Shown here: positions 1-64,000 of the stretch, piece by piece | Numbering within the stretch: position 1 is the first letter of the stretch | How the letters are laid out: every line of letters starts with the position of its first letter | From: an uncultured Clostridia bacterium | GTDB taxonomy: Bacteria; Bacillota; Clostridia; Lachnospirales; Anaerotignaceae | Direction: 5' to 3' | NCBI GenBank assembly: GCA_944384265.1 | Contig: CALWSR010000002.1 | Span: 40,361 to 104,360, forward strand | Length of the DNA stretch: 64,000 bases | Notes under the pieces: model-generated | Databases searched by the model: none | What the model saw: only the letters and a program-made list of their open reading frames with translations | Told to the model about the DNA's origin: nothing | Made by a program: the position numbers and the translations under genes

Positions 1-2
1 TG

Positions 3-452
3 CTGTATATTTTGTGGCGGCGGCAGCTTACTGTCGTTTCTGATAGGGTCCATATGACAAAAGGTAAAATCTATTTCTTGAAATCTGTCTTTTAACTCCA
101 GTGTCAGCTCTTCCAAATCCGTTCCCATTAAATCATCTATACACGTTACAAACAGCAGCATAGCTCTGGGCTTTTTTTTCAGCCTTTTTAAAACCAAGTC
201 CACTGCATCAAAAATCTGTTTTTCATATCCTCCTGATACCACATCCTTTTCTTCCAAAAAATAATATGCCAGCCTATTGCGATACCTGTGCAAAACTGAA
301 CTAATGGCTCCATGCCGCCCGCAAGCAGGAGGAGAAAAAAAGATTTGAAAGCTGTCGGGAACAGACATACCAATTCTTACCATTCCCCAGCCTCCATGGG
401 CAGGGGATGTATAGCACAGTGTTTTATGAAAACAATTCATACCTTTATCCAT
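3..452 (-). CDS. Nitrogenase component-1-like (NifD/K-like oxidoreductase) subunit, N-terminal 150 aa, truncated by window edge; absent from ORF track
   Basis: Hand translation [49 protein letters not shown]...[13 protein letters not shown]...CHMDPI. ATG at 452 overlaps the nifH-like stop, with a GGAGG RBS. The C-x-x-L-x-G-x-D and PxxC motifs are typical of component-1 proteins. Confidence 0.8.
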
Positions 453-1203
453 TGCATACCTCCAAAATTTTTTTTGCTAAATGCTCATAGCTCTGTGACA
501 TTTCAGAATCAGGAAAAGCTTCAATCACCGTTTTTGTTTCCGCCTCTGCCTTTTGTACAACACCGTTTCTTGGTATGCAAGCAATGATACTGCTTCCCAT
601 TTCCTGTGCTGCTTTTTCTGTTATCTCATATTCATTTTCAACATTTCTTTCATTCAAAATCATTCCGCCAAGCTTTGCATAATTGCGTGTTCCAAACTGA
701 TTGATGGCATATGCAATGTTGCTGGCTGCATAAAGTGCCATTGCCTCTCCGGAAGTCACAATAAATACATAATCTGCATAGCCTTGTCGTATCGGCATGG
801 CAAATCCACCGCAAACAACATCACCCAATACATCATACAGCACAATATCAGGTTGATATGTTTCATAAACCCCCAGTTCTTCCATTTTTTCAAAGGCTGT
901 AATAATTCCTCTTCCGGCACAGCCTATGCCCGGTGTGGGGCCTCCAGCCTCCACACAAAATGTTTTTCCATATCCAGGAAAAACAATATCTTCTTTTGTT
1001 ATATCATTGTCTTTCTTTCTCAACTGGTCAAGAACAGAAGGAATTTGATATCCAGCCAAATTTTTTGTGGAATCTGCCTTGGGGTCACAACCAACTTGCA
1101 GCACACGATAACCCATTAGGCTAAAAGCAGCTGAAAGATTTGATGTGGTGGTTGATTTCCCAATTCCGCCTTTACCATATATTGCTATTTTAATCACTTT
1201 CAT
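445..1203 (-). CDS. nifH: NifH/BchL/CfbC-family iron protein (nitrogenase-like reductase ATPase)
   Basis: [11 protein letters not shown]-loop, [22 protein letters not shown] and [16 protein letters not shown] with both 4Fe-4S Cys. Start moved to ATG 1203 (AAAGGAG RBS). Confidence 0.93.
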
Positions 1204-1230
1204 TTCTCCTTTATGTAATATCATTTTTGT

Positions 1231-2040
1231 CTATACAACTGCTGTATTTTTATCCTCTGCATTAAGGGTCATAGGTACAATGCCATAATAGCTTTTTACA
1301 GTTTCTTTCACTTGAACCACCTTTGCAGAGATATCAAAAAATTCTTTGATATTTTCCTGTGTAATAATATGATTGGTATCTCCAAATAAATATCCATCCG
1401 ACTTCAGCATCAGCGTCTTGTCACAACATCTTAATGCATTTGCCGGAAAATGTGTATTGATAATAATAGACAAATTTTGTCTATGAGAAAGCCTGTCCAA
1501 AATATCCAGCACCTTCAGTTGATTTTTCATATCTAAATTAGATTCAGGCTCATCTAAAACCAAAACCTTTGGCTCCTTTGCCAATGCTCTTGCAATCAGC
1601 ACCATTTGCAGCTGTCCTCCTGATAATTTGTTGCAGGAGCGCTCTGCTAAATCCTCCATACCCATTTCTTCCAATATGCTGTATGCAAGTGCAAAATCTT
1701 TTTTATTTGGCACATGGCCAAAAGAAATATATTGTGAACGTCCCATTACAACCATATTTAAAACGCTGTATCCAAACACTAGCTGCTTTGCCTGAGGTAC
1801 ATAGCTTACAAGCTTCCAAAATTCCGTAGGCTGCATTTGTTTTGTATTTTTGCCGTTTAGCAGCATTTTCCCTTCTTTCAGCTTTAAAAATCCCAGCATA
1901 CATCTTAAAAATGTTGTTTTCCCAATTCCATTGGCACCTAAAATGGATAATGTTTCTCCTGTTTTTATCTCAAAGGACAAATCTCTAAAAAGAAAATCAC
2001 TGTTATCATAATAAAATCCGGCCTGCTCTACTTTAATCAT
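1231..2040 (-). CDS. ABC transporter ATP-binding protein, iron-chelate/cobalamin (FepC/FecE) family
   Basis: Walker A GANGIGKT, LSGGQLQ signature, LDEPESNLD Walker B. Start MIKVEQ at 2040 overlaps the permease stop. Confidence 0.92.
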   Translation of the reverse strand: MIKVEQAGFYYDNSDFLFRDLSFEIKTGETLSILGANGIGKTTFLRCMLGFLKLKEGKMLLNGKNTKQMQPTEFWKLVSYVPQAKQLVFGYSVLNMVVMGRSQYISFGHVPNKKDFALAYSILEEMGMEDLAERSCNKLSGGQLQMVLIARALAKEPKVLVLDEPESNLDMKNQLKVLDILDRLSHRQNLSIIINTHFPANALRCCDKTLMLKSDGYLFGDTNHIITQENIKEFFDISAKVVQVKETVKSYYGIVPMTLNAEDKNTAVV

Positions 2041-3031
2041 CCCATACTCCTCCTGTTTTATGCAAAAGTATTGCAAAAATAGGCGCTCCAACCACTGCTG
2101 TCAGTATAGAAAGGGGTATTTCTGAGGCTGTTGCACTTCTTGCTAATGTATCAATTACCAGCAAAAATATCCCTCCTCCTAAACAATTTGCACTAAGCAA
2201 TACTCTATGGTCGTTTCCGCACAGCATACGCATCAAATGGGGAACTGCAAGCCCAACAAAAGCAATCACACCGCAAAATGAAACAGATACCGAGGCAATA
2301 ATGGTTGTTGTCACAATAATGAGCAGTCTTGTCTGTTTGATGTTGATTCCTAAAGATATGGCTTCATCCTCATTTAACGAAATCACATTCAAACGCCATC
2401 TTAATAGCCATAATATCACAATAGAAAGGGATATCAGAGGAACGGCTTTTATAATGTCGCCCCAAGACGTACCCGCCATACTGCCCATCAGCCAATATGT
2501 AATTGCCGGAAGCTTTTGTTCTGGGTCTGCTATAAATTTTATAAGTGATGTGAAGGCTTCAAATACTGCACCAACAATCACCCCTGAAAGCACAAGCATC
2601 AATATACTGCTTTGACCGTTTTTTCTGCTCATGCGATAAGTAATGAACATTCCCAAAAAACCCATAAGCGTTGCCAAAATTTGAATATAAAAAAATTGAT
2701 TCCATAACAAAATCCCCAATGCCGCTCCAAAGCCTGCACTGTAAGAAACCCCTAATGTATGGGCGCTTACTAAAGGATTGCCAAACATTGCCTGAAGACA
2801 GACGCCGGAAACAGACAATCCGGCGCCTATTACTACTGACATAATAATGCGTGGCAAACGAATATTCCAAACAACTGTATCCATCTGAGGATGGATTCCT
2901 CTTTGAAACAATGCTGCACTGATATCCTTTAAATTCATGCTGTATCGGCCTGCACACAGTGCGACCAATATGGCGGCAATCAAAATAACAAAAAGTACTG
3001 CGCAAACCCTCATTTGTTTTTGAAATTTCAT
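2033..3031 (-). CDS. FecCD/BtuC-family ABC permease
   Basis: IRLPRIIMSVVIGAGLSVSG..LQAMFGNPL, FVGLAVPH, EIPLSILTAVVGAPIF motifs; hydrophobic helices. Confidence 0.93.
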   Translation of the reverse strand: MKFQKQMRVCAVLFVILIAAILVALCAGRYSMNLKDISAALFQRGIHPQMDTVVWNIRLPRIIMSVVIGAGLSVSGVCLQAMFGNPLVSAHTLGVSYSAGFGAALGILLWNQFFYIQILATLMGFLGMFITYRMSRKNGQSSILMLVLSGVIVGAVFEAFTSLIKFIADPEQKLPAITYWLMGSMAGTSWGDIIKAVPLISLSIVILWLLRWRLNVISLNEDEAISLGINIKQTRLLIIVTTTIIASVSVSFCGVIAFVGLAVPHLMRMLCGNDHRVLLSANCLGGGIFLLVIDTLARSATASEIPLSILTAVVGAPIFAILLHKTGGVWDD

Positions 3032-3053
3032 TTATCTGCCAGCTCCTTTTAAA

Positions 3054-4223
3054 TTATCGTGAACTTCCAAAGGATGCGCCCTTTGCAGCCTCAGGGTTTG
3101 CAGCAAGAATACCCTCTGCTTGTTCCTGTGTCAGTGTATACTGATAAAATTCTTCATAATAGGATTTGATTTCTTCTACCATGTCATATGTAAATAAATC
3201 AGGATGAAGTGTTTGTGCCATCCATTTTGCCATTAAAGGCGCATCTCCTGATGGCGGAAACCAACGATATGTTCCCAAAGGCTCTTTAAACACTTTTCCA
3301 TTTTGCACTGCTGCAACCTGACTCCAATCCTGCCCTTCTATTGTATTGTTATAAAGGTCCTCAGGCATTGTTTCTGTAAATGTTGTAATCAAAATGATAT
3401 CCGGATTCCATTGATATACCTGCTCCATATTTACAATGGCATGTCCGCTGATTTCAGCTGCTGCATTGCTTCCGCCGGCCGATTCAATCCAAAATCCTCC
3501 ATAAAAATCATTTCCGCTTACACTAATTTCATCAGCACTATGCCCATACAAATAAAGTACCTTTGGCTTATCTTCTTCTGGTATTTGATTGACAACCTCT
3601 GCAATTTCTGACTGGACCTGTGTACCATACTCCAATACCTTGGCTGCATTTCCATTGTCGCTGTCTGTTCCAAACATGGTTCCCATAATTTCCAGCCAGC
3701 TTTCCATTGTTTTTAGTGCATCGCCCCCTGCTTGGGTTTTCACCCCTACCGCCGGAATGCCTGCTTCTGTCATAATATCATATTGATTTGTATATTCTGC
3801 CCAATACATCACCACATCCGGGTCCAGCTTAAGCAGCTCTTCAATGTTGATATCAAGCCCGTCAATAAAATTGCTTGGTACATTTACCAAATCCGGATAC
3901 ATTGATTTCATTACAGAGTTTTCAATGGCACTTGCAGACCCGGGATGCATTCCAACCAAATTTTCAATGGGTGCGCCGGTAATTGCATAAATGCTTGGCA
4001 ATGGCAGTGCTGTTAAAACCACTCTGGAAGCATCTTTTGGCACTTTTGCAGTCATATTATTTTGGTCTACAACCTCAATATAATTTTCAGCTGACGTTTC
4101 TTCTGATGATGCCGTTTGCAAAGAAGCCGCTTCCTCCTGCATGGTATCTGCTGCACTGCCGCAGCCTGCTGAAATTACCCCCAAGGCACAAATGACAGCA
4201 GCTAATACTACTCTTTTTTTCAT
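3054..4223 (-). CDS. Metal-chelate ABC substrate-binding lipoprotein (class III helical backbone)
   Basis: Signal peptide with lipobox SAGC, NIEELLKLDPDVV, VNMEQVYQWNPDII, AVQNGKVF motifs. Start at ATG 4223 (GAAAGGGG RBS). Confidence 0.9.
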   Translation of the reverse strand: MKKRVVLAAVICALGVISAGCGSAADTMQEEAASLQTASSEETSAENYIEVVDQNNMTAKVPKDASRVVLTALPLPSIYAITGAPIENLVGMHPGSASAIENSVMKSMYPDLVNVPSNFIDGLDINIEELLKLDPDVVMYWAEYTNQYDIMTEAGIPAVGVKTQAGGDALKTMESWLEIMGTMFGTDSDNGNAAKVLEYGTQVQSEIAEVVNQIPEEDKPKVLYLYGHSADEISVSGNDFYGGFWIESAGGSNAAAEISGHAIVNMEQVYQWNPDIILITTFTETMPEDLYNNTIEGQDWSQVAAVQNGKVFKEPLGTYRWFPPSGDAPLMAKWMAQTLHPDLFTYDMVEEIKSYYEEFYQYTLTQEQAEGILAANPEAAKGASFGSSR

Positions 4224-4272
4224 AAATTTGACCCCTTTCATTTATAAATTAGTGTTAGCTAACTTGTGTGAA

Positions 4273-4301
4273 ATATTACCAAATTATTAATAAAATGTCA
4301 A
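4273..4301 (-). promoter_or_regulatory. SigA-type promoter of the ABC/nitrogenase-like operon
   Basis: TTGACA (4301-4296), 17 bp spacer, TAATAT (4278-4273) on the minus strand. Confidence 0.7.
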
Positions 4302-4510
4302 TTGCAGGCTAAAAAAAGTTGTCTAAAACTAACTTCTTTTTTACTGTCCTAAAAGCTAAAATACATAATACGAAAAGAGCCATAGCATTCTATAATGTAT
4401 TGATAAAGATATGTTTGTTTCAATACGGATTCTATATTTCAAAGCATAAAAAACAAAAAAATTTTCGATTTTGTTACATAAAATTTATTTATCTAAAAAG
4501 ACTGAGATAT

Positions 4511-4544
4511 AAAAAACCGTCAAAGCAATTTGCTTTGGCGGTTT
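4511..4544 (-). terminator. Intrinsic terminator
   Basis: Stem AAACCGCCAAAGC/GCTTTGACGGTTT followed by a T run on the minus strand. Confidence 0.6.
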
Positions 4545-4831
4545 GATACATTTTTAAAATAATATGCAACACATAGCATATTATTTTATGTCAGTACATA
4601 AACAGATTTCTAAACCCTTCCTTCCGTCTTTTTTGTTTATAAAACATTATTGAGCCAGTTGGAATCATAAAAATAATAAAATTTATTCTATTTATTTCAA
4701 ACCATTATTTGATATACAATAGAACAACCACCTTTTTCATCATACAAAACACAAAACATTATTTGCCTGTCGCAGTATTTTCCTATTTCTAGTTTTTGCA
4801 AGCATTCTATAAAAGCTTTACTGCCAATTTT

Positions 4832-6259
4832 TTATTTTATTTTTTCCCAACCTGCATAAACAGCACTTTTTTCTTCCATGACAATTTCTGTTATGGGTTT
4901 TTTCAAATCTTTATCTGCATACCAGCCTGTAAAGCGATATCCCTTTTTTACAGGAACATATTCTGTCAGGTCTACTGTGGAGCCAACTGTTTTTCGTCTG
5001 GTAGCAACAGACACACTTTCATTGGGCAGCTTTCCGCCATTTCCATGAAATCTCAATATGCCCGCAGCAGGTCGTGGTTCCACATCACTATCCTCTGAAT
5101 AGCTTGCAGACACTGTACATGTAACGCTTTCCTGTTTTGTTGTGGCTGTAAACCTATAAAGTCCTAATTCATTTGGCAATAAAGCCTCCCAAGTATAAGG
5201 ACTTTTTTGTGTGAGTGTGATATATGGCCTATTACACGTTACATTTGCCTCCAAGCTTGTGGTCAATGTTACAACGCCGCCGCCATCTAAAAAAGTATCA
5301 TTTGGCTTAATGGTAAGCTCTTTTTGAAATATCCCTGGTTCGTTCCACCCAAGCTGTGCATATTTATATAATTCCTCCGGATATGTTGCAATGCTGTAAA
5401 TCCCCAAGCTTTCTCCCTCTTCACTATCCTGTACCATATCACGGATATTGCAGCGATATGGTACATCTTCTGTATATAAAGTGAACATAAATTCTCGTTT
5501 TAATACCTTTTCACCGGAAAGCATTCCTTTTTCTGCAATACAGCTTTCAAAACGCCAAGAAGTAACGTTTTCATTAAAAAAATCCATCAATGTTTTTATT
5601 TTTTCTTCTAAGTTCTCTGTGTTGTCTTTTGCTGTTTGAGCAAATAAATCATAAATATTTTGACTGTTTTCTGCTTTGGAAAGGGAAAGAAGTGTTTCCA
5701 TCCTATCCTGCTGGTATACTTCCTTTTGAGGATAAAAAATATAAATTCCCGGATTTTCCACTCCATAGCCGTAACAATCCTTTTTTAAATCCTCCGGATA
5801 AATAGAAATGCTGTAAAATCCCTCATTTTCTGTTTGGGCAGTGTCCATCCGTACCTCTCTAATGTCGCAAGCATAGGTAGTATCATCTGTATATAATAAA
5901 TAGCTATAATACTCCCTATCTTTTATATCATTTAATCTATAGCTTGCATCTCCCATTCCTGAAGAATATTCCCAAGATGTCATATTTTCATTTAAAAATT
6001 GTATCAATTCAGATATTTTAAATTGTAGATTTTCTGCATTTTCTTTTGCTGGCTGAGAAAAAATAGCATATATGTTCTCAGTATCCTTTTCCTCTACCAA
6101 ATTCAAAAAATTGCTCATTGTCTTTTCAGCAGTAGAAAACCCCCAATATTCTCCATCTACTATAAAATCAGTACGTTCTGGCTTATCTGGTAAAAAGAAT
6201 GAAAAAATAGATGAAAAAAATGCTATAACAGTAGTAAAAAGCATTACAATTATTTTCAT
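4832..6259 (-). CDS. Membrane-anchored protein with two DUF5104-like domains and a C-terminal InlB B-repeat (Listeria-Bacteroides repeat)
   Basis: N-terminal hydrophobic segment. Internal duplication (KDTENIYAIFSQPAKENAENLQFKISELIQF / ENSQNIYDLFAQTAKDNTENLEEKIKTLMDF). C-terminus FHGNGG..P.KKGYRFTGWY.D...VYAGW. Confidence 0.7.
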   Translation of the reverse strand: MKIIVMLFTTVIAFFSSIFSFFLPDKPERTDFIVDGEYWGFSTAEKTMSNFLNLVEEKDTENIYAIFSQPAKENAENLQFKISELIQFLNENMTSWEYSSGMGDASYRLNDIKDREYYSYLLYTDDTTYACDIREVRMDTAQTENEGFYSISIYPEDLKKDCYGYGVENPGIYIFYPQKEVYQQDRMETLLSLSKAENSQNIYDLFAQTAKDNTENLEEKIKTLMDFFNENVTSWRFESCIAEKGMLSGEKVLKREFMFTLYTEDVPYRCNIRDMVQDSEEGESLGIYSIATYPEELYKYAQLGWNEPGIFQKELTIKPNDTFLDGGGVVTLTTSLEANVTCNRPYITLTQKSPYTWEALLPNELGLYRFTATTKQESVTCTVSASYSEDSDVEPRPAAGILRFHGNGGKLPNESVSVATRRKTVGSTVDLTEYVPVKKGYRFTGWYADKDLKKPITEIVMEEKSAVYAGWEKIK

Positions 6260-6372
6260 AATATAGCCCCTTTCCTCATAAATGCAATATAAAAATGGAA
6301 GTGATGTCCATTGACAATGTTACGATATCAAAGACAAAAAATTTGAAAACTTACTGCCATACAAATATACAA

Positions 6373-7167
6373 TCATAGCTGCTGAGGGATTTCTTCTTTG
6401 CAATACTTTATACCGCTAAAAATACCTTCATCTCTTTCCTCCAGCTTAATCACAAATATTGTCCTTTCCTCCTCAGCATAAACACATCCACATACATTAT
6501 CTGTATAAAGTGATTTATATTTTTTGATGGCATTACGCTCAATTTTGTAAGCTTCTAAATTTTCTTCAAAAATTGTTTCTGAAACCCATCCATTTTTTTC
6601 TAATACATCCACTGCTGTTCCATACATTTCACATAATAAAGTATCACAAAGAACTTGCATCAAAAAATCAGATAAACTGTTTGTCCAAAGCTTCCATTCT
6701 GAAATGGAATCGCATTCATGATTCATGTATACAGGCGGGTCACTTTTCTCCAAATCTGCAACACAGATGCCAAACTTCACAACACCTGCGGCAAAATCAC
6801 TTCCAATGCACAAATAATCGGAAACTATGTTGCCCCAATGTTCTTTTGGAAGCTTATAAAACTGGAAATATTCATTTTTGATAGTGCCGTCAGAACAATT
6901 TTTCCAATGTTCTTTTTCTTCTGCTATCCTTTGCTCCATGTCATCATAAAAAAATGAAAAATATGGTTTATGGTTTACCCATATATCCGCAGTAGAAAAC
7001 AGAGAAGAATCTGCTGCCAAGCTTAAAAATTCCACTAGCATCGACGGCAAAGCCCTATTTTTTTGTTGGCTATCCATAATCATGTTATATTTCGGGATAG
7101 ATTTTTTGTATCCTAATTGCTCCAATATTTCAATTGCTGTTAAATTGTATGTATATTTCATATACAA
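6373..7167 (-). CDS. SMI1/KNR4 (SUKH)-like protein, possible immunity protein
   Basis: LPSMLVEFL near the N-terminus, YLCIGSD..GVVKFGI, DPPVY and NSLSDFL resemble SUKH motifs. Confidence 0.55.
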   Translation of the reverse strand: MYMKYTYNLTAIEILEQLGYKKSIPKYNMIMDSQQKNRALPSMLVEFLSLAADSSLFSTADIWVNHKPYFSFFYDDMEQRIAEEKEHWKNCSDGTIKNEYFQFYKLPKEHWGNIVSDYLCIGSDFAAGVVKFGICVADLEKSDPPVYMNHECDSISEWKLWTNSLSDFLMQVLCDTLLCEMYGTAVDVLEKNGWVSETIFEENLEAYKIERNAIKKYKSLYTDNVCGCVYAEEERTIFVIKLEERDEGIFSGIKYCKEEIPQQL

Positions 7168-7390
7168 ATTCCTCCTAATGTATCAGTGCTTTAAAGCAGG
7201 CTATATAGAAAAGCTTTTTTTGGAAAAAAGCTGTCATATAGTAGGGATATCAGACAATACCATATCATACAAATGAAATATGATAAGCTATTCTAAAAAA
7301 ATAGTGAATATGCAAATTTGCAATATCATCCATTTATGGTTTAATATAAGTATAACATATAATCAATCATTTTGAAAAAGGAGATAAAAA

Positions 7391-7705
7391 ATGAATAAAA
7401 ACCATGTTATTGATGAAAGCTTCATTTATGAAATACTTTCTGTCGTAGAAGAAATTCCAATAGGTCATGTGGCTACATACGGACAAATTGCACGATTGAT
7501 TGGCAGAGATAAAAATGCTCGTGTTGTTGGCAATGTTGTTGCACAGGCACATCATTATGGCCATTTTCCTTGTCACAGAGTTGTAAACTACGCAGGACGT
7601 TTAGCCCCTAACTGGCCGGAACAGGCCTTTTTATTACAACAAGAAGGTGTTCAATTAAAAGAAAATGGATATGTTGATTTAAAGCAATATCAATGGAATT
7701 GTTGA
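7391..7705 (+). CDS. MGMT / alkyltransferase-like DNA repair protein
   Basis: IPIGHVATYGQIA, ARVVG, PCHRVVN active-site motif, LLQQEGV. Confidence 0.9.
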   Translation: MNKNHVIDESFIYEILSVVEEIPIGHVATYGQIARLIGRDKNARVVGNVVAQAHHYGHFPCHRVVNYAGRLAPNWPEQAFLLQQEGVQLKENGYVDLKQYQWNC

Positions 7706-7740
7706 CACACAACCTATTATATATATACTATACATATCCG

Positions 7741-7900
7741 GGTGTCAAAAAAGTATCCCCCTGTCACCAAAAGCTCACATTTCATGCAAGCCTTTGGCGA
7801 GTAGACAGAAGTATAAAGCAGAGGTTCCATGGGCTAAAAGCCTTGAAACTCCTGCTTTTCCTCGCCGGAAATAAATTCCAACTCCTTTCGTGTGCCTGAA
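7741..7900. other. Structured non-coding segment, possible IS-end/MITE remnant
   Basis: Long imperfect hairpin GGCGAG..AAAGCAG..GGCT-AAA-AGCC..CTGCTTT..CTCGCC, preceded by GGGTGTCAAAAAAGT; GC-richer than its flanks. Confidence 0.35.
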
Positions 7901-8272
7901 AAAATATAAAATCTAGTTTTTCTACTGTATATAGTGTTTGTTTTTTCAATCTTCCATAGTGATTGCGGCCTTTACATTTAACAAATGACCTGCAATTTGG
8001 TTTTCGTATCATACCGCCTTGTGTTTTGATTACAATTTCATATGATTTTTCAAATCATATTTTGTATATATTTACAAATTATATATTGTAATATTTCTAT
8101 TTTTTGATACACTTATAATAGATAAGCTGTTATGAACTATTTTTTATTTTAAATAATATTTTTTATAAATTCACATTTTATTTACAAATATTACATATTC
8201 AATTCATATTTTAACAGTATAGTATAGACATACCCAATAAACATAGCAAAATTACATGACACTTCCCTAAAG

Positions 8273-8303
8273 AAAAAAGAACCTGCCCCTCAGGTTCTTT
8301 TTT
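8273..8303. terminator. Bidirectional intrinsic terminator
   Basis: AAAAAAGAACCTG-CCCCT-CAGGTTCTTTTTT immediately after the CDF gene stop. Confidence 0.75.
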
Positions 8304-8309
8304 CTTTTC

Positions 8310-9488
8310 TCATAAATGGACTGCATCTATGTGGTCTATTGTAATTTCCACAACAGCATTTTTTTCTATTTTTTCTATTTCTTTTTTTATGCTATGGCAA
8401 ATAAACGCATCAGACTCCTTCCACTGATATGGTACTGTCACATCAAAAAATATTCTTGCTTGTGTTGCATTTGTCACCACTCTAAAATCATGTATTTTAA
8501 AATCAGGATATATTTCCAAAATAATGCCTTTTATTTTTTGGTACAACTCTTTTGTTTTTTCATCCTCCATATCAACAGGGTCCATATGAATTACAGCATC
8601 ACAGCAAAACATTTGCTTCACTGCTCTTTCAATTTCATCAATATCATTGTGTATTTTTAATATATTTTCATGGGCAGACACTTCTGCATGAAGTGAAATT
8701 AATTTTTTTTCTGCTCCATAGCTATGCACAATCAAATCATGTATTCCCAATATAGAATCATAGGATAATATAAACTTTTTTATTTCTTCTATAAACTCTT
8801 TATCCGGTGCCGTTCCAAGCAATGGATTTAAAGTATCTTTAGCTGTTGTAATACCCGTATATAATATAAATACAGCTACTAATACTCCAATATATCCATC
8901 TATATTTCGATTGAAAAAATGATTTATCAATATCCCTATTATAACAGCTATTGTAACAATTACATCACTGAAACTATCCATGGCTGTTGCTTTTACTGTG
9001 GAAGATTGAATCATCGTTGCTATTTTTTGATTAAAAACACTTAGCCATATTTTTATAACAATAGAAATCAATAGTATTATAATAGTGCTTATATGAAATG
9101 TTATCTCTTGTGGGAAAAATATTTTTTCTGCTGAAGTTTTTAATAGTTCTATACCTACTAAAATAATCATAATAGAAACAATAAACCCGGCAATATATTC
9201 ATATCTTCCATGTCCAAAGGGATGTTCTTTATCAGGAGATTTTCCTGAAAGCTGAAATCCCAATACTGTTGCAATAGAAGAAGCAGCATCAGATAAATTA
9301 TTAAAAGCATCTGCTGTAATAGATACAGAATGTGTTATAATACCAGAAAATAATTTTATCAAAAATAATACGATATTACAAAAAATGCCTACATAACCAC
9401 TTACTATACCATATCTTTTTCTAACAGAAGTATGATTCTTTTTATCTTTTTTATTTTCAATAAAATATTTTATAATAAAATGCGTCAC
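8310..9488 (-). CDS. Cation diffusion facilitator (FieF/MMT1-like) transporter
   Basis: ADAFNNLSD, PDKEHPFGHGRYEY, DSFSD, IHDLIVH and C-terminal dimerisation domains. Confidence 0.92.
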   Translation of the reverse strand: MTHFIIKYFIENKKDKKNHTSVRKRYGIVSGYVGIFCNIVLFLIKLFSGIITHSVSITADAFNNLSDAASSIATVLGFQLSGKSPDKEHPFGHGRYEYIAGFIVSIMIILVGIELLKTSAEKIFFPQEITFHISTIIILLISIVIKIWLSVFNQKIATMIQSSTVKATAMDSFSDVIVTIAVIIGILINHFFNRNIDGYIGVLVAVFILYTGITTAKDTLNPLLGTAPDKEFIEEIKKFILSYDSILGIHDLIVHSYGAEKKLISLHAEVSAHENILKIHNDIDEIERAVKQMFCCDAVIHMDPVDMEDEKTKELYQKIKGIILEIYPDFKIHDFRVVTNATQARIFFDVTVPYQWKESDAFICHSIKKEIEKIEKNAVVEITIDHIDAVHL

Positions 9489-9702
9489 ATTTTTTCTCCT
9501 TTCTATTTTTAGAATTCTATTACTTTCCTTTCCTATGAAACAAAAACCAAAACCAATCCTTTACCATACTTGGCGTTTTGAGATAGAAATCGGCAATATC
9601 TTCCCTTCAACCAGCAAGGATTTTGCGTCTTTCCAATCCTCACAATTTTGGGAAAAATATATCTATAAATATCATATTATTTTTTTAACATATAAAATAT
9701 AC

Positions 9703-9739
9703 AAAAAGACCTTGTATCCATTTTTTACAAGGTCTTTTT
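9703..9739 (-). terminator. Intrinsic terminator after the DUF2156 gene
   Basis: AAAAAGACCTTGTA...TACAAGGTCTTTTT inverted repeat. Confidence 0.7.
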
Positions 9740-9742
9740 GTA

Positions 9743-10714
9743 TTATTGTGCCCAAACGCCCTTTTCATTACGCAAATCTCTTAAGCTTATAAAATATTTT
9801 TCTATCATTTTAATAGGCTGGTAAGAACGCTTTGCTTTTCTCATGCCTTCCAATCCCATATCTTCTTCTCTGTTGATATATTTTACATCTTGACATTCAT
9901 GCAAAACATACTGCTGATTTATCATAGGATATGCACCATCTATGGCAGCCTTTGCTTTTTCAATATGAATGAGCTGCATTTCTTTAGAAAGCCTTTCTCC
10001 TACTGTAAAAGCAACCAATTCATTTTTCACAAAAATGCAGCCCCCTGTCAGTCCCAATGCTTTTCTATGACGCAAAGCTAACATCACAGAGGTTCTTTCA
10101 TCAAATAATGCAGAAGAAGCAGCTTCTTTTTGGTCGCTCCAATCATTATATAGTGCAATACAATCCTCTATCATGCTATCCTCCAGCACAGCATAGGTAT
10201 AGTCAGGATATTTTGACATAAATTTGTTGATATGATTTCTTTTTCCGTGTAATTTTTTTCCTTTTAATGTGGCAAGGCTTTCTCTGTCATATACATAATC
10301 CCATGTGATTTCTAAGGGCTGTATACAAAGCTCCGGACAACACCTTTCTATTTTTTCTTTAAACGGTGTCCAAACAGAACGAAGTGTTGGTTCCACACCA
10401 ATTTGTTTCATATATTCTATGGCTGTGTAAACCGCTTTTCTATAATCTATATCCACACCATATTTTGGAATAGGCGCCCATAAATAGGTTGGTACCTTTT
10501 CAAAATCCAATTTGATATACAACACATTTTCCTTTTCTGCATATTCCATTTTGCCATTGGCTCCCCAAATGAACAAATTGGCAAAGGAAAGGTCAGAACA
10601 GCCTATATTCCATGGTTTTGTATAGCTTTCAATTTTTTCCTTGGCAGATAAATCAATGGGTTTAAACTGTAATATATTTTTCTCTGTTGGTTTTCGTTCC
10701 AATTCTAATTTCAT
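9743..10714 (-). CDS. DUF2156 / phosphatidylglycerol lysyltransferase C-terminal-like protein
   Basis: SFANLFIW, DYVY..ESLATLKGKKLHGKRNHINKF, HIEKA, GAYPMINQ, YINREEDMGLEGMRKAKRSYQP. Start at 10714 (GGAGG RBS). Confidence 0.88.
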   Translation of the reverse strand: MKLELERKPTEKNILQFKPIDLSAKEKIESYTKPWNIGCSDLSFANLFIWGANGKMEYAEKENVLYIKLDFEKVPTYLWAPIPKYGVDIDYRKAVYTAIEYMKQIGVEPTLRSVWTPFKEKIERCCPELCIQPLEITWDYVYDRESLATLKGKKLHGKRNHINKFMSKYPDYTYAVLEDSMIEDCIALYNDWSDQKEAASSALFDERTSVMLALRHRKALGLTGGCIFVKNELVAFTVGERLSKEMQLIHIEKAKAAIDGAYPMINQQYVLHECQDVKYINREEDMGLEGMRKAKRSYQPIKMIEKYFISLRDLRNEKGVWAQ

Positions 10715-10728
10715 AAAATCCTCCAAAT

Positions 10729-11838
10729 TTAATACTCATCTATAATATAACAATTTTGCTTTTTATAATATTCTGCAATTTTTTTTCCCTTTTCTTTGTG
10801 ATATATTGTTACCAATCCCCTTTGCTCCAATTCTTCTAAGCTATGGTATCCAAATAAAAGCTGTGTCATACTGCCGGCATTTAGTTTGATATCCGGCGGT
10901 TTTTCTGTTTTGGTGCCATCTAAATCAAAAACACCATTGTTTTCTAAAATCACATTGTCTTCCACTGCGATGGCATATCCCTTTTTTTCTCCTATCAGAC
11001 TCATCAGCTCAGACAACTGCAATACACCTGCCACACCCTTTTCCACAATTTCTTCCTCTGTAAATGGAAGGGATACACAAACATCCTCCGGCAATTTCAC
11101 AGAAAGCTTCAGCCCTTGCCCATAACAGCAAATTCCCTCTATCAGCTCCTGATAATACTGTTGTTCCTGTGCAACTGCCTCTGCACATTGTATGCTGTCT
11201 TCTGCAACATAAAAAACAGCATAGCCTTGCACTTCTTCATTGACTATATAGGCAATGACCTTGGCTCCATCTGCCCTATAATCCTCTATTTTTAATAAAA
11301 AATCAGCCATAGTTCTGCTGACAATACCAGAATATTTTTGGCTAAAAAGGTGATAGCAATGGTATAACAGCGAAAAATCCTTTTTTATTTCAAAAATATT
11401 CTTTTTTCGTTCTAAAATAGGAATCATTTCTGTTTTTATATATTTACATCTATTCACAGGCATATGTCCAAAAGAAAAATAGCTGTTTAGTTTTGCAGGT
11501 GTATGTACTGCAACAACAAATCCCTTCTCTCTCAGCATTTTCATGGTTTGTTTAAAAAGCCGGCTCATCAGTCCCTTTTTTCGGTGGCTTGGCTCCGTAC
11601 AAACACCACAAAGCATTGCTCCCTTTACAATTTTTCCACAAACAGAAATATGTAAGGGATAAGCCTGCATACAGCAAACCACTTTTCCATATTGTTCAAT
11701 ATATGTTGAAAAATCAGGCAAAAATCTCTTTTCAAACAGCCATTTTGAAAAAGCTTCGCTGTCTTCAAAGCAAATCCGCCAAAGATTATAAAAATCCTTT
11801 TGCTCTTTTTTTGTTGCAATTTTGACCATATTCATCAC
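10729..11838 (-). CDS. Eis-like GNAT acetyltransferase with C-terminal SCP2-like domain
   Basis: CGVCTEPSHRKKGLMSRL acetyl-CoA motif, YFSFG, C-terminal IAVEDNVILENNGVF..LTQLLFGY. Confidence 0.82.
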   Translation of the reverse strand: MMNMVKIATKKEQKDFYNLWRICFEDSEAFSKWLFEKRFLPDFSTYIEQYGKVVCCMQAYPLHISVCGKIVKGAMLCGVCTEPSHRKKGLMSRLFKQTMKMLREKGFVVAVHTPAKLNSYFSFGHMPVNRCKYIKTEMIPILERKKNIFEIKKDFSLLYHCYHLFSQKYSGIVSRTMADFLLKIEDYRADGAKVIAYIVNEEVQGYAVFYVAEDSIQCAEAVAQEQQYYQELIEGICCYGQGLKLSVKLPEDVCVSLPFTEEEIVEKGVAGVLQLSELMSLIGEKKGYAIAVEDNVILENNGVFDLDGTKTEKPPDIKLNAGSMTQLLFGYHSLEELEQRGLVTIYHKEKGKKIAEYYKKQNCYIIDEY

Positions 11839-11917
11839 CCATTTGTCTACACCAAATTTATGCTGTATTTTATTTTAGTACAAAAGAGAAAAAAAGTCAA
11901 ATGATACCCATTATCAT

Positions 11918-12472
11918 TTATTGTACTCTTTTTATTATTTTTTCATAAATTGGTATCATTTTTTCTTCTTTGCAATGGCTTTTTATGTCAAAAATAGGTA
12001 TCCATTGTACCCCCTTTGTTTCATTTTCGTTTAAAATCAGTTTATTTTTTTCTGATGCTTCAAAACAATATGTTACATTAAAATGTATATGAGGATGAAC
12101 ATATTTTTCTTTTTTATAATGCCCTTCTACTGTTAAAATATCAATAGATACAATGCCATTTTTTAGCATTTGAAATGCTTTGATTCCTGTTTCCTCCTCT
12201 GCTTCCTTCAACGCCACCTTTTGCAAATTTTCTTCTCCGTCTGCATGACCGCCTGTCCAAGACCAGGACTGATAAATATTGTGATAAATCATCAATACTT
12301 TGTCTTTTGTTTCATTAAAAATCATAGAAGACGCTGTCATGTGTGCCAATAAGCTGCTTCGATATAATATATTATCATAAAACAAATCAATATACTGTAA
12401 CATTGTCACTTTTTCCCATTCCTCCTGCTGTGTTTGAGGAACATATTTTTCAATTTCTTTTTTAAAATTCAT
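11918..12472 (-). CDS. NUDIX hydrolase
   Basis: AHMTAS, WSWTGGHADGEENLQKVALKEAEEETG Nudix box, HIHFNVTY. Start moved to MNFKK at 12472. Confidence 0.88.
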   Translation of the reverse strand: MNFKKEIEKYVPQTQQEEWEKVTMLQYIDLFYDNILYRSSLLAHMTASSMIFNETKDKVLMIYHNIYQSWSWTGGHADGEENLQKVALKEAEEETGIKAFQMLKNGIVSIDILTVEGHYKKEKYVHPHIHFNVTYCFEASEKNKLILNENETKGVQWIPIFDIKSHCKEEKMIPIYEKIIKRVQ

Positions 12473-13535
12473 ATTCTTTTTTTCCTTCTTTCCAACCCTT
12501 TTCCATGTAATACCTAAAAGCAGAAGGCAATGCATAGTGGCTGCGCATCTCTTCTTCTGTCACCCATACAAAATCACATTGCTTTCCTTCCAAGGCCTTT
12601 GCCTTTACAAAATATCCTTCCATATTCCATTGTATATGTGTAAAAATATGCTTTGCATTCCCCAATGGTTCCACTTTTCCACACAAAATTCCCCAGTCAA
12701 ATAGTTGCTGAAAAGGAGATATTTCTTCTTCTAACAATATATTGGGCAATTCCCATAAGTTTGACAGCAAGCCCTTTTGGGGTCTTTTGCACAATGCCAC
12801 TTTGTTCTCAAAAAGTATAAAAAACATCATACGATTTTCTACTTTTCTTGGCTTTTTTGGTGCCTTATAGGGAAAATCCATCATACGATTTTGCTGATAT
12901 GCCTGACAATACCCTTGCAATGGGCATATTTCACATTTTGGAACACCGTTTGGCAGACAAATCACTGCTCCCAGCTCCATCAAAGCCTGGTTAAAAATAC
13001 TGGGATTGGTATGCTGCAATAATTCCTTTATCCTATTATAAAAATCCTTTTTGACTTCTTTTTGTGTAATATCTCTGCCATCAGCAGTCAGTCGTGTCAT
13101 GACACGAAGTACATTGCCATCCACAGCCGCCTCCGGCAGTCCAAAAGCAATGGAAGAAATTGCCCCTGCTGTATATTCCCCAATGCCTTTTAATTTTAAT
13201 AATTTTTCATAGGACATAGGCAGCTGTCCCTGATACTGCTCCATGATTTCTATGGCAGCTTTTTGCATATTTTTTACTCTATTATAATATCCAAGCCCCT
13301 GCCACAGCTTCAAAAGTCTTTCCTCAGATGCTTCCGACAACGCTTTTATAGTTGGCAGCTCCTGCATAAAACGGATATAATATTCTTTCACAGCCTCTAC
13401 CCTTGTCTGCTGGAGCATAATTTCTGATACCCATACACCATAGGCAGTCGGTTCTTTTCTCCAAGGCAGCTCACGGGCATATAATTGATACCATTGTGTC
13501 AATGGTTTTATCATTTTTTTCAATTTTATATACAC
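12462..13535 (-). CDS. mutY: A/G-specific adenine glycosylase MutY
   Basis: LPWR..YGVWVSEIMLQQT, WQGLGYY, HhH LKGIGEYTAGAI, VDGNVLRV, FeS motif C.PNGVPKCEICPL..YC. True start may be 13523 or 13514. Confidence 0.95.
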   Translation of the reverse strand: MYIKLKKMIKPLTQWYQLYARELPWRKEPTAYGVWVSEIMLQQTRVEAVKEYYIRFMQELPTIKALSEASEERLLKLWQGLGYYNRVKNMQKAAIEIMEQYQGQLPMSYEKLLKLKGIGEYTAGAISSIAFGLPEAAVDGNVLRVMTRLTADGRDITQKEVKKDFYNRIKELLQHTNPSIFNQALMELGAVICLPNGVPKCEICPLQGYCQAYQQNRMMDFPYKAPKKPRKVENRMMFFILFENKVALCKRPQKGLLSNLWELPNILLEEEISPFQQLFDWGILCGKVEPLGNAKHIFTHIQWNMEGYFVKAKALEGKQCDFVWVTEEEMRSHYALPSAFRYYMEKGWKEGKKEYEF

Positions 13536-13544
13536 CTCTATACA

Positions 13545-13578
13545 AAATGCCCGATTGCAGTATTGCTATCGGGCATTT
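13545..13578 (-). terminator. Terminator after purH
   Basis: AAATGCCCGAT...ATCGGGCATTT inverted repeat. Confidence 0.7.
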
Positions 13579-13591
13579 ATTTTTTTATTTT

Positions 13592-15148
13592 TTAATGTCT
13601 AAAATGACGCATACCTGTAAATACCATTGCAATGCCTGCCGCATCACAGGCATCAATAGATTCTTGGTCCCGTACAGAACCGCCGGGCTGTATGATTGCT
13701 GTAATACCGGCCTTTGCACAAGCCTCTACACAGTCAGAAAATGGGAAAAAGGCATCAGAAGCCAATACAGCTCCCTTTACAGTGTCTGCTCCCAAATGAT
13801 TTGTGCCATGCTCAATGGCTTGTTCACAAGCCCATATTCTGTTGACCTGTCCCGGACCAACACCAACAGATTGTTTGTTCTTTCCAATGGCAATGCCGTT
13901 TGATTTTACGTATTTTACAATTTTCCATGTAAAAAGCAAATCCTCCATTTCTTTCTCTGTTGGTTTCCGTTTTGTCACCACTTTCAAATCCTGCTCTATG
14001 AACAAAGCATTGTCCACATCCTGCACCAATATACCGCCGGAAACCTTTTTCATGTCCAAAGCCCCTACCGGTTGTTTTTGCTGTATGCCTTCCAGTGTCA
14101 TAATGCGGATGTTTTTCTTTTGTTTTAACACTTCCAAAGCATCCTCAGCAAAGGAAGGTGCCAATATGATTTCTACAAATATTTTGCTGATTTCTTCTGC
14201 GGTTTTTTTGTCAATCTCTCTGTTTGACACAATAATACCGCCAAAAATAGAAACAGGGTCAGATTCATATGCTTTCCTATAAGCTTCATAAATGGTATCT
14301 GCACTGCCCACACCACAGGGATTTGCGTGTTTGCAGGCTACAATGGTAGGCTCTGTATATTCTTTAAGTAGTTCCAATGCACCGTTTGTGTCATTGATAT
14401 TGTTAAATGAAAGCTCTTTGCCATGCAGCTGCACAGCATTTGTAAGCGCCCCTTCGTTTGCTCCCACTTCTTTATAAAATGCTGCATTTTGATGTGGATT
14501 TTCGCCATAACGCATTTGCTGTACCTTTTCATAGGTAAAGGTCAATGTATCGGGAAATTGTTCTATACCAGCTTGTTTTTTCATATAGCCGGCAATCAGG
14601 CTGTCATAGTGAGAAGTGTGCATAAATACCTTTGTGCTGAGATAAAACTTTGTGTCAAGGGAAATTTCATTTCTCTCTTTCAATTCTGCAATCACTTTGC
14701 CATAATCAGCAGGGTCAATCACCACGGCCACATCCTGATAATTTTTTGCTGCCGCACGAATCATGGTAGGCCCGCCAATATCAATGTTTTCAATGGCTTC
14801 CTCTCTTGTTACCCCCGGCTTTAATATGGTTTGCTTAAAGGGATATAAATTGACTACAACCATATCAATGGTATCAATGCCCAAATCAGAAAGCTGTTTC
14901 ATATGCTCTTGATTTCCTCTTATTGCCAGAATACCTGCATGAATAGAAGGATGCAGTGTTTTTACCCGACCGTCCAAGCACTCCGGAAAATTGGTTATGT
15001 CAGAAATGCCAATGACAGCAATTCCTGCGTTTTTTAATGCCTGATAAGTTCCTCCCGTAGAAATGATTTCTACCCCCAAGGAGGAAAGCTCCTTTGCAAA
15101 ATCTATGATTCCTGTTTTGTCAGACACACTAATCAATGCACGTTTCAT
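13592..15148 (-). CDS. purH: Bifunctional AICAR transformylase / IMP cyclohydrolase
   Basis: [57 protein letters not shown]. True start 15148 (GGAGG RBS); the ORF-track extension is riboswitch sequence. Confidence 0.97.
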
Positions 15149-15187
15149 AAAAATAGCCTCCTTCATACAATCCATGTCATCTACAAC

Positions 15188-15227
15188 GAAAAAACCACCT
15201 GGGACATATTTTAATTTGCCCAGGCGG
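15188..15227 (-). terminator. Riboswitch expression-platform terminator
   Basis: CCGCCTGGG..CCCAGGTGG followed by TTTTTT; overlaps the aptamer 3' stem. Confidence 0.85.
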
Positions 15228-15287
15228 TCGGCTTTTTCATTTGTACTCCCTGTGGTTTTTCCACTTCCGCCAGTCATACAAATGCTT
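15215..15287 (-). ncRNA. ZMP/ZTP riboswitch (pfl motif)
   Basis: GACTGGCGGAAGTGGAAAAACCACAGGGAG...AAAAAGCCGACCGCCTGGGCA directly upstream of purH matches the pfl consensus as recalled. Confidence 0.92.
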
Positions 15288-15324
15288 CATTCTTTTTTCA
15301 TTATATACTATTTTTTGTCATCTA

Positions 15325-16659
15325 TCAACCTAAAATTAATTTCAATAAAAATAATAGTGCAATAATGATAATAACAGGATTCAATTCCTTTGCTCTGCCT
15401 GTAAACAGCTTTAATAAAACATAAGAAATGGTGCCAAATACCAAGCCTTCTGAAATACTATATGCCACCACCATCATCAATATGGTGATAAAAGCAGGAA
15501 AACCCTCTGTATAATCAGAAAATGTAATGTTTGTTACATTTTCCAGCATAAATAACCCCACTACAATCAATGCCGGTGCTGTTGCAAAGGATGGTATGAC
15601 TGAAATGACAGGTGTAAAAATCAATGCCACCAAAAACAATATACCTGCTGTAAAAGAAGTCAGCCCTGTTCTGCCGCCGTCAGCCACACCGGAAGCACTT
15701 TCCACAAATGTTGTGACCGTAGAGGTACCCAGCACTGCTCCTGCTGTGGTGCCAATGGCGTCTGCAAACAATGCTCCTTTGATTTTAGGCAGCTTGCCAT
15801 CCTTGTCCAAAAATCCTGCTTTAGAAGAAACACCTATCAGTGTGCCTAATGTATCAAACAAATCTACAAATAAAAATGCAAATACAATGACAACAAAATC
15901 AAATGAAAATACAAAGCTAAAATCCATTTTCATAGCAATGGGTGCCAGAGATGGCGGTGCAGAGATGATACCACTGGGTATCAAAGAATACATACCCGCT
16001 TCCGGATTGACCGTATACAGCCCTGCCAGCTGACAGAGAATGCCCAATACATATGTTGCAAGAATGCCCCAAAGCAACGCCCCTTTTATTTTTTTGATAA
16101 CAAATACCATAGTAATAATGGTCCCAAACAATGCCAGTGCAACAGGCACAGTTTTGACATCACCCAATGCAACCAATGTAGCAGAATCTACAATAATTCC
16201 TGCATTTTGCATTCCGATAAATGCAATAAAAAGTCCAATTCCTACACTGGTTGCTGACTTCATATTTTTAGGGATTGCATTAAATATCATCTCTCGCACA
16301 TTTACCATGGATAACAATATAAATATAATACCTTCCACAAATACTGCTGCCAGTGCAACCCTCCAGTCATATCCATACTGCCCCACTACGGTATAAGCAA
16401 AATATGCATTTAGGCCCATACCAGGAGCCAGTGCAAAAGGATAGTTTGAAAAAAATGCCATACAAAATGTACCAATGGCTGCTGCCACTGCTGTTGCTGT
16501 CAGCAATGCCCCTGAATCCATACCCGTTGCCCCCAATACACTGGGATTGACAATGAGGATATATGCCATTGTCATAAATGTTGTCAGGCCTGCCATCAGT
16601 TCTGTTTTTACAGTTGTGTTGTTTTGTTTCAATTGAAAACACTTTTCTAATAATTCCAC
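15325..16659 (-). CDS. NCS2 family purine permease (PbuG/AzgA-like)
   Basis: ELMAGLTTFMTMAYILIVNP, LAPGMGLNAYF, DLFDTLGTL, FVESASGVADGGRTGL. Confidence 0.93.
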   Translation of the reverse strand: MELLEKCFQLKQNNTTVKTELMAGLTTFMTMAYILIVNPSVLGATGMDSGALLTATAVAAAIGTFCMAFFSNYPFALAPGMGLNAYFAYTVVGQYGYDWRVALAAVFVEGIIFILLSMVNVREMIFNAIPKNMKSATSVGIGLFIAFIGMQNAGIIVDSATLVALGDVKTVPVALALFGTIITMVFVIKKIKGALLWGILATYVLGILCQLAGLYTVNPEAGMYSLIPSGIISAPPSLAPIAMKMDFSFVFSFDFVVIVFAFLFVDLFDTLGTLIGVSSKAGFLDKDGKLPKIKGALFADAIGTTAGAVLGTSTVTTFVESASGVADGGRTGLTSFTAGILFLVALIFTPVISVIPSFATAPALIVVGLFMLENVTNITFSDYTEGFPAFITILMMVVAYSISEGLVFGTISYVLLKLFTGRAKELNPVIIIIALLFLLKLILG

Positions 16660-16714
16660 AGGTTCCCCTCCTTTTTGATTTATTTTATGGAATCATTCTT
16701 TTCTGACGTTAATC

Positions 16715-16743
16715 ATCATATCAAAGACATATTGCTGTGTCAA
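16715..16743 (-). promoter_or_regulatory. SigA promoter of the NCS2 permease
   Basis: TTGACA, 17 bp, TG-n-TATGAT. Confidence 0.7.
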
Positions 16744-16912
16744 TTCAAAATCAATGTAATGCTTTCTATAAAATACTATAAATTTTATGAGATTTTTTGT
16801 TATATCTTGTGTAAAGCTCTTTGCTGTGATAGTATAATAATTAGTTCTCTGCCGTAAATTTTTGTTACGGCAGTATTCTTTTCAAGTATGTATATCAAAA
16901 CGGAGGTTAAAT

Positions 16913-18451
16913 ATGAATCAAGAATTAATTATGATTTTAGATTTTGGCGGACAATATAATCAGTTGATTGCCAGACGGGTTCGTGAACATCATGTTTATT
17001 GTGAAATTGTACCATGGAATAAGCCTATAACAGAAATTAAGAAAAAAAATCCAAAGGGTATCATTTTTACAGGCGGCCCCAACAGTGTGTATGATGAAAA
17101 AGCACCCCGTTGCTCAGAAGAATTGTTCCAATTAGGCATTCCTGTCCTTGGTATATGCTATGGCTGTCAGCTTATGGCGTTTACATTGGGCGGAAAGGTT
17201 GGAAATGCCGGCGAAAAAAGTGAATATGGAAAAGCAGAAGTTACATTTAATACCTCCAGTAAGCTTCTAAAAGGCATTGAAAAACAGGAAATTTGTTGGA
17301 TGAGCCACACAGACTATGTGACACAGCTGCCAGAAGGTTTTCAAGTGATTGGCACCACACCCACATGTCCTGCTGCTGCCATTGCATGTGAGGAAAAGAA
17401 ATTTTATGGTGTGCAGTTCCATCCTGAAGTAAACCATACTCCAAAGGGCTCTCAAATGCTTTATAACTTTTTGTATGAAATCTGTGGCTGCAGCGGACAG
17501 TGGACCATGACCAATTACATCGAAGACCAAATTCAATCCATTCGCAATCAAGTGGGAGATGGAAAAGTGCTTTGTGCCCTTTCCGGCGGTGTGGACTCCA
17601 GTGTTGTTGCAGCATTGGTTTCCAAGGCAGTGGGAAAGCAGCTTACTTGTGTTTTTGTAGATAATGGTTTGATGCGTAAAAATGAAGGTGATGAAGTGGA
17701 GGCCGTTTTCAGCAATCTCTTTGATTCTCATTTTGTGCGTGCCAATGCACAGCAACGCTTTTTGACAAAATTAAAGGGTGTGACAGAGCCGGAAAGCAAA
17801 CGAAAAATCATAGGTGAAGAATTTATTCGTGTATTTGAAGATGAAGCTAAAAAAATTGGCAAAGTAAATTATCTTGTGCAAGGCACCATATATCCTGATG
17901 TCATTGAAAGTGGTCTTGGCGACAGTGCTGTTATTAAATCTCATCATAATGTAGGCGGCCTGCCTGATGTTGTAGACTTTGAAGAATTGATTGAGCCTCT
18001 TAGACTGCTCTTTAAGGATGAAGTACGCCAAATGGGTATTGAATTGGGATTGCCAGATACACTTGTTTGGCGGCAGCCCTTCCCTGGTCCCGGACTTGGC
18101 ATTCGTGTCATAGGAGAAGTAACAGAAGATAAATTAGAGATATTGAGAGAAGCAGATGCTATTTTTAGACAAGAAATTGCCCTCGCCGGATTAGACCGCA
18201 GTATCAATCAATATTTTGCAGTGATTACAGATATGAGAAGCGTTGGCGTTATGGGTGACTTTAGAACATATGATTATACCGTTGCACTGCGTGGTGTTAC
18301 CACAACAGACTTCATGACCGCTGATTGGGCTAGAATTCCTTATGAAGTTTTGGATAAGATTTCTGTTCGTATCGTAAATGAGGTAAAACACGTGAATCGT
18401 ATTGTCTATGATATTACCAGTAAACCACCAGCAACCATTGAATGGGAATGA
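16913..18451 (+). CDS. guaA: GMP synthase (glutamine-hydrolysing)
   Basis: [60 protein letters not shown]. Start 16913 after GGAGG. Confidence 0.98.
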
Positions 18452-18656
18452 TTAAAATTTTTTTGAAAACCGCATAAACAGTGGATTTGAGAAAATTTGA
18501 AGGGGTATTTGATAACAAATTGATAATACTGCTAGAAAAGTATTTACTCATAAGTAAGCCAGTGGCTAGCAGGTTATCGTAGTATACTATGAGAAGAAAT
18601 ATGGTCTTACCAAATAAGTGTTATGTATTTGGTAAGACTTTTTTTGTTGTCAAAAG

Positions 18657-19115
18657 TTATTTGTTATTTTTTCCCATATTGGGGTAGGTATAACGCCATT
18701 GGTCATACTGCTTTTTTGTAATTTCGCCAGAGTTCAATTTTTCCCTTTGTTGTTGCCAAGCGGAAACCATATCAAACATAGAAAGATAGGTTGTTCCTTT
18801 GCTTTTATCAAGGCGAATACAGAGTTCTCCATTGATTTCATCAGCATACAAACCGTAAACATCTTCCAATGTGAAAAGTGTATGTATCAGTCCGATGTAA
18901 CTGTCAATATCAGGAACAGCAAGTGCGTGAGGGGAAATCTCAAAAATTTCCGCTAGTGCATTTAGATATTTTTCTTTGGGACTGCGAACACCTTTTTCAT
19001 ATTGTGCAATGCGAACGTCGGCTTGCATATCGTTAAAACCAAGCAACTTTCCTAAATATTTTTGTGTAAAGCCATGAAGTAGTCTAAAATGGTGTATTCT
19101 TTCTCCGATTGCCAT
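18657..19115 (-). CDS. XRE-family HTH regulator of element 1
   Basis: MAIGERIHHFRLLHGFTQKYLG..RIAQYEKGVRSPK HTH; divergent from xis-int. Confidence 0.88.
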   Translation of the reverse strand: MAIGERIHHFRLLHGFTQKYLGKLLGFNDMQADVRIAQYEKGVRSPKEKYLNALAEIFEISPHALAVPDIDSYIGLIHTLFTLEDVYGLYADEINGELCIRLDKSKGTTYLSMFDMVSAWQQQREKLNSGEITKKQYDQWRYTYPNMGKNNK

Positions 19116-19250
19116 AAGTATTCTCTCCTAACTTATATTGATACTTCAGTATAACATAAAAGTATGGGAATCATCAATAAAAAACAATACAAAAAAGTAT
19201 AGTAAGATATAGATATACAAATTAGTATAGTAGTGAATGAAAGTGTAGTT

Positions 19251-19439
19251 ATGGAAAAAATGTCTTTAAAAGTATCAGATATTATGGAGATATTAGATGT
19301 TTCAAAATCTTATACTTATAAATTGATACGAAAGTTAAATAAAGAACTAGAAAAGAAAGGCTGTTTTGTAATAGCTGGACGAATTGACCATGCGTTTTTT
19401 TACGAACATTTTTACGGAACACAAAAAAGGAGAGATTAA
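19251..19439 (+). CDS. Excisionase-like HTH DNA-binding protein
   Basis: LKVSDIMEILDVSKSYTYKLIRKLNKEL..GRI; stop abuts the integrase ATG. Confidence 0.75.
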   Translation: MEKMSLKVSDIMEILDVSKSYTYKLIRKLNKELEKKGCFVIAGRIDHAFFYEHFYGTQKRRD

Positions 19440-20524
19440 ATGCCTGTTTACAAAAATGAAAAAAATAATACTTGGTATGTTATGGCTCGCTACAAAGATT
19501 GGAAAGGCGAACGAAAACAGAAATATCAGAGAGGATTTACTACAAAGCAAGAGGTTTAAAACTGGGAGCGGCAGTTCCAACTTCAGAAAAAATCTGATAT
19601 AGATATGACATTGGAAAGTTTTTGCAAATTGTATGAAAAAGATATGAGACCACGATTGAAAGAAAATACTTGGTTGACAAAAGAAAACATCATACAAAGC
19701 AAAATATTGCCATATTTAGAACAACGTAAGTTGTCGGAAATTACTGCAAAGATATGATTGATTGGCAGAATGAAATGTGAAATCAAAAAGGGAAAACTGG
19801 AAAAGTTGTTTTACCAACCTATCTGAAAACCATTCTTGCACAGTTAAGTTCTATATTTAATCATGCCATTCGTTATTATGACTTATCAATCAATCCAGCG
19901 AAAAAAGCAGGTACAATGGGTATGGAAGAAAGCAAAGAAATGTTGTTCTGAACAAAAGAAGAATACTTGAAATTTGCTGATATGATGATGGACAAACCAC
20001 TTTCCTATTATGCTTTTGAAATGCTTTACTGGTGTGGTATTCGAGAGGGGGAATTACTTGCTTTAACTCCAGCAGATTTTGATTTTGAAAACAGGACAGT
20101 GACAAGCAACAAATCTTATCAGAGGTTAAAAGGGAAAGATGTGATTACTGTTCCTAAAACGAAAAAAAGTAATAGAGTGATAAGAATACCGCAATTTCTA
20201 GCAGAAGAAATGCAGGATTGCTTGAAACTATTTTATAGTTTGAAAGCAAATGACAGGATTTTTTCAGTGACAAAACATTATTTGTTACACAAAATAGATA
20301 GAGGTTCTAAAATTGCTGGAGTAAAAAGGATACGCATACATGACCTCAGACATAGTCATGTTAGTTTATTGATTGATATGGGATTTACTGCTTTTGCGAT
20401 TGGTGGCAGAGTAGGACACGAAAGTGAAAAAATTACATACAGATATGCACATCTGTTTCCATCAAGGCAGGCGGAGATGGCAGATTGTCTTGATTTTGAG
20501 AGAACAGGTGATGATATAAAATAA
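19440..20524 (+). pseudogene. Tyrosine recombinase/integrase pseudogene
   Basis: MPVYKNEKNNTWYV..; in-frame stops near 19557, 19778 and 19948. C-terminal GIREGELLAL and RIHDLRHSH..RVGH..TYRYAHL catalytic motifs. Confidence 0.92.
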
Positions 20525-20551
20525 AATTAAATTAAGGAAAGGAATGTTGTT

Positions 20552-20875
20552 ATGTCAGTCAAAAAAGTAGACCAACAAGGTTGTTGGAGAAGTAAAACAG
20601 TTTCTTTTAGAGTATCTCCAAAAGAAAACAAACAAATTGAAATTGCAGTCAAACTTTCAGGTATGGGTAAGTAAGATTTTATTATTTGTTGCTTACAAAA
20701 AAGAAACATTGAAGTGACAGGAAATCCCAAAGTGTATAAAGCACTCAAAAATCAATTAGAGAGTGTACTGAATGAGCTTTATCGTATTGAAACAGGTAAC
20801 ACAGTATCGCAAGATTGATTGGATACTATCAAATTGATTACTATGACAATGCAAGGCATGAAAAATAGTAATTAG
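20552..20875 (+). pseudogene. MobC-like ribbon-helix-helix protein pseudogene
   Basis: MSVKKVDQQGCWRSKTVSFRVSPKENKQIEIAVKLSGMGK*DF..NPKVYKALKNQL, with two internal stops; not in ORF track. Confidence 0.7.
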
Positions 20876-20900
20876 GAAATGCAAAAAAGGAGGAAAATTT

Positions 20901-22017
20901 ATGAGTAAAAAGATTGCCCCTATGACATCTGCGGCAACAGATAAAGGACAATCCCCAAAAGATAATGTTATTATAACAAGAAATTGTAAAGAAAGCAATC
21001 AGCAAACTACAAAAAAATTTGAAAAGGAGGTGTTGCATACGATTACAATGGAAGAATTATATGATATAGCTTTTCCTCCCAAAATGCCTATTGTTGAGGA
21101 AATGATTTATAATGGTACATATGTACATATCTTTTTGTTGGTGCTCCTAAAGTGGGAAAATCATTTTTTATGGAACAGTTAGGATATCATGTGAGTATGG
21201 GGATTCCTTTGTGGAATTACAAAGTAAATCAAGGCAGTGTGTTATATTTGGCATTAGAAGATGATTTTAGCAGATTGCAAAAACGATTGTCAAAAATGTT
21301 TGGTATGGAAAGTACAAATAAATTTTATTTTACGACTATGTCAAAGTCTTTAAACGAAGGTTTAGAAGAACAGCTTGCTCGCTTCCTGAAAGAATATACT
21401 GACACAAAGTTGATTATGATTGATACACTTCAAAAAATAAGAGAGGTTAGAGGGGATAGATATAGTTACTCTAGTGACTATGATATTGTCAACAAGTTGA
21501 AACAGTTTAGTGATAAACACAATGTTTGTATTTTGGTGGTACATCATACAAGAAAGCTGCAATCAGAAGATAGTTTTGAAATGATTTCAGGTACAAATGG
21601 ACTTTTGGGTGCTGCCGATGGAGCTTTCATTATGCAAAAGAAAAAACGTATAGACAATATTGCTATACTGGATATTGCAGGACGTGACCAACCAGACCAA
21701 AAATTGACACTTGAGTTTGATAGAGAACATTGTATTTGGAATTTTAAAAGGCAGAAACAGAATTGTGGAAAGAACCGCCCAATCCACTTTTGGAAGCTAT
21801 CAACGAATTATTGACAAAAGACAATGCAGAATGGCAAGACACAGCAACAGAATTGATTAAAAAATTACCAGATATGCAGCTTCAAGCCAATGTAATTACA
21901 CGAAAATTGAATATATTAAATAGTCGACTTCTTCAGGAATATGGTATTCAATACGAAAACAAACGTGGACATGAAAGAAAAATTTATTTAAAACATGTGA
22001 TAGATAAAAAAGATTAA
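20901..22017 (+). pseudogene. AAA_25 / RepA-like helicase ATPase, frameshifted
   Basis: Walker A GAPKVGKS split from the N-terminus by an 8-bp tandem duplication GTACATAT near 21115-21130. VLYLALED, IDTLQKIR, VVHHTRK, ISGTNGLLGAADG; second frameshift near 21760. Confidence 0.85.
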
Positions 22018-22107
22018 AAAGTACGTCGATATTTTACATAGTAGAGAGATATAAAAATATCGACGCAACTGACGCATAGCAATATAAAGTAAAAAGGAGA
22101 TGCGAGT

Positions 22108-22338
22108 ATGAAACAAGTACAGATTAGTGAAGAATTGTTTCTATCATTGATGAAATATCATGTTTTGGAATATGATAGTGATAAAGAAAAGATTATAAAG
22201 GGATTGCAACAAAAATTTGATAGTTTACTCAATCGAGAATTGTATACAAAATATAAGACTGCTCTATCAGAAGAAGAAAGGGAAAAGGCAAGACAAAAAT
22301 ATTTGAATAGAAAAGGAATACACTCCAGCTTTCGGTGA
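22108..22338 (+). CDS. Small conserved IME protein (type often labelled 'complexin-2')
   Basis: MKQVQISEELF..LYTKYKTALSEEEREKARQKYL..GI; position after the AAA ATPase matches related Clostridial elements as recalled. Confidence 0.6.
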   Translation: MKQVQISEELFLSLMKYHVLEYDSDKEKIIKGLQQKFDSLLNRELYTKYKTALSEEEREKARQKYLNRKGIHSSFR

Positions 22339-22365
22339 TAAAGAGGTTCCCTTTGATTACGAATG

Positions 22366-22389
22366 ACAGAAACGTGACACGGTTTCTGT
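22366..22389. other. Hairpin, possible oriT-region remnant
   Basis: ACAGAAAC-GTGACACG-GTTTCTGT inverted repeat at the point where a relaxase would normally follow; no relaxase ORF is present. Confidence 0.35.
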
Positions 22390-23659
22390 TTTCTCGTTGA
22401 TAATGGAAATGTTCTTTATCAAAACTATGAAATGTTAAAAATAGCATTTGGAAGTATTGTATGTACAATGCGTTTTAAGGGTAACTATAAAAGAGGTATG
22501 GAATACCAATAAAAGAAAAATAATATTCAGATGGGTTATATTTACAATGCTGTAGGGGAAAATAACAGGGGGTGGAAGGAAAATATATAGGTGGTTATGG
22601 CATTTTACAAGTAGTATTCTTTTTTACAAAATTTTGAGAGTTCAAGAAATATTTTTTTATTTTTTTATCAAATTTTTTACAGAAAACAATTTATTTTTGA
22701 TAGTAAAATTTATATAGTATGACACAAATGAACTTCCAAAAAAAGGAAATGTTACGCCGAAGGCGTTTTACAAATTTTGAAAAAATTTGTATTAAGGGTT
22801 TGGGATTTATCCCAACAAGCTGGAAAAGGATATCCCTTTCCCCTGCTTGCAATCATTGCAAAAATCTTATTGTATACAATTTTTATCATTTCCAATTATT
22901 TTTTAGTTTTATTGATTAAATTTCAAAAACATCCAAAAACTTATGTTTTTTTGAAAAAGTATAATAAAATAGGTGGTATACTTAAACAAATTTTTACAAG
23001 AAATAACAATAAAAACAATAAAAAAGGTGAGGTGTTATTATAAGTGATTATCAATAGGGACAAACAAAAGATTCTATTTATCTTAAAATATGAAATATAT
23101 TTAAGAAGTTTTTGAAATACAAATAAATACTTTCTTATTTAATTAATGGCAAAAATATTTGATAATATTTTTCTATTCGACAAAGATATGATATAATTAT
23201 TCATATAATATCGCTCAAAATCAGGAGGAATAACCAATGATTCGCATCTTTATCTATCATGCTCAGCAAAACCGTCTACAATTTTTACAAAAAGCAGTTA
23301 CGGTTTACTTTCAAAAGTATAAGCATACATACTGTTTGACCGTTTGTGACAAGTATGATGATGCTATGCAAATCTATATGGAATAGAAAAAATGACCACA
23401 TTTTTCTTCTTAATTTTAAGGAGTTTTCCAAAAGAATTCGGTCAATGAGCTGTTTACAAGAGTAGTTTCCCCAAGGTCTTTGGGTATACATAGATGGGTT
23501 GGCAGTACTGCTAGTGGGCGGTAGCAGCCGAATTCTTTTGTGCAGAATATGGTTTGAAAGATTACCAGGAAATCTACTTTCTATGCCGTTGATTTGAAAT
23601 TGGCAGTTGCCCAAGAAGCACTAATCTACTAAACAATTACATCAGAAAAAATGACGGAA

Positions 23660-24017
23660 ATAGAAGAATTTTCTGAACCAGAGGAATTGACAACAAAGGA
23701 GGAATGGGAAGAAGCAATATAGTATCATCACAAAGCCGCTGATTTAGGAGATGTTGCCGCCATGAATAATTTAGATGTATGCTATGAGTATGGTACTGGT
23801 ATAGTGCAGAACTATGAACTATGGGCAAGCAGTACAATGGTATCATAAAGTCGCTAATTGAGGAAATGCTAATGCTATGTTCCATTTAGGCTGGTGCTAT
23901 GAAAGTGGTCAAGGTGTATCTCACGACTATACGCAAGCCATTCAGTGGTATCGTAAAATCGCTGCATTAGGACATATTAAAGCTATGAATAGATTGATGT
24001 TATTAGGGAGGAATTAA
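23660..24017 (+). pseudogene. Degenerate Sel1-repeat gene
   Basis: AI*YHHKAADLGDVAAMNNLDVCYEYGTG, a frameshift, then QWYHKVAN*GNANAMFHLGWCYESGQGVSHDYTQAIQWYRK. Confidence 0.8.
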
Positions 24018-24019
24018 GT

Positions 24020-25561
24020 ATGAATAGAGAAAATAATAATGTTATGCTTCATTTAGATTTACAATGCGACAACTATAATGATATCGTACAAAACTATGCT
24101 AAAGCCGCTGAATCAGGAAATGTTGATGCTATGTTCCATTTAGGCGTGTTTTATGAGTTCGGTATTGGTATAAATCAGGACTATACGCAAGCGGTACAAT
24201 GGTATTGCAAAGCCGTTGATTTGGGAAATACGGCTGCTATGTATCGCTTAGGTTTGTGCTATGAGTATGGTCAAGGTGTAGCACAGGACTATAACCAAGC
24301 AATACAGTGGTATCGTAAAGCTACTGATTTGGGAAATACGGCTGCTATGTGTCGCTTAGGTTTGTGCTATGAGTATGGCCAAGGTGTAGCACAGGACTAT
24401 GACCAAGCGATACAGTGGTACTACAAAGCTGCTGATTTAGAAGATGTTGATGCCATGAACAATTTAGGCCTATGCTATGCTGACGGTCAAGGTGTAGAAC
24501 AAGATTATAGCCAAGCAGCACAGTGGTATCGCAAAGCCGCTGATTTGGGACAGGTTAACGCCATGAACAATTTAGGCGTATGCTATGCTGACGGTCGAGG
24601 TGTAGAACAAGATTATAGCCAAGCGGCACAGTGGTATCGCAAAGCCGCTGATTTGGGAAATGCTACTGCTATGCGTAATTTAGGCCTATGCTATGCTAAG
24701 GGTCAAGGTATAGGACAGGACTATAACCAAGCGATACAATGGTATCACAAAGCCGCTGATTTGGGAGATATTGATGCTATGAACAATTTAGGCGTGTGCT
24801 ATCATTATGGTCAAGGTGTAGCACAGGATTATAACCAAGCAGTACAATGGTATCGCAAAGCTGCTGATTTGGGACAGGTTAACGCCATGAACAATTTAGG
24901 CGAGAGTTATTATTATGGCCAAGGTGTAGCACAGGACTATAGTCAAACGGTACATTGGTGCAGCAAAGCTGCTGATTTGGGAGATGTTGATGCTATGTGC
25001 AATTTAGGCGTATGTTATGCTAAGGGTCAAGGTGTAGCACAGGACTATAATCAAGCGATACAATGGTATCGCAAAGCCGCTGATTTGGGAGATGCTACTG
25101 CCATATACTATTTAGGCATATGCTATGATAATGGTCGAGGTGTAGTACAAGACTATACACAAGCGGCACAGTGGTATCGCAAAGCCGCTGATTTGGGGCA
25201 TACTGATGCTATGTATAATTTAGGATCGTGTTATGATTGTGGTCAAGGTGTAGCACAGGACAATAGTCAAGCAGTACAATGGTATCGCAAAGCCGCTGAT
25301 TTGGGACAGGTTAACGCCATGAACAATTTAGGCGCATGCTATGCTGACGGTCAAGGTGTAGAACAAGATTATAGCCAAGCGGCACAGTGGTATCGCAAAG
25401 CCGCTGATTTGGGACAGATTGATGCTATGTACAATTTAGGTGAGTGCTATGAAAAGGGTCAAGGCGTAGCACAGGACAATAGCCAAGCGATACAATGGTA
25501 TCGCAAAGCTGCTGACTTGGGAAATGATGATGCTCAGGAGGCACTGGAGAGACTGTTGTGA
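24020..25561 (+). CDS. Sel1-like repeat (SLR/TPR) protein with 13 tandem 36-aa repeats plus capping helix
   Basis: Consensus AMxxLGxCYxxGQGVxQDYxQAxQWYRKAADLG repeated 13 times; GGGAGG RBS; no signal peptide seen. Confidence 0.95.
   Translation: MNRENNNVMLHLDLQCDNYNDIVQNYAKAAESGNVDAMFHLGVFYEFGIGINQDYTQAVQWYCKAVDLGNTAAMYRLGLCYEYGQGVAQDYNQAIQWYRKATDLGNTAAMCRLGLCYEYGQGVAQDYDQAIQWYYKAADLEDVDAMNNLGLCYADGQGVEQDYSQAAQWYRKAADLGQVNAMNNLGVCYADGRGVEQDYSQAAQWYRKAADLGNATAMRNLGLCYAKGQGIGQDYNQAIQWYHKAADLGDIDAMNNLGVCYHYGQGVAQDYNQAVQWYRKAADLGQVNAMNNLGESYYYGQGVAQDYSQTVHWCSKAADLGDVDAMCNLGVCYAKGQGVAQDYNQAIQWYRKAADLGDATAIYYLGICYDNGRGVVQDYTQAAQWYRKAADLGHTDAMYNLGSCYDCGQGVAQDNSQAVQWYRKAADLGQVNAMNNLGACYADGQGVEQDYSQAAQWYRKAADLGQIDAMYNLGECYEKGQGVAQDNSQAIQWYRKAADLGNDDAQEALERLL
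24118..25522 (+). repeat. 108-bp coding tandem repeat array (about 13 units)
   Basis: Near-identical DNA blocks such as CGCAAAGCCGCTGATTTGGG and GGTCAAGGTGTAGCACAGGACTAT recur at 108-bp period. Confidence 0.9.
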
Positions 25562-26222
25562 GTGTAATTTATAACATTTTAGTAATGGAAAATATATCAA
25601 CTTGGAAATAAGCAACAGTTGAAACTACTTTTGCCCAAGAAGTAAATTTTTCAAAGATGGAACAATCTTGATGTATTAAAAATACAAATATCACCGTGAT
25701 ATCATTTCAGTGAAGACAGATGTCTCTAGAATAATCATCCTTCAAAAAGATGGTTACATTACAACAACTGACTATTCCTATAAAAAAGTGAATGGCAAAA
25801 GACATTTCCTACAAGCTATTTTAACTCAAAAAGAAAGGATTTTTATGACAAACCGTTATGAAATAATGAAACTCGAGATCGTATTTATGGGCTGTTACGA
25901 TTGTGTGGTGTACTGGTGGAATAGATTCAAATCATACCACCGCCTACGTTGCTTCGTTTGGCTAAAATGAACCCACTTTTCTGAGTATCTATTTGTGCAA
26001 AATAAATTGTATTGTGTTATTATCAATGTAGTGTTATAAAAAGCAATGAAAAATATGTCTAATATGAAGAAATAGATGTTACTTACAATAATATTAGGGT
26101 TAAAAACTAATACAGATAAAAATTGTGTTTTATTTTTTTATTAAAGACTTATTGATGATTTATGATTTAAACATTACTATATACATATACTTGTTAATGT
26201 ATTATAGCTTGGAGAGAATGTT

Positions 26223-26492
26223 ATGAAAAAATGCATAGAGAATAAAAATCAAAGATCGAAAAAAATTATAGAGCAAGTACAAGCAATTAATAGAATGATT
26301 GAGGAAGATATTCCTTGTGAAGATATTTTGTTACAAATCAATGCAGCAAAATCCGCATTGTATAAAGCAGGATAAACAATTTTAGAAAGTTATTTTAAAT
26401 ATTGTATTTCTGAAGGTATGAAATATGGCAACATAGAAGAAACTATGAAGAGTTTTTCAAAAGCAATGGAACGATTTGCAAATATGAAATAG
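26223..26492 (+). pseudogene. CsoR/RcnR-family metal-sensing repressor pseudogene
   Basis: RSKKIIEQVQAINRMIEEDIPCEDILLQINAAKSALYKAG*TILE..YCI, one internal TAA; not in ORF track. Confidence 0.8.
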
Positions 26493-26817
26493 AAAAATAT
26501 ATAAAAATAATCAAGTGATAATACTTTATTGATAACAATTTGATAACACTATTTGGAATAGACCATAGATATAGTATAATAGGAAACAAAAGAAGTCAAA
26601 TAAAACCAAATCTCCCATACAAAACTGTATAGAACTGAATTTCAATTTGAGAGTGGGAATAAACTGAGAGGTCGTAAAAATCCAGTAGTTATGCGGGTTT
26701 GCAGCACTTGAAGAAGTCTTTTGATAACAGTTATATCAAAGTGATTATTATTATAGTCCACTGGCTTGTGGTTAAAAGGATGATAAGAAACGGTTTTTAG
26801 ATATGACAATCCATATT

Positions 26818-26863
26818 AAAACGCCCTTAGCTGTGGGTAATCACTCATAGCTAAGGGCGTTTT
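26818..26863 (-). terminator. Terminator after the TfoX-like gene
   Basis: AAAACGCCCTTAGCT...AGCTAAGGGCGTTTT inverted repeat. Confidence 0.75.
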
Positions 26864-26867
26864 GTCG

Positions 26868-27197
26868 TTAATTTTTGGAGGTGGGTTTCTTTTTTTTCGG
26901 TGCAGGAAGTTCATCGTACATAGAAAGAAACAGATTGCAGAGAAATTCTCTGTTGTCAACATCATCGACTAGGAGCATTTCTTTTGCACCCTCATAGGGC
27001 AATTCATAAGTAACTGTGGGCATAAGGGCGATTGCGGATAGAACAGGATTTACAAGCAAGCGGTTATCATAAATACCGCCTACAATCTCGTCACGGAAAT
27101 AGAGGATATATTCGCCCATCATTGCACGATAGGTAATTCCCTCTAAACCTGATAACTGTTCCAATACAAAGCTTAAATAATCTTTACTTGAAGCCAT
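26868..27197 (-). CDS. TfoX N-terminal domain protein
   Basis: MASSKDYLSFVLEQL..ITYRAMMGEYILYFRDEIVGGIYDNRLLV..PYEGAKEMLLVD. Start at 27197. Confidence 0.8.
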   Translation of the reverse strand: MASSKDYLSFVLEQLSGLEGITYRAMMGEYILYFRDEIVGGIYDNRLLVNPVLSAIALMPTVTYELPYEGAKEMLLVDDVDNREFLCNLFLSMYDELPAPKKKKPTSKN

Positions 27198-27198
27198 G

Positions 27199-27737
27199 CT
27201 ACACCTGCTTTCCATCATCTGTTTTGAGTTGGTCTTTGAATTGCTCCACCAAAGTGTCGCTCCATTTCTGTGATGGTACTTTCGCCCAAAGCTGTGTGGT
27301 GTCATACTTTGGATAGTGGCAACGCCATTGGTTATACTGTTCTCTGTTGATTTCGTCAGTAGATAGTTTATCCGCCTGCTCTTTCCAAGCATAGAACACT
27401 TTCAGTAACTGGGGAGCTTCCTTGCCTTTATCCTTGTTGATTTTCAGACAGACTTCACCGTCTGTTTCGCTGACAGTCAAACCGTAAATGTCCTCAAGGG
27501 TAAATAAGGTGTACATCAGTCCGATATAGCTGTCAATGTTGGGAACATCAAGAGCCTGCGTTTCAACATCAAGTACCTGTGCCAATGCAGCCGTTAGGTC
27601 TGCTTTTTGTTTGCGTGAGCCTGTTTCATACTGTGCCAACTACACATCAGCACTTTTCTCAGAAAAGCCGACAGCAGTGCCGAGATACTTCTGTGTCATT
27701 CCACGCATAAGTCTGAAAAACTCTCACCGATAGCCAT
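27199..27737 (-). pseudogene. XRE regulator pseudogene (paralogue of 18657-19115)
   Basis: MAIGE, then a deletion/frameshift, then FFRLMRGMTQKYLG..ADV*LAQYETG..PNIDSYIGLMYTLFTLEDIYGL. Confidence 0.85.
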
Positions 27738-27950
27738 AATATTTCACTCCTTGGGTATGTATCTGCAAATAATATAGCAGATATGTTTAAGAAAAACCAA
27801 TAGAAAACGAAACAAAAAAGTTTAATATTTTCTTGCAATCCACTTGGCAAAACAAATATGCTTAGTATAACGATGTAGAGTTAAGCAAATATACTTAAAT
27901 ATACAAAACTGAATCACTGTCTGAATGAGATATAACTTTGCGAAAACAGT

Positions 27951-28057
27951 CGGGGTCCCCGAAAAGTCGAATGACTTTTTGAGGAGAGAAGACGCAACGG
28001 AATGAGTGAACTTTTCGTGTTTATACGGAAATAAACGATATGAAGTTTGTGACGACG
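27951..28057 (+). ncRNA. Candidate structured RNA / repeated Clostridial motif between xre and xis
   Basis: GGGGTCCCC, AAAAGTC-gaat-GACTTTT and TTTCGTG-ttta-TACGGAA stems; resembles from memory a motif seen in gut Clostridiales; family not verified. Confidence 0.4.
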
Positions 28058-28143
28058 AGAGCAATGCAACGCCGCCGTAGAAGGGACAGGAACAACATTC
28101 AGGAAGAACGGCAATTTGAAAGCTTTATGAAAGGACTGACGAT

Positions 28144-28325
28144 ATGGAAAACAGATTTATCCGTGCTGATGATGTAGCAACAAAGTGTATCAAATCCCTA
28201 TGCCTATAAGCTCATCAGAAAACTGAACGAAGAATGAAAAACACAGGGTTTTATTACGATTGCAGGGCGTGTCAACCACCAGTATTTTTATGAAAGGCTT
28301 TACGGAGCAGGAAAGGAGATGAAGC
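28144..28325 (+). pseudogene. Excisionase-like pseudogene (paralogue of 19251-19439)
   Basis: MENRFIRADDVA..AYKLIRKLNEE*KTQGFITIAGRVNHQY, with a deletion and a stop. Confidence 0.75.
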
Positions 28326-28327
28326 AA

Positions 28328-28459
28328 ATGCCCGTATTCAAAAATGAGGACAACAGTACTTGGTATGTGATGGCGAGATATGTGAACTGGAAAGGCAAAC
28401 ACGAGAAGCATCTAAGTATTCTGGAATTTAAGCAGCAAGCGGCCCTGATGGTCTGCTGA
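28328..28459 (+). pseudogene. Integrase N-terminal stub (43 codons)
   Basis: MPVFKNEDNSTWYVMARYVNWKG closely matches the start of integrase 1, then diverges abruptly. Confidence 0.8.
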
Positions 28460-28559
28460 CCGAGGCGAGGGATAAAAGAAAATAGACTTGTTCATAATTT
28501 TATGTTATACTTTTCTCAAAGTAAAAGAAGGAAAAATGGAAATTTGTGAGGAAAAGTAA

Positions 28560-29012
28560 ATGAAAAGTTTTGACTATATCACATTGAGAGAAAGAGCAGA
28601 ATTAAAAAATTGTGCTGCGGAATGGTTTCATTCTAAATGGGGTGTGCCAGCGGAAGCCTATCTGGAATGTATGGAGGCTTATCTAAAAAAAGAAACAGAG
28701 TATGGTTGGTATCTCTGTATGGACGGTGACAATATTGTCGGCGGTATGGGCGTAATCGAAAATGACTTTCATAACAGGAAAGAGCTTACCCCAAATATCT
28801 GCGCAGTCTATACAGAAAAAGACTATCGCTGCAAGGGAATCGCAGGTCATCTGCTCAATATGGTGGTAGATGATATGAAATCCAAAGGCATCTCGCCTAT
28901 TTATCTGGTCACAGATCATTCCAACTTTTATGAGCGATACGGCTGGGAATTTCTATGTATGGTACAGGGCGATGGTGAATCCAATATGACCAGAATGTAT
29001 ATCCATCGATAA
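28560..29012 (+). CDS. GNAT family N-acetyltransferase
   Basis: ICAVYTEKDYRCKGIAGHLL acetyl-CoA motif, FYERYGWEF. Confidence 0.88.
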   Translation: MKSFDYITLRERAELKNCAAEWFHSKWGVPAEAYLECMEAYLKKETEYGWYLCMDGDNIVGGMGVIENDFHNRKELTPNICAVYTEKDYRCKGIAGHLLNMVVDDMKSKGISPIYLVTDHSNFYERYGWEFLCMVQGDGESNMTRMYIHR

Positions 29013-29036
29013 ATTTCCAAGGAGAGTAACCCCAGC

Positions 29037-29066
29037 CAGGGCGGTCAATGGCCATTGACCGCCCTG
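29037..29066. repeat. Perfect 30-bp palindrome
   Basis: CAGGGCGGTCAATGG|CCATTGACCGCCCTG. Confidence 0.9.
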
Positions 29067-29877
29067 CCCTTTCTGCGTTCGACGGGAGCTTCCCTCAATT
29101 TGATGAAAATTTTAATAATGGCCTGTTCATGGCTTTGAAGCCTTTTCAATTCCTCGATTTTTGTGATGTTATTTTGATATTAACTGCCCCAAATAATAGG
29201 CAAAATAATTAGCATATTTGAGAATGCTTTGCTTTTGAAATCACACTAAGTATACTCCCCTCCCCCATACCTGAATTTACGAAGCAATGTAAATGAAGCC
29301 AGTATTTATATGAGTTTCAAACAAATTTATTTAGCAACGGAAAACATTTTCTGAAATTACCCACATCATTATTTTACATTCATTAAACCGTACTGATTTT
29401 CAAAAGGAATTGGAATTCAGTACGGTTTTTTTATTTTCTTACGGATTCTTTTACAATTTTGTTATAAAAATATCATTGATTGCCTGCGATGGAGCTTTGA
29501 TACAACCATTGGAGATAGCAAGCGAATCCTCTCTCCTTTTCTCATACAGTTTTTTGTGATTTGGCATTGCTCCCGTTTTGCAGATTACTCTTGCTATGCT
29601 TAAACCACACCTGCAATAATGAAATATCAGGCTAGCAGATTTCCTCTTTGATAGCAGTAATTTTTAGACCATATAAGTCCTATACATCAAAAAAATATGC
29701 AAAAGCTCTGTATCGCTGTATTTATTTGGAACAGTAATGGCATTAGCACTGATTTTAAATATGTTATAGCTTCAATTTATCTATTGGCTTGAAAAAAAGT
29801 TTATATCAATTTTTTAAAATTAAGTTCTATATTGAATAAAAGAATATTATTTTTTTAAGCAAAACAATAAAATAGAA

Positions 29878-29919
29878 TTGACTTTTTAAACGATTTAAAA
29901 TATAATTAGTATACTAATT
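29878..29919 (+). promoter_or_regulatory. SigA promoter with overlapping palindromic operator (likely MarR autoregulation)
   Basis: TTGACT, 17 bp, TATAAT (29878-29906); perfect palindrome AATTAGTATACTAATT at 29904-29919. Confidence 0.75.
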
Positions 29920-29948
29920 GTTATAATACTAATAAATAAGGAGTCAAC

Positions 29949-30371
29949 ATGAACTTTACATTTCATTATCTGCTTATGGCCAACCACCTTATGCTGCAAA
30001 AACATTTTTTTCATCGTATTAAGGAATTAAAGCTAACGCTTGGGCAGCCAAAAGTATTGGATTATTTACAACAGAATAATGGAGCAATGCAAAAAGACAT
30101 TGCCAAAGGCTGCCATATTGAGCCTGCCTCTCTTTCCACCATTTTAAATGGTATGGAAAAGCATGGTCTTATTACAAGAAATATAGATAAACAAAATAGA
30201 AGAAATATCAATATTTTTATGACAGAGAAAGGAAAAGAAATTTACAAGCAGATTGAACAAGAATTTATAGCAATCGAAAAAAAGGCATTTTATAACTTTT
30301 CAGAGAAGGAGGTAAATCAATTAACAGAATATATGATAAGGCTTCATAACAATTTGGAGGAACCATTATGA
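29949..30371 (+). CDS. MarR-family transcriptional regulator
   Basis: LTLGQPKVLDYL..QKDIAKGCHIEPASLSTILNGMEKHGLITR..DKQNRR..TEKG. Confidence 0.92.
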   Translation: MNFTFHYLLMANHLMLQKHFFHRIKELKLTLGQPKVLDYLQQNNGAMQKDIAKGCHIEPASLSTILNGMEKHGLITRNIDKQNRRNINIFMTEKGKEIYKQIEQEFIAIEKKAFYNFSEKEVNQLTEYMIRLHNNLEEPL

Positions 30372-31036
30372 GTAAAAAAGAAATAGCAAAGCGATATATT
30401 TTATTTACCATTAGTTTGTTTTTTTCAGCACTGGGGGTTGCCGTAACAAAACATGGAGCATTAGGAGTATCTCCTATTTCATCTATTGCAAATGTTTTCA
30501 GTATAAAATTTATTAGTATTTCATTGGGTATGTGGCTGATATTATGGAATTGTATATTAATAATTGGACAAATCATTATATTAAGAAAAGATTTTAAAAG
30601 GATACAGCTGCTCCAAATACCATTATCATTTTTATTTGGATATTTTACAGATTTTGGTATGTGGTGTGTATCTTCTATTACTGTAAGCAGCTACATAGTG
30701 CAGCTATTATTTGTATTGATTGGTGTTGTTATACTGGGTTTTGGAATATCATTGTCTGTCATAGCAAATGTGATTATGAATTCCGGTGAAGCATTTGTAA
30801 AAGCAATTTCCGATAAAAGCGGTAAAAATTTTGGCAATATTAAAATTGGTTTTGATATATGCAATGTAATTTTATCGCTTATACTATCTATGTTACTTTT
30901 TAATGGTACAATCATTGGCACAAGAGAAGGCACAATCATTACAGCGGTATTTACAGGAATGATTGTCAAAATTTTTACCAAAATGTTAAATTGCCCTTTG
31001 CAAAAAGTATTAGCCACAAAAGCAGTTACTTGCTGA
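30368..31036 (+). CDS. YczE/YyaS/YitT-like membrane protein
   Basis: ALGVSPISS, GFDICNV, IGTREGTIITAVFTG; translationally coupled to marR. Confidence 0.8.
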   Translation: MSKKEIAKRYILFTISLFFSALGVAVTKHGALGVSPISSIANVFSIKFISISLGMWLILWNCILIIGQIIILRKDFKRIQLLQIPLSFLFGYFTDFGMWCVSSITVSSYIVQLLFVLIGVVILGFGISLSVIANVIMNSGEAFVKAISDKSGKNFGNIKIGFDICNVILSLILSMLLFNGTIIGTREGTIITAVFTGMIVKIFTKMLNCPLQKVLATKAVTC

Positions 31037-31093
31037 GATAAAAAAGAAAAGAACAAGAAATAAAAAACTATTTCTTGTTCTAACTGCTGCAAT

Positions 31094-32659
<1,566 letters not shown>

Positions 32660-32747
32660 CTATTTTTTTTAATCTTTATTGAAATCCAGCTTTTTTGGTA
32701 TGCTTTTTTTCACTGTATTTTCAAACATCATTTTTGTATGTTTGTTT

Positions 32748-34625
32748 TCATGTTCTTTTTTCATTAATATCAATTATTTTATCCCCTGCTTGCACAACAT
32801 CATTTTCATTGACTGTCACTTTTAAATCTACATCATCAAAATTCGTAACCAATATCGGTGTTACAACAGAATACCCTTCTTTTTTGATATTTTCTATATC
32901 AAACTCTAACAACACATCTCCTTTTTTCACAATGGCATCTTGTTCTATTTTTAATGTAAAATATTTTCCATTTAACATAACTGTGTTTAATCCTACATGA
33001 ATTAACATTTCTATACCATCTACGGAGCGTAATCCCACAGCGTGTTTCGATGGGAATATGGCAACAGCCTCTCCGTCAAATGGGGCATAAACCCTTCCTT
33101 CATTTGGAAGTATAGCCAATCCTTTACCCGTTGCACCACTTGCAAACACTTCGTCTTCCACATTTTCTAATGTAATGGCCTCTCCGCTTACCGGTGCAAA
33201 TACTTCAGAATGTTTTTTTTCTGTTACAACATTATTTATGACAGGAGATTCTTTGATTACAGCACTTGTGGCTTCCTTTTCCAATACAGGCTCAAAATCT
33301 GCTTTATCATCACTTGTAATCCCCCAAAAATAAGTTAATATCATTCCTGCTGCCAAAGCTGCTGCAATACCAATGAGAAATGGAATAAATGGTGTATATG
33401 TCATCATTGCTATGGAAAATACATTATGAAAAACATAAGAATCCATTGTTACACCAAAAAAGCCATTGATTGCTCCCCCAATGCCTCCGGCGATTGCAAC
33501 AATGAGCATCATTCGTTTGTAACGCATAATAATACCATACAAAATCGGTTCTGTTACGCCTGCCAAAAATCCTGTTAAAAGAGTTGGACCTGCAATTTCT
33601 TTAATTTTGGAATGTTTTTTTCCTTTTAAATAAGCACCGATTGCAATGCCAAGCTCTGCATAAACACAACAAACAGCCGCCCCTTCAATCACATCTCCAT
33701 TAAATTCTGTAAGATTTTGCAGTGAAATAGGTGTAAATCCCCAATGAAGTCCCAGTATTGTTAAAAATGGGTATGCTGCCCCAAGTACCACACCGGCAAT
33801 CACACCGCTAATGCTAAACAATTTCATTACCACAGCAGAAATTACATTGCCAATGATTGTGCCAAAAGGTCCAAATACCAGTGCTGCTAGTGGTACCAGA
33901 ACAATAATACAAATCATAGATACCAAAAACATTTGTAATTCCTGTTTTATTATTTTTTTCAAAAATCTGTCTAAATAAGCATATATAAAAGAAATAATAA
34001 ATATAGGAAATATTGTTGTTGCATAATCCACAGCAGTCAAGGGAATGCCAAAAAAGTTTGTTCCTTCCTGCCCTATCAATGCCGTAAATGACGGCTCCAG
34101 CAGTGCTGCGCCTAAAGCTCCGCCAACATAAGCATTTGCACCAAACTGCTTTGATAATGTAATACCTAAAAATATAGGCATAAAATAAAATACAGCATTG
34201 CCAGCAGCAGATAATACAGCATAAGTAGCACCGGTATCTGCCATCATTCCAAACTGAACAAATACAGTCAGCAGAGCTTTTACCATACCAGCACCAGCCA
34301 TAATGGGTATCAGAGGCGAAAAGGCACCAGAAATAATTTTTAATATTGACATATTGCCACTTTTTTCCCTATCCTTCTTTAAATGAGCAATTTTTAAAAC
34401 TGCTTCATAATAAGAACTTACCTTTGGACCAATCACCACCTGAAATTGTCCTCCGCTTACTACAACAGATAATACATAAGAAAGCCCTTCTAATGCTGTT
34501 TTATCTGCTTTTTTATTGTCTTTTAATTCAAATCTTAAACGTGTAGCACAATGTACTAAACTGTTTATGTTACTGCTTCCGCCAACCAATGTTAAAATTT
34601 CCTTTGCTTCCTTTTCAAACATCAT
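32748..34625 (-). CDS. bglF: PTS beta-glucoside transporter IIBCA
   Basis: HCATRLRF (IIB Cys), GVTEPILYG (IIC), HAVG..EMLIHVGLNTV (IIA). Start at 34625. Confidence 0.93.
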   Translation of the reverse strand: MMFEKEAKEILTLVGGSSNINSLVHCATRLRFELKDNKKADKTALEGLSYVLSVVVSGGQFQVVIGPKVSSYYEAVLKIAHLKKDREKSGNMSILKIISGAFSPLIPIMAGAGMVKALLTVFVQFGMMADTGATYAVLSAAGNAVFYFMPIFLGITLSKQFGANAYVGGALGAALLEPSFTALIGQEGTNFFGIPLTAVDYATTIFPIFIISFIYAYLDRFLKKIIKQELQMFLVSMICIIVLVPLAALVFGPFGTIIGNVISAVVMKLFSISGVIAGVVLGAAYPFLTILGLHWGFTPISLQNLTEFNGDVIEGAAVCCVYAELGIAIGAYLKGKKHSKIKEIAGPTLLTGFLAGVTEPILYGIIMRYKRMMLIVAIAGGIGGAINGFFGVTMDSYVFHNVFSIAMMTYTPFIPFLIGIAAALAAGMILTYFWGITSDDKADFEPVLEKEATSAVIKESPVINNVVTEKKHSEVFAPVSGEAITLENVEDEVFASGATGKGLAILPNEGRVYAPFDGEAVAIFPSKHAVGLRSVDGIEMLIHVGLNTVMLNGKYFTLKIEQDAIVKKGDVLLEFDIENIKKEGYSVVTPILVTNFDDVDLKVTVNENDVVQAGDKIIDINEKRT

Positions 34626-34645
34626 ATTTCCCCCTTTTTTACAAA

Positions 34646-34712
34646 ATAAAAACCTAAGCAATATGAGGTACTCATACAGCTTAGGTTACGCCTTTATCAT
34701 TCAGTAACGCCC
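34646..34712 (-). promoter_or_regulatory. RAT site 2 plus terminator ahead of the PTS gene
   Basis: GGGCGTTACTGAATGATAAAGGCGTAACC, then stem AACCTAAG..CTTAGGTT with a T run. Confidence 0.8.
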
Positions 34713-35544
34713 TGCTATCAGAATATAAACAATTCAGATGTAGTGATAAATATAATAACTCATCATTTCCAATTTCCCAATGATATTTTTTTTCCAAAAA
34801 TTCTTTTATTTTTTTAGCACATTTATAGTCATTTGGATATTTTAAAGCAATTACATTGATAAGTGAAGAATCATTGTTCATTTTTTCATGATGTAACTGC
34901 CTCATTACAAAATAGCGAATATGTGTGATGAATCTCGAAAAATTAAATGATGTTTCTACAAATTCTATTTTATAATGATATTTTGCAATATCAATCACAT
35001 TTTGAATAATTTTAGAGCTTAATATTGTTTCCTGCATATCCTTTCCTTCATAATGTGTGTTTATAAAATGCAGTGCAATAAAAGCAGCCTCCTGCTCCGG
35101 AATATCTAAACCTGTCTGCTTTCTTATTTTTTCCACAGCAGAGCAAGCATATTGATATTCGTTTGGATAAATCATTTTAATATCCCATTCTAAAGGTGTA
35201 AGAAATAATATTTTTTCTCTTGCTCTTTTCAGCATAAAACTGATATGGTCTGATAATGTTAATAATATAGAATTATTGCAAATATATCCAAGGTGTTGTT
35301 CTCCGCATTGAATAATATCACTTGCCAATTCAATATCTTCAATATTCACTCTGCCCAACAATTCTTGAAATGCTTTGACAGAAGTTTTATCCTCCAATAC
35401 AAAGCGTTTTTCAATTTTATTTTGGTCAATGGTGTCATTTTCTCGCTTTGCAAAACCAACTCCTTTTCCCATAATAATTTCCTCGTGGTTAGAGTCGTTT
35501 AAAACAAGGGCAACATTATTATTAAAAACTTTAACAACTTTCAT
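34681..35544 (-). CDS. bglG: BglG/LicT-family antiterminator
   Basis: MKVVKVFNNNVAL..MGKGVGF CAT domain; PRD His motifs LSDHISF, IALHF, FITHIRY, LSLHL. Start at 35544. Confidence 0.93.
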   Translation of the reverse strand: MKVVKVFNNNVALVLNDSNHEEIIMGKGVGFAKRENDTIDQNKIEKRFVLEDKTSVKAFQELLGRVNIEDIELASDIIQCGEQHLGYICNNSILLTLSDHISFMLKRAREKILFLTPLEWDIKMIYPNEYQYACSAVEKIRKQTGLDIPEQEAAFIALHFINTHYEGKDMQETILSSKIIQNVIDIAKYHYKIEFVETSFNFSRFITHIRYFVMRQLHHEKMNNDSSLINVIALKYPNDYKCAKKIKEFLEKKYHWEIGNDELLYLSLHLNCLYSDSRALLNDKGVT

Positions 35545-35564
35545 ACTCTCCTCCTGTTTCAACA

Positions 35565-35636
35565 TAAAAAGGCGCAACCACGAAAGACACCTTTTTATGT
35601 CTTAGTTGGTCACGCCTGCATTATCAGTAACGATCC
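35565..35636 (-). promoter_or_regulatory. RAT site 1 plus terminator ahead of the antiterminator gene
   Basis: GGATCGTTACTGATAATGCAGGCGTGACC overlapping stem GGCGTGACC..GGTTGCGCC-TTTTT. Confidence 0.88.
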
Positions 35637-35646
35637 TTATGCTAGC

Positions 35647-35675
35647 ATTATAACAAGTGTCATAAATTTTGTCAA
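35647..35675 (-). promoter_or_regulatory. Consensus SigA promoter of the bgl operon
   Basis: TTGACA, 17 bp, TATAAT immediately upstream of RAT1. Confidence 0.85.
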
Positions 35676-35799
35676 TTCTGTTTTTGAAAAAATGTGCATA
35701 AATATAAAAATAAAATTTTATCAATAATTTATATATTTTTAAAAATACAAAAGGTACAAACTATCCAATGAAAAAGATGCATGATATATTAGCAATGAC

Positions 35800-36105
35800 T
35801 ATAATCATTTAGCCGGTACAGTAAAACAGCAGCTTTATAAACAGACATTTTAAGCTGCATACCATAATGGATAACACTTTCTATATGACGCCCCCATCCA
35901 CAGACCATAGAGAAGATTTTGGTGATATTGTTGAAAATCAATCAAATTTGGTCATTTTTGCAAACAAAGGCTATGAAGAAAACCACCTTGCCTAAGAAAT
36001 GGCAAAGCAAGGCATATGTTTAAATATTCCAATCATAAAATGAATTTTGCAAAACCAATGCAGTTGATTTTTAAACTGCCAAGAGGAGCAGAAACTGTAT
36101 AAATG
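35800..36105 (+). mobile_element. IS982-like transposase remnant
   Basis: FKLHT..FYMTPPSTDHRE..VIFANKGY..*EMAKQGICL..QLIFK..ETV fragments with stops and deletions. Confidence 0.65.
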
Positions 36106-36204
36106 AACAATAATATGCAAAAAAGTGCCAGCAAAATGTTTTCATGGATTATGCTCTTGGCCTGTAAATAAAATATTATCATATCATAGATTCTAAGAAT
36201 GATG

Positions 36205-36233
36205 TTGATATTGTTTCTATAAAAGATTATAAT
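36205..36233 (+). promoter_or_regulatory. SigA promoter of the methyltransferase
   Basis: TTGATA, 17 bp, TATAAT; GGGAGG RBS downstream. Confidence 0.7.
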
Positions 36234-36261
36234 TTTCTCATAAAATAAGGGAGGGTCTGCT

Positions 36262-38451
36262 ATGTATATGTCTGTTTCTGCTGCTGCCGAAAAGTTTAAT
36301 CTATCAAAGCAAAGAGTAAAAGCATTGTGTGAGCAAGGAAAAATCAAAGGTGCCAATATGCTAAGGGGGGTTTGGCTGATTCCTAGAAATGCAGAAAAGC
36401 CTGCTGATTTCAGTAAAAAAAAGCAATCCGTTAATACACAAATTTCATTATCTGAAAATGGCTTAAAAAATATAAATAATCATTACACACTTGAAGAAGT
36501 ATGCAGTTTATTGTCTATTTCTTCTGAAACAGCAAAGAATTGGATTCGTTTAGGAAAATTGAAGACAGAAGAAAATGGCAAAACTTTTAATGGGAAATAT
36601 ATTCAAAAACTATATGAAAAAATGAAAAGTGGAAAAGATGGACGATTAAAAAATAGACGAAATAAAAAAACTGTAACAGGAAAATCATTATATAAGGATT
36701 ATATAAAAAGCGGCATCAACAAGGAACTTGTCAAACATATTTTAAATCAACATGAATTCCTTTTAGAAGAGGAATTGAGGACCATATTGGCCCACTTTGC
36801 AATACAATTATATAATCAAAAAAATGAAATATTAGAAGACAAAATTGCTTGGATAAATAGAAATAATATGTTCACAGAAGATGCTACATTTAATGCATTG
36901 ATATTAGATTTGTTAAAAGATGTAGATTTCAGCTTATTGGATTTGTCCAAATGGAAAGAAGTTTTTTATGAAAACATTCATTTTGAACCCACTGATGATA
37001 TTTTAGGATTTATGTATATATCATTGAAGGATTTGAGTCATCGCAAACAAACAGGTACTTATTATACACCGAAAAAAACTGTAAATGCATTAATTGCTCA
37101 TTTGTTAAACTGTACTGATTTACAAGGAAAAACACTTTGCGATCCTTGCTGTGGAACCGGTAACTTTTTCATTGGATTAATAAACAGCGGAGTGAAGGCA
37201 AAAGCAATTTATGGACAAGATATGGATGAAATAAGTGTTTTGATAGCTCGTATCAATATATATTTACTCGATTCTACAATAACAAAGGATGCATTATATT
37301 CACATTTTATTGTCGGAAATACATTAGAAAATACATTTGATTTAAAGTTTTCCGTGATATTGGGGAATCCACCGTGGGGATACTCCTTTTCAAATAAAGA
37401 AAAGGAGTATCTATTAAAACATTATGATACAGCAAAAAACAGAGGAATGGAATCATATGATTTGTTCATAGAAAAAGGGATAGATATGCTTGAAGAAAAT
37501 GGCTATATTGCATATGTTTTACCAGAAGCACTGCTACATGTAGCTTCTCATACGCAAATACGAAGGCTTATTGTTGAGAAAACATCATTTAAATTCATTT
37601 CTTATTTAGGCAATACTTTTTCCGGAGTACAATGTCCCGCTGTAATATTAGGACTAATAAAGGATGGAAATGGAAAAACAAAGCAGTGTATCGTATCCTT
37701 GGGCAAAAAAAAATTTGAGCTACAAAAAGAAAGAAAAATAGATGAAAATTCATTCACTACTTTTCATATGAACGATGAGGAATATTTTTGTATGGAAGCA
37801 ATCGCTTCTATTCCAAATGCAATATTTTTAGCAAACAATGCAAAATTTGCTTTAGGAATTGTAACCGGAAATAATAAAAAATTTATTAAAACAAAAAAAG
37901 AAAACAAAGATTATGAAATCATTTTAAAAGGAAACGATATTTTAAAATATTCTTATCGAAATCCCAAAAATTATATCAAGTTTACACCGGAACTTTTTCA
38001 ACAGGTTGCCCCTGTGGAAATATACAGAGCAGAAGAAAAATTGTTATATCGATTTATTGGAAAAGTTCCTGTTTTCACTTATGACAATAACAAAACATTA
38101 TCGTTAAATAGCTGCAACATTGTTATTCCGCAAATAGAGGGAATGCACATAAAATATATTCTTGCAGTATTGAATTCAAGTGTTGCTGCATTTTATATAA
38201 ATAAAAAATTTCACTCTGTTAAGCTGTTACGTTCACATATTGAATCCTTTCCTATACCGGTTATCAGCAGCGAAAAACAGGAAAATATCATAAAAAAAGT
38301 AGACTGCATAATCAATTCAAACAAAAACATTTACAATCTATATACAGAGTTAGATACAGATATTATGAGCTTATACAAATTATCAAAAAATCAAATAGAA
38401 ACCATTTACAATGCTCTTTCAGATAAAAATTTATTCCTTGCTGCACGATAA
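36262..38451 (+). CDS. N6-adenine DNA methyltransferase (gamma class, TaqI/Eco57I-like) with two N-terminal HTH domains; no partner endonuclease
   Basis: GTYYTP, DPCCGTGNF (motif I), ILGNPPW (motif IV), C-terminal TaqI-like specificity region. N-terminal MSVSAAAEKFNLSKQRVKALC and YTLEEVCSLLSISSETAKNWIRLG HTHs. Confidence 0.88.
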   Translation: MYMSVSAAAEKFNLSKQRVKALCEQGKIKGANMLRGVWLIPRNAEKPADFSKKKQSVNTQISLSENGLKNINNHYTLEEVCSLLSISSETAKNWIRLGKLKTEENGKTFNGKYIQKLYEKMKSGKDGRLKNRRNKKTVTGKSLYKDYIKSGINKELVKHILNQHEFLLEEELRTILAHFAIQLYNQKNEILEDKIAWINRNNMFTEDATFNALILDLLKDVDFSLLDLSKWKEVFYENIHFEPTDDILGFMYISLKDLSHRKQTGTYYTPKKTVNALIAHLLNCTDLQGKTLCDPCCGTGNFFIGLINSGVKAKAIYGQDMDEISVLIARINIYLLDSTITKDALYSHFIVGNTLENTFDLKFSVILGNPPWGYSFSNKEKEYLLKHYDTAKNRGMESYDLFIEKGIDMLEENGYIAYVLPEALLHVASHTQIRRLIVEKTSFKFISYLGNTFSGVQCPAVILGLIKDGNGKTKQCIVSLGKKKFELQKERKIDENSFTTFHMNDEEYFCMEAIASIPNAIFLANNAKFALGIVTGNNKKFIKTKKENKDYEIILKGNDILKYSYRNPKNYIKFTPELFQQVAPVEIYRAEEKLLYRFIGKVPVFTYDNNKTLSLNSCNIVIPQIEGMHIKYILAVLNSSVAAFYINKKFHSVKLLRSHIESFPIPVISSEKQENIIKKVDCIINSNKNIYNLYTELDTDIMSLYKLSKNQIETIYNALSDKNLFLAAR

Positions 38452-38519
38452 ATCATATGTTTGTTCATAAGCTATCCTTCATAAAGTAATTGTCTTACAG
38501 ATAGAATGGGGAAAATAGT

Positions 38520-38900
38520 TTTTAAAGCAACGCCCTCTCACCATTTGCAAAATCTACTGTAAACACTTTGGTGAGGAGGATATGGACTGGAATATCCTCC
38601 CACCCAGAACCATTGCAGGCAAGCCACCGAATTGCATTGACCGATAGTATCAGTTGACTGATTACCTTTATGCACAGGGAACGGAACCAACTATTTCATC
38701 CCAGAAAGGAGCAAAATTTGAAAGACAGTGTGACCCATGGAAATACATTTCGTAAAAAAATATTTTCTTAAGCTAAAAGGCTTTCGTAGAATTGCCACAT
38801 GGCATGACAAGCTTATCTTCACATATTTAGGATTTATACGTCTTGCTTCCATACTAATTTGGTTAAAATAACTAAAGAAAAACGCTTTACAAACACGCTA
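38520..38900 (+). mobile_element. IS5-family transposase C-terminal remnant
   Basis: QLTDYLYAQGTEPTISS.KGAKFERQCD..KLKGFRRIATWHDKLIFTYLGFIRLASILIWLK*, followed by an end-like TTTACAAACACGCTA. Confidence 0.75.
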
Positions 38901-39061
38901 TAATATCACATTAAAAAATAAGCTTTACAAAGCTTACTTATATTATCTAAAATCGCAACATATTTTTACACACCTGTACTAAAAATTGTATTGTTTTCCG
39001 TAAATAATATAAAAAAGACCGTCACAAAATCATTGTCACAGTCTTTTTGTGTTTATGCTAT

Positions 39062-39232
39062 TTAATTTCCTTTGCTGCTGAGAGGATTGCTTCTTTCCTC
39101 CCAAAAAATATTATTATCCGGCTCCACCTTGCCACTTTCTGCATCATACTTTGCATTTTGGCGAATCTGATATAAATCATTTCTGGAAACAGTATCCTTT
39201 TTATTGATGTTTGTATCTCGATTTTTTATCAT
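39062..39232 (-). CDS. Small 56-aa hypothetical protein (below ORF-track cutoff), candidate spore protein
   Basis: MIKNRDTNINKKDTVSRNDLYQIRQNAKYDAESGKVEPDNNIFWEERSNPLSSKGN; GAGGTG RBS; terminator-like hairpin 39012-39048 downstream. Confidence 0.65.
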   Translation of the reverse strand: MIKNRDTNINKKDTVSRNDLYQIRQNAKYDAESGKVEPDNNIFWEERSNPLSSKGN

Positions 39233-39272
39233 ACCAATCACCTCAGCAATAGTATTTGTTTTTTTTCAAATA

Positions 39273-40949
39273 TTATTCTGCCAGCTGAGTGTGTGTTTTT
39301 GCTTTTCTGGTTTCATTGATGGCTACCTGAGCAATGTTTAAAGCATGGTCAGAAATACGCTCCAAGCTTGTTAAAGAATCCAAATATCGAATACCAGAAC
39401 GCACATTGCAAAGATTATTTGCCAATCGGTTAATATGTCCTGCTCTTAACTTATGCTCCATATCGTCTACCACATCCTCTGCACGAACAGTTTCATAAGC
39501 ATAGGAAGTATCAGAAAATTCTATTGCCTTTAATGCATTGATATAGCTGGTTTTTGTTTTATCAATCATTTCCTTCAATTCCTCAATGGCGGAGTCAGAG
39601 AAAGAAACATTATCTTTTTCTAAAGCCTGTACACATTCTACCAAGTTTTTGCAATGGTCTCCAATACGCTCCATATCTGTAATCACAGCCAAAAGTGAAG
39701 TAACAGTAGAATTCTCTCTTTCATTGACATGGGTGTTACAAATTTTTACCAAATAATTTGAAATGCCATTGCAAAGATTGTTGATTGTCATCTCTCTTTG
39801 ATATACCTTTGCAGCCTTTTGTCCATCTCTTTCCAGCAAAGCCGCCGTTGCTGTGTTTAAATTTTTTTCTACAACATGGCCCATGCGAATTACCTCCAGT
39901 ACTGCACTTTGTACTGCAAAGCTTGGTGTTTCCAAAACTCTGTCATCCAAGTGTACCAATTCGCTTTCGTCCTTTTGCTCCTCTTTTTCCACATGATTGA
40001 GTTTTTTTGCCACCACAATAATCCAATTAGAAAATGGAAAGAGCAATACTGTTGTGGCAATATTAAATGCTGTATGGATGATACTAATTTGTGTTTGTGT
40101 AATAAAGTCCATCCCCATGGCAGGGTTGACGATTTTAAAATAAATAATGCTTAAAATGCTAAAAATAATGGTCCCTGTGATATTAAAAAGCAAATGCATA
40201 TAAGCTGCACATTTTGCATTTTTGCTTGCACCAATACTGGAAAGCATAGCTGTAATACAAGTACCAATGTTTTGTCCCATAATAATATAAACCGCCGCAT
40301 TAAAGGGTACCAAACCGGAAGCAGCCAATGTCTGCAAAATTCCCACTGAGGCAGAGGAGCTTTGTATGATTGCTGTGACAGCAGCACCAGCCAAAACACC
40401 CAAAAGCGGATTATTGCCCAATGTTACAAAAAGTGTTTTAAATGTTTGTGATTCTCTCAGGGGATATACTGCATCAGACATCATTTCAATCCCAATAAAC
40501 AGTACGCCAAAACCAATGATAATAGATGAAACCTCTTTATGACTTGCTTTTTTTGCAGTAATCATTAATATAACACCTATCATCACAACAACGGGAGCAA
40601 GTACAGATGGATTTAAAAACTGCGCCCATTCCACACTGGAAACAAGCCATCCTGTCACAGTTGTTCCAATATTTGCACCCATAATGACACTCATAGATTG
40701 TGTCAAATTCATTAAACCTGCATTTACAAAACCTACTACCATAACTGTTGTAGCAGAGGAGCTTTGTATAATTGCTGTCACGATTGTGCCAAGCAATACT
40801 CCCATCAATTTGTTTTGTGTCAATGCTTTTAAAATTTGCTTCATTTTTGTGCCTGCGGCATTTTGCAGCCCCTGGGCCATGATTTGCATACCATAAATAA
40901 ACAGTGCCAGACCGCCTACAAACGGAATGATAATTTGTGCGTAACTCAT
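39273..40949 (-). CDS. Na+/phosphate cotransporter with PhoU domains
   Basis: Two IIQSSSA repeats, MGANIGTT / MGQNIGTC, C-terminal MERIGDH and LERISDHA. Confidence 0.92.
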   Translation of the reverse strand: MSYAQIIIPFVGGLALFIYGMQIMAQGLQNAAGTKMKQILKALTQNKLMGVLLGTIVTAIIQSSSATTVMVVGFVNAGLMNLTQSMSVIMGANIGTTVTGWLVSSVEWAQFLNPSVLAPVVVMIGVILMITAKKASHKEVSSIIIGFGVLFIGIEMMSDAVYPLRESQTFKTLFVTLGNNPLLGVLAGAAVTAIIQSSSASVGILQTLAASGLVPFNAAVYIIMGQNIGTCITAMLSSIGASKNAKCAAYMHLLFNITGTIIFSILSIIYFKIVNPAMGMDFITQTQISIIHTAFNIATTVLLFPFSNWIIVVAKKLNHVEKEEQKDESELVHLDDRVLETPSFAVQSAVLEVIRMGHVVEKNLNTATAALLERDGQKAAKVYQREMTINNLCNGISNYLVKICNTHVNERENSTVTSLLAVITDMERIGDHCKNLVECVQALEKDNVSFSDSAIEELKEMIDKTKTSYINALKAIEFSDTSYAYETVRAEDVVDDMEHKLRAGHINRLANNLCNVRSGIRYLDSLTSLERISDHALNIAQVAINETRKAKTHTQLAE

Positions 40950-41042
40950 ATGCTCCTCCTCATATCTCCCTTTAAAATCCCCTCTTTTTACTATTTTGTA
41001 CGAATAGAAATATTTTACAAAATATCCTTAAACATATTCAAT

Positions 41043-41090
41043 TTAACATTTATAATCACAAAATTCAACATACTTAACACAAATTTAACA
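41043..41090 (-). promoter_or_regulatory. OmpR/PhoP-type direct repeats (putative Pho boxes)
   Basis: TTAACA/TCAACA/ATCACA at 41043, 41055, 41065, 41074, 41085 (9-12 bp spacing) upstream of a phosphate transporter. Confidence 0.5.
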
Positions 41091-41224
41091 CAAAAAATAA
41101 AAATGTACTATATTTTAGTAAAAATTTTTGTTATATTATTATAATATTGCACAAAAATATATTTTTTTAATCCCAATTTCAAAAAAATACACTCTTGTTT
41201 GTTCACATTTCTAAAAAATATATC

Positions 41225-41254
41225 AAAAAAAGGGCTGTAACAAGCCCTTTTTAT
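41225..41254 (-). terminator. Terminator after the GGDEF-EAL gene
   Basis: AAAAAAGGGCT..AGCCCTTTTT inverted repeat. Confidence 0.7.
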
Positions 41255-41270
41255 ATCATCAATAATTTTT

Positions 41271-43343
41271 TTATTCTTTTTGTTTTTTTATATTTTCTCC
41301 CCAAATATCTGTGGCTATGCCCAAACGAGCCGGCTTTTGATTCCACAAAATAGATTTTTCTTTTACAGAAAAACAAATGTCTGTGCCTTCTTTTTTTCTT
41401 GTTTTGACATAAAATGTACCATTTAAGTGATTTATATCCTTACAATCCTGACAAGGTCCTGTCCCCATCTGAAATATTTCATAGCATTTTTTATCTGTAT
41501 ATTCATAAGCTCCTGTTAGTTTTTTTCCTCTTTTATTGATATAATACAATTCATGGGTATCCATATCGCAGACATATATAATTTCATCCAGTTCATCCAA
41601 CAACCTTTTATAATTTTGTTTTTTTCTCTCCAACAGCCTTTTATTTGTTATATGCACCTTTTTTTTGTTATTCTCTACAATAGGCTTTCCCTGCTGTGCT
41701 CTTTCCAAAAACTTTTTTTCAAATTGCTCCGGGCTTTCCGGCCTTCCAAAATAATAGCCCTGTATCACATCAGGAAGCAGCTCCTTCAATATAGACCGCT
41801 CTTCTATGGTTTCAACTCCCTCTACACAAACACGAATGTTTACACTATGGGCCAACTCAATCATATTTTTGATTAAACGAAAATTATATTCTCCATTTTG
41901 TATTTGTCTTACAAAGCATTTGTCAATTTTAATTTCATCTACACTTAATTCCTTCAAATAACCAAGGCTGGAATACCCTGTGCCAAAATCATCAATAGAA
42001 ACCTCAACACCTTTTTTGCTTAATTGATAAAACAAAAGATTAAAGTAAGAATAGTCTTGAAGCTGTATGCTTTCTGTTACTTCCAATATAACTGCTTCTC
42101 CTGGCAGCTGAGATTTCTCCAAGCTATGAAATATGATATCCAATATTTTTTTATCTTTTAATTGTATGTAGGATAAATTGATATTCATACGAAAATAAGG
42201 AATGGTTTTTCTCCAAATATAACATTGCTCCATTGCTTTTTCCAATATCCATTTTCCTGCATCCAATATCAGCCCTGTTTGTTCCAGTATAGGGATAAAT
42301 ACCTCTGGGCCAATTTCACCATATTGCTTTGATTTCCAGCGCATCAATGCTTCTGCTTTGATTAAAACACCGTCTTCATTTCTCACAACAGGCTGATAGT
42401 ACACATGAAAGCCTTCAAAATCATTTTTGATGCTTTCAAAAAGCTCCTCTCTCAAATCTATAAAAAAAAGATGTTCTTTATATTCATCAATGGAAAAGAA
42501 AAACAATCTGTTTTTTCCATGTCGCTTTGCGTGTTTTAAAGCGTCCTCTGCATATTGATACAAACGGTGATACTCATTTGCATCATCAGGATAACACACT
42601 GCTCCTGCTGAAACAGTACAATCTGTTTGAACAGAAAAGCTTGCTTTTACAATATGATAAAATGCTTTTACACTCTCTGTGGCATATCCTATTAAATTGA
42701 CTCCAAATTTATCTCCATCCAAGCGATAAATTTGCCCTTCATAATCTATATTTTGTTCTATGATTTCGGCCAGTCTTTTTAACTGGTCATTTCCATAGCT
42801 TCTGCCATATTTATCATTTACATTTTTAAAATCATCAATACCCAATATTAAAAAATAGCCGGATTTGTTTTTTTCAAAAATTTCTAAAAAGCTTTTTTCC
42901 AAAACAGTTTGGTTTCTCAAACCTGTTAATTGGTCAATTCTTTTGCTGACTGCATTTTCTGAAATGGACCCCACAATAATACTAGGCTTTTCATTTTCAT
43001 AAGTCACACATTTTCCCACAAAATGTACCCAGCTGGATTTTGCCGTTCTGTCTACCATACGATATTCTAGTATTAATTCGTCTTTTTTCCCTCTTTCTAT
43101 ATCTTCAAAGCTCAGCCTCACTCTTTTTCTGTCTTTCATATCTACTACTGAAAGCAATTCTTCTACACTAAAAGAAATTCCTTCAAATGGCAAAGCATAT
43201 TTTTCCCATATACAAGATGCGAAATATATTTGCTGTTCTTTTACATCCAATACAAACAAATAGTCTTCTATACTTTCCCCCCAAAAAGAAAGCATTTCAA
43301 TATATGGTTCAAGCAACCTTCTTCTGTCTTGCTTTCTCTCCAA
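41271..43343 (-). CDS. PAS-GGDEF-EAL c-di-GMP protein (degenerate GGDEF, intact EAL)
   Basis: DQLTGLRN, DDFKNVNDKYG, RLDGDKF; EALMRW, LEVTES, IDDFGTGYSSL, IKIDK, EGVET, QGYYFGRP. Confidence 0.92.
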   Translation of the reverse strand: MERKQDRRRLLEPYIEMLSFWGESIEDYLFVLDVKEQQIYFASCIWEKYALPFEGISFSVEELLSVVDMKDRKRVRLSFEDIERGKKDELILEYRMVDRTAKSSWVHFVGKCVTYENEKPSIIVGSISENAVSKRIDQLTGLRNQTVLEKSFLEIFEKNKSGYFLILGIDDFKNVNDKYGRSYGNDQLKRLAEIIEQNIDYEGQIYRLDGDKFGVNLIGYATESVKAFYHIVKASFSVQTDCTVSAGAVCYPDDANEYHRLYQYAEDALKHAKRHGKNRLFFFSIDEYKEHLFFIDLREELFESIKNDFEGFHVYYQPVVRNEDGVLIKAEALMRWKSKQYGEIGPEVFIPILEQTGLILDAGKWILEKAMEQCYIWRKTIPYFRMNINLSYIQLKDKKILDIIFHSLEKSQLPGEAVILEVTESIQLQDYSYFNLLFYQLSKKGVEVSIDDFGTGYSSLGYLKELSVDEIKIDKCFVRQIQNGEYNFRLIKNMIELAHSVNIRVCVEGVETIEERSILKELLPDVIQGYYFGRPESPEQFEKKFLERAQQGKPIVENNKKKVHITNKRLLERKKQNYKRLLDELDEIIYVCDMDTHELYYINKRGKKLTGAYEYTDKKCYEIFQMGTGPCQDCKDINHLNGTFYVKTRKKEGTDICFSVKEKSILWNQKPARLGIATDIWGENIKKQKE

Positions 43344-43568
43344 AAAAACACCTCCCAGTACTGCTATTTTTATTTATAACATTTCATTATATTTTTTGTT
43401 TGTTTTATTATCTCACATTCAAATGATGATTTCAAGTGCATTACACAGAATATGTCTTTTTTTAGCAATGAAAAAATTTTTTATACAAAAAAAATGCTTT
43501 TTTATGAAAAAAATAAAAAAGCATTTTAAAAAATAATACTATTATGATAGTATTCCTGATTATTTTAT

Positions 43569-44843
43569 TTATTTTTTATGCATCATAATATCAATGATTT
43601 TCATATCCACTTCTGCCATGCCTTTCAATGAGAGTGTGGCAACATTTTTTACAGTATCTTCCACCCTTTCACTGATAATACCATCCGTAGATTGTATAAT
43701 ACTATTATCCAAGGCATACAATGCAGAATAAACAGCTTCTCCTGCACTTGTGGACAATTTCAAGGCGCAGCCTCCCTTTGCACCATCACAAAGCATACCT
43801 GCCAAACAGCCCAGCATATTTTGCACAGCTCCACAAATGGCTTCCTTGGAGCCGCCCAAAAGCCATGTAATACCCGCTGAAGAACCTGCTCCAGAAAGGG
43901 TCGCTCCACAAATAGGAGAAAGTCTTCCCACATGATATTTGATATAAATGGTAATCATCAATCCAAGCATTTCTGCACGAAGCATTTTTTCCTCTGGAAG
44001 CTGTAAATATTTTGCTGTCACAGCAATGGGCAGTGTGGCCTCCAGGCCTTGGTTGCCGCTTCCCAAAAATGTCATAACAGAGCCATTTCCGCCGCTCATT
44101 CTAAAATCACAGGCAGCAGAAACCACACTTTTTACAGTGGTAACTAAATCGTTGCTTAATTTCTTGTTTGCCATCATACCATTTAAAGCCGGTCCAATAC
44201 CCAAAGCATATTTTTGTTTCATACCAACCTCAGAAATATTCAGATTCATATCCACTGCTTCTTTGATGAACTGCAGTTTTTCAATCTCTACTGTTTCTGC
44301 TATGTCAATAAAATCTGCAAAGGTACATTTTGTAATATCAAAATCTGTTGTTTTTTCTTCTTCACTATCTTGCTTCATATTGTCCAACAATACAACGCCA
44401 TCTTTTTCAGCCTTTACCAAATTATCATGCTTGTCCACTGTAATGGTATGGGCTTTTTCTGTATCATTTATGGCATACACTTCAATATAAAATTGACTGC
44501 TGCTGATGATATGTACCTCCACAAAATCGTTTTCAACCAATTCTTCTGCTTTTTTGACCAATTCAGGTGTAACAGAAGAAAATATCTCCATTGTATTATC
44601 CGGCTTGCTCAATAAAAAACCCAATGCACAGGCCAGCTGTATGCCGGGCTTTCCTGCATTTGGTATGGCAACGCTGTAAGCATTTTTAAAAATGTTTGAG
44701 CTAATGTGCATCTCCAGCTTTGCAGCTGCTTTTTGTAAATACTGGCAGGTTCTGGATACGGCCAGTCCAATAGCAACAGGCTCCGTACAGCCTAAGCTGG
44801 GCTGCATTTCACTTTTTATCAATTCAATTATTTTATCTGTCAT
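43569..44843 (-). CDS. cdsB: L-cysteine desulfidase-like (CdsB/YhaM) serine-dehydratase-alpha family protein
   Basis: PSLGCTEPVAI, NIFKNAYSVAIP, RMSGG..VMTFLGSGNQG, GRLSPICG, GMLCDGAKGGCALK. Start at 44843. Confidence 0.82.
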   Translation of the reverse strand: MTDKIIELIKSEMQPSLGCTEPVAIGLAVSRTCQYLQKAAAKLEMHISSNIFKNAYSVAIPNAGKPGIQLACALGFLLSKPDNTMEIFSSVTPELVKKAEELVENDFVEVHIISSSQFYIEVYAINDTEKAHTITVDKHDNLVKAEKDGVVLLDNMKQDSEEEKTTDFDITKCTFADFIDIAETVEIEKLQFIKEAVDMNLNISEVGMKQKYALGIGPALNGMMANKKLSNDLVTTVKSVVSAACDFRMSGGNGSVMTFLGSGNQGLEATLPIAVTAKYLQLPEEKMLRAEMLGLMITIYIKYHVGRLSPICGATLSGAGSSAGITWLLGGSKEAICGAVQNMLGCLAGMLCDGAKGGCALKLSTSAGEAVYSALYALDNSIIQSTDGIISERVEDTVKNVATLSLKGMAEVDMKIIDIMMHKK

Positions 44844-44898
44844 TAAAAATCCTCCTCCATTCAAAATAGTATTGATTTATATTTTTCTTTATTATATA

Positions 44899-44914
44899 AG
44901 CAAAAATCGTGCCA
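44899..44914 (-). promoter_or_regulatory. Sigma54 -24/-12 promoter of the cdsB-like gene
   Basis: TGGCAC-GATTT-TTGCT, an exact consensus match. Confidence 0.92.
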
Positions 44915-44956
44915 ATAAAAAAATGCCTGATATCAGGCATTTTAAAAATATCCCAT

Positions 44957-45057
44957 TCTCATATTTGAGATTTTGATACGCAAAAGCTTCTTTTTATTTC
45001 CTATTTTGTCGAAAAATCCATATTTCTCAAAACTGAGAATCAATCTCATATTTGAGA
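44957..45057. promoter_or_regulatory. Three enhancer (UAS) palindromes for the sigma54 activator
   Basis: TCTCA-N4-TGAGA at 44957-44970, 45025-45038 and 45044-45057. Confidence 0.8.
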
Positions 45058-45060
45058 AAT

Positions 45061-46485
45061 TCAGTATAATCCATACTTCTTCAGCTTTCGATATAATGTT
45101 GCCCTGCTGACCTTTAAAGAAATTGCTACCTCTTCTTTTTCTTCTGTTGTCGCATTTTTGGGCAATAATTTTGTCAGTACCTTTTTTTCATATTCCTCCA
45201 TAATCATATCCAAAGAACGGTTGGCATAGCTTTGATTTGTTTGAAATGCAATATGCTCCGGCAAATCCGAAATACCAATTTCTCCGCATTCTACAATGTT
45301 TGCAAGATATTCTATAATATTTTTCAATTCTCTTATGTTTCCAGACCAGCGATAGCCTAACAATGCTTTTTTGCATTCCGAAGAAATGCCGCTGATATTT
45401 TTTGACAATTTTTGATTATAATAATCAATATAATATTCCACCAATGGAATAATATCTTCTTTTCTTTTTCTTAAAGGAGGCAATTCAATGGGAATAATGT
45501 TTAATCTGTAATATAAATCTTCTCGAAATGTACCTTCCTCCACCATCTTTTCAATGTTTCGATTTGTGGCGCAAATGACACGAATATCAATGGGAATAGG
45601 CTTTTTTCCTCCAATCCTTTCCACACTTGCCTCCTGAAGCACCCTAAGCAGCTTTGTTTGCACCTGCAAAGGCATATCCCCTATTTCATCTAAAAAAATA
45701 GTGCTTTTGTCTGCCAGTTCAAACTTTCCAATGGAGCCATTTTTTTTTGCTCCTGTAAAAGAGCCCTCCTCATAGCCAAACAATTCACTTTCTACCAGAT
45801 TATCCGGTATTGCTGCACAGTTGATAGATATCATCAAATGCTCTCTTCTGCTGCTCATGCTATGAATCATTTTTGCCATAATCTCTTTTCCTGTACCGCT
45901 TTCTCCTCGGATAAACACAGTGGAATTTGTTTTTGCTACCTTTGAAGCAATTTTCAATGCCTCCTGCATTTGCAGGCTGTTTCCCACAAAGCTGTACTTT
46001 TCCTCCGACAATGTAAAATCCCGAATCTGCTGTTCCAGCTTATTTTTGCTTGCGGTGGTGGAAAGCTTGCTTTCAATCAGTACGCACATATATTTTAAAA
46101 ATTCTTCCAAGCGTTCTCTTTTTCTCAAAAGAATCTCTCTTTGCTGCTCTTCAAATGCTATGATGGAAATGACACCCACTACATTTTCTTTTAAAAAAAT
46201 AGGATAAGCAAGGCTTGCCAGTTCTTTGCACTGCTCTCTTTTTTTACAGACACTGCAAAGCACCTCTTCTGCAACGCTTTTTATCATGCCGCTTTTTTTG
46301 GTGGTCATAATTTTTTCAAAAAAGGAATCGTGAGAAACCGTTCCTCCAATTTCTTTTTCATAATTTCCTGTACCCGCAACTCTGATTAAATGATTGTCTA
46401 CCACTGTAACATCTGTTTCCAATATAGCGGCAATGGCTTTTACATATGCTTGTATAAAAGGTTGTATTTCCATTAAAGTTGTCAT
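45061..46485 (-). CDS. Sigma54-dependent enhancer-binding activator (CdsR-like)
   Basis: GESGTGKE, ELFGYEEGSFTGA, FLDEIGDM, FREDLYYRL, WSGNIREL, C-terminal Fis HTH VSRATLYRKL. Confidence 0.93.
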   Translation of the reverse strand: MTTLMEIQPFIQAYVKAIAAILETDVTVVDNHLIRVAGTGNYEKEIGGTVSHDSFFEKIMTTKKSGMIKSVAEEVLCSVCKKREQCKELASLAYPIFLKENVVGVISIIAFEEQQREILLRKRERLEEFLKYMCVLIESKLSTTASKNKLEQQIRDFTLSEEKYSFVGNSLQMQEALKIASKVAKTNSTVFIRGESGTGKEIMAKMIHSMSSRREHLMISINCAAIPDNLVESELFGYEEGSFTGAKKNGSIGKFELADKSTIFLDEIGDMPLQVQTKLLRVLQEASVERIGGKKPIPIDIRVICATNRNIEKMVEEGTFREDLYYRLNIIPIELPPLRKRKEDIIPLVEYYIDYYNQKLSKNISGISSECKKALLGYRWSGNIRELKNIIEYLANIVECGEIGISDLPEHIAFQTNQSYANRSLDMIMEEYEKKVLTKLLPKNATTEEKEEVAISLKVSRATLYRKLKKYGLY

Positions 46486-46502
46486 ATGTCAGCCTCCCTT
46501 TA

Positions 46503-48128
46503 TCACATCAAGCGACATACTCTGCAAATACGGACCAGTCGTCCTCCCATAGGCATCGCCATCAAATCTGCCTCTTTGATGCCTCCAATCAAAAGCATTA
46601 CAAGTCCATATATGACAATACCCATTACAATGGCAAATATGGTAGCAAATGTATTGCTGTTTAACACCACAAACAAGCCTTTGTATGTCAAAAAGCAAGC
46701 TGCTCCCATCACAAAGGAGCCTATCAAAGGCTTAAATAAAGAACCCAGCAAATCAATGTGTACCCTCATAATACGGGATAGCATCCACAAATTGAATAAA
46801 GATGCCACCATATAGCAGCCTGTTGTGGAAATGACTGCACCAATGACATTGATAGCAGGAATACCAATCAGCACAGCGTTTAATACCACTTTTACAATGG
46901 CTCCCAGCACAGCACCTATCACAGGCACCTTCACATGGCCAATGCCCTGCAAAACACCTGTTACTGTCTGGCATAATGCCAAAAATATAATGGAAACGGA
47001 GCCTACTGTCAGCAAAATGCCCCCTTCTGATGCATAGGGAAAAAGCATTTTTACAATACCATCTCCCAACACGCCAATGCCTACCCCAGCCGGTACAGAA
47101 ATAATCATAGACACTCTTAAGGTCATATTCATTTTTCTTTTCAGCTGCTGCTTTTGTCTCAATTTTGCAGAGGCGGCAATGCTTGGTATGGCTGCTGTGG
47201 CAACTGCTGTGGATATGGAAACAGGCAATGTGGTCAGTGTAACATATTTTCCTGATAACTGGCCATACAAATCCTGTGCCTGCTGATGTGTGTGTCCGGA
47301 CCCCTCCAGTATTCTCATTACCATATTCATGTCAATCAAATTGGTAATGCTGAATACTGCTGTGCCTGCAATGATGGGCAGTGCTGTGGTGAGCAGTATT
47401 TTTGCAATTTCTCCTGCCGTTTCTTTTTTTCTGTCCTTTTTTGTTTTTTTGTATATCACAGGCTTTAAAAGCATATAGGAAAACAGTATGACAAGCAGTC
47501 CTGCCAAGGCTCCAATCCCTGTGCCTGTTGTGCCTCCTGCTGCTCCCATGATAATATTTTTTTCTCCTGCTGCTCTGTCCACTCCATAGCCCAAAAGCAC
47601 ATATGCCAAATAGACACTGAAAAAGGCATTAAATATTTGCTCCACAATTTGAGAAAGGGCTGTGGGCAGCATTGTATTCATGCCTTGAAAATAGCCTCTG
47701 TAAACAGACATAATGGCAACAATAAACAATGTGGGCGACAATGTTAAAATACAATAATAGCTTTCAGGTGATTCTGCCAAAACCGTTGCAATTTGCTCCG
47801 CAAAAACAAACATAAGCACCATGCATACAAATCCAAGACTGCCGGAAACAAACAATGACACTCTAAAAACCTTATGGGCATTTCTATATTCTCCCACTGC
47901 CAACCGTTCCGATACCATTTTGGATATGGCTGCCGGTAAGCCTGCTGAGGACAGTATCAACAAAAAGGTATAAATATAATAGCCTGCACTATAAATGGCA
48001 TTTCCTGTATCGCCTATCATATTTGTCATAGGAATACGATACAAAAAGCCAAATACTCTTACCATAATGCCTGCAAAAGCTAATATTGCTGCCTGTTTTA
48101 CAAAAGAACCGCCCTTTTTTCTTACCAT
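46503..48128 (-). CDS. MOP-family flippase (MurJ/YtgP/SpoVB-like polysaccharide biosynthesis protein)
   Basis: KQAAILAFAGIMVRVFGFLYRIP, SSAGLPAAISKMVSE, YRGYFQG..PTALSQIVEQ. Start at 48128. Confidence 0.88.
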   Translation of the reverse strand: MVRKKGGSFVKQAAILAFAGIMVRVFGFLYRIPMTNMIGDTGNAIYSAGYYIYTFLLILSSAGLPAAISKMVSERLAVGEYRNAHKVFRVSLFVSGSLGFVCMVLMFVFAEQIATVLAESPESYYCILTLSPTLFIVAIMSVYRGYFQGMNTMLPTALSQIVEQIFNAFFSVYLAYVLLGYGVDRAAGEKNIIMGAAGGTTGTGIGALAGLLVILFSYMLLKPVIYKKTKKDRKKETAGEIAKILLTTALPIIAGTAVFSITNLIDMNMVMRILEGSGHTHQQAQDLYGQLSGKYVTLTTLPVSISTAVATAAIPSIAASAKLRQKQQLKRKMNMTLRVSMIISVPAGVGIGVLGDGIVKMLFPYASEGGILLTVGSVSIIFLALCQTVTGVLQGIGHVKVPVIGAVLGAIVKVVLNAVLIGIPAINVIGAVISTTGCYMVASLFNLWMLSRIMRVHIDLLGSLFKPLIGSFVMGAACFLTYKGLFVVLNSNTFATIFAIVMGIVIYGLVMLLIGGIKEADLMAMPMGGRLVRICRVCRLM

Positions 48129-48154
48129 AATGCACCTCAACCAAAATACATATT

Positions 48155-49981
48155 TTACCCACGAATACGCATTTTTCTTCTCAAGCCTGCATCCAATATC
48201 TTCTTTCTCATACGCAGGCTTTGGGGAGTTACCTCCACCAATTCATCATCATTGATAAATTCAATACACTGCTCCAAAGACATCTGTATTGGAGGCGTCA
48301 GTTTCAAAGCATCATCCGAGCCGGAGGCCCTTGTATTTGTAAGCTGCTTTTTCTTACAAACATTGATGTCCATGTCCTCTGCCCTGGCATTGCGTCCTAC
48401 AATCATGCCTGCATAAACCTTCACACCGGGGCCGATAAACAAATCTCCTCTTTCTTGAGCATTATACAATCCATATGTGATAGCTTCTCCGGCTTCAAAT
48501 GCCACAAGAGAGCCTTGAGAACGTGTTGGAATTTCTCCTTTATAAGGCTGGTAGCTGTCAAAAATAGAATGCATAATACCATTTCCCTTGGTATCTGTCA
48601 AAAATTCATTTCGATATCCTATCAAACCTCTTGCGGGAATGATAAATTCCAAACGGGTATAGCCTCCCTTAGAAGGACTCATGTTTATCATTTCCCCTTT
48701 TCTGCTGCCCAGCTTTTCAATGACGTTTCCCACAAACTCCTCCGGAACGTCAATGGTCACCTGCTCCATAGGCTCCAATTTTTTGCCATCTTCTTCCTGA
48801 AAAAGCACCTCCGGCTTGGATACCTGAAATTCAAACCCTTCTCGGCGCAATGTTTCAATAAGTATGGAAAGATGCAATTCTCCTCGTCCGGATACTCTTA
48901 AGCATTCTGGTGTATCTGTATCCTCCACTCTCAGGCTCACATCTGTGTTTAATTCTTTATACAATCTTTCCCGGATGTGTCTGGACGTTACAAATTTTCC
49001 TTCTGTACCGGCAAAGGGACTGTCATTTACAGAAAAATTCATAGAAATGGTTGGCTCAGAAATTTTCACAAAGGGCAATGGCTCTAGATGCAAAGGAGAA
49101 CAAATGGTATCTCCTATCATAATATCCTCTATGCCGGATATGGCCACAATTTCTCCAACACCTGCTTCTTTTATCTCTTGTCTTTGCAGACCTTCAAATG
49201 TATACAGCTTTGTGATGCGCACCCTTTTTTGTGCTTCCGGCTGATGAATGTTTAAAACCACCACTTCATCATTGACATGAATGGTACCATTTTCAATTTT
49301 TCCAATGCCAATTCTGCCCACATATTCGCTGTGGTCAATGGTAGAAACCAGTGCCTGCAAGGGGGCGTCCAAATCCCCCGCTGGAGCCGGAATATGCTCA
49401 ATGATGGTTTCAAAAAGCGGCTTCATATCTGTTCCTTCTTCCAATGGGTCCAAAGAAGCCACACCACTTCTTGCAGAAGCAAATACAAAAGGAGAATCCA
49501 GCTGGTTTTCATTGGCGTCCAATTCAATAAACAATTCCAATACCTCGTCAATGACTGCCTTTGGTCTAGCTTCCGGACGGTCCACCTTATTTAAACAAAC
49601 CACAACCGGCAAACTCAATTCCAATGCTTTTCTAAGCACAAACTTTGTTTGAGGCATGGGGCCTTCAAAGGCATCTACCACAAGCACAACCCCATCCACC
49701 ATTTTTAATACCCGCTCTACTTCTCCTCCAAAATCTGCGTGTCCCGGTGTGTCAATGATGTTAATTTTAATATCTCCATAATGAACAGCAGTGTTTTTGG
49801 ATAATATGGTGATACCACGTTCTCTTTCAATATCTCCGCTGTCCATCACTCTTTCCTGTACCACTTGATTGGAGCGAAAAATGCCGCTTTGTTTTAAAAG
49901 CTGGTCTACTAATGTTGTTTTTCCATGGTCAACATGGGCAATAATAGCGACATTTCTAATGTGTGCCATTTTTTGATTCAT
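48155..49981 (-). CDS. typA: Translational GTPase TypA/BipA
   Basis: [65 protein letters not shown]. Confidence 0.97.
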
Positions 49982-50101
49982 ATTTCACGACTCCTCTTTT
50001 TCTTTTGCCTGCCTTATATATATATATTATATAAAGGTAATATAAAATTATTTAGTATTTTACCACAGTACTTATCAATACGCAATATAAAATCAACATA
50101 T

Positions 50102-50129
50102 AAAAAGCCTTCCATACGAATATGAAAGG
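50102..50129 (-). terminator. Terminator after csp
   Basis: GCCTTTCATA..TATGGAAGGC followed by TTTTT on the minus strand. Confidence 0.65.
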
Positions 50130-50197
50130 CGATAGAGCATAACCTATTTTTTATATATTTCAATGCAAAATGCATTTGTGAACTATACGATAATTGA

Positions 50198-50398
50198 TTA
50201 AGCACGTGTTACATTTGCTGCCTGAGGGCCTTTTGCACCCTGAACAACTTCAAATTCTACTTCCTGTCCTTCTTCCAGTGTTTTGTAGCCTTCAGCCTGA
50301 ATAGCGGAGAAATGTACAAATACATCGTCTTCACCAGGTACGGAAATAAAACCAAAACCTTTTTCTGCATTAAACCATTTTACTGTACCTTTTTTCAT
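50198..50398 (-). CDS. Cold-shock domain protein
   Basis: [32 protein letters not shown]. Confidence 0.97.
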
Positions 50399-50443
50399 GT
50401 TTAAATCCTCCTACATAGATAAAAAATGCTTTTAACGGTTTTA

Positions 50444-50472
50444 ATAGTATCATATATTTAGCAATGTGTCAA
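50444..50472 (-). promoter_or_regulatory. SigA promoter of csp
   Basis: TTGACA, 17 bp, TACTAT. Confidence 0.75.
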
Positions 50473-50531
50473 TAAATATTTCGTTTAAAAGTTAATTTTT
50501 TCCAGCTTTTGGAATTTTTTTCCGCCATTTT

Positions 50532-51716
50532 TTATTGATAATTTTCATCCTCCAGCAAGCTGTTTTCTTCAATGGCTTTTCTTGCCAAAAAGTCACATCT
50601 TTCGTTTTCTGTATTGTTTGCATGACCCTTCACCCATTGAAATGTTACATGGTGCTTTTCAAGCAGCTCCAAAAGCCTTTCCCACAAATCAATGTTGGAG
50701 GCCATTTCCTTTTGATTTCTTCTCCAGCCATTTGCCTTCCATTTTTTTGCCCATCCTTTTTTTATGGCATCCACTACATATTTGGAATCACTGTAAAGTG
50801 TCACATCACACTCTCCTTTCAATGCCTCCAATGCTTTTATCACTGCCAAAACCTCCATGCGGTTGTTGGTTGTCACACGATAGCCCTGTGACAATTCCTT
50901 TCTTTTTTCTCCATACAAAAGCACCGCACCATAGCCTCCTGCACCGGGATTTCCTGAGCAGGCACCATCTGTATAAATGATGACCTTTTTGTTCGGCTGT
51001 TTTTTTTCCATACAGCAGCTTGGCTGTTTTTTGACAAAAGCCTCTGCTATGAGCATATCCTCCACAGTGGTAATTTTAATATTATCATAATGTCCCTCTG
51101 TTACAAAAACATCTCTTCCCATTTGCTCCACCAGTGCAGCTTCATCTGTGCCTATAAAGCCTGTTTGCATTGCCTTTTCAAATGCATCGCAAAGCAATTT
51201 TTTTTCAAATACTTGGGGTGTTTGAATACACCAAACAAAATCTCTTTTTGGTGTTTGTATAATTTTATTTTCCTCATCACAAATTTTAATGGTATCCTTT
51301 GTTTTGACTCCCAATGCACAGGCTCCCCTTTGCTTTGCCACCGCAATGGTTTTTGCAATATCCTCTGCTGTTACAAAAGGCCGCACACCATCATGCACTG
51401 CCACAAAATCTGTTTTTTCACTGACAGCACAAAGCCCTGCATAAACAGAATGCTGTCTTTGTTCCCCTCCTTCCACCACGGCAGAAACCTTTTGAAAGCC
51501 CTCTCTTTTTACAATTTCCCAAGCCTTTTCAATATTTTCTTTGGATGTAACCAATATAATTTCATCAATTTCTTGGCATTGTTCAAAGCTTTCAATGGTA
51601 TAGGCAATGATTTCTTTGCCGTTTAATTCTAAAAACTGCTTTTGCGTTTTTTTACCCATACGCTTTCCAGAGCCAGCAGCAGGCAAAATAGCTGTACAAT
51701 GGCTTTTTTGATTCAT
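50532..51716 (-). CDS. ispD: IspD (MEP cytidylyltransferase) - RNase HI fusion protein
   Basis: aa 1-~230: [40 protein letters not shown]. aa ~236-394: [33 protein letters not shown]. One open frame. Confidence 0.9.
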
Positions 51717-51769
51717 ATTCTTCCCTCCATATAAAAAGGCATAAGAGAGTTCCCTTATGCCCCAGACTG

Positions 51770-52846
51770 TTATAGTGTATGTGCAATTTTTGTAAATATC
51801 ATTCTTCCGGCAGCAGTTTGCAAAACACTTGTTACAATCACATTTTTTGTTTCGCCAATAAAACGGCTGCCCCCTTCTACTACAATCATTGTGCCATCAT
51901 TGAGATATCCAATGCCTTGTCCGTTTTCTTTTCCGGATTTTATAACAGTTACCTGCATTTCCTCTCCCGGCAGCACAACAGGCTTAATTGCATTTGCCAA
52001 TTCATTGATATTCAGCACACGAACGCCTTGAAACTCAGCCACCTTATTCAAATTAAAATCATTTGTCACAACAAAGGCATCCATTTTTTCCCCCATTTTA
52101 AGCAGCTTGGAATCTACCTCCAGTGCTTCCTTGGGGTCATAATCTACAATTTCTACCGGCACAGAAAGCTGCTTTTGGATTTCGTTTAAAATATCCAGTC
52201 CTCTTCGCCCTCTGTTTCGTTTTAAGGAATCAGAAGAATCTGCAATATGACGCAGCTCCTCCAAAACAAAATTGGGAATCAATATTTTCCCTTCAATAAA
52301 TCCTGTTTGGAGCAAATCCAATATTCTGCCATCTATAATGACACTGGTATCCAATATTTTGGGTCTTCCATAATAATCTCCATTTTTTTTAGAATCCGGA
52401 TTTGCCAATACCTTTTGTAAACCACTTACATTGATTTCATCCTTTTTCTTTCGTGCAACACGAAAGCCCAAAAAACCAAGCACAATGTTTAACAATATGA
52501 TAATACCCGTACCCAATGAGCCAAAGCTGCTAAAGGCAATACCGATTAAATTTGCAATCACCAGTCCTACAATACATCCCAATAAGCTAAAGCTCAACTC
52601 TTTTAAATTCATTTTTACCAATTTTTCTTCTGTTCGAGCCATCTGTGCCATAATCTTTTCTACAACAGCAGAGGAAAAAAGAATATAAAAAATGAGTCCA
52701 ACTACAACTGATAACGCAACCGGTATATAAGAAGGTATGATATATTTCATATTGAATAAGTCCAAAAGATACAACAAATGAAAAATTGCAAAAAATGCTG
52801 CTGTAACAATTAAACTGATTACAATTCCCAGCAATCTTTTCACCAT
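51770..52846 (-). CDS. PIN/TRAM domain membrane protein (YacL-like)
   Basis: [46 protein letters not shown]. Start at 52846. Confidence 0.93.
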
Positions 52847-52879
52847 TATCACCTCCCCCATAATAACGCTACTAAGATA

Positions 52880-53362
52880 TTAACAATTCAGTACCAAATT
52901 TGCAAGTAGTTCTTCTGCTTTTTCTGCATCAATTTCATAAGAGCATACAATTTCGCTCAGCACAATCTGCATTGCTGTACGAAACATCTTTTTTTCTATG
53001 GTGGAAAGTTTTTTTGTTTTTTCCCGCTCATTTAAGTTTTTAATCACCTCTGTGGCCATATCCAGCTTTCCTGTTTTTAATTTTTGTAAATTGTCTTTGT
53101 AACGCAAATTCCAATTTTCCGGCATAACCACTTTTCTGTTTGCCACTTCCTCCAATGCTTTTGCAACCTCCTGCTTTTTTGCCACAGCTCGTACACCCAG
53201 CTCCTCTGATTTGTTTGCAATCAAACGAATTTTCATATGGCTTTTGGGTAATTGTATAATATAATACAGCTCTGTTTGTGTTCCACTTTGTTTTTCCTCA
53301 ATTTGTTCTATCACACCAGCACCATACATAGGGTAAATGATTTTTTCACCTACTTGAAACAT
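52880..53362 (-). CDS. carD: CarD-family transcription factor
   Basis: MFQVGEKIIYPMYGAGVIEQIE, NWNLRYKDNLQKLKTG; sits in the conserved carD-yacL-ispD cluster. Confidence 0.88.
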   Translation of the reverse strand: MFQVGEKIIYPMYGAGVIEQIEEKQSGTQTELYYIIQLPKSHMKIRLIANKSEELGVRAVAKKQEVAKALEEVANRKVVMPENWNLRYKDNLQKLKTGKLDMATEVIKNLNEREKTKKLSTIEKKMFRTAMQIVLSEIVCSYEIDAEKAEELLANLVLNC

Positions 53363-53686
53363 AAATATCCTCCTTTTCTATCCATATTGTTATAAACAAA
53401 GTTTACCCAAAAGCCTGCTGAAAAATGCAAAAAAGCAGTATATTACTGCTTTTTGTAACACCCGGAAGCAATTATTTTTGCAAAAGCATTGTATGTGTTT
53501 TAGTATATCACATATAATAAAAAAAATCAAAATTTTTATTTTAACAATATTATATAAAAAAGTCAATTTATTTTTATTGCAGTATTGTTCATACTGTTTA
53601 CTACAATATTTAAATTGAAAAGCATACTGATATTTGCTATCATTAAGTACATACTATCATAAACTATTTTTTTAAGGAGGCATACC

Positions 53687-54592
53687 ATGTCTGCATTTGA
53701 GATTTTTAGTGATGGCGCTGCTGATATTCCGAAAAAAGAGGCACAAAAATACCATATTACAATCATACCTTTTTATGTTTCATTAGACCAAAAAACATAT
53801 CAAAAGGAAATAGAGGAGCTTTCTTTAGACACATTTTATCAAAAAATACACAAAGAAAATATTTTTCCCAAAACCTCTCTGCCTTCTGTACAGGATTATA
53901 TCAATGCCTTTACACCTGCTTTAGAAGCCGGCAAGGATATTTTATGCTTTACCATTACAGATACATTAAGCGGCTCCTTTCAATCTGCCAATTCTGCCAA
54001 AGAAATACTGAAAGAAAGCTATCCCCATGCAGCCATACTCATTGAAAACTCTTGGGCTGCCACCGGCTCACAGTATCTCATTGTCAGAGAAGCCGCCCGT
54101 ATGGCACAGGCAGGCCATTGTTTAGAGCAGGTTCATGACTATGTAGAAAAAACAAAACAATACAGCCGTATTTTTTTTGTCATTGGTACACTTGATTATT
54201 TGGAAAAGGGAGGCAGAATCGGAAAGGTCGCCTCTGTTTCTGGAAATATTTTAAGCATTAAACCTCTGATTGTATTAAAAAACGGAGAAATCAGCAAAGC
54301 CGGCATTGTCAGAAGCCGAAAAAAAGCCATGCTGAAATTGGCAGAGCTGACCAAAAACTATATTTTGCAAAGTCATTTGCATGAAACAGATTTTGTTGCC
54401 ACAATCGGTATTACAGACGACAAAACAGAGATTCCTCCCTTTCAGGAAATCATTGAAAAAGCTCTGCCTTCATTGCCTTTATTGGAGCCTTTTCAAATCG
54501 GTGCAACCATTGCCACCCACACAGGTCCTATGACATTGGGCATTTGTATTGTAAAAAAATTTGAAGCATATTTAAAGGAGCAGCAAAAATGA
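53687..54592 (+). CDS. DegV/FakB fatty-acid-binding protein
   Basis: PKTSLPS, SGSFQSA, LDYLEKGGRIG, IKPLI, IATHTGP. Confidence 0.93.
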   Translation: MSAFEIFSDGAADIPKKEAQKYHITIIPFYVSLDQKTYQKEIEELSLDTFYQKIHKENIFPKTSLPSVQDYINAFTPALEAGKDILCFTITDTLSGSFQSANSAKEILKESYPHAAILIENSWAATGSQYLIVREAARMAQAGHCLEQVHDYVEKTKQYSRIFFVIGTLDYLEKGGRIGKVASVSGNILSIKPLIVLKNGEISKAGIVRSRKKAMLKLAELTKNYILQSHLHETDFVATIGITDDKTEIPPFQEIIEKALPSLPLLEPFQIGATIATHTGPMTLGICIVKKFEAYLKEQQK

Positions 54593-55224
54593 AAAAACAT
54601 ATTATATTTGATTTGGACGGTACACTCATTGATTCTATGCCCATTTGGCAAAATATTGCAAAGCAGTATATGCAAAAATACCATTTGACAGCTCCCCCTA
54701 ATTTAAGGGAAATTGTAAAAAATCAAACATTGCCTGAAACAGCTGCTTATTTTAAAAAACAATTTGCCATTTCAAAACAAACAGATGAAATTGTAACAGA
54801 AATCATTGCCATGGTGGCACAGCAGTATCGTCACAGTGTCCCTTTAAAGCCCTATGCCAAACAGTATTTAGAAAAAGAAAAACAAAATGGTTCAAAAATG
54901 TGCATTTTGACTGCCTCTGAGCCTTCTTATATTTTTTCTGCCCTAAAACGTCTTGACATTGTAAAATATTTTTCTTTTATCGCCACCTGCACAGAAATGG
55001 GATTGACCAAAAATGATGCAGAGGCTTTTTCCATTACTATGGAAAGACTGGGAGGTAGCAAAGAAAATACAATCATATTTGAGGATGCACTTTATGCCAT
55101 CAACACTGCTAAAAAAGAAAATTTTTATGTGATTGCAGTGGCAGAGGATACCCGTTTGGAGGATGCGCCAAAAATCCAAAATCTGGCAGACAAATATATT
55201 CATTCCTATCAGGAGCTGCTGTAA
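54589..55224 (+). CDS. HAD-superfamily phosphatase
   Basis: IFDLDGTLIDSM, LTAS, IFEDALYAI. Confidence 0.9.
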   Translation: MKKHIIFDLDGTLIDSMPIWQNIAKQYMQKYHLTAPPNLREIVKNQTLPETAAYFKKQFAISKQTDEIVTEIIAMVAQQYRHSVPLKPYAKQYLEKEKQNGSKMCILTASEPSYIFSALKRLDIVKYFSFIATCTEMGLTKNDAEAFSITMERLGGSKENTIIFEDALYAINTAKKENFYVIAVAEDTRLEDAPKIQNLADKYIHSYQELL

Positions 55225-55450
55225 CAGCCTTTTGATACAAAAGACACAGTTTGCAGCTATATTTATTTTTACATTATTTTATAAACACTCCAATATTCTC
55301 TTTGGCCAGCATCCCTTTCCAATGAAAAAAACAGAGCGTTTGAAAGCATAAATAGATGGAAACGCTCTGTTTCTATTTCTGTTTGTTATTCAAGGGCTTG
55401 TATAGCATTTTCTTTTATTCAAAAGTGTCATATTCAAAATGGATTTTGAT

Positions 55451-55582
55451 TCATTCCAATGAAAAATCCATCAAAGGATTTTTTACAATGTAATAGCAAA
55501 ATCCCATATATTTTTCCATCAGATTTTCTAATCCCTCTTGAAGCTTTTTTTGCAAGCAATCTATCAATTTTTCATACTCCAT
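55451..55582 (-). pseudogene. ECF-type sigma factor N-terminal fragment
   Basis: MEYEKLIDCLQKKLQEGLENLMEKYMGFCYYIVKNPL* (43 aa) with a GGGGGTG RBS; resembles sigma region 1.2/2.1. Confidence 0.5.
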
Positions 55583-55735
55583 TTTTTCACCCCCCTTTTT
55601 ATTTATAATTGTGTTAAAAATCAATATTTCTGACAGAAAAAAACCATAAATGAATAAAAACTTGATTTTATCTATGAAATTATACTATAATCTATATGTT
55701 GCAGTTTACCACATTGGAAAGGATGTGCTTTATTT

Positions 55736-57010
55736 ATGTTAACATCAATCGTTGGCATCAACTGGGGAGATGAAGGAAAGGGAAGAATGGTAGACCTTCT
55801 TTCTGAAAACTATGATATCGTTTCTCGTTATCAAGGAGGTAATAATGCAGGGCATACTGTCATCAATGAGAAAGGAAAATTTATATTAAACCTTTTGCCC
55901 TCCGGCATTCTTCGAGAAGAGGTTATCAATATCATGGGGGCAGGCATGGTCATTGACCTGGAGCATTTAAGCGGTGAAAAGAAAAAATTGACAGATGCCG
56001 GTGTAAAAATCACACCCGAAAATTTAAAAATCAGCGACAGAGCCATTATTTGTATGCCATATCATAAACAACTGGATATTTTAGAAGAAGACCGCTTGGG
56101 AGATGCAAAGTTTGGCTCCACAAGACGGGGCATTTCTCCTGTTTATGGGGACAAATATATGAAAAAATGCATTCGTATGGGAGATTTGCTTTATCCTGAG
56201 CAATACAAAGCTGCTTTAAAAACAATATTAGACTGGAAAAATCTTACCATTACAAATGTGTATGGCCAAAAGGAAGTAAGCTATGAGGAAATGATAGCAT
56301 GGCTAGATAAATATGCCCAGGAATTTAAGGATTATATTTGTGATACCGGGCTTTATTTAAACAATGCTGTCAAGGCAGGAAAAAAAGTGATGTTTGAAGC
56401 ACAGCTTGGGGCTTTAAGAGACATTGACTTTGGTATTTATCCCTATACCTCCTCTTCCTCTACCATTGCCGCCTATGCTCCTATTGGTGCAGGTGTGCCA
56501 AATTTGAAATTGACAAACACCATTGGTATTATGAAAGCCTATTCCTCTTGTGTGGGAGAAGGTCCTTTTACTGTTGAGCTTTTTGGAGAGGAAGGAGAAG
56601 CACTGCGTGCTGCCGGAGGAGAATATGGTGCCGCAACAGGCAGACCAAGACGTGTGGGTCCCTTTGATGCAGTGGCTTCCCGTTATGGCGTTCGTGTACA
56701 GGGCTGTGATGAAGTGGCTTTGACAAAGCTGGACGTGCTTTCTTATTTAGAAAAAATTCCTGTTTGTACTGCTTACAGCATTAATGGCCACAAAACAACA
56801 GAATTTCCTTATTCTGCTCAGCTGGCTCTTGCAAAGCCTGTGATAGAATATGTAGAAGGCTGGCATTGTGATATTTCAAAATGCAGAAAGCCGGAGGATT
56901 TGCCTGCCCAAGCATTATCCTATATCAAATATATGGAAGAATTGGCACAATGCCGTATCAAATACGTTTCTGTGGGTGCTGCAAGAGAAGAATATATTGT
57001 AATGTATTAA
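55736..57010 (+). CDS. purA: Adenylosuccinate synthetase
   Basis: GINWGDEGKGR, RYQGGNNAGHT, GSTRRGISP, EAQLG, EYGAATGRPRRVG. Confidence 0.97.
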   Translation: MLTSIVGINWGDEGKGRMVDLLSENYDIVSRYQGGNNAGHTVINEKGKFILNLLPSGILREEVINIMGAGMVIDLEHLSGEKKKLTDAGVKITPENLKISDRAIICMPYHKQLDILEEDRLGDAKFGSTRRGISPVYGDKYMKKCIRMGDLLYPEQYKAALKTILDWKNLTITNVYGQKEVSYEEMIAWLDKYAQEFKDYICDTGLYLNNAVKAGKKVMFEAQLGALRDIDFGIYPYTSSSSTIAAYAPIGAGVPNLKLTNTIGIMKAYSSCVGEGPFTVELFGEEGEALRAAGGEYGAATGRPRRVGPFDAVASRYGVRVQGCDEVALTKLDVLSYLEKIPVCTAYSINGHKTTEFPYSAQLALAKPVIEYVEGWHCDISKCRKPEDLPAQALSYIKYMEELAQCRIKYVSVGAAREEYIVMY

Positions 57011-57020
57011 AGAGCATACA

Positions 57021-57051
57021 TAAAAAAAGGGTATTTGGCTGCCCTTTTTTT
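57021..57051 (+). terminator. Terminator after purA
   Basis: AAAAAAGGG..CCCTTTTTTT. Confidence 0.65.
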
Positions 57052-57376
57052 ATGTCACAAAAAAATTTCCCATAGTATTTTTTGGAGTTTTTTATTGATA
57101 TTGTATATTTTTTAGCTTTTTTTAATATCAAAAATAACTATTTTTGATATTTTGTTATGCTGTTTTTTCTTTTTTTATTATTGATATTGTACAGCAGCAC
57201 TTTTTTGCAGAAAAAAGAGTGTTTTCACAGTAAAATTGCCACTGGACAAACCTCTTTTCATGCTATAAAATGTATAAAACTGTGTGTTTTTATACACCAT
57301 TTTTGTATGCTGTTTTTTTTAAAACAGTTATATTTACATCATTTGAAACCCTAGCGTAATGACCGGAGGAATGAAA

Positions 57377-58465
57377 ATGGAAAAAAAAGTATATCTTGTA
57401 TTAGAAAATGGTCAGTTTTTTGAAGGAAATGCCTTTGGTGCAGACGGCGAAATCACCGGTGAAATTGTTTTTGCCACAGCCATGACAGGCTATCTGGAAA
57501 CATTAACAGACCCCAGCTATTATGGACAAATTGTTGTGCAGACATTTCCTTTAATTGGCAATTATGGTGTCATTCCTGCCGATTTTGAAAGTGCACAGCC
57601 CCATGTGAAAGCATATATCGTCAGAGAATGGTGTCAGGAACCCTCAAATTTTCGTTCAGAAGGGAATCTTGACACTTTTTTAAAGAACAGCGGTATCATA
57701 GGCCTTTGCGGCATCGATACCAGACAGCTTACAAAAATCATAAGAGAGTATGGTGTGATGAATGCCCGCATTGTTCATTCTATTGAGAATATAGACCACA
57801 TTGTTGCACAACTAAAAAACTATCGTGTCACAGATGCAGTGAAAAACACAACCTGCCGGAAAATCACAACTGCTGCGCCGGCCTCCCCCAAAAACAAAGT
57901 GGTTTTGATGGATTTTGGAGCCAAAAAGCATATCTATCAAGAGCTTATCAACCGAGGCTGCCAAGTCATTACTGTACCGGCATATACCACCTGTGAGGAA
58001 ATTGTGGCTTTAAAACCGGATGGTGTCATGCTTTCAAACGGCCCCGGCGACCCCAGCGAAAACACAGAAATTATTTCTGAGCTAAAAAAATTATTACAAA
58101 CAAATATTCCTACATTCGGAATTTGCTTGGGACATCAGCTGGTTGCCTTGGCAACAGGTGCCAGTACAATCAAATTAAAATACGGCCACAGAGGTGCAAA
58201 CCAGCCTGTAAAGGATTTGATTACGGGAAATGTGTATATCACCAGCCAAAACCATGGCTATGCTGTGGATTCTCAAACACTTCCTCAAAAATGTCAGGTA
58301 CGTTTTGTCAATGCCAATGATGGCACCTGTGAAGGAATTGATTATCAGGAAATGCCTGTTTTTACAGTACAGTTTCATCCTGAGGCAAATGGAGGTCCCA
58401 GAGATACCATGTTTTTATTTGACCGTTTTATTACATTGATGGGAGGTAACAAATCATGCCATTAA
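57377..58465 (+). CDS. carA: Carbamoyl-phosphate synthase small subunit
   Basis: LVLENG, TDPSYYGQI, LSNGPGDP, GICLGHQL, SQNHGYAV, VQFHPEA. Start at 57377 after GGAGGA. Confidence 0.97.
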   Translation: MEKKVYLVLENGQFFEGNAFGADGEITGEIVFATAMTGYLETLTDPSYYGQIVVQTFPLIGNYGVIPADFESAQPHVKAYIVREWCQEPSNFRSEGNLDTFLKNSGIIGLCGIDTRQLTKIIREYGVMNARIVHSIENIDHIVAQLKNYRVTDAVKNTTCRKITTAAPASPKNKVVLMDFGAKKHIYQELINRGCQVITVPAYTTCEEIVALKPDGVMLSNGPGDPSENTEIISELKKLLQTNIPTFGICLGHQLVALATGASTIKLKYGHRGANQPVKDLITGNVYITSQNHGYAVDSQTLPQKCQVRFVNANDGTCEGIDYQEMPVFTVQFHPEANGGPRDTMFLFDRFITLMGGNKSCH

Positions 58466-61400
58466 GACAAGATATTAAAAAAGTTTTAGTAATTGGCTCC
58501 GGTCCTATTGTCATAGGACAAGCGGCGGAATTTGACTATGCCGGTACACAGGCCTGCCGTACCCTTCGTGAGGAAGGCTTGGAGGTTGTGCTTGTAAACA
58601 GTAACCCTGCTACCATTATGACAGACAAGGCAATGGCTGACCGTATTTATATTGAGCCTCTCACCATTGATACTGTAAAAAGAATCATCGAAAAAGAAAA
58701 ACCAGACAGTGTTCTTTCTACATTAGGCGGTCAAACCGGTTTGACCCTTTCTATGCAGCTGGCAAAAGAAGGCTTTTTGGAAAAACATAACGTAAAGCTT
58801 CTGGGTGCAAACCCCCTTACCATTGACAAAGCAGAAGACAGACAAATGTTTAAAGATACTATGATTGAAATCGGAGAGCCTGTCATCCCCTCTGAAGTGG
58901 TGACTACACTGGAAGACGCCATTTCTTTTACAGAAAAAATAGGCTATCCTGTTATCATTCGTCCTGCATTTACACTGGGCGGAACAGGCGGCGGCATTTG
59001 TCACAACGAGGCAGAGCTGATTGAAATTGCTTCAAACGGTTTGCGTCTTTCCCCTATCACCCAGATATTGGTGGAAAAATGTATTTCCGGCTGGAAAGAA
59101 ATTGAATTTGAGGTAATGCGTGACAGCAAAGGAAATGTGATTACTATTTGCAGTATGGAAAATTTTGACCCTGTTGGCGTGCATACAGGTGATTCCATTG
59201 TCATTGCCCCTGCCGTAACATTAGCGGACAAAGAATATCAAATGCTTCGCTCCGCTTCTTTAAACATCATTTCTGCCCTTGGTGTGGAGGGCGGCTGTAA
59301 CTGCCAGTTTGCTTTAAATCCGGAAAGCTTTGAATATGCTGTTATCGAAGTAAACCCCCGTGTTTCCCGTTCTTCTGCATTGGCCTCCAAAGCAACAGGA
59401 TACCCCATTGCAAAGGTTGCTGCAAAAATTGCCATTGGCTATACATTAGATGAAATCAAAAATGCTGTGACAGGAAACACATATGCTTGTTTTGAACCAA
59501 CCATTGACTATGTGGTTGTAAAGCTTCCAAAATGGCCTTTTGACAAATTTGTATATGCAAAACGTCTTTTAGGCACACAAATGAAAGCCACAGGAGAAGT
59601 GATGGCAATCGCCCCTAACTTCGAAATGGCTATTATGAAGGCTGTCAGAGGTGCAGAAATTTCACTGGACAGCTTGAATCTGCCAAAGCTGGAAGAGCTT
59701 TCTACGGAACAAGTGTTGGAAAAAGTGCATATTTGTGACGATGAAAGACTTTTTGTGGTATTTGAAGCACTAAAAAGAGGCATTTCTGTAAATGAAATAT
59801 ACAACATTACAAAAATTGACAGATGGTTCTTATACAAATTACAAAATCTGGTAACATATGAAAAAACATTATCCCAGTCTACATTAGACCATGCTCTTTA
59901 TTTAAAAGGCAAAAAGCTGGGCTATCCTGACAAAGTCATTGAAAGAATTTCAAATCAAAAAATACAAAATCCTGTTCATGCAGTGTTTAAAATGGTAGAT
60001 ACCTGTGCGGCAGAATTCCATGCAGAAACACCTTATTTTTACTCCACATATGATACAGAAAATGAAGCACTGGAACACATTCAGGAAAAAGGCTCCACAA
60101 AACCAACTGTCATTGTATTTGGCTCCGGCCCCATTCGTATCGGGCAAGGTATCGAATTTGACTATGCCTCTGTTCACTGTGTTTGGGCATTAAAAGAGGC
60201 AGGATATGACGTGGTCATTGCAAACAACAACCCTGAAACGGTTTCCACTGACTTTGACACTGCCGACAGACTTTATTTTGACGCTTTGACACCGGAAGAT
60301 GTTATGAACATCATACACACAGAAAAGCCCTATGGCGTTGTGGTGGCATTTGGGGGACAAACTGCCATCAAGCTGACCAAATTTTTGGAGCAAAGCGGTG
60401 TGAAAATACTGGGAACCCCTGCCGACAGCATTGATGCCGCAGAAGACAGAGAACGCTTTGACGAGCTTTTGGAATCTTTAAATATCGAACGCCCCTCCGG
60501 TTACACTGTTATGAGAACAGAAGACGCTTTAAAAGTGGCTAACAATTTAGGCTACCCTGTTTTGATGCGTCCTTCCTATGTGCTTGGTGGTCAAAACATG
60601 ATTATTGCCCACAGTGATGAAGATATTCGGGAATATATGCAAATCATACTTTCCCATAACATTGAAAACCCTATATTGATTGACAAATATCTGATGGGTG
60701 TGGAAATTGAAGTAGACGCTATCTGTGACGGCGAGGACATTTTGATTCCCGGTATCATGGAACACATTGAAAGAGCAGGCATCCACTCCGGTGACTCCAT
60801 TGCTGTTTATCCTGCATGGAATGTCAGTGGCGAGCTGACGCAAAAGCTCATTGAATACACCAGAAACCTGGCAATTTCACTGAAAACAAAGGGGCTTGTC
60901 AACATACAGTATGTGATTTATGAAAATCAGATTTATGTTATTGAAGTAAACCCCCGTTCCTCCAGAACCATACCATATATCAGCAAAGTAACAGGTGTAC
61001 CAATGGTGGATTTGGCAACCAGAGCCATGCTGGGAGAAAAACTCAAAGATATGGGATATGGCACAGGACTTTATAAAACACCTCCTTATGTTGCTGTAAA
61101 AGTGCCTGTATTCTCTTTTGAAAAGCTCATTGACGTAGACGTACAGCTGGGACCTGAAATGAAATCCACCGGCGAAGTGCTTGGTATTGGAAAAACATTG
61201 AGCGAAGCCCTTTACAAAGGCTTGATTGCTGCCGGCTACAAAATGAAAAAACATGGTGCTTTGTTTGTAACCGTTCGTGACAGCGACAAAGCAGAAATCG
61301 TAGATATTGTGAAAAAATATGCTTCATTGGGATTTGAATTGTATGCCACAAAAGGTACTGCCAATGTGCTTTTGCAGGCAGGTATCAATGTCAAAGTGGT

Positions 61401-62508
61401 AAACAAAATACATGAATCCAAAGATAACTCCAAGGTGCTTTTGGAAAGCGGAAAAATCAACTACATCATTTCCACTTCTTCCAAGGGACGTTTGCCAAGC
61501 CTTGACAGCGTAAAAATCCGCCGTCTTGCAGTGGAGCATTCTATCCCCTGCTTGACTTCCATCGACACAGCAAATGCTTTGGCAGACAGCTTAATCAGTC
61601 GTTTCTCTGAATATAGCACAGAACTGGTAGACATCAACAATATGCGTGAAAAGAGAATGAAGCTTGCCTTTACAAAAATGTCTGCCTGCGGTAACGACTA
61701 TATTTACTTTAACTGCTTGGACGGAAATGAAATTACAAGCCCCGAATCCCTTGCCGTTTCTCTTTCACACAGACATTTCGGCATTGGCGGTGACGGTGTC
61801 GTACTCATGGAAAAATCTGACGTGGCAGATGTGAAAATGAGAATGTATAACTTAGACGGCAGTGAAGGCAGAATGTGCGGAAACGCCCTGCGTTGTATCG
61901 GTAAATATGTTTATGAAAACGGCTTTGTGCCAAAAACAACCATGACAGTAGAAACCCTCTCCGGCATCAAAGAAGTAAAGCTTTTTGTACAAAATGGTGT
62001 TGTAGACTTTGCCACTGTGGACATGGGAAAAGCCATACTTGACCCGGAACAAATTCCTGTCAAAATAAGAGGACTGCAGTTTAACAATGTATTAAATTAC
62101 CCTGTAACAATCGATGAGAAAGAATACAGCATTACCTGTGTGTCTATGGGCAACCCTCATGCCGTTGTATTTTGGAACAATCTGGACAATTTAGACATTG
62201 AAAAGATAGGACCTGCATTTGAATACAGTCCCCTCTTTCCTGAAAGAGTCAATGTAGAATTTGTACAGATTATCAATACAACAACATTAAAAATGCGTGT
62301 TTGGGAGAGAGGCAGCGGTGAAACATGGTCCTGTGGCACAGGTGCTTGTGCCGCCGCAGTTGCCGCTATACTCAATGGCTATTGCAACAAAGATAAACAA
62401 ATCACTGTAAAATTAAAGGGCGGCGATTTGCTCATCAAATATACAGATGACAGCGTTTATCTCTCCGGCAAAGCAGAAAAGGTTTATGAAGGTATTGTAG
62501 AAATTTAA
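58456..62508 (+). CDS. carB: Carbamoyl-phosphate synthase large subunit fused to C-terminal diaminopimelate epimerase (CarB-DapF)
   Basis: Two ATP-grasp halves (GSGPIVIGQAAEFDY; GSGPIRIGQGIEFDY) and an MGS domain. From 61657: FTKMSACGNDY, GIGGDG, MCGNALRC, SMGNPH, ERGSGETWSCGTG. Confidence 0.95.
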   Translation: MPLRQDIKKVLVIGSGPIVIGQAAEFDYAGTQACRTLREEGLEVVLVNSNPATIMTDKAMADRIYIEPLTIDTVKRIIEKEKPDSVLSTLGGQTGLTLSMQLAKEGFLEKHNVKLLGANPLTIDKAEDRQMFKDTMIEIGEPVIPSEVVTTLEDAISFTEKIGYPVIIRPAFTLGGTGGGICHNEAELIEIASNGLRLSPITQILVEKCISGWKEIEFEVMRDSKGNVITICSMENFDPVGVHTGDSIVIAPAVTLADKEYQMLRSASLNIISALGVEGGCNCQFALNPESFEYAVIEVNPRVSRSSALASKATGYPIAKVAAKIAIGYTLDEIKNAVTGNTYACFEPTIDYVVVKLPKWPFDKFVYAKRLLGTQMKATGEVMAIAPNFEMAIMKAVRGAEISLDSLNLPKLEELSTEQVLEKVHICDDERLFVVFEALKRGISVNEIYNITKIDRWFLYKLQNLVTYEKTLSQSTLDHALYLKGKKLGYPDKVIERISNQKIQNPVHAVFKMVDTCAAEFHAETPYFYSTYDTENEALEHIQEKGSTKPTVIVFGSGPIRIGQGIEFDYASVHCVWALKEAGYDVVIANNNPETVSTDFDTADRLYFDALTPEDVMNIIHTEKPYGVVVAFGGQTAIKLTKFLEQSGVKILGTPADSIDAAEDRERFDELLESLNIERPSGYTVMRTEDALKVANNLGYPVLMRPSYVLGGQNMIIAHSDEDIREYMQIILSHNIENPILIDKYLMGVEIEVDAICDGEDILIPGIMEHIERAGIHSGDSIAVYPAWNVSGELTQKLIEYTRNLAISLKTKGLVNIQYVIYENQIYVIEVNPRSSRTIPYISKVTGVPMVDLATRAMLGEKLKDMGYGTGLYKTPPYVAVKVPVFSFEKLIDVDVQLGPEMKSTGEVLGIGKTLSEALYKGLIAAGYKMKKHGALFVTVRDSDKAEIVDIVKKYASLGFELYATKGTANVLLQAGINVKVVNKIHESKDNSKVLLESGKINYIISTSSKGRLPSLDSVKIRRLAVEHSIPCLTSIDTANALADSLISRFSEYSTELVDINNMREKRMKLAFTKMSACGNDYIYFNCLDGNEITSPESLAVSLSHRHFGIGGDGVVLMEKSDVADVKMRMYNLDGSEGRMCGNALRCIGKYVYENGFVPKTTMTVETLSGIKEVKLFVQNGVVDFATVDMGKAILDPEQIPVKIRGLQFNNVLNYPVTIDEKEYSITCVSMGNPHAVVFWNNLDNLDIEKIGPAFEYSPLFPERVNVEFVQIINTTTLKMRVWERGSGETWSCGTGACAAAVAAILNGYCNKDKQITVKLKGGDLLIKYTDDSVYLSGKAEKVYEGIVEI

Positions 62509-62550
62509 TATACAAAAGCATAAAATACAAAAACACTTTATGAAATCTGT

Positions 62551-62586
62551 AAAAAAGGCAACGATTTTTACTCGTTGCCTTTTTTT
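62551..62586. terminator. Bidirectional terminator
   Basis: AAAAAAGGCAACGA..TCGTTGCCTTTTTTT between convergent genes. Confidence 0.8.
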
Positions 62587-62663
62587 ATAAAATCTGTTTT
62601 ACAGACCGGATTTATATTGTTATAAAAATCTGTTTTGACAATAGAAAGCTTTTTATTATCTAT

Positions 62664-63554
62664 TTACATCATATAATGATTGTCTACTCTTTTGATTTTT
62701 TCCATTTTGGATAAAATCACTGCACAAAATATAAATGCAGCACCAAAAACCATTTTCATTGTAAAGGATTCTTTTAAAAGCAATACAGAAAATATGACAC
62801 CAAATAAAGATTCCATAGCCAGCAATATAGATGTATGGGTATCGCTGGTATATTTTTGTGCTATATTTTGTATTGTAAATGCAATGGTTGTATTAAATAC
62901 AATCAAATAAAAAATCCCTGCCACAGCTTGTTGTGAAATCTCTTGAGGGGTTTGTTCAAAACAAACTGCGCAAATTGCCGAAAGTATTCCCGCTGTTAAA
63001 AATTGTATCACTGTAAATTGTATCACATTCATTTCTTGCATAAACAACCCAATCAGCACAATTTGCAATCCAAATATAATGGCATATACAAGAGAGAGGC
63101 CATCACCTATGCTGATTGAAAAGTCACCATTTAAGCTTAATATCCCCACTCCTATCAATGTCATGGCACCTGCTATGATGGCGTAATAAGCCGGTTTCTT
63201 TTTTAAAATCATCCATGAAAGAAAAGGGACAAAAACGGTATAGGATGCAATAATAAACGCTTGCTTACTGGCTGTTGTATACTGAAGTGCAGTCACTTGT
63301 ATAAACTGTCCCAAAAATAAAAAACTGCCTATGAGTACCCCTGCTTTTTTTATATTGTTTGGTATTTGTTTTAATTGCTTATGAAATATCACCGCCAACA
63401 ATATACCAGAGCCCAAAAAGCGAAATGCACTGATATAAAAAGGCGTAAATGAAATCAAAGCCCATTTTCCTGCCACAAATCCGCCTCCCCATATTGCTGC
63501 AGCCAAAAATAAAGCCATGTCTGCTAAAAAACCCTTTTCTTTGCTCCATTGCAT
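62664..63554 (-). CDS. DMT/EamA-family transporter
   Basis: AAAIWGGGF, SAFRF, ALQYTTASKQAFI, GDGLSL, QKYTSDT..ILLAMES; two EamA repeats. Confidence 0.92.
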   Translation of the reverse strand: MQWSKEKGFLADMALFLAAAIWGGGFVAGKWALISFTPFYISAFRFLGSGILLAVIFHKQLKQIPNNIKKAGVLIGSFLFLGQFIQVTALQYTTASKQAFIIASYTVFVPFLSWMILKKKPAYYAIIAGAMTLIGVGILSLNGDFSISIGDGLSLVYAIIFGLQIVLIGLFMQEMNVIQFTVIQFLTAGILSAICAVCFEQTPQEISQQAVAGIFYLIVFNTTIAFTIQNIAQKYTSDTHTSILLAMESLFGVIFSVLLLKESFTMKMVFGAAFIFCAVILSKMEKIKRVDNHYMM

Positions 63555-63802
63555 AGCATTCCCTCCATATTTATTTGTTTATTATTTTAAATTTTATTTA
63601 TTAAAATAAATATAGAGCTATTTTTTCATTTTGTCAATAGCTTTCAGCCATAATTTTTTTACTTTTTTCATTAAAATATATCTTTTTTTTATTTGATACT
63701 GTTTTTTTTTATTGCAAAATTTGTTTTATCAATATACAAATATGACATACTGTGTTATAGTAAATAAAAAAGCATTTTCACATCTTTATGGGAGGGGTCA
63801 TC

Positions 63803-64000
63803 ATGTGTCATACAGAATTAGGTCATAAAATATTATCATTTCGGCAAAAAAAAGAACTGACCATAAGAGAACTTTCTGAAAAAACAGGCTTAAGTCCTTC
63901 TATGCTCAGTCAATTAGAACGAGGAATCGGTAACCCCAGCTTAAATGCATTACAAGCCATTGCTTCTGCTATGGGTATTTCACTTTCTGCACTTTTTTTA
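63803..64000 (+). CDS. XRE-family HTH regulator, partial (runs off window end; not in ORF track)
   Basis: MCHTELGHKILSFRQKKELTIRELSEKTGLSPSMLSQLERGIGNPSLNALQAIASAMG; GGAGG RBS. Confidence 0.85.
   Translation, partial: MCHTELGHKILSFRQKKELTIRELSEKTGLSPSMLSQLERGIGNPSLNALQAIASAMGISLSALFL

Follow-up and report, generated by a model that had tools for sequence, protein, structure and literature searches.

A six-gene unit of a chicken-gut Clostridia bacterium that may couple import of a metal chelate to a nitrogenase-like reductase

What would a gut anaerobe do with a nitrogenase-like reductase whose genes follow directly on those of an ABC importer? The question is raised by a locus at the left end of a 64,000-nucleotide stretch of DNA (the window) from an uncultured Clostridia bacterium of the chicken gut. 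Nitrogenase-like NifH/NifEN-like genes of Clostridia have been found co-located with ABC transporters by Dos Santos et al. 2012, who proposed that metal transport is coupled to cofactor assembly (PMC3464626); the "undescribed system" of the preliminary description of this DNA had thus been sighted before. No assigned function for such gene sets was found in the literature. Mise et al. 2021 use the term "pseudo-nifH" for genes without annotated nifD/K partners, over half of which are found in Clostridia (PMC8597730). The Fe protein of the present locus, NflH, fits this term because its partner genes are annotated merely as "nitrogenase component 1".

The operon comprises six genes on the minus strand, in the order SBP lipoprotein, FecCD permease, ABC ATPase, nflH, nflD and nflK. 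Its features, from 5' to 3', are as follows.

4514..4544, minus strand: terminator-like hairpin, stem of 14 pairs and then a T run
4273..4301, minus strand: sigma-70-type promoter match, TTGACA (4301-4296), 17-nt spacer, TG-extended TAATAT (4278-4273)
4248..4263, minus strand: operator-like palindrome GTTAGCTAACACTAAT, one mismatch to GTTAG-N6-CTAAC (16 bp)
3054..4241, minus strand: SBP lipoprotein gene (Peripla_BP_2, E 3e-23)
2033..3031, minus strand: FecCD-family permease gene, 332 aa (FecCD, E 1.6e-83)
1231..2040, minus strand: ABC ATPase gene, 269 aa (ABC_tran)
445..1224, minus strand: nflH, NifH-like Fe protein (Fer4_NifH, E 1.3e-94)
1..452, minus strand: 5' part of nflD, first 150 codons (Oxidored_nitro), leaving the window at its left end
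L001:10773-12059: full nflD, 428 aa, extending past the left window end
L001:12079-13266: nflK, NifK/N-like, 395 aa, beyond the left window end

All five genes of the preliminary description, namely those of the binding lipoprotein, the permease, the ATPase and the NifH-like and NifD/K-like proteins, were recovered in place; its gene count has to be raised by one, as nflK lies outside the window. Contig L001 is identical to the window (100% over 11,224 bases), so that the complete nflD and nflK can be read past the window edge. The overlapping starts and stops described earlier are 8-nt overlaps at the permease/ATPase and nflH/nflD junctions. The remaining gaps between genes in the window measure 22 nt and 6 nt, nflK follows nflD after 19 nt, and an AGGAG-type ribosome-binding site precedes each gene. 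From these tight junctions and the single sizeable gap, the six genes would be co-transcribed. Downstream of nflK, contig L001 carries an IS remnant, a truncated miaB-like gene and an integrase; the reported lack of nifB, nifE/N and nifS held there as well. A scan of ten further long ORFs in the window showed housekeeping or unrelated genes.

NflH conserves the Walker A motif GKGGIGKS, the switch regions and the cluster cysteines C102 and C138 (259-aa numbering) and is predicted to be a NifH-like ATP-dependent Fe protein. Its probable start is GTG 1197 (250 aa), with AGGAG 8 nt upstream, 1224 being the alternative. The protein is 53% identical to NifH of C. pasteurianum and 49% to MarH; the top curated model is CfbC (339 bits; cut-off 402), and nifH and BchL give 336 bits (cut-off 394) and 216 bits (cut-off 345), respectively. 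NflD and NflK reach 30-68 bits with the nitrogenase models, the cut-offs of which are 486-654 bits. With all scores against the curated Nif/Vnf/Anf/Bch/Cfb models far below cut-off (NifH/D/K/E/N, BchL/N/B, CfbC/D), nitrogenase, DPOR/COR and CfbCD were rejected as identities, and MAR, whose proteins are matched only weakly, was rejected likewise; the earlier reading of an import-and-reduce module that does not fix N2 thereby survived both refutations named for it, nifBEN beyond the left window end and a place in a characterised clade.

NflD is a NifD/NifE-like subunit. Across 75-80 orthologues, the only conserved cysteines are C44 and C104 of NflD, both within its window-encoded part, and C32 and C53 of NflK; over the last 230 residues of NflD neither a Cys nor a His is conserved, and among the conserved residues of NflD and NflK there are no FeMo-cofactor ligands. 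NflD C104 aligns with NifE C124 and NflK C32 with NifE C62, whereas NflD C44 corresponds to NifE C62 only when a 5-residue gap is assumed. Two cysteines per subunit would suffice for one interfacial [4Fe-4S] cluster. Among solved structures, the closest relatives by sequence and profile are NifE for NflD and NifEN for NflK. NflD finds NifE at 1e-4 as a single sequence and at 1.5e-18 as a profile, the profile also reaching MarD (1.5e-11) and no DPOR subunit at E < 1e-3, while the fold is about equally far (TM 0.6-0.7) from NifK, NifN, NifE, MarD and BchN.

Several known systems share parts of this design. DPOR (BchLNB/ChlLNB) and COR (BchXYZ) are likewise three-component enzymes, combining an ATP-dependent Fe protein with a heterotetramer that holds a single interfacial [4Fe-4S] cluster, operate without NifB and act on a metal-bearing macrocycle, to which the substrate proposed for Nfl may be likened. 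However, NflD and NflK score only 14-52 bits with their models (cut-offs > 400), the DPOR cluster is bound by three Cys and one Asp whereas the Nfl candidates are all Cys, DPOR has no dedicated importer, and the nfl module has no photosynthesis context. CfbCD, with its all-cysteine [4Fe-4S] cluster and its multi-electron reduction of a metal tetrapyrrole, resembles what is proposed for Nfl. Yet CfbD is a single homodimeric subunit where Nfl has two distinct ones, its model gives 21.7 bits with NflK (cut-off 268) and no match with NflD, cfbABE are absent at the nfl locus, and the bacterial hosts of nfl do not synthesise F430. In NifEN, the interfacial [4Fe-4S] cluster is held by Cys of both subunits, a pattern resembled by that of Nfl, but NflD and NflK reach 54-68 bits against a cut-off of 505 and come without an L-cluster site, NifB or a client nitrogenase. 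MarBHDK, IsrBHDK and the Group VI Nfl proteins of Elusimicrobia are, like the present module, non-N2-fixing members of the superfamily. Group VI is similar also in that NifB is absent and no more than four of the six P-cluster cysteines are kept; its NflH is, however, ~40% identical to NifH (53% here), and its genes are surrounded by radical SAM genes instead of an ABC importer.

The likelier start of the SBP is ATG 4223 (389 aa) rather than 4241; from there, the predicted signal peptide MKKRVVLAAVICALGVISAG would precede the C of a lipobox (...VISAGC), and the protein is predicted to be the substrate-binding lipoprotein of a type II (FecCD/BtuCD-type) ABC importer. The ATPase starts at ATG 2040 inside the end of the permease gene, with AGGAGG 8 nt upstream. 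Architecture and Pfam families are shared with the cluster-A SBP importers BtuCD-F, HmuTUV, FhuDBC, NiuBDE/CeuE, MolBC-A and YiuABC; unlike these, the present importer reaches no curated equivalog cut-off, the permease scoring best with BtuC, FecD and FhuB, all below cut-off, and the ATPase with a heme ABC ATPase model (152 bits; cut-off 261). The best solved relative of the SBP by sequence is 4ovk of Veillonella parvula (7e-59), which has no assigned ligand. An AF2 model (pLDDT 84) is nearest in fold to 4ovk, the molybdate/tungstate binder MolA, 4hn9, YiuA (iron-catecholate) and H. pylori CeuE (Ni-His2). Many Trp and Tyr residues are conserved across the SBP family. To our knowledge, none of the named type II importers occurs in an operon with a nitrogenase-like enzyme.

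Relatives of NflD were found in 254 species genomes of Clostridia, Treponema and Synergistaceae, many of which stem from the guts of herbivores and termites. Of the 81 loci compared, 65 carry all six genes side by side, in two gene orders and three phyla, and 14 of the other 16 loci are interrupted by contig ends. This is far beyond chance, and the persistence of the synteny across phyla and gene orders supports a functional coupling of importer and reductase. In 11/80 loci the module has FeoAB, DtxR-like, Fur-like or flavodoxin genes as neighbours, by a rough estimate an enrichment of about two-fold. In ~10 loci the module is joined by a trio of a HypB/UreG-like GTPase, a soluble ABC ATPase and a cytoplasmic SBP_bac_6 protein. 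Neither a nifB-like gene nor recurring tetrapyrrole biosynthesis or cfb genes nor a conserved client enzyme was seen in the module neighbourhoods.

The hairpin at 4544..4514, which closes the upstream gene for a DUF5104 protein (6259..4832), sets the 5' limit of the operon. The single SigA promoter of the preliminary description exists as a consensus match only (4301..4273; 10/12 positions plus TG) in the operon's one sizeable intergenic gap, downstream of the hairpin; such matches are hereabouts no commoner than in shuffled sequence. The palindrome GTTAGCTAACACTAAT starts 10 nt past the -10 hexamer and 40 nt ahead of ATG 4223, and in the closest relative sharing the gene order (L007) an exact copy lies 39 nt ahead of the SBP start. 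In 1.34 Mb of related loci, GTTAG-N6-CTAAC occurs in 96 exact copies versus 1.2 expected, almost all of them immediately 5' of the six-gene module. A Crp/Fnr-like regulator gene adjoins the module in 21 loci, and its phylogeny covaries with the operator type; the palindrome's most probable binder is therefore a regulator of this family, which in the present genome would be encoded elsewhere. The operator is also found 5' of feoAB and flavodoxin operons (L034, L061, L012). Fur-type boxes are present in a few lineages, with a weak enrichment (8/76 upstream regions at ≤3 mismatches versus ~5% background). A scan of the window and of 14 related loci for cobalamin and other riboswitches gave no match.

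The explanation preferred here, at a probability of roughly 0.45, is that of a self-contained unit in which a chelate would be imported and then reduced by NflHDK at the expense of ATP, likely freeing iron under anaerobic conditions. Of the import-and-reduce module proposed in the preliminary description, the non-N2-fixing affiliation and, by synteny, the coupling to the importer stand, whereas the reduction chemistry and the substrate are what we infer. The lipoprotein would capture a metal chelate at the cell surface, and the FecCD permease with its ATPase would carry it into the cytoplasm. There, hydrolysis of MgATP by the NflH dimer would drive low-potential electrons, probably obtained from ferredoxin or flavodoxin, into NflD/NflK. 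This complex would possess neither a P-cluster nor a FeMo-co-like cofactor, but only a single [4Fe-4S] cluster at the interface of the two subunits with Cys44 and Cys104 of NflD and Cys32 and Cys53 of NflK as candidate ligands, and the cluster would reduce the chelate held in the usual cofactor/substrate cavity of the family. The likeliest purpose would be anaerobic iron release from a chelate beyond the reach of ordinary reductases, either an iron tetrapyrrole such as haem, whose ring would undergo a reduction like those by DPOR, COR and CfbCD, or a ferric siderophore-type complex of very low potential, which would undergo an Fe3+ to Fe2+ step. Transcription would start at the sigma-70-type promoter and be gated by the operator just past the -10 box.

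Hints at metal, and at iron in particular, are the operator before feoAB and flavodoxin operons, the iron-gene neighbours, the Fur boxes and the GTPase trio, as well as the nearest solved SBPs, which bind small metal complexes or haem. Precedents for the reading are the tetrapyrrole reductases DPOR, COR and CfbCD, which likewise have a simple [4Fe-4S] cluster and no NifB, and ISR with its proposed importer. The link to iron is thin, with an only about two-fold neighbour enrichment and weak enrichment of Fur boxes, and the co-regulated flavodoxin could be just the electron donor of NflH. Further points against the preferred explanation are that the classical binders of haem or B12 are not among the nearest solved SBPs, of which the best match has no assigned ligand; that the NflD profile is nearer to the maturase NifE than to tetrapyrrole reductase subunits; that a one-electron reduction of ferric iron hardly seems to warrant three subunits and ATP; that conserved Cys or His residues hinting at iron, haem or Fe-S sensing are missing from the Crp/Fnr-like regulator; and that at least one close SBP homologue, in Treponema sp. 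OMZ 840, stands without adjacent nfl genes.

The same components could serve tetrapyrrole salvage or remodelling apart from iron, a corrinoid, chlorophyll breakdown product or other macrocycle being imported and its ring double bonds reduced by NflHDK to make or recycle a cofactor. According to PMC13474568, the characterised NifB-less relatives with a simple [4Fe-4S] cluster (DPOR, COR, CfbCD) all reduce tetrapyrroles; the BtuC and CfbC models, the Trp- and Tyr-rich SBP family and the many carriers from guts rich in plant pigments point the same way. The B12 importers of these phyla, however, usually have a riboswitch, for which no match was seen here, and with the lack of recurring tetrapyrrole genes nearby, of BtuF or haem binders among the closest solved SBPs, and of DPOR subunits among the matches of the NflD profile at E < 1e-3, this alternative is rather doubtful. 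Somewhat less probable still is a role in metallocofactor assembly as put forward by Dos Santos et al. 2012 (PMC3464626), in which NflDK would be a NifEN-like scaffold, NflH its maturase partner, and the importer, with or without the GTPase, the supplier of metal for the cofactor of another enzyme. It agrees with the best scores of NflD and NflK (NifE/NifEN models and structures), with the NifEN-like cysteine pattern, with the G3E metallochaperone-type GTPase and with MolA as second structural match of the SBP. Against this stand the missing NifB-like radical SAM gene, precursor ligands of the L-cluster type and client enzyme, the occurrence of the trio in just ~1/8 of the loci, and a dedicated high-affinity importer and regulator, which are more typical of nutrient acquisition.

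A MAR- or ISR-like reaction, cleaving a small organic or organometallic nutrient taken up by the ABC system, would find a precedent in ISR, whose induction goes along with that of a proposed sulfonate ABC importer of the same genomic region (PMC11423573, PMC13474568), and support in the MarH and MarD matches. It is nevertheless improbable: MAR and most Group IV enzymes keep P-cluster cysteines and, as does ISR, come with NifB homologues and sulfur-metabolism genes, none of which is seen at nfl. MAR also carries P-like and L-like clusters; moreover, FecCD/Peripla_BP_2 importers are not known for sulfonates or thioethers. Finally, an unusual N2-fixing nitrogenase, for which the identity of NflH to true NifH and the N2 fixation by Nfa of Group IV (PMC13474568) might speak, is effectively refuted by four of six P-cluster cysteines and both FeMo-co ligands missing, by the lack of nifB/E/N/V and by the low NflD/NflK scores.

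The closest match to the present gene set in the literature is given by uncharacterised NifH/NifEN-like clades of Firmicutes and methanogens, with Mlab_1040/1039, Dhaf_1539/1540, CLM_0808/0809 and Clostridium cellulovorans as examples (PMC3464626). These strict anaerobes have a NifH-like gene and two divergent NifE/N-like genes, absent FeMo-co ligands and co-located ABC transporters, all as in nfl; one clade has Cys at the positions of NifD C88 and C154 and NifK C95, which matches the nfl pattern, and an identical cysteine pattern is reported for other nitrogenase-like clades (PMC3464626). Judging from this description, the nfl genes would belong to exactly these clades. To the state of 2012, the present analysis adds C53 of NflK, the near-universal six-gene synteny in three phyla, an operator that is paired with a Crp/Fnr-like regulator, and a set of accessory genes.

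Positions 1-4301 of the window are occupied by a compact row of genes on the minus strand, in which the genes of an ABC importer are followed by those of nitrogenase-like proteins. The latter are termed here NflH (NifH-like Fe protein), NflD (NifD/E-like subunit), and NflK (NifK/N-like subunit), and SBP stands for the substrate-binding lipoprotein of the importer. The features, in window coordinates, are the following.

4544..4514, minus strand: terminator-like hairpin of the preceding gene, in the sole real intergenic space upstream of the module
4301..4273, minus strand: pattern match to a promoter, TTGACA-17-TG-TAATAT
4263..4248, minus strand: operator-like palindrome GTTAGCTAACACTAAT, with one mismatch, 10 bases after the -10 box and 40 nt before ATG 4223
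4241 or, more likely, 4223..3054, minus strand: SBP gene (Peripla_BP_2), product of 389/395 aa
3031..2033, minus strand: FecCD permease gene
2040..1231, minus strand: ABC ATPase gene
1224..445, minus strand: nflH, encoding the NifH-type Fe protein; a 250-aa product from GTG 1197 is likely
452, minus strand: start of nflD (Oxidored_nitro), which exits the window at the left

The junctions within the window are gaps of 22 and 6 nt and two overlaps of 8 nt, and each module gene starts behind a Shine-Dalgarno sequence of its own; the 250-aa form of NflH is favoured because AGGAG lies 8 nt ahead of GTG 1197. The SBP carries a lipoprotein signal peptide, MKKRVVLAAVICALGVISAG directly followed by C, and a low-complexity linker. 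Promoter-type pattern matches are not enriched in the AT-rich region upstream of the module. From this anatomy, the module genes are predicted to be co-transcribed. The public sequencing runs that hold the sequence are of chicken-gut origin or unlabelled, and their coverage is even and DNA-like.

Among public contigs, 21 encode the NifH-like protein. A 253-kb contig from ENA (L001), which is 100% identical to the window across 11,224 bases and extends to the left of it, contains the complete nflD (428 aa) and, 19 bases on, nflK (395 aa), a second Oxidored_nitro gene; the operon therefore comprises six genes. The preliminary description had taken the locus for an import-and-reduce module from the non-N2-fixing part of the nitrogenase superfamily, and this view is compatible with the sequence left of the window, where nifB, nifE, and nifN are absent within 9.5 kb. 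None of nifB, nifE/N, nifV, and nifS follows nflK on L001, nor do nifB, nifE, or nifN recur among the conserved neighbours of 80 related loci. What follows nflK is about 1.3 kb with a transposase remnant, then a cut miaB-like gene and an integrase (L001 coordinates).

13266-16646: region 3' of nflK, left of the window
about 13995-14147: IS-type transposase remnant
14601-15257: miaB/UPF0004-like gene, truncated inside the radical SAM CxxxCxxC motif, with a tyrosine integrase next to it

A mobile element appears to have inserted into a methylthiotransferase gene 3' of nflK.

In a search with one genome per GTDB species, a relative of NflD was found to be encoded in 254 species. The best 80 of these 254 loci were fetched, and their ORFs were called and searched with the six window proteins. 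On the side of the Clostridia, the carriers among the 80 loci are Lachnospiraceae, Oscillospiraceae, Clostridium butyricum, C. porci, Hungatella, Lacrimispora, Faecalispora, Tissierella, and Syntrophomonas; treponemes (including T. saccharophilum and the oral T. lecithinolyticum) and Synergistaceae (including Fretibacterium) carry the module as well. All six genes are adjacent in 65 of 81 loci, that is, the best 80 and L001. Among the 16 loci lacking full adjacency, 14 are cut by a contig end and one has a broken SBP region; in one locus, no importer gene was detected in the 2.7 kb of contig after NflK. The commonest order is H-D-K-SBP-permease-ATPase, the importer-first order being found in the window, its closest relatives, and also Tindallia, and a dozen loci encode a second SBP. 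Since the six genes are kept together through rearrangement and across three phyla, the module is a functional unit. For the transporter the linkage is not absolute, because Treponema sp. OMZ 840 encodes a close SBP homologue without adjacent nfl genes. A profile search of 1.84 billion representative proteins returned 476 clusters at 50% identity (E <=1e-30), including proteins of 800-870 aa. Five such NflD-family members (P0271, P0336, P0349, P0357, and P0363) give two profile matches each and appear to be NflD-NflK fusions of natural origin; these would argue for D and K in a 1:1 complex.

Membership in the nitrogenase superfamily is evident from the combination of a NifH-type Fe protein (Fer4_NifH, 1.3e-94) with partner subunits that both match Oxidored_nitro. 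NflH is a conventional Fe protein: in 78 orthologues, the Walker A motif with K18, the switch residues, both cluster cysteines (C102 and C138), and R105 adjoining the first of them are all conserved. Its identity to NifH of Clostridium pasteurianum is 53% and to MarH 49%, and it stays below every curated cut-off (given in brackets), with 339 bits for CfbC (402), 336 for nifH (394), 216 for BchL (345), and 190 for BchX (331). The partner subunits are far more remote, reaching 14-68 bits on curated models with cut-offs of roughly 270-1,200 bits. Searched as single sequences against solved structures, NflD finds NifE at 1e-4 at best and NflK finds NifEN at 4.5e-10. A profile of 35 NflD sequences ranks NifE (1.5e-18) ahead of VnfD (3e-12) and MarD (1.5e-11), and no DPOR chain is reached at E 1e-3 or below. 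An AF2 model of NflD (pLDDT 88.8) resembles the folds of NifK, NifN, NifE, MarD, and BchN about equally well (TM 0.6-0.7). The NflD/NflK pair is a deep NifEN-like branch of the superfamily and lies outside Nif/Vnf/Anf, DPOR/COR, CfbCD, and MAR; this placement is based on curated-model cut-offs, profile-versus-PDB searches, and fold comparison. The PDB identities of the MAR structures were confirmed.

The cysteines that are conserved across 75-80 orthologues are solely C44 and C104 of NflD and C32 and C53 of NflK. C104 of NflD aligns with NifE C124 (= NifD C154) and C32 of NflK with NifE C62 (= NifK C95, NifN C44). C44 of NflD would correspond to NifE C62 (= NifD C88), given a 5-residue gap that was assumed because the printed alignment starts just past C44. 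At the position of NifE C124/NifD C154, NflK has a Pro, and its fourth conserved cysteine of the set, C53, is without counterpart in nitrogenase. In the region of the FeMo-co ligands (NifD Cys275 and His442), no Cys or His is kept at >=90% in residues 200-428 of NflD among 80 orthologues. Four cysteines from two subunits, in the absence of NifB, are most simply explained by a single [4Fe-4S] cluster between D and K, the arrangement of DPOR, CfbCD, and NifEN.

Upstream of the module, a 16-bp palindrome, GTTAG-N6-CTAAC, is common to Clostridia, Treponema, and Synergistaceae. Exact copies number 96 in 1.34 Mb of loci versus 1.2 expected from shuffles (maximum 3), and nearly all of them lie at most about 300 nt upstream of the first module gene or of a preceding regulator gene, often in pairs. 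L007, the nearest relative sharing the gene order of the window, has an exact copy at 39 nt. The copy in the window spans roughly +4 to +19, and this is a position typical of repression. The feoAB and flavodoxin operons of three loci (L034, L061, and L012) are also preceded by the GTTAG operator, and the palindrome looks like the signal of an undescribed regulon. In L034, from a member of the Syntrophomonadaceae, the flavodoxin gene behind the operator is followed by a 284-aa ORF (L034:3587-4441) whose product weakly resembles NflD in its C-terminal half and matches no curated family.

A gene of the Crp/Fnr family (cNMP_binding and HTH_Crp_2) directly adjoins nflH in 21 of the 80 loci. In a tree of these regulators, one clade has five members, from Cellulosilyticum, C. 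butyricum, Tissierella, and one MAG; their loci (L016, L017, L019, L056, and L060) are without a GTTAG site and instead have TGTnT-N6-AnACA-type, ATGTCTCAAATGAGACAT-like palindromes upstream of nflH. The remaining regulator loci have the GTTAG site in 16 of 16 cases. This co-variation of regulator clade and operator type points to the Crp/Fnr-like protein as the probable binder of GTTAG-N6-CTAAC. The protein has no conserved Cys or His, and a sensor of the FNR or CooA type was rejected for this reason. The half-sites of the palindrome resemble the DtxR/IdeR box; a DtxR-like binder stays a minor alternative, such repressors being encoded nearby in 6-7 loci versus 21 for the Crp/Fnr-like protein with its tree-operator co-variation. 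Fur boxes were rejected as the general regulatory element, as they are weakly enriched and confined to a few lineages; good ones occur in loci of Syntrophomonas, Cellulosilyticum, and Tissierella, the box of Tissierella L056, TATCATTATCATTATCATT, being near-perfect. In the 64-kb window, no Crp/Fnr-like, G3E GTPase, Fur-like, or flavodoxin gene was found, and the DtxR-like and FeoB profiles gave marginal matches.

Systems of the FecCD/Peripla_BP_2 type transport siderophores, haem, corrinoids, Ni-histidine, and oxyanions. The module encodes a complete type II ABC importer, with a Peripla_BP_2 SBP, a FecCD permease, and an ABC_tran ATPase together, and none of its proteins reaches the cut-off of the substrate-specific equivalogs BtuF/C/D, HmuV, FecB-E, FhuB-D, and IsdE. 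Among solved structures, the SBP is closest to Veillonella parvula 4ovk (7e-59), an entry with no assigned ligand; 4hn9, MolA (HI1472), 4pag, YiuA, and H. pylori CeuE with Ni-His2 come next, and HmuT, IsdE, and BtuF rank lower. Genes adjoining the module encode FeoAB in 4 loci, DtxR-like proteins in 6-7, Fur-family proteins in 3, and flavodoxin in 4, together in 11 of 80 loci; flavodoxin may be linked to the module simply as its electron donor. About 10 loci (L022, L030, L036, L037, L050, L053, L056, L058, L059, and L086) have an accessory trio beside the six genes: a GTPase of the HypB/UreG/CobW type that bears a CxxCxxC motif at its C-terminus, an ABC-type ATPase that is soluble and lacks a membrane domain, and an SBP_bac_6 protein without a signal sequence. 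The trio may serve to hand over metal in the cytoplasm. ABC exporter-type pairs beside some loci were considered as YbtPQ/IrtAB-like siderophore importers and dismissed, since they gave just generic MsbA/CydDC-type matches. Riboswitches or other known RNAs were found neither in positions 1-8000 of the window (E <=1) nor, at gathering scores, in 14 related loci, which weakens the case for corrinoid or Mo-cofactor-linked import. According to PMC13474568, the [4Fe-4S]-only, NifB-less nitrogenase-like enzymes DPOR, COR, and CfbCD all reduce metal tetrapyrroles, and ISR is described there and in PMC11423573 as co-induced with a proposed ABC importer of its substrate from the same genomic region. 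Taken together, transporter type, SBP, neighbours, RNA elements, and family precedent favour a metal chelate as substrate, with a lean toward iron, and they fit haem-like tetrapyrroles and low-potential ferric chelates alike.

The module would represent a nitrogenase-like reductase wired to a chelate importer, and the probability that it imports and reduces a metal chelate or tetrapyrrole is put at about 70%. The lipoprotein SBP would capture the chelate, and the type II importer would take it up. The NflH dimer, charged with MgATP, would dock on (NflDK)2 and in each cycle pass a single electron to the [4Fe-4S] cluster at the interface, which would reduce the bound chelate, with the result that the metal is released or the macrocycle altered. 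In loci that encode them, the G3E GTPase and the SBP-like protein of the cytoplasm may take over the metal. Anaerobic iron release as the purpose of the module is a tentative proposal, in which haem-type and siderophore-type substrates carry roughly equal weight. Less likely than not is the proposal that NflHDK is an ATP-driven "dechelating reductase", by which haem or a very low-potential ferric or other metal chelate would be reduced after import so that strict anaerobes could strip the metal without oxygen, under control of the Crp/Fnr-type regulator via GTTAG-N6-CTAAC.

Import and reduction of a chelate have to be weighed against other functions of the superfamily. True N2 fixation would agree with the close kinship of NflH and NifH but is very improbable from the sequence: both FeMo-co ligands are missing, and the P-cluster set of six cysteines found in Mo/V/Fe nitrogenases (NifD C62, C88, and C154; NifK C70, C95, and C153) is incomplete in NflD/NflK, which score 30-68 bits on the nifD, nifE, and N2-ase-Ialpha models (cut-offs 486-654). 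Cleavage of the MAR/ISR type has a parallel in the importer of ISR. MAR and ISR are recognised by cysteines of the P-cluster type, a neighbouring NifB homologue (MarB/IsrB), and surrounding genes of sulfur assimilation, whereas the conserved neighbours of the module include neither a radical SAM NifB-like gene nor sulfur genes; MarD (9fmg/9d9u) is reached by NflK just at 3.4e-5 and by the NflD profile at the value quoted before, and ISR was set apart by description. Remodelling of a pigment or corrinoid would follow the tetrapyrrole precedent of the family. DPOR and COR ligate their cluster by three Cys and one Asp and stand in a pigment-synthesis context, neither of which is seen here, and NflD/NflK reach 14-52 bits on the BchN and BchB models (cut-offs 324-912). 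CfbCD differs in its single homodimeric D subunit and the cfb context of methanogens and ANME, as opposed to two distinct subunits and bacterial hosts; on the CfbD model TIGR03282, NflK scores 21.7 bits (cut-off 268) and NflD gives no match.

With Group VI Nfl of Elusimicrobia, compared by description, the module shares a reduced cysteine set (at most 4 of 6 P-cluster Cys in Group VI) and the lack of NifB; the Group VI NflH, however, is about 40% identical to NifH, sister to BchL, and found in radical SAM-rich surroundings, in contrast to 53% identity and ABC importer neighbours here. The module agrees with the "NifH/NifEN-like" clades, uncharacterised and found in Firmicutes and methanogens, of Dos Santos et al. 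2012 (PMC3464626), in which the E/D-like subunit has two Cys and the N/K-like subunit one. [quoted passage not shown] The rival function proposed in 2012, NifEN-like cofactor assembly, accords with the leaning of the NflD and NflK searches toward NifE and NifEN; it has to be set beside loci that lack nifB and join their reductase genes to an importer.

The sighting of nitrogenase-like genes next to ABC transporters is not new, having been reported for Clostridia and methanogens in 2012 (PMC3464626). Apparently new are the breadth and constancy of the six-gene unit, a fourth conserved cysteine, the operator and its probable regulator, the accessory metallochaperone-type genes, and the exclusion of riboswitch control for the window and 14 loci. 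A full-text literature search returned no assigned function for a module of the NflHDK type; the methanogen papers PMC9431491 and PMC11484787 and the selenoprotein and mlp-cluster papers have no bearing on it. North and Shafaat, in their 2026 review, still list clades without assigned function, and the sections of it that were consulted do not treat the NflHDK clade. In an expression table for C. difficile ribotype 078 (PMC11633334), a NifH gene is two locus tags away from an iron ABC permease, both being listed among iron-related differentially expressed genes, and the pair could belong to a related module of a pathogen. No mention of the gene is made in the iron-regulon paper on C. difficile, supplements included.

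Each of the solved nitrogenase-like enzymes (DPOR, COR, CfbCD, MAR, and ISR) has revealed new chemistry. The clade described here is unusually tractable, with its own importer, a dedicated and recognisable operator, cultivable hosts among gut Clostridia and Treponema, and a wide spread. As the module is hard-wired to its importer, the SBP is a direct handle on the substrate and a direct experimental route to it. If the substrate were haem or a siderophore, this would bear on oxygen-free iron release from strong chelates and on competition for iron in the gut. A dechelating reductase, if it proves true, would add a new reaction class to the nitrogenase superfamily. It would also give the microbiota of gut, oral, termite, and digester habitats a new and widespread means of anaerobic iron piracy, under a Crp/Fnr-type regulator that had not been recognised before. 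According to Mise et al. (PMC8597730), more than half of the "pseudo-nifH" genes in public genomes are from Clostridia. The NifH-like genes of the NflH family are plausibly part of this pool. They probably contribute to the "pseudo-nifH" signal by which the number of nitrogen fixers in metagenomes from gut and sediment is overestimated.

Ten further long ORFs of the window were scanned, and all are housekeeping or unrelated genes, among them purH, guaA, mutY, a PTS system, a GH1 glycosidase, and a restriction-modification methylase. The gene directly upstream of the module (4832-6259, minus strand), which has its own terminator, encodes a DUF5104/Flg_new protein of 475 aa composed of two internally repeated halves (ENIYAIFSQPAKENAENLQFKISELIQFLNENMTSWEYSS versus QNIYDLFAQTAKDNTENLEEKIKTLMDFFNENVTSWRFES). 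Nearly the whole of a 513-aa protein (24020-25561, plus strand) is made up of Sel1 repeats (13 repeats, Pfam E 6e-162), which is unusual for a housekeeping region of a gut Firmicute. A fused restriction-modification-type protein of 729 aa (36262-38451, plus strand) combines HTH_17, N6_Mtase/Eco57I, and a TaqI_C specificity domain; its gene lies in a low-GC stretch (about 30% GC) that is probably a defence island.

What the first reader, a model, noticed from the sequence alone, without database searches (positions are those of the whole stretch)
24020..25561. Intact Sel1 solenoid with a fixed scaffold and code-like variable positions
Seen: across 13 repeats the scaffold is nearly invariant, while three sites vary. 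After AM/AI: FH,YR,CR,NN,NN,RN,NN,NN,CN,YY,YN,NN,YN. After LG: V,L,L,L,V,L,V,E,V,I,S,A,E. After Y: EF,EY,EY,AD,AD,AK,HY,YY,AK,DN,DC,AD,EK. Non-adjacent units share long identical DNA blocks, and this is the only large intact gene in a decayed element. Inference: a modular binding protein under selection, diversified by repeat shuffling (loosely analogous to TALE/VLR logic).
Basis: partly seen in the sequence, partly recalled or inferred. Interest (0 to 1): 0.62.

Follow-up and report, generated by a model that had tools for sequence, protein, structure and literature searches.

The report
Ordinary Sel1 repeat protein, unit-number alleles
This is a real, intact gene for an ordinary Sel1-type helical repeat protein carried on a decayed mobile island of a chicken-gut bacterium; its "code-like" variable sites are the sites that vary in all Sel1 proteins, and strains differ only in which whole repeats they have lost.

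Summary
The ORF at 24020-25561 is real. However, 12 of 36 columns vary, not three sites.

The protein is acidic (pI 4.4) and has no signal peptide. It folds as a standard Sel1-like-repeat (SLR) superhelix. The variable columns lie on one face of each helix, mostly helix A, which lines the concave groove in solved SLR structures.

The same columns, with the same residue preferences, vary across 704 units from 90 unrelated Sel1 proteins (Spearman 0.77). Mean internal identity of 70% is not unusual. pN/pS is 0.14 on the scaffold and about 1 at variable columns.

The gene is the last cargo of a broken integrase/AAA_25 island behind guaA, and a three-times-broken small Sel1 gene lies directly upstream. 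No ortholog turned up anywhere.

In 20 chicken-gut metagenome runs from 7 studies there is not one SNP. Ten of 19 informative runs lack unit-specific pieces; two of the three missing blocks are bounded by a 40-nt exact repeat. That points to recombinational loss of whole units.

Verdict: a new member of a known family. Concerted evolution and repeat-number polymorphism are supported. A TALE/VLR-like code is not.

The parts
24020..25561 (+). Sel1-like-repeat (SLR) protein gene. 513 aa, pI 4.4, no signal peptide or TM segment. It has an N-terminal cap (aa 1-27), 13 units of 36 aa and a C-terminal capping helix.
   Evidence: ORF; Pfam Sel1 x13, E 5.9e-162; AF2 pLDDT 85 with repeating 13-res helix / 7-res loop / 13-res helix / 3-res loop; Foldseek top hits are SLR crystal structures 6OK3, 4BWR, 8SXQ, 6DEH and 1OUV; pI and hydropathy.
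24101..25504 (+). Array of 13 in-phase 108-nt units. Unit n starts at 24101+108(n-1).
   Evidence: TRF period 108, 13.3 copies, 0% indels; unit table; DNA identity matrix 67-98%.
24006..24011 (+). GGGAGG ribosome-binding site, 8 nt before the ATG.
   Evidence: Read directly from the sequence.
23651..24018 (+). Small upstream Sel1 pseudogene (about 2.5 units with its own C-terminal cap). It is broken by TAG at 23720, a frameshift near 23815-23825 and TGA at 23859. Its stop is 1 nt before the ATG of the large gene.
   Evidence: tblastn fragments with stops; three-frame translation; sequence; a 46-aa Sel1 fragment is called in another assembly.
24539..24578 (+). First copy of a 40-nt exact block that occurs three times (also 24863-24902 and 25295-25334). 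It is the likely substrate for the 3-unit and 4-unit deletions.
   Evidence: Exact in-register matches. The pieces missing in X15/X16/X17 and in X18/X19 are bounded by these blocks.
24863..24902 (+). Second copy of the 40-nt exact block.
25295..25334 (+). Third copy of the 40-nt exact block.
24524..24658 (+). Conversion tract of 135 nt, identical to 25280-25414 except for 2 bases (exact blocks of 55 and 61 nt). Units 5 and 12 are 98% identical.
16862..18451 (+). guaA (GMP synthase). The island is inserted at its 3' end.
   Evidence: Pfam GATase + GMP_synt_C; 90-91% identical orthologs that also carry an island at this site.
18657..22338 (.). Decayed island backbone: HTH gene 18657-19115 (-), integrase remnants 19434-20524 in two frames, AAA_25 (RepA-like) remnants 20907-22023 in three frames, and a conserved 76-aa ORF at 22108-22338.
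   Evidence: Pfam; tblastx and tblastn against the intact islands of L013/L014.
26223..26490 (+). CsoR/RcnR-like repressor gene broken by TAA at 26373. It is the last cargo before an att-like junction (TTGATAAC words at 26529-26550, compare 18509-18530).
   Evidence: Pfam Trns_repr_metal on the 50-aa fragment; sequence.

Best explanation
The gene encodes a cytoplasmic, stand-alone SLR adaptor protein: an acidic right-handed alpha-superhelix of 13 units plus caps.

Shown:
- The fold.
- The 13/7/13/3 helix-loop architecture.
- The scaffold columns (A10, L14, G15, Y18, G21, G23, Q26, D27, Q30, W34, K1, A2) are kept by purifying selection.
- Variation sits on one face of each helix, twice as much on helix A as on helix B.

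Inferred from solved SLR structures: helix A lines the concave groove, so columns 12, 13, 16, 19 and 20 form the ligand surface. Asn at column 13, kept in 9 of 13 units, would be the backbone-anchoring Asn that holds an extended peptide, as in EsiB, HcpC and TPR proteins. The protein would therefore bind a long unfolded or extended protein segment and act as a scaffold, not as an enzyme.

The gene arrived as cargo of a guaA-targeting integrase/AAA_25 island that has since decayed. It is probably still maintained and transcribed at a low level.

The array evolves in concert. Units exchange sequence (unit 5 and unit 12), and homologous recombination between exact 40-nt blocks removes whole units in frame. 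This gives population alleles with fewer than 13 units (about 10 and about 9 for the two clearest classes), with no point variation. The partner and the physiological role are unknown.
For: - Family and fold.
- No export signal, pI 4.4.
- One-face variation: entropy moment 0.61 for helix A (0 of 20,000 permutations reached it) and 0.68 for helix B (p 1e-4). Helix A carries 14.9 bits against 7.8.
- The concave face is formed by the first helices, is less conserved than the convex face, and an Asn anchors the backbone of a bound peptide tail in EsiB/c5321, whose repeats have the same 13/7/13/3 architecture (PMC3851747). LceB has the same geometry (PMC10868440).
- Purifying selection on the scaffold: pN/pS 0.14.
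- Intactness against about 1 lesion per 330-380 nt in neighbours.
- RBS.
- Metatranscriptome contigs with 0-1 mismatches cover 23911-24071, 24104-24343, 24201-24408 and 24388-24547 in 3 runs of 2 studies.
- Alleles: 9 runs (X1-X8, X14) at 7-34x hold every unit-specific unitig. X15, X16 and X17 at 7-11x lack 24576-24827. X18 and X19 (5x and 12x) lack 24912-25247. X9-X13 (up to 31x) lack the 25168-25304 piece. All laid pieces show 0 differences.
Against: - No partner gene, no ortholog and no conserved neighbourhood exist to anchor a function.
- The RNA signal is only 2-4x deep, and DNA carry-over cannot be excluded.
- No promoter or terminator stands out.
- The allele structures are inferred from missing k=31 unitigs, not from reads spanning the junctions. 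A replacement by conversion cannot be told from a deletion, especially for the X9-X13 class.
- In LceB the conserved patches are on the convex face, not the concave one, so the binding face of SLR proteins is not universal.
- I had no coordinates of the model. Assignment of sites to faces rests on secondary structure, helical periodicity and published geometry.
Confidence: 0.55

Rival explanations
1. The gene is a relic in decay. It no longer has a function and simply has not yet acquired a stop. In-frame unit losses are the first visible step of erosion.
For: Every other mobility or cargo gene of the island is broken. All alleles found differ only by lacking unit-specific sequence, never by new sequence. 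No conserved partner or ortholog exists. None of 31 related islands carries Sel1 cargo.
Against: The chance of 1542 nt staying open at the neighbours' lesion density is about 0.01-0.02. The RBS is intact and there are traces of RNA. No run shows a frameshift or stop.
Confidence: 0.2
2. The gene is a diversifying recognition module. Unit gain, loss and shuffling re-assort a small set of specificity residues under positive selection, like the highly internally conserved repeats of fungal NLRs or VLR cassettes.
For: Unit-content polymorphism with zero point variation. A conversion tract joins units 5 and 12. Variation lies on the face expected to bind ligand. The gene sits on a mobile island.
Against: pN/pS at the variable columns is 0.66-1.03, not above 1. 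The same columns and residues vary family-wide. Mean internal identity is 70%, below the 85% criterion (PMC4986451). There is no NTPase or effector domain in the protein or as a remnant in the flanks. No new unit combinations were seen, only absences.
Confidence: 0.08
3. The protein is an exported host-interaction factor (a 'eukaryote-like' SLR protein), like LpnE, EsiB or the Helicobacter Hcp proteins, acting on chicken gut cells or mucus.
For: The closest solved relatives are such proteins. The organism is a gut commensal. Repeat-number variation is typical of surface or host-facing proteins.
Against: There is no signal peptide, lipobox or TM segment: the maximum 19-residue hydropathy is 0.88. 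The genome's other Sel1 protein does have a lipoprotein-type N-terminus, so export signals would be recognisable here. There is one Cys per unit, not the disulfide pair of Hcp proteins.
Confidence: 0.08
4. The array is an assembly artefact, or the 'alleles' are coverage drop-outs.
For: The data come from short-read MAG assemblies. Unitigs at k=31 cannot order units across 40-61-nt exact blocks.
Against: The exact blocks are at most 61 nt. The identical protein is on a second, differently sized contig. Runs at 7-9x recover all pieces, whereas runs at 10-31x lack defined blocks, and the same block is missing in different studies.
Confidence: 0.03

Closest known systems
EsiB / c5321 of uropathogenic E. 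coli (PDB 4BWR) and the Oxalobacter formigenes Sel1 protein 6OK3
   Same: Long stand-alone SLR arrays (11 units in EsiB). EsiB has the same 13-residue helix / 7-residue loop / 13-residue helix / 3-residue loop repeat, close to the family consensus. Sequence matches: E 1e-93 (6OK3) and 2e-82 (4BWR); 34-38% identity; Foldseek E 1e-25 and 6e-23. In EsiB the concave face is built by the first helices and is the less conserved face, and an Asn anchors a bound peptide.
   Different: EsiB is described as a vaccine antigen of a Gram-negative pathogen. This protein has no export signal, is in a Gram-positive-type anaerobe, is island cargo, and has higher internal identity. There is no orthology.
Helicobacter cysteine-rich proteins HcpB/HcpC (PDB 1KLX, 1OUV)
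   Same: SLR fold, peptide binding in the concave groove, and lineage-specific evolution of the family (PMC1941758).
   Different: From my own knowledge, Hcp proteins are secreted and have a disulfide-forming Cys pair in each repeat. Here there is one Cys per unit (column 17, 11 of 13 units) and no signal peptide.
Highly internally conserved (HIC) TPR/ANK/WD repeats of fungal NLRs (Dyrka et al. 2014, PMC4986451; Podospora het-d/het-e, PMC12222747)
   Different: HIC is defined as at least 85% identity over at least 100 aa. Here the mean is 70%, and only units 4, 5 and 12 are that close. HIC repeats are fused to NOD NTPases and effector domains, and their sites test positive for diversifying selection. 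Here there is no NTPase or effector, and pN/pS is at most about 1.
TAL effectors
   Same: Tandem helical repeats of similar length (34 vs 36 aa) with a variable residue pair at positions 12-13 in one possible register.
   Different: From my own knowledge, TALE repeats are almost identical outside the RVD, form a basic superhelix that tracks the DNA major groove, and carry secretion, nuclear-localisation and activation modules. This protein has 12 variable columns, a net charge of -28 and SLR geometry of about 7-8 units per turn and about 50 A diameter as in EsiB.

Membership tests
Sel1-like repeat (SLR) proteins, Pfam PF08238 | Tandem units of 36-44 aa matching the Sel1 profile above the curated cut-off. 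| tested here: met
   520.9 bits against a cut-off of 30.7, with 13 stretches. All 13 units score individually in the genome scan.
Sel1-like repeat (SLR) proteins, Pfam PF08238 | Antiparallel helix pair per unit stacking into a right-handed superhelix. | tested here: met
   The AF2 model (pLDDT 85) has a strict 13/7/13/3 pattern. Foldseek probability is 1.00 to 6OK3, 4BWR, 8SXQ, 6DEH and 1OUV. Handedness itself was not measured, because no coordinates were available.
Helicobacter cysteine-rich proteins (Hcp) | Signal peptide and a disulfide-forming cysteine pair in each repeat. | tested here: not met
   One Cys per unit (column 17). There is no hydrophobic N-terminus.
HIC repeat domains of NLR/STAND receptors | Internal repeat identity of at least 85% over at least 100 aa. 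| tested here: not met
   Mean pairwise unit identity is 70% and the maximum is 94%. Criterion from PMC4986451.
HIC repeat domains of NLR/STAND receptors | Fusion to a NOD/STAND NTPase and an effector domain. | tested here: not met
   Pfam finds only Sel1/TPR-type families above their cut-offs. There are no domain remnants in the flanks. PADLOC gives only a spurious 21.8-bit PtuA match.
HIC repeat domains of NLR/STAND receptors | Repeat-number polymorphism between individuals. | tested here: met
   Ten of 19 informative runs lack defined unit-specific unitigs at adequate depth, against 9 complete runs. This is inferred from unitigs, not from spanning reads.
HIC repeat domains of NLR/STAND receptors | Positive diversifying selection at concave-face sites. 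| tested here: inconclusive
   Nei-Gojobori counts between units give pN/pS 0.66 (five helix-A sites) and 1.03 (12 variable sites) against 0.14 for the scaffold. There are only 13 units, they are saturated, and recombination is not modelled.
TAL effector-type nucleic-acid readers | Near-identical repeats differing essentially at one di-residue, and a basic DNA-binding surface. | tested here: not met
   12 variable columns. pI 4.4, net charge -28.
Targets of diversity-generating retroelements | A nearby reverse transcriptase with a template repeat matching the variable region, and adenine-specific allelic variation. | tested here: not met
   The two RT genes of the genome are on other contigs, and their loci have no match to the array beyond 13 nt. 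No point variation was seen in 20 runs.

The most novel reading that the evidence does not exclude
A stand-alone SLR array carried by a mobile island could be a bacterial counterpart of the recombination-diversified repeat sensors of fungal NLRs. Loss, gain and conversion of whole units would re-assort the concave-face residues (columns 12/13/16/19/20). That would change which invading or host protein is bound, for example as a decoy or sensor in phage or mobile-element conflict. The unit-content alleles seen in chicken-gut populations would then be kept by selection and would not be mere repeat instability.
Probability: 0.06. Interest if true: 0.6.

Novelty: new member of a known kind. Interest (0 to 1): 0.2.

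Why it matters
The practical lesson is that a fixed scaffold with a few variable columns is the normal signature of Sel1/TPR-type solenoids. It should not be read as a code unless three things hold: variation exceeds the family background, dN/dS exceeds 1, and alleles differ at those sites.

What remains mildly useful is a natural example, in a widespread chicken-gut commensal, of a repeat gene whose only population variation is in-frame loss of whole units between exact 40-nt blocks. Because the alleles appear to be subsets of one known 13-unit sequence, they would make a convenient natural series for asking how many SLR units, and which ones, are needed for binding once a partner is known. 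The gene is also a marker for strain typing in poultry metagenomes.

Tried and rejected
- **Orthologs.** The 5.8-billion protein search gave only generic Sel1 proteins, at most 59% identical and mostly fused to kinase, caspase, trypsin-like, TIR or PEGA domains. Forty relatives gave only unrelated Sel1 genes at 62-70% DNA identity. The scan of 185,579 species gave a best hit of 55%, in an Akkermansia MAG. The phage and plasmid collections gave no match to 19000-31000.
- **Sel1 as recurrent cargo of this island family.** None of 31 related AAA_25 loci has a Sel1 motif within 10 kb.
- **Lost N-terminal effector domain.** Stop-to-stop frames in 22880-23660 and 25570-26220 give no credible Pfam match.
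- **Defence-system membership.** PADLOC gave nothing meaningful. All NCBIfam matches (MerG, MotX, AlgK, ExoR) are far below their cut-offs.
- **DGR.** Rejected. One Pfam call on a 33-aa piece of L139 was wasted.
- **TALE-like reading.** Rejected on charge and on the number of variable columns.
- **Structured RNA in the island.** No Rfam match.
- **Promoter and terminator scan.** Uninformative: 25 sites found against 18 expected.
- **Kaur et al. 2020 (PMC7159879).** I had recalled that it described near-identical diversifying repeats. The text does not say this for Sel1, so I do not cite it for that.
Full report
**1. What is in the sequence**

The ORF at 24020-25561 (+) is open for 513 codons. 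A GGGAGG sits 8 nt before its ATG. Tandem Repeats Finder reports a 108-nt period, 13.3 copies, 79% matches and no indels over 24101-25534. Pfam finds 13 Sel1 stretches, E 5.9e-162.

- after A-M/I: FH, YR, CR, NN, NN, RN, NN, NN, CN, YY, YN, NN, YN;
- after L-G: V, L, L, L, V, L, V, E, V, I, S, A, E;
- after Y: EF, EY, EY, AD, AD, AK, HY, YY, AK, DN, DC, AD, EK.

These are not the only variable places. In a register where unit position 1 is the K of KAADLG, columns 7, 8, 9, 25, 29, 32 and 36 vary about as much. Twelve of 36 columns have entropy of at least 1.35 bits, and twelve columns are invariant.

In DNA the units are 67-98% identical. Units 5 and 12, seven units apart, differ at 2 of 108 bases. 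Exact in-register blocks of 61, 55, 45 and 40 nt link non-adjacent units, and one 40-nt block occurs three times, at 24539, 24863 and 25295.

**2. Surroundings**

The window comes from a chicken-gut member of the Anaerotignum-related clostridia. The guaA product is 87-91% identical to those of 'Lachnospiraceae bacterium 46-61', mouse-gut MAGs and Anaerotignum. Every DNA run holding the gene whose origin is shown is labelled chicken gut or gut metagenome; some labels are coded. A same-genus genome of 2,924,599 bases in one contig matches the length of the Clostridium sp. ASF356 chromosome.

guaA (16862-18451) is followed by an integrative island. Its backbone is an HTH gene, a tyrosine integrase, a small ORF, an AAA_25 RepA-like gene, a 76-aa ORF and a conserved non-coding block. 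Two relatives have the same backbone at the same site, with an intact 377-aa (L013) or 371-aa (L014) AAA_25 gene and, in L013, an intact 359-aa integrase, but different cargo.

In the window the island is broken:
- The integrase is spread over two frames and the AAA_25 gene over three.
- A CsoR-like cargo gene has an internal TAA.

Directly upstream of the large gene lies a small Sel1 gene (23651-24018) with its own C-terminal cap. It is broken by TAG, a frameshift and TGA.

Small intact genes (HTH, GNAT, MarR, DUF6198) are also present.

The neighbours carry at least 8 lesions in about 2.85 kb. At that density the chance that 1542 nt stay open is about 0.01-0.02. This is a rough figure, because the genes need not have been neutral for the same time.

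**3. The protein**

It has no hydrophobic N-terminus or TM segment. Its pI is 4.4 and its net charge is -28.

AlphaFold2 without an alignment gives pLDDT 85 and a strictly repeating pattern: 13-residue helix, 7-residue loop, 13-residue helix, 3-residue loop. This is the architecture tabulated for the EsiB/c5321 crystal structure (PMC3851747).

The best sequence and fold matches are SLR structures: 6OK3, 4BWR, 8SXQ (LceB), 6DEH (LpnE) and 1OUV (HcpC).

Helix A is columns 8-20. Helix B is columns 28-36 followed by 1-4.
- On a helical wheel the entropy is concentrated in a 0-140 degree arc on both helices.
- The moment is 0.61 for helix A (no permutation of 20,000 reached it) and 0.68 for helix B (p 1e-4).
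- Helix A carries twice the variation of helix B, 14.9 against 7.8 bits.

In EsiB and LceB the first helices build the concave inner surface and the second helices the convex one. In EsiB the concave face is the less conserved one, and an Asn of helix 1 hydrogen-bonds the backbone of a bound peptide tail, as in HcpC and TPR proteins. That Asn is the sixth residue of its helix in EsiB. The sixth residue of helix A here is column 13, which is Asn in 9 of 13 units. This mapping is my inference from the published helix boundaries.

Further variable sites lie in the inter-repeat loop and on the outer helix. I could not compute accessibilities because the model's coordinates are not exposed.

**4. 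Is the pattern special?**

No, on three counts.

First, I extracted 704 canonical 36-aa units from 90 of the 120 best database hits, which are unrelated proteins from many phyla.
- Their per-column entropy correlates with this protein's at Spearman 0.77 (p 3e-8).
- The preferred residues are the same: column 12 Y/N/F/C, column 13 N, column 16 V/L/F/Y, column 19 E/A/Y/D, column 20 N/K/Y/D.
- The 'scaffold' is thus the family consensus, and the 'code positions' are the family's usual variable positions.

Second, mean internal identity is 70%. Seventeen of the 90 proteins score higher, and the median is 62%. That is below the 85% over 100 aa used to define highly internally conserved repeats in fungal NLRs (PMC4986451).

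Third, Nei-Gojobori counts between units give the following:
- Scaffold columns: pS 0.36 and pN 0.05, ratio 0.14. The units are old and the scaffold is held by purifying selection.
- The twelve variable columns: ratio 1.03.
- The five helix-A columns: ratio 0.66.

This fits unconstrained or weakly constrained surface positions. It does not demonstrate positive selection. The test is crude: 13 units, saturation, and no model of recombination.

**5. Alleles**

Twenty DNA runs from seven studies hold 70-94% of the sampled words of the locus. I laid Logan unitigs of all 20 on 23400-25900. Every laid piece, including the pseudogene with its lesions, has 0 differences from the window. At the point-mutation level the alleles are invariant, and so are the flanks. 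This population is simply very uniform.

Unit content, however, differs:

| Class | Runs | Flank depth | What is missing |
|---|---|---|---|
| Complete | X1-X8, X14 (9 runs) | 7-34x | nothing; all unit-specific unitigs present |
| B | X15, X16, X17 (two studies) | 7-11x | 24576-24827 (units 5-7) |
| C | X18, X19 (two studies) | 5x and 12x | 24912-25247 (units 8-11) |
| D | X9-X13 (three studies) | up to 31x | the 25168-25304 piece (unit 11) |

- X17 also lacks the 25168-25304 piece. X20 is too shallow to judge.
- Runs of class D also have a neighbouring unitig that runs 2 nt further. That is expected if a branch of the assembly graph is absent.
- The first two missing blocks are bounded exactly by the three-copy 40-nt block. 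RecA-type recombination there would delete 324 or 432 nt in frame and create no new 31-mer. This explains why no junction was reported.
- The missing units have unique sequences, so the 13-unit form is ancestral to the shorter ones.

What varies is loss, or possibly conversion, of units. This is the generic behaviour of tandem repeats and is not evidence of selection.

**6. Other tests**

- No ortholog exists in 40 relatives, in 185,579 species representatives or in the 5.8-billion protein set. The best matches (55-59%) reflect the shared consensus and mostly carry N-terminal kinase, caspase, trypsin-like, TIR or PEGA domains that are absent here.
- The flanks hold no remnant of such a domain.
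- None of 31 related islands carries Sel1 cargo.
- Sister species have other, syntenic Sel1 genes (a 1560-1585-aa giant and a 394-499-aa gene) that this genome lacks. Its only other Sel1 protein has a lipoprotein-like N-terminus.
- PADLOC and NCBIfam give no family membership.
- A DGR is excluded.
- Three metatranscriptomes from two studies contain low-depth contigs matching the unique 5' part of the gene. One contig spans the pseudogene-gene junction. This suggests weak co-transcription from upstream but does not exclude DNA carry-over.

**7. Explanation and verdict**

The best-supported reading is an ordinary cytoplasmic SLR adaptor. It would bind an extended protein segment in its concave groove, was brought in as island cargo, and is still maintained. 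It evolves in concert, with frequent in-frame unit loss.

- **Shown:** the fold and the selection on the scaffold.
- **Shown indirectly:** the unit polymorphism.
- **Inferred:** the binding mode and any role.

The closest known system by working logic is the HIC repeat domain of fungal NLRs. Membership fails on identity level and on the absence of NTPase and effector domains, and it is inconclusive on positive selection. By family the protein is a plain member of PF08238, so I class it as a new member of a known kind, of low interest. The boldest reading not excluded is a recombination-diversified recognition module of a mobile element, which I put at about 6%.

Noticed in passing
window 22735-22880 (compare L013 16490-16621, L014 16386-16564): A conserved, hairpin-rich non-coding block of about 150 nt lies at the end of the island backbone, just before the variable cargo. 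It includes ACGCCGAAGGCGT and GGAAAGGGATATCCCTTTCC inside CAAGC..GCTTG. It is shared by the related guaA islands, has no Rfam match, and is covered by a metatranscriptome contig (22703-22930). It could be a replication or transfer origin, an att core or a small RNA.
   Followed up: partly
L119, L122, L124-L127 (NZ_CP097810.1, Clostridium sp. ASF356) and L105-L131: The integrase/AAA_25 island family is multi-copy in this genus. There are at least 6 copies in the ASF356 chromosome and several in mouse-gut MAGs, each with different cargo.
   Followed up: partly
window 26223-26490: A CsoR/RcnR-type metal-sensing repressor gene is split by a TAA at 26373. It has no metal-efflux partner nearby.
   Followed up: no
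window 27232-27735 and 29445-29765 (-): Second and third paralogous copies or remnants of the island's HTH gene, plus TTGATAAC word pairs at 18509-18530 and 26529-26550. These fit serial accretion of related elements at guaA.
   Followed up: partly
L094 4481-9163, L096 3607-8364, L097 3672-8348, L100 2266-7023; L095 3804-6792, L098 4605-5789, L099 4259-5551: Sister species carry a syntenic 1558-1585-aa Sel1 giant, and a 394-499-aa Sel1 gene (duplicated in ASF356) next to a conserved 202-aa gene near leuS. Searches of the window's own genome found neither.
   Followed up: no
window 25613-25890: A metatranscriptome contig (depth 6.5, the highest in the 5-kb stretch) covers the apparently non-coding region just downstream of the Sel1 gene. 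It overlaps a doubtful 86-aa GTG ORF at 25710-25970.
   Followed up: no
window 31094-35577 versus L014 16765-20942: The RpiR / GH1 6-phospho-beta-glucosidase / PTS block that follows the island in a relative is inverted relative to guaA in this genome.
   Followed up: no
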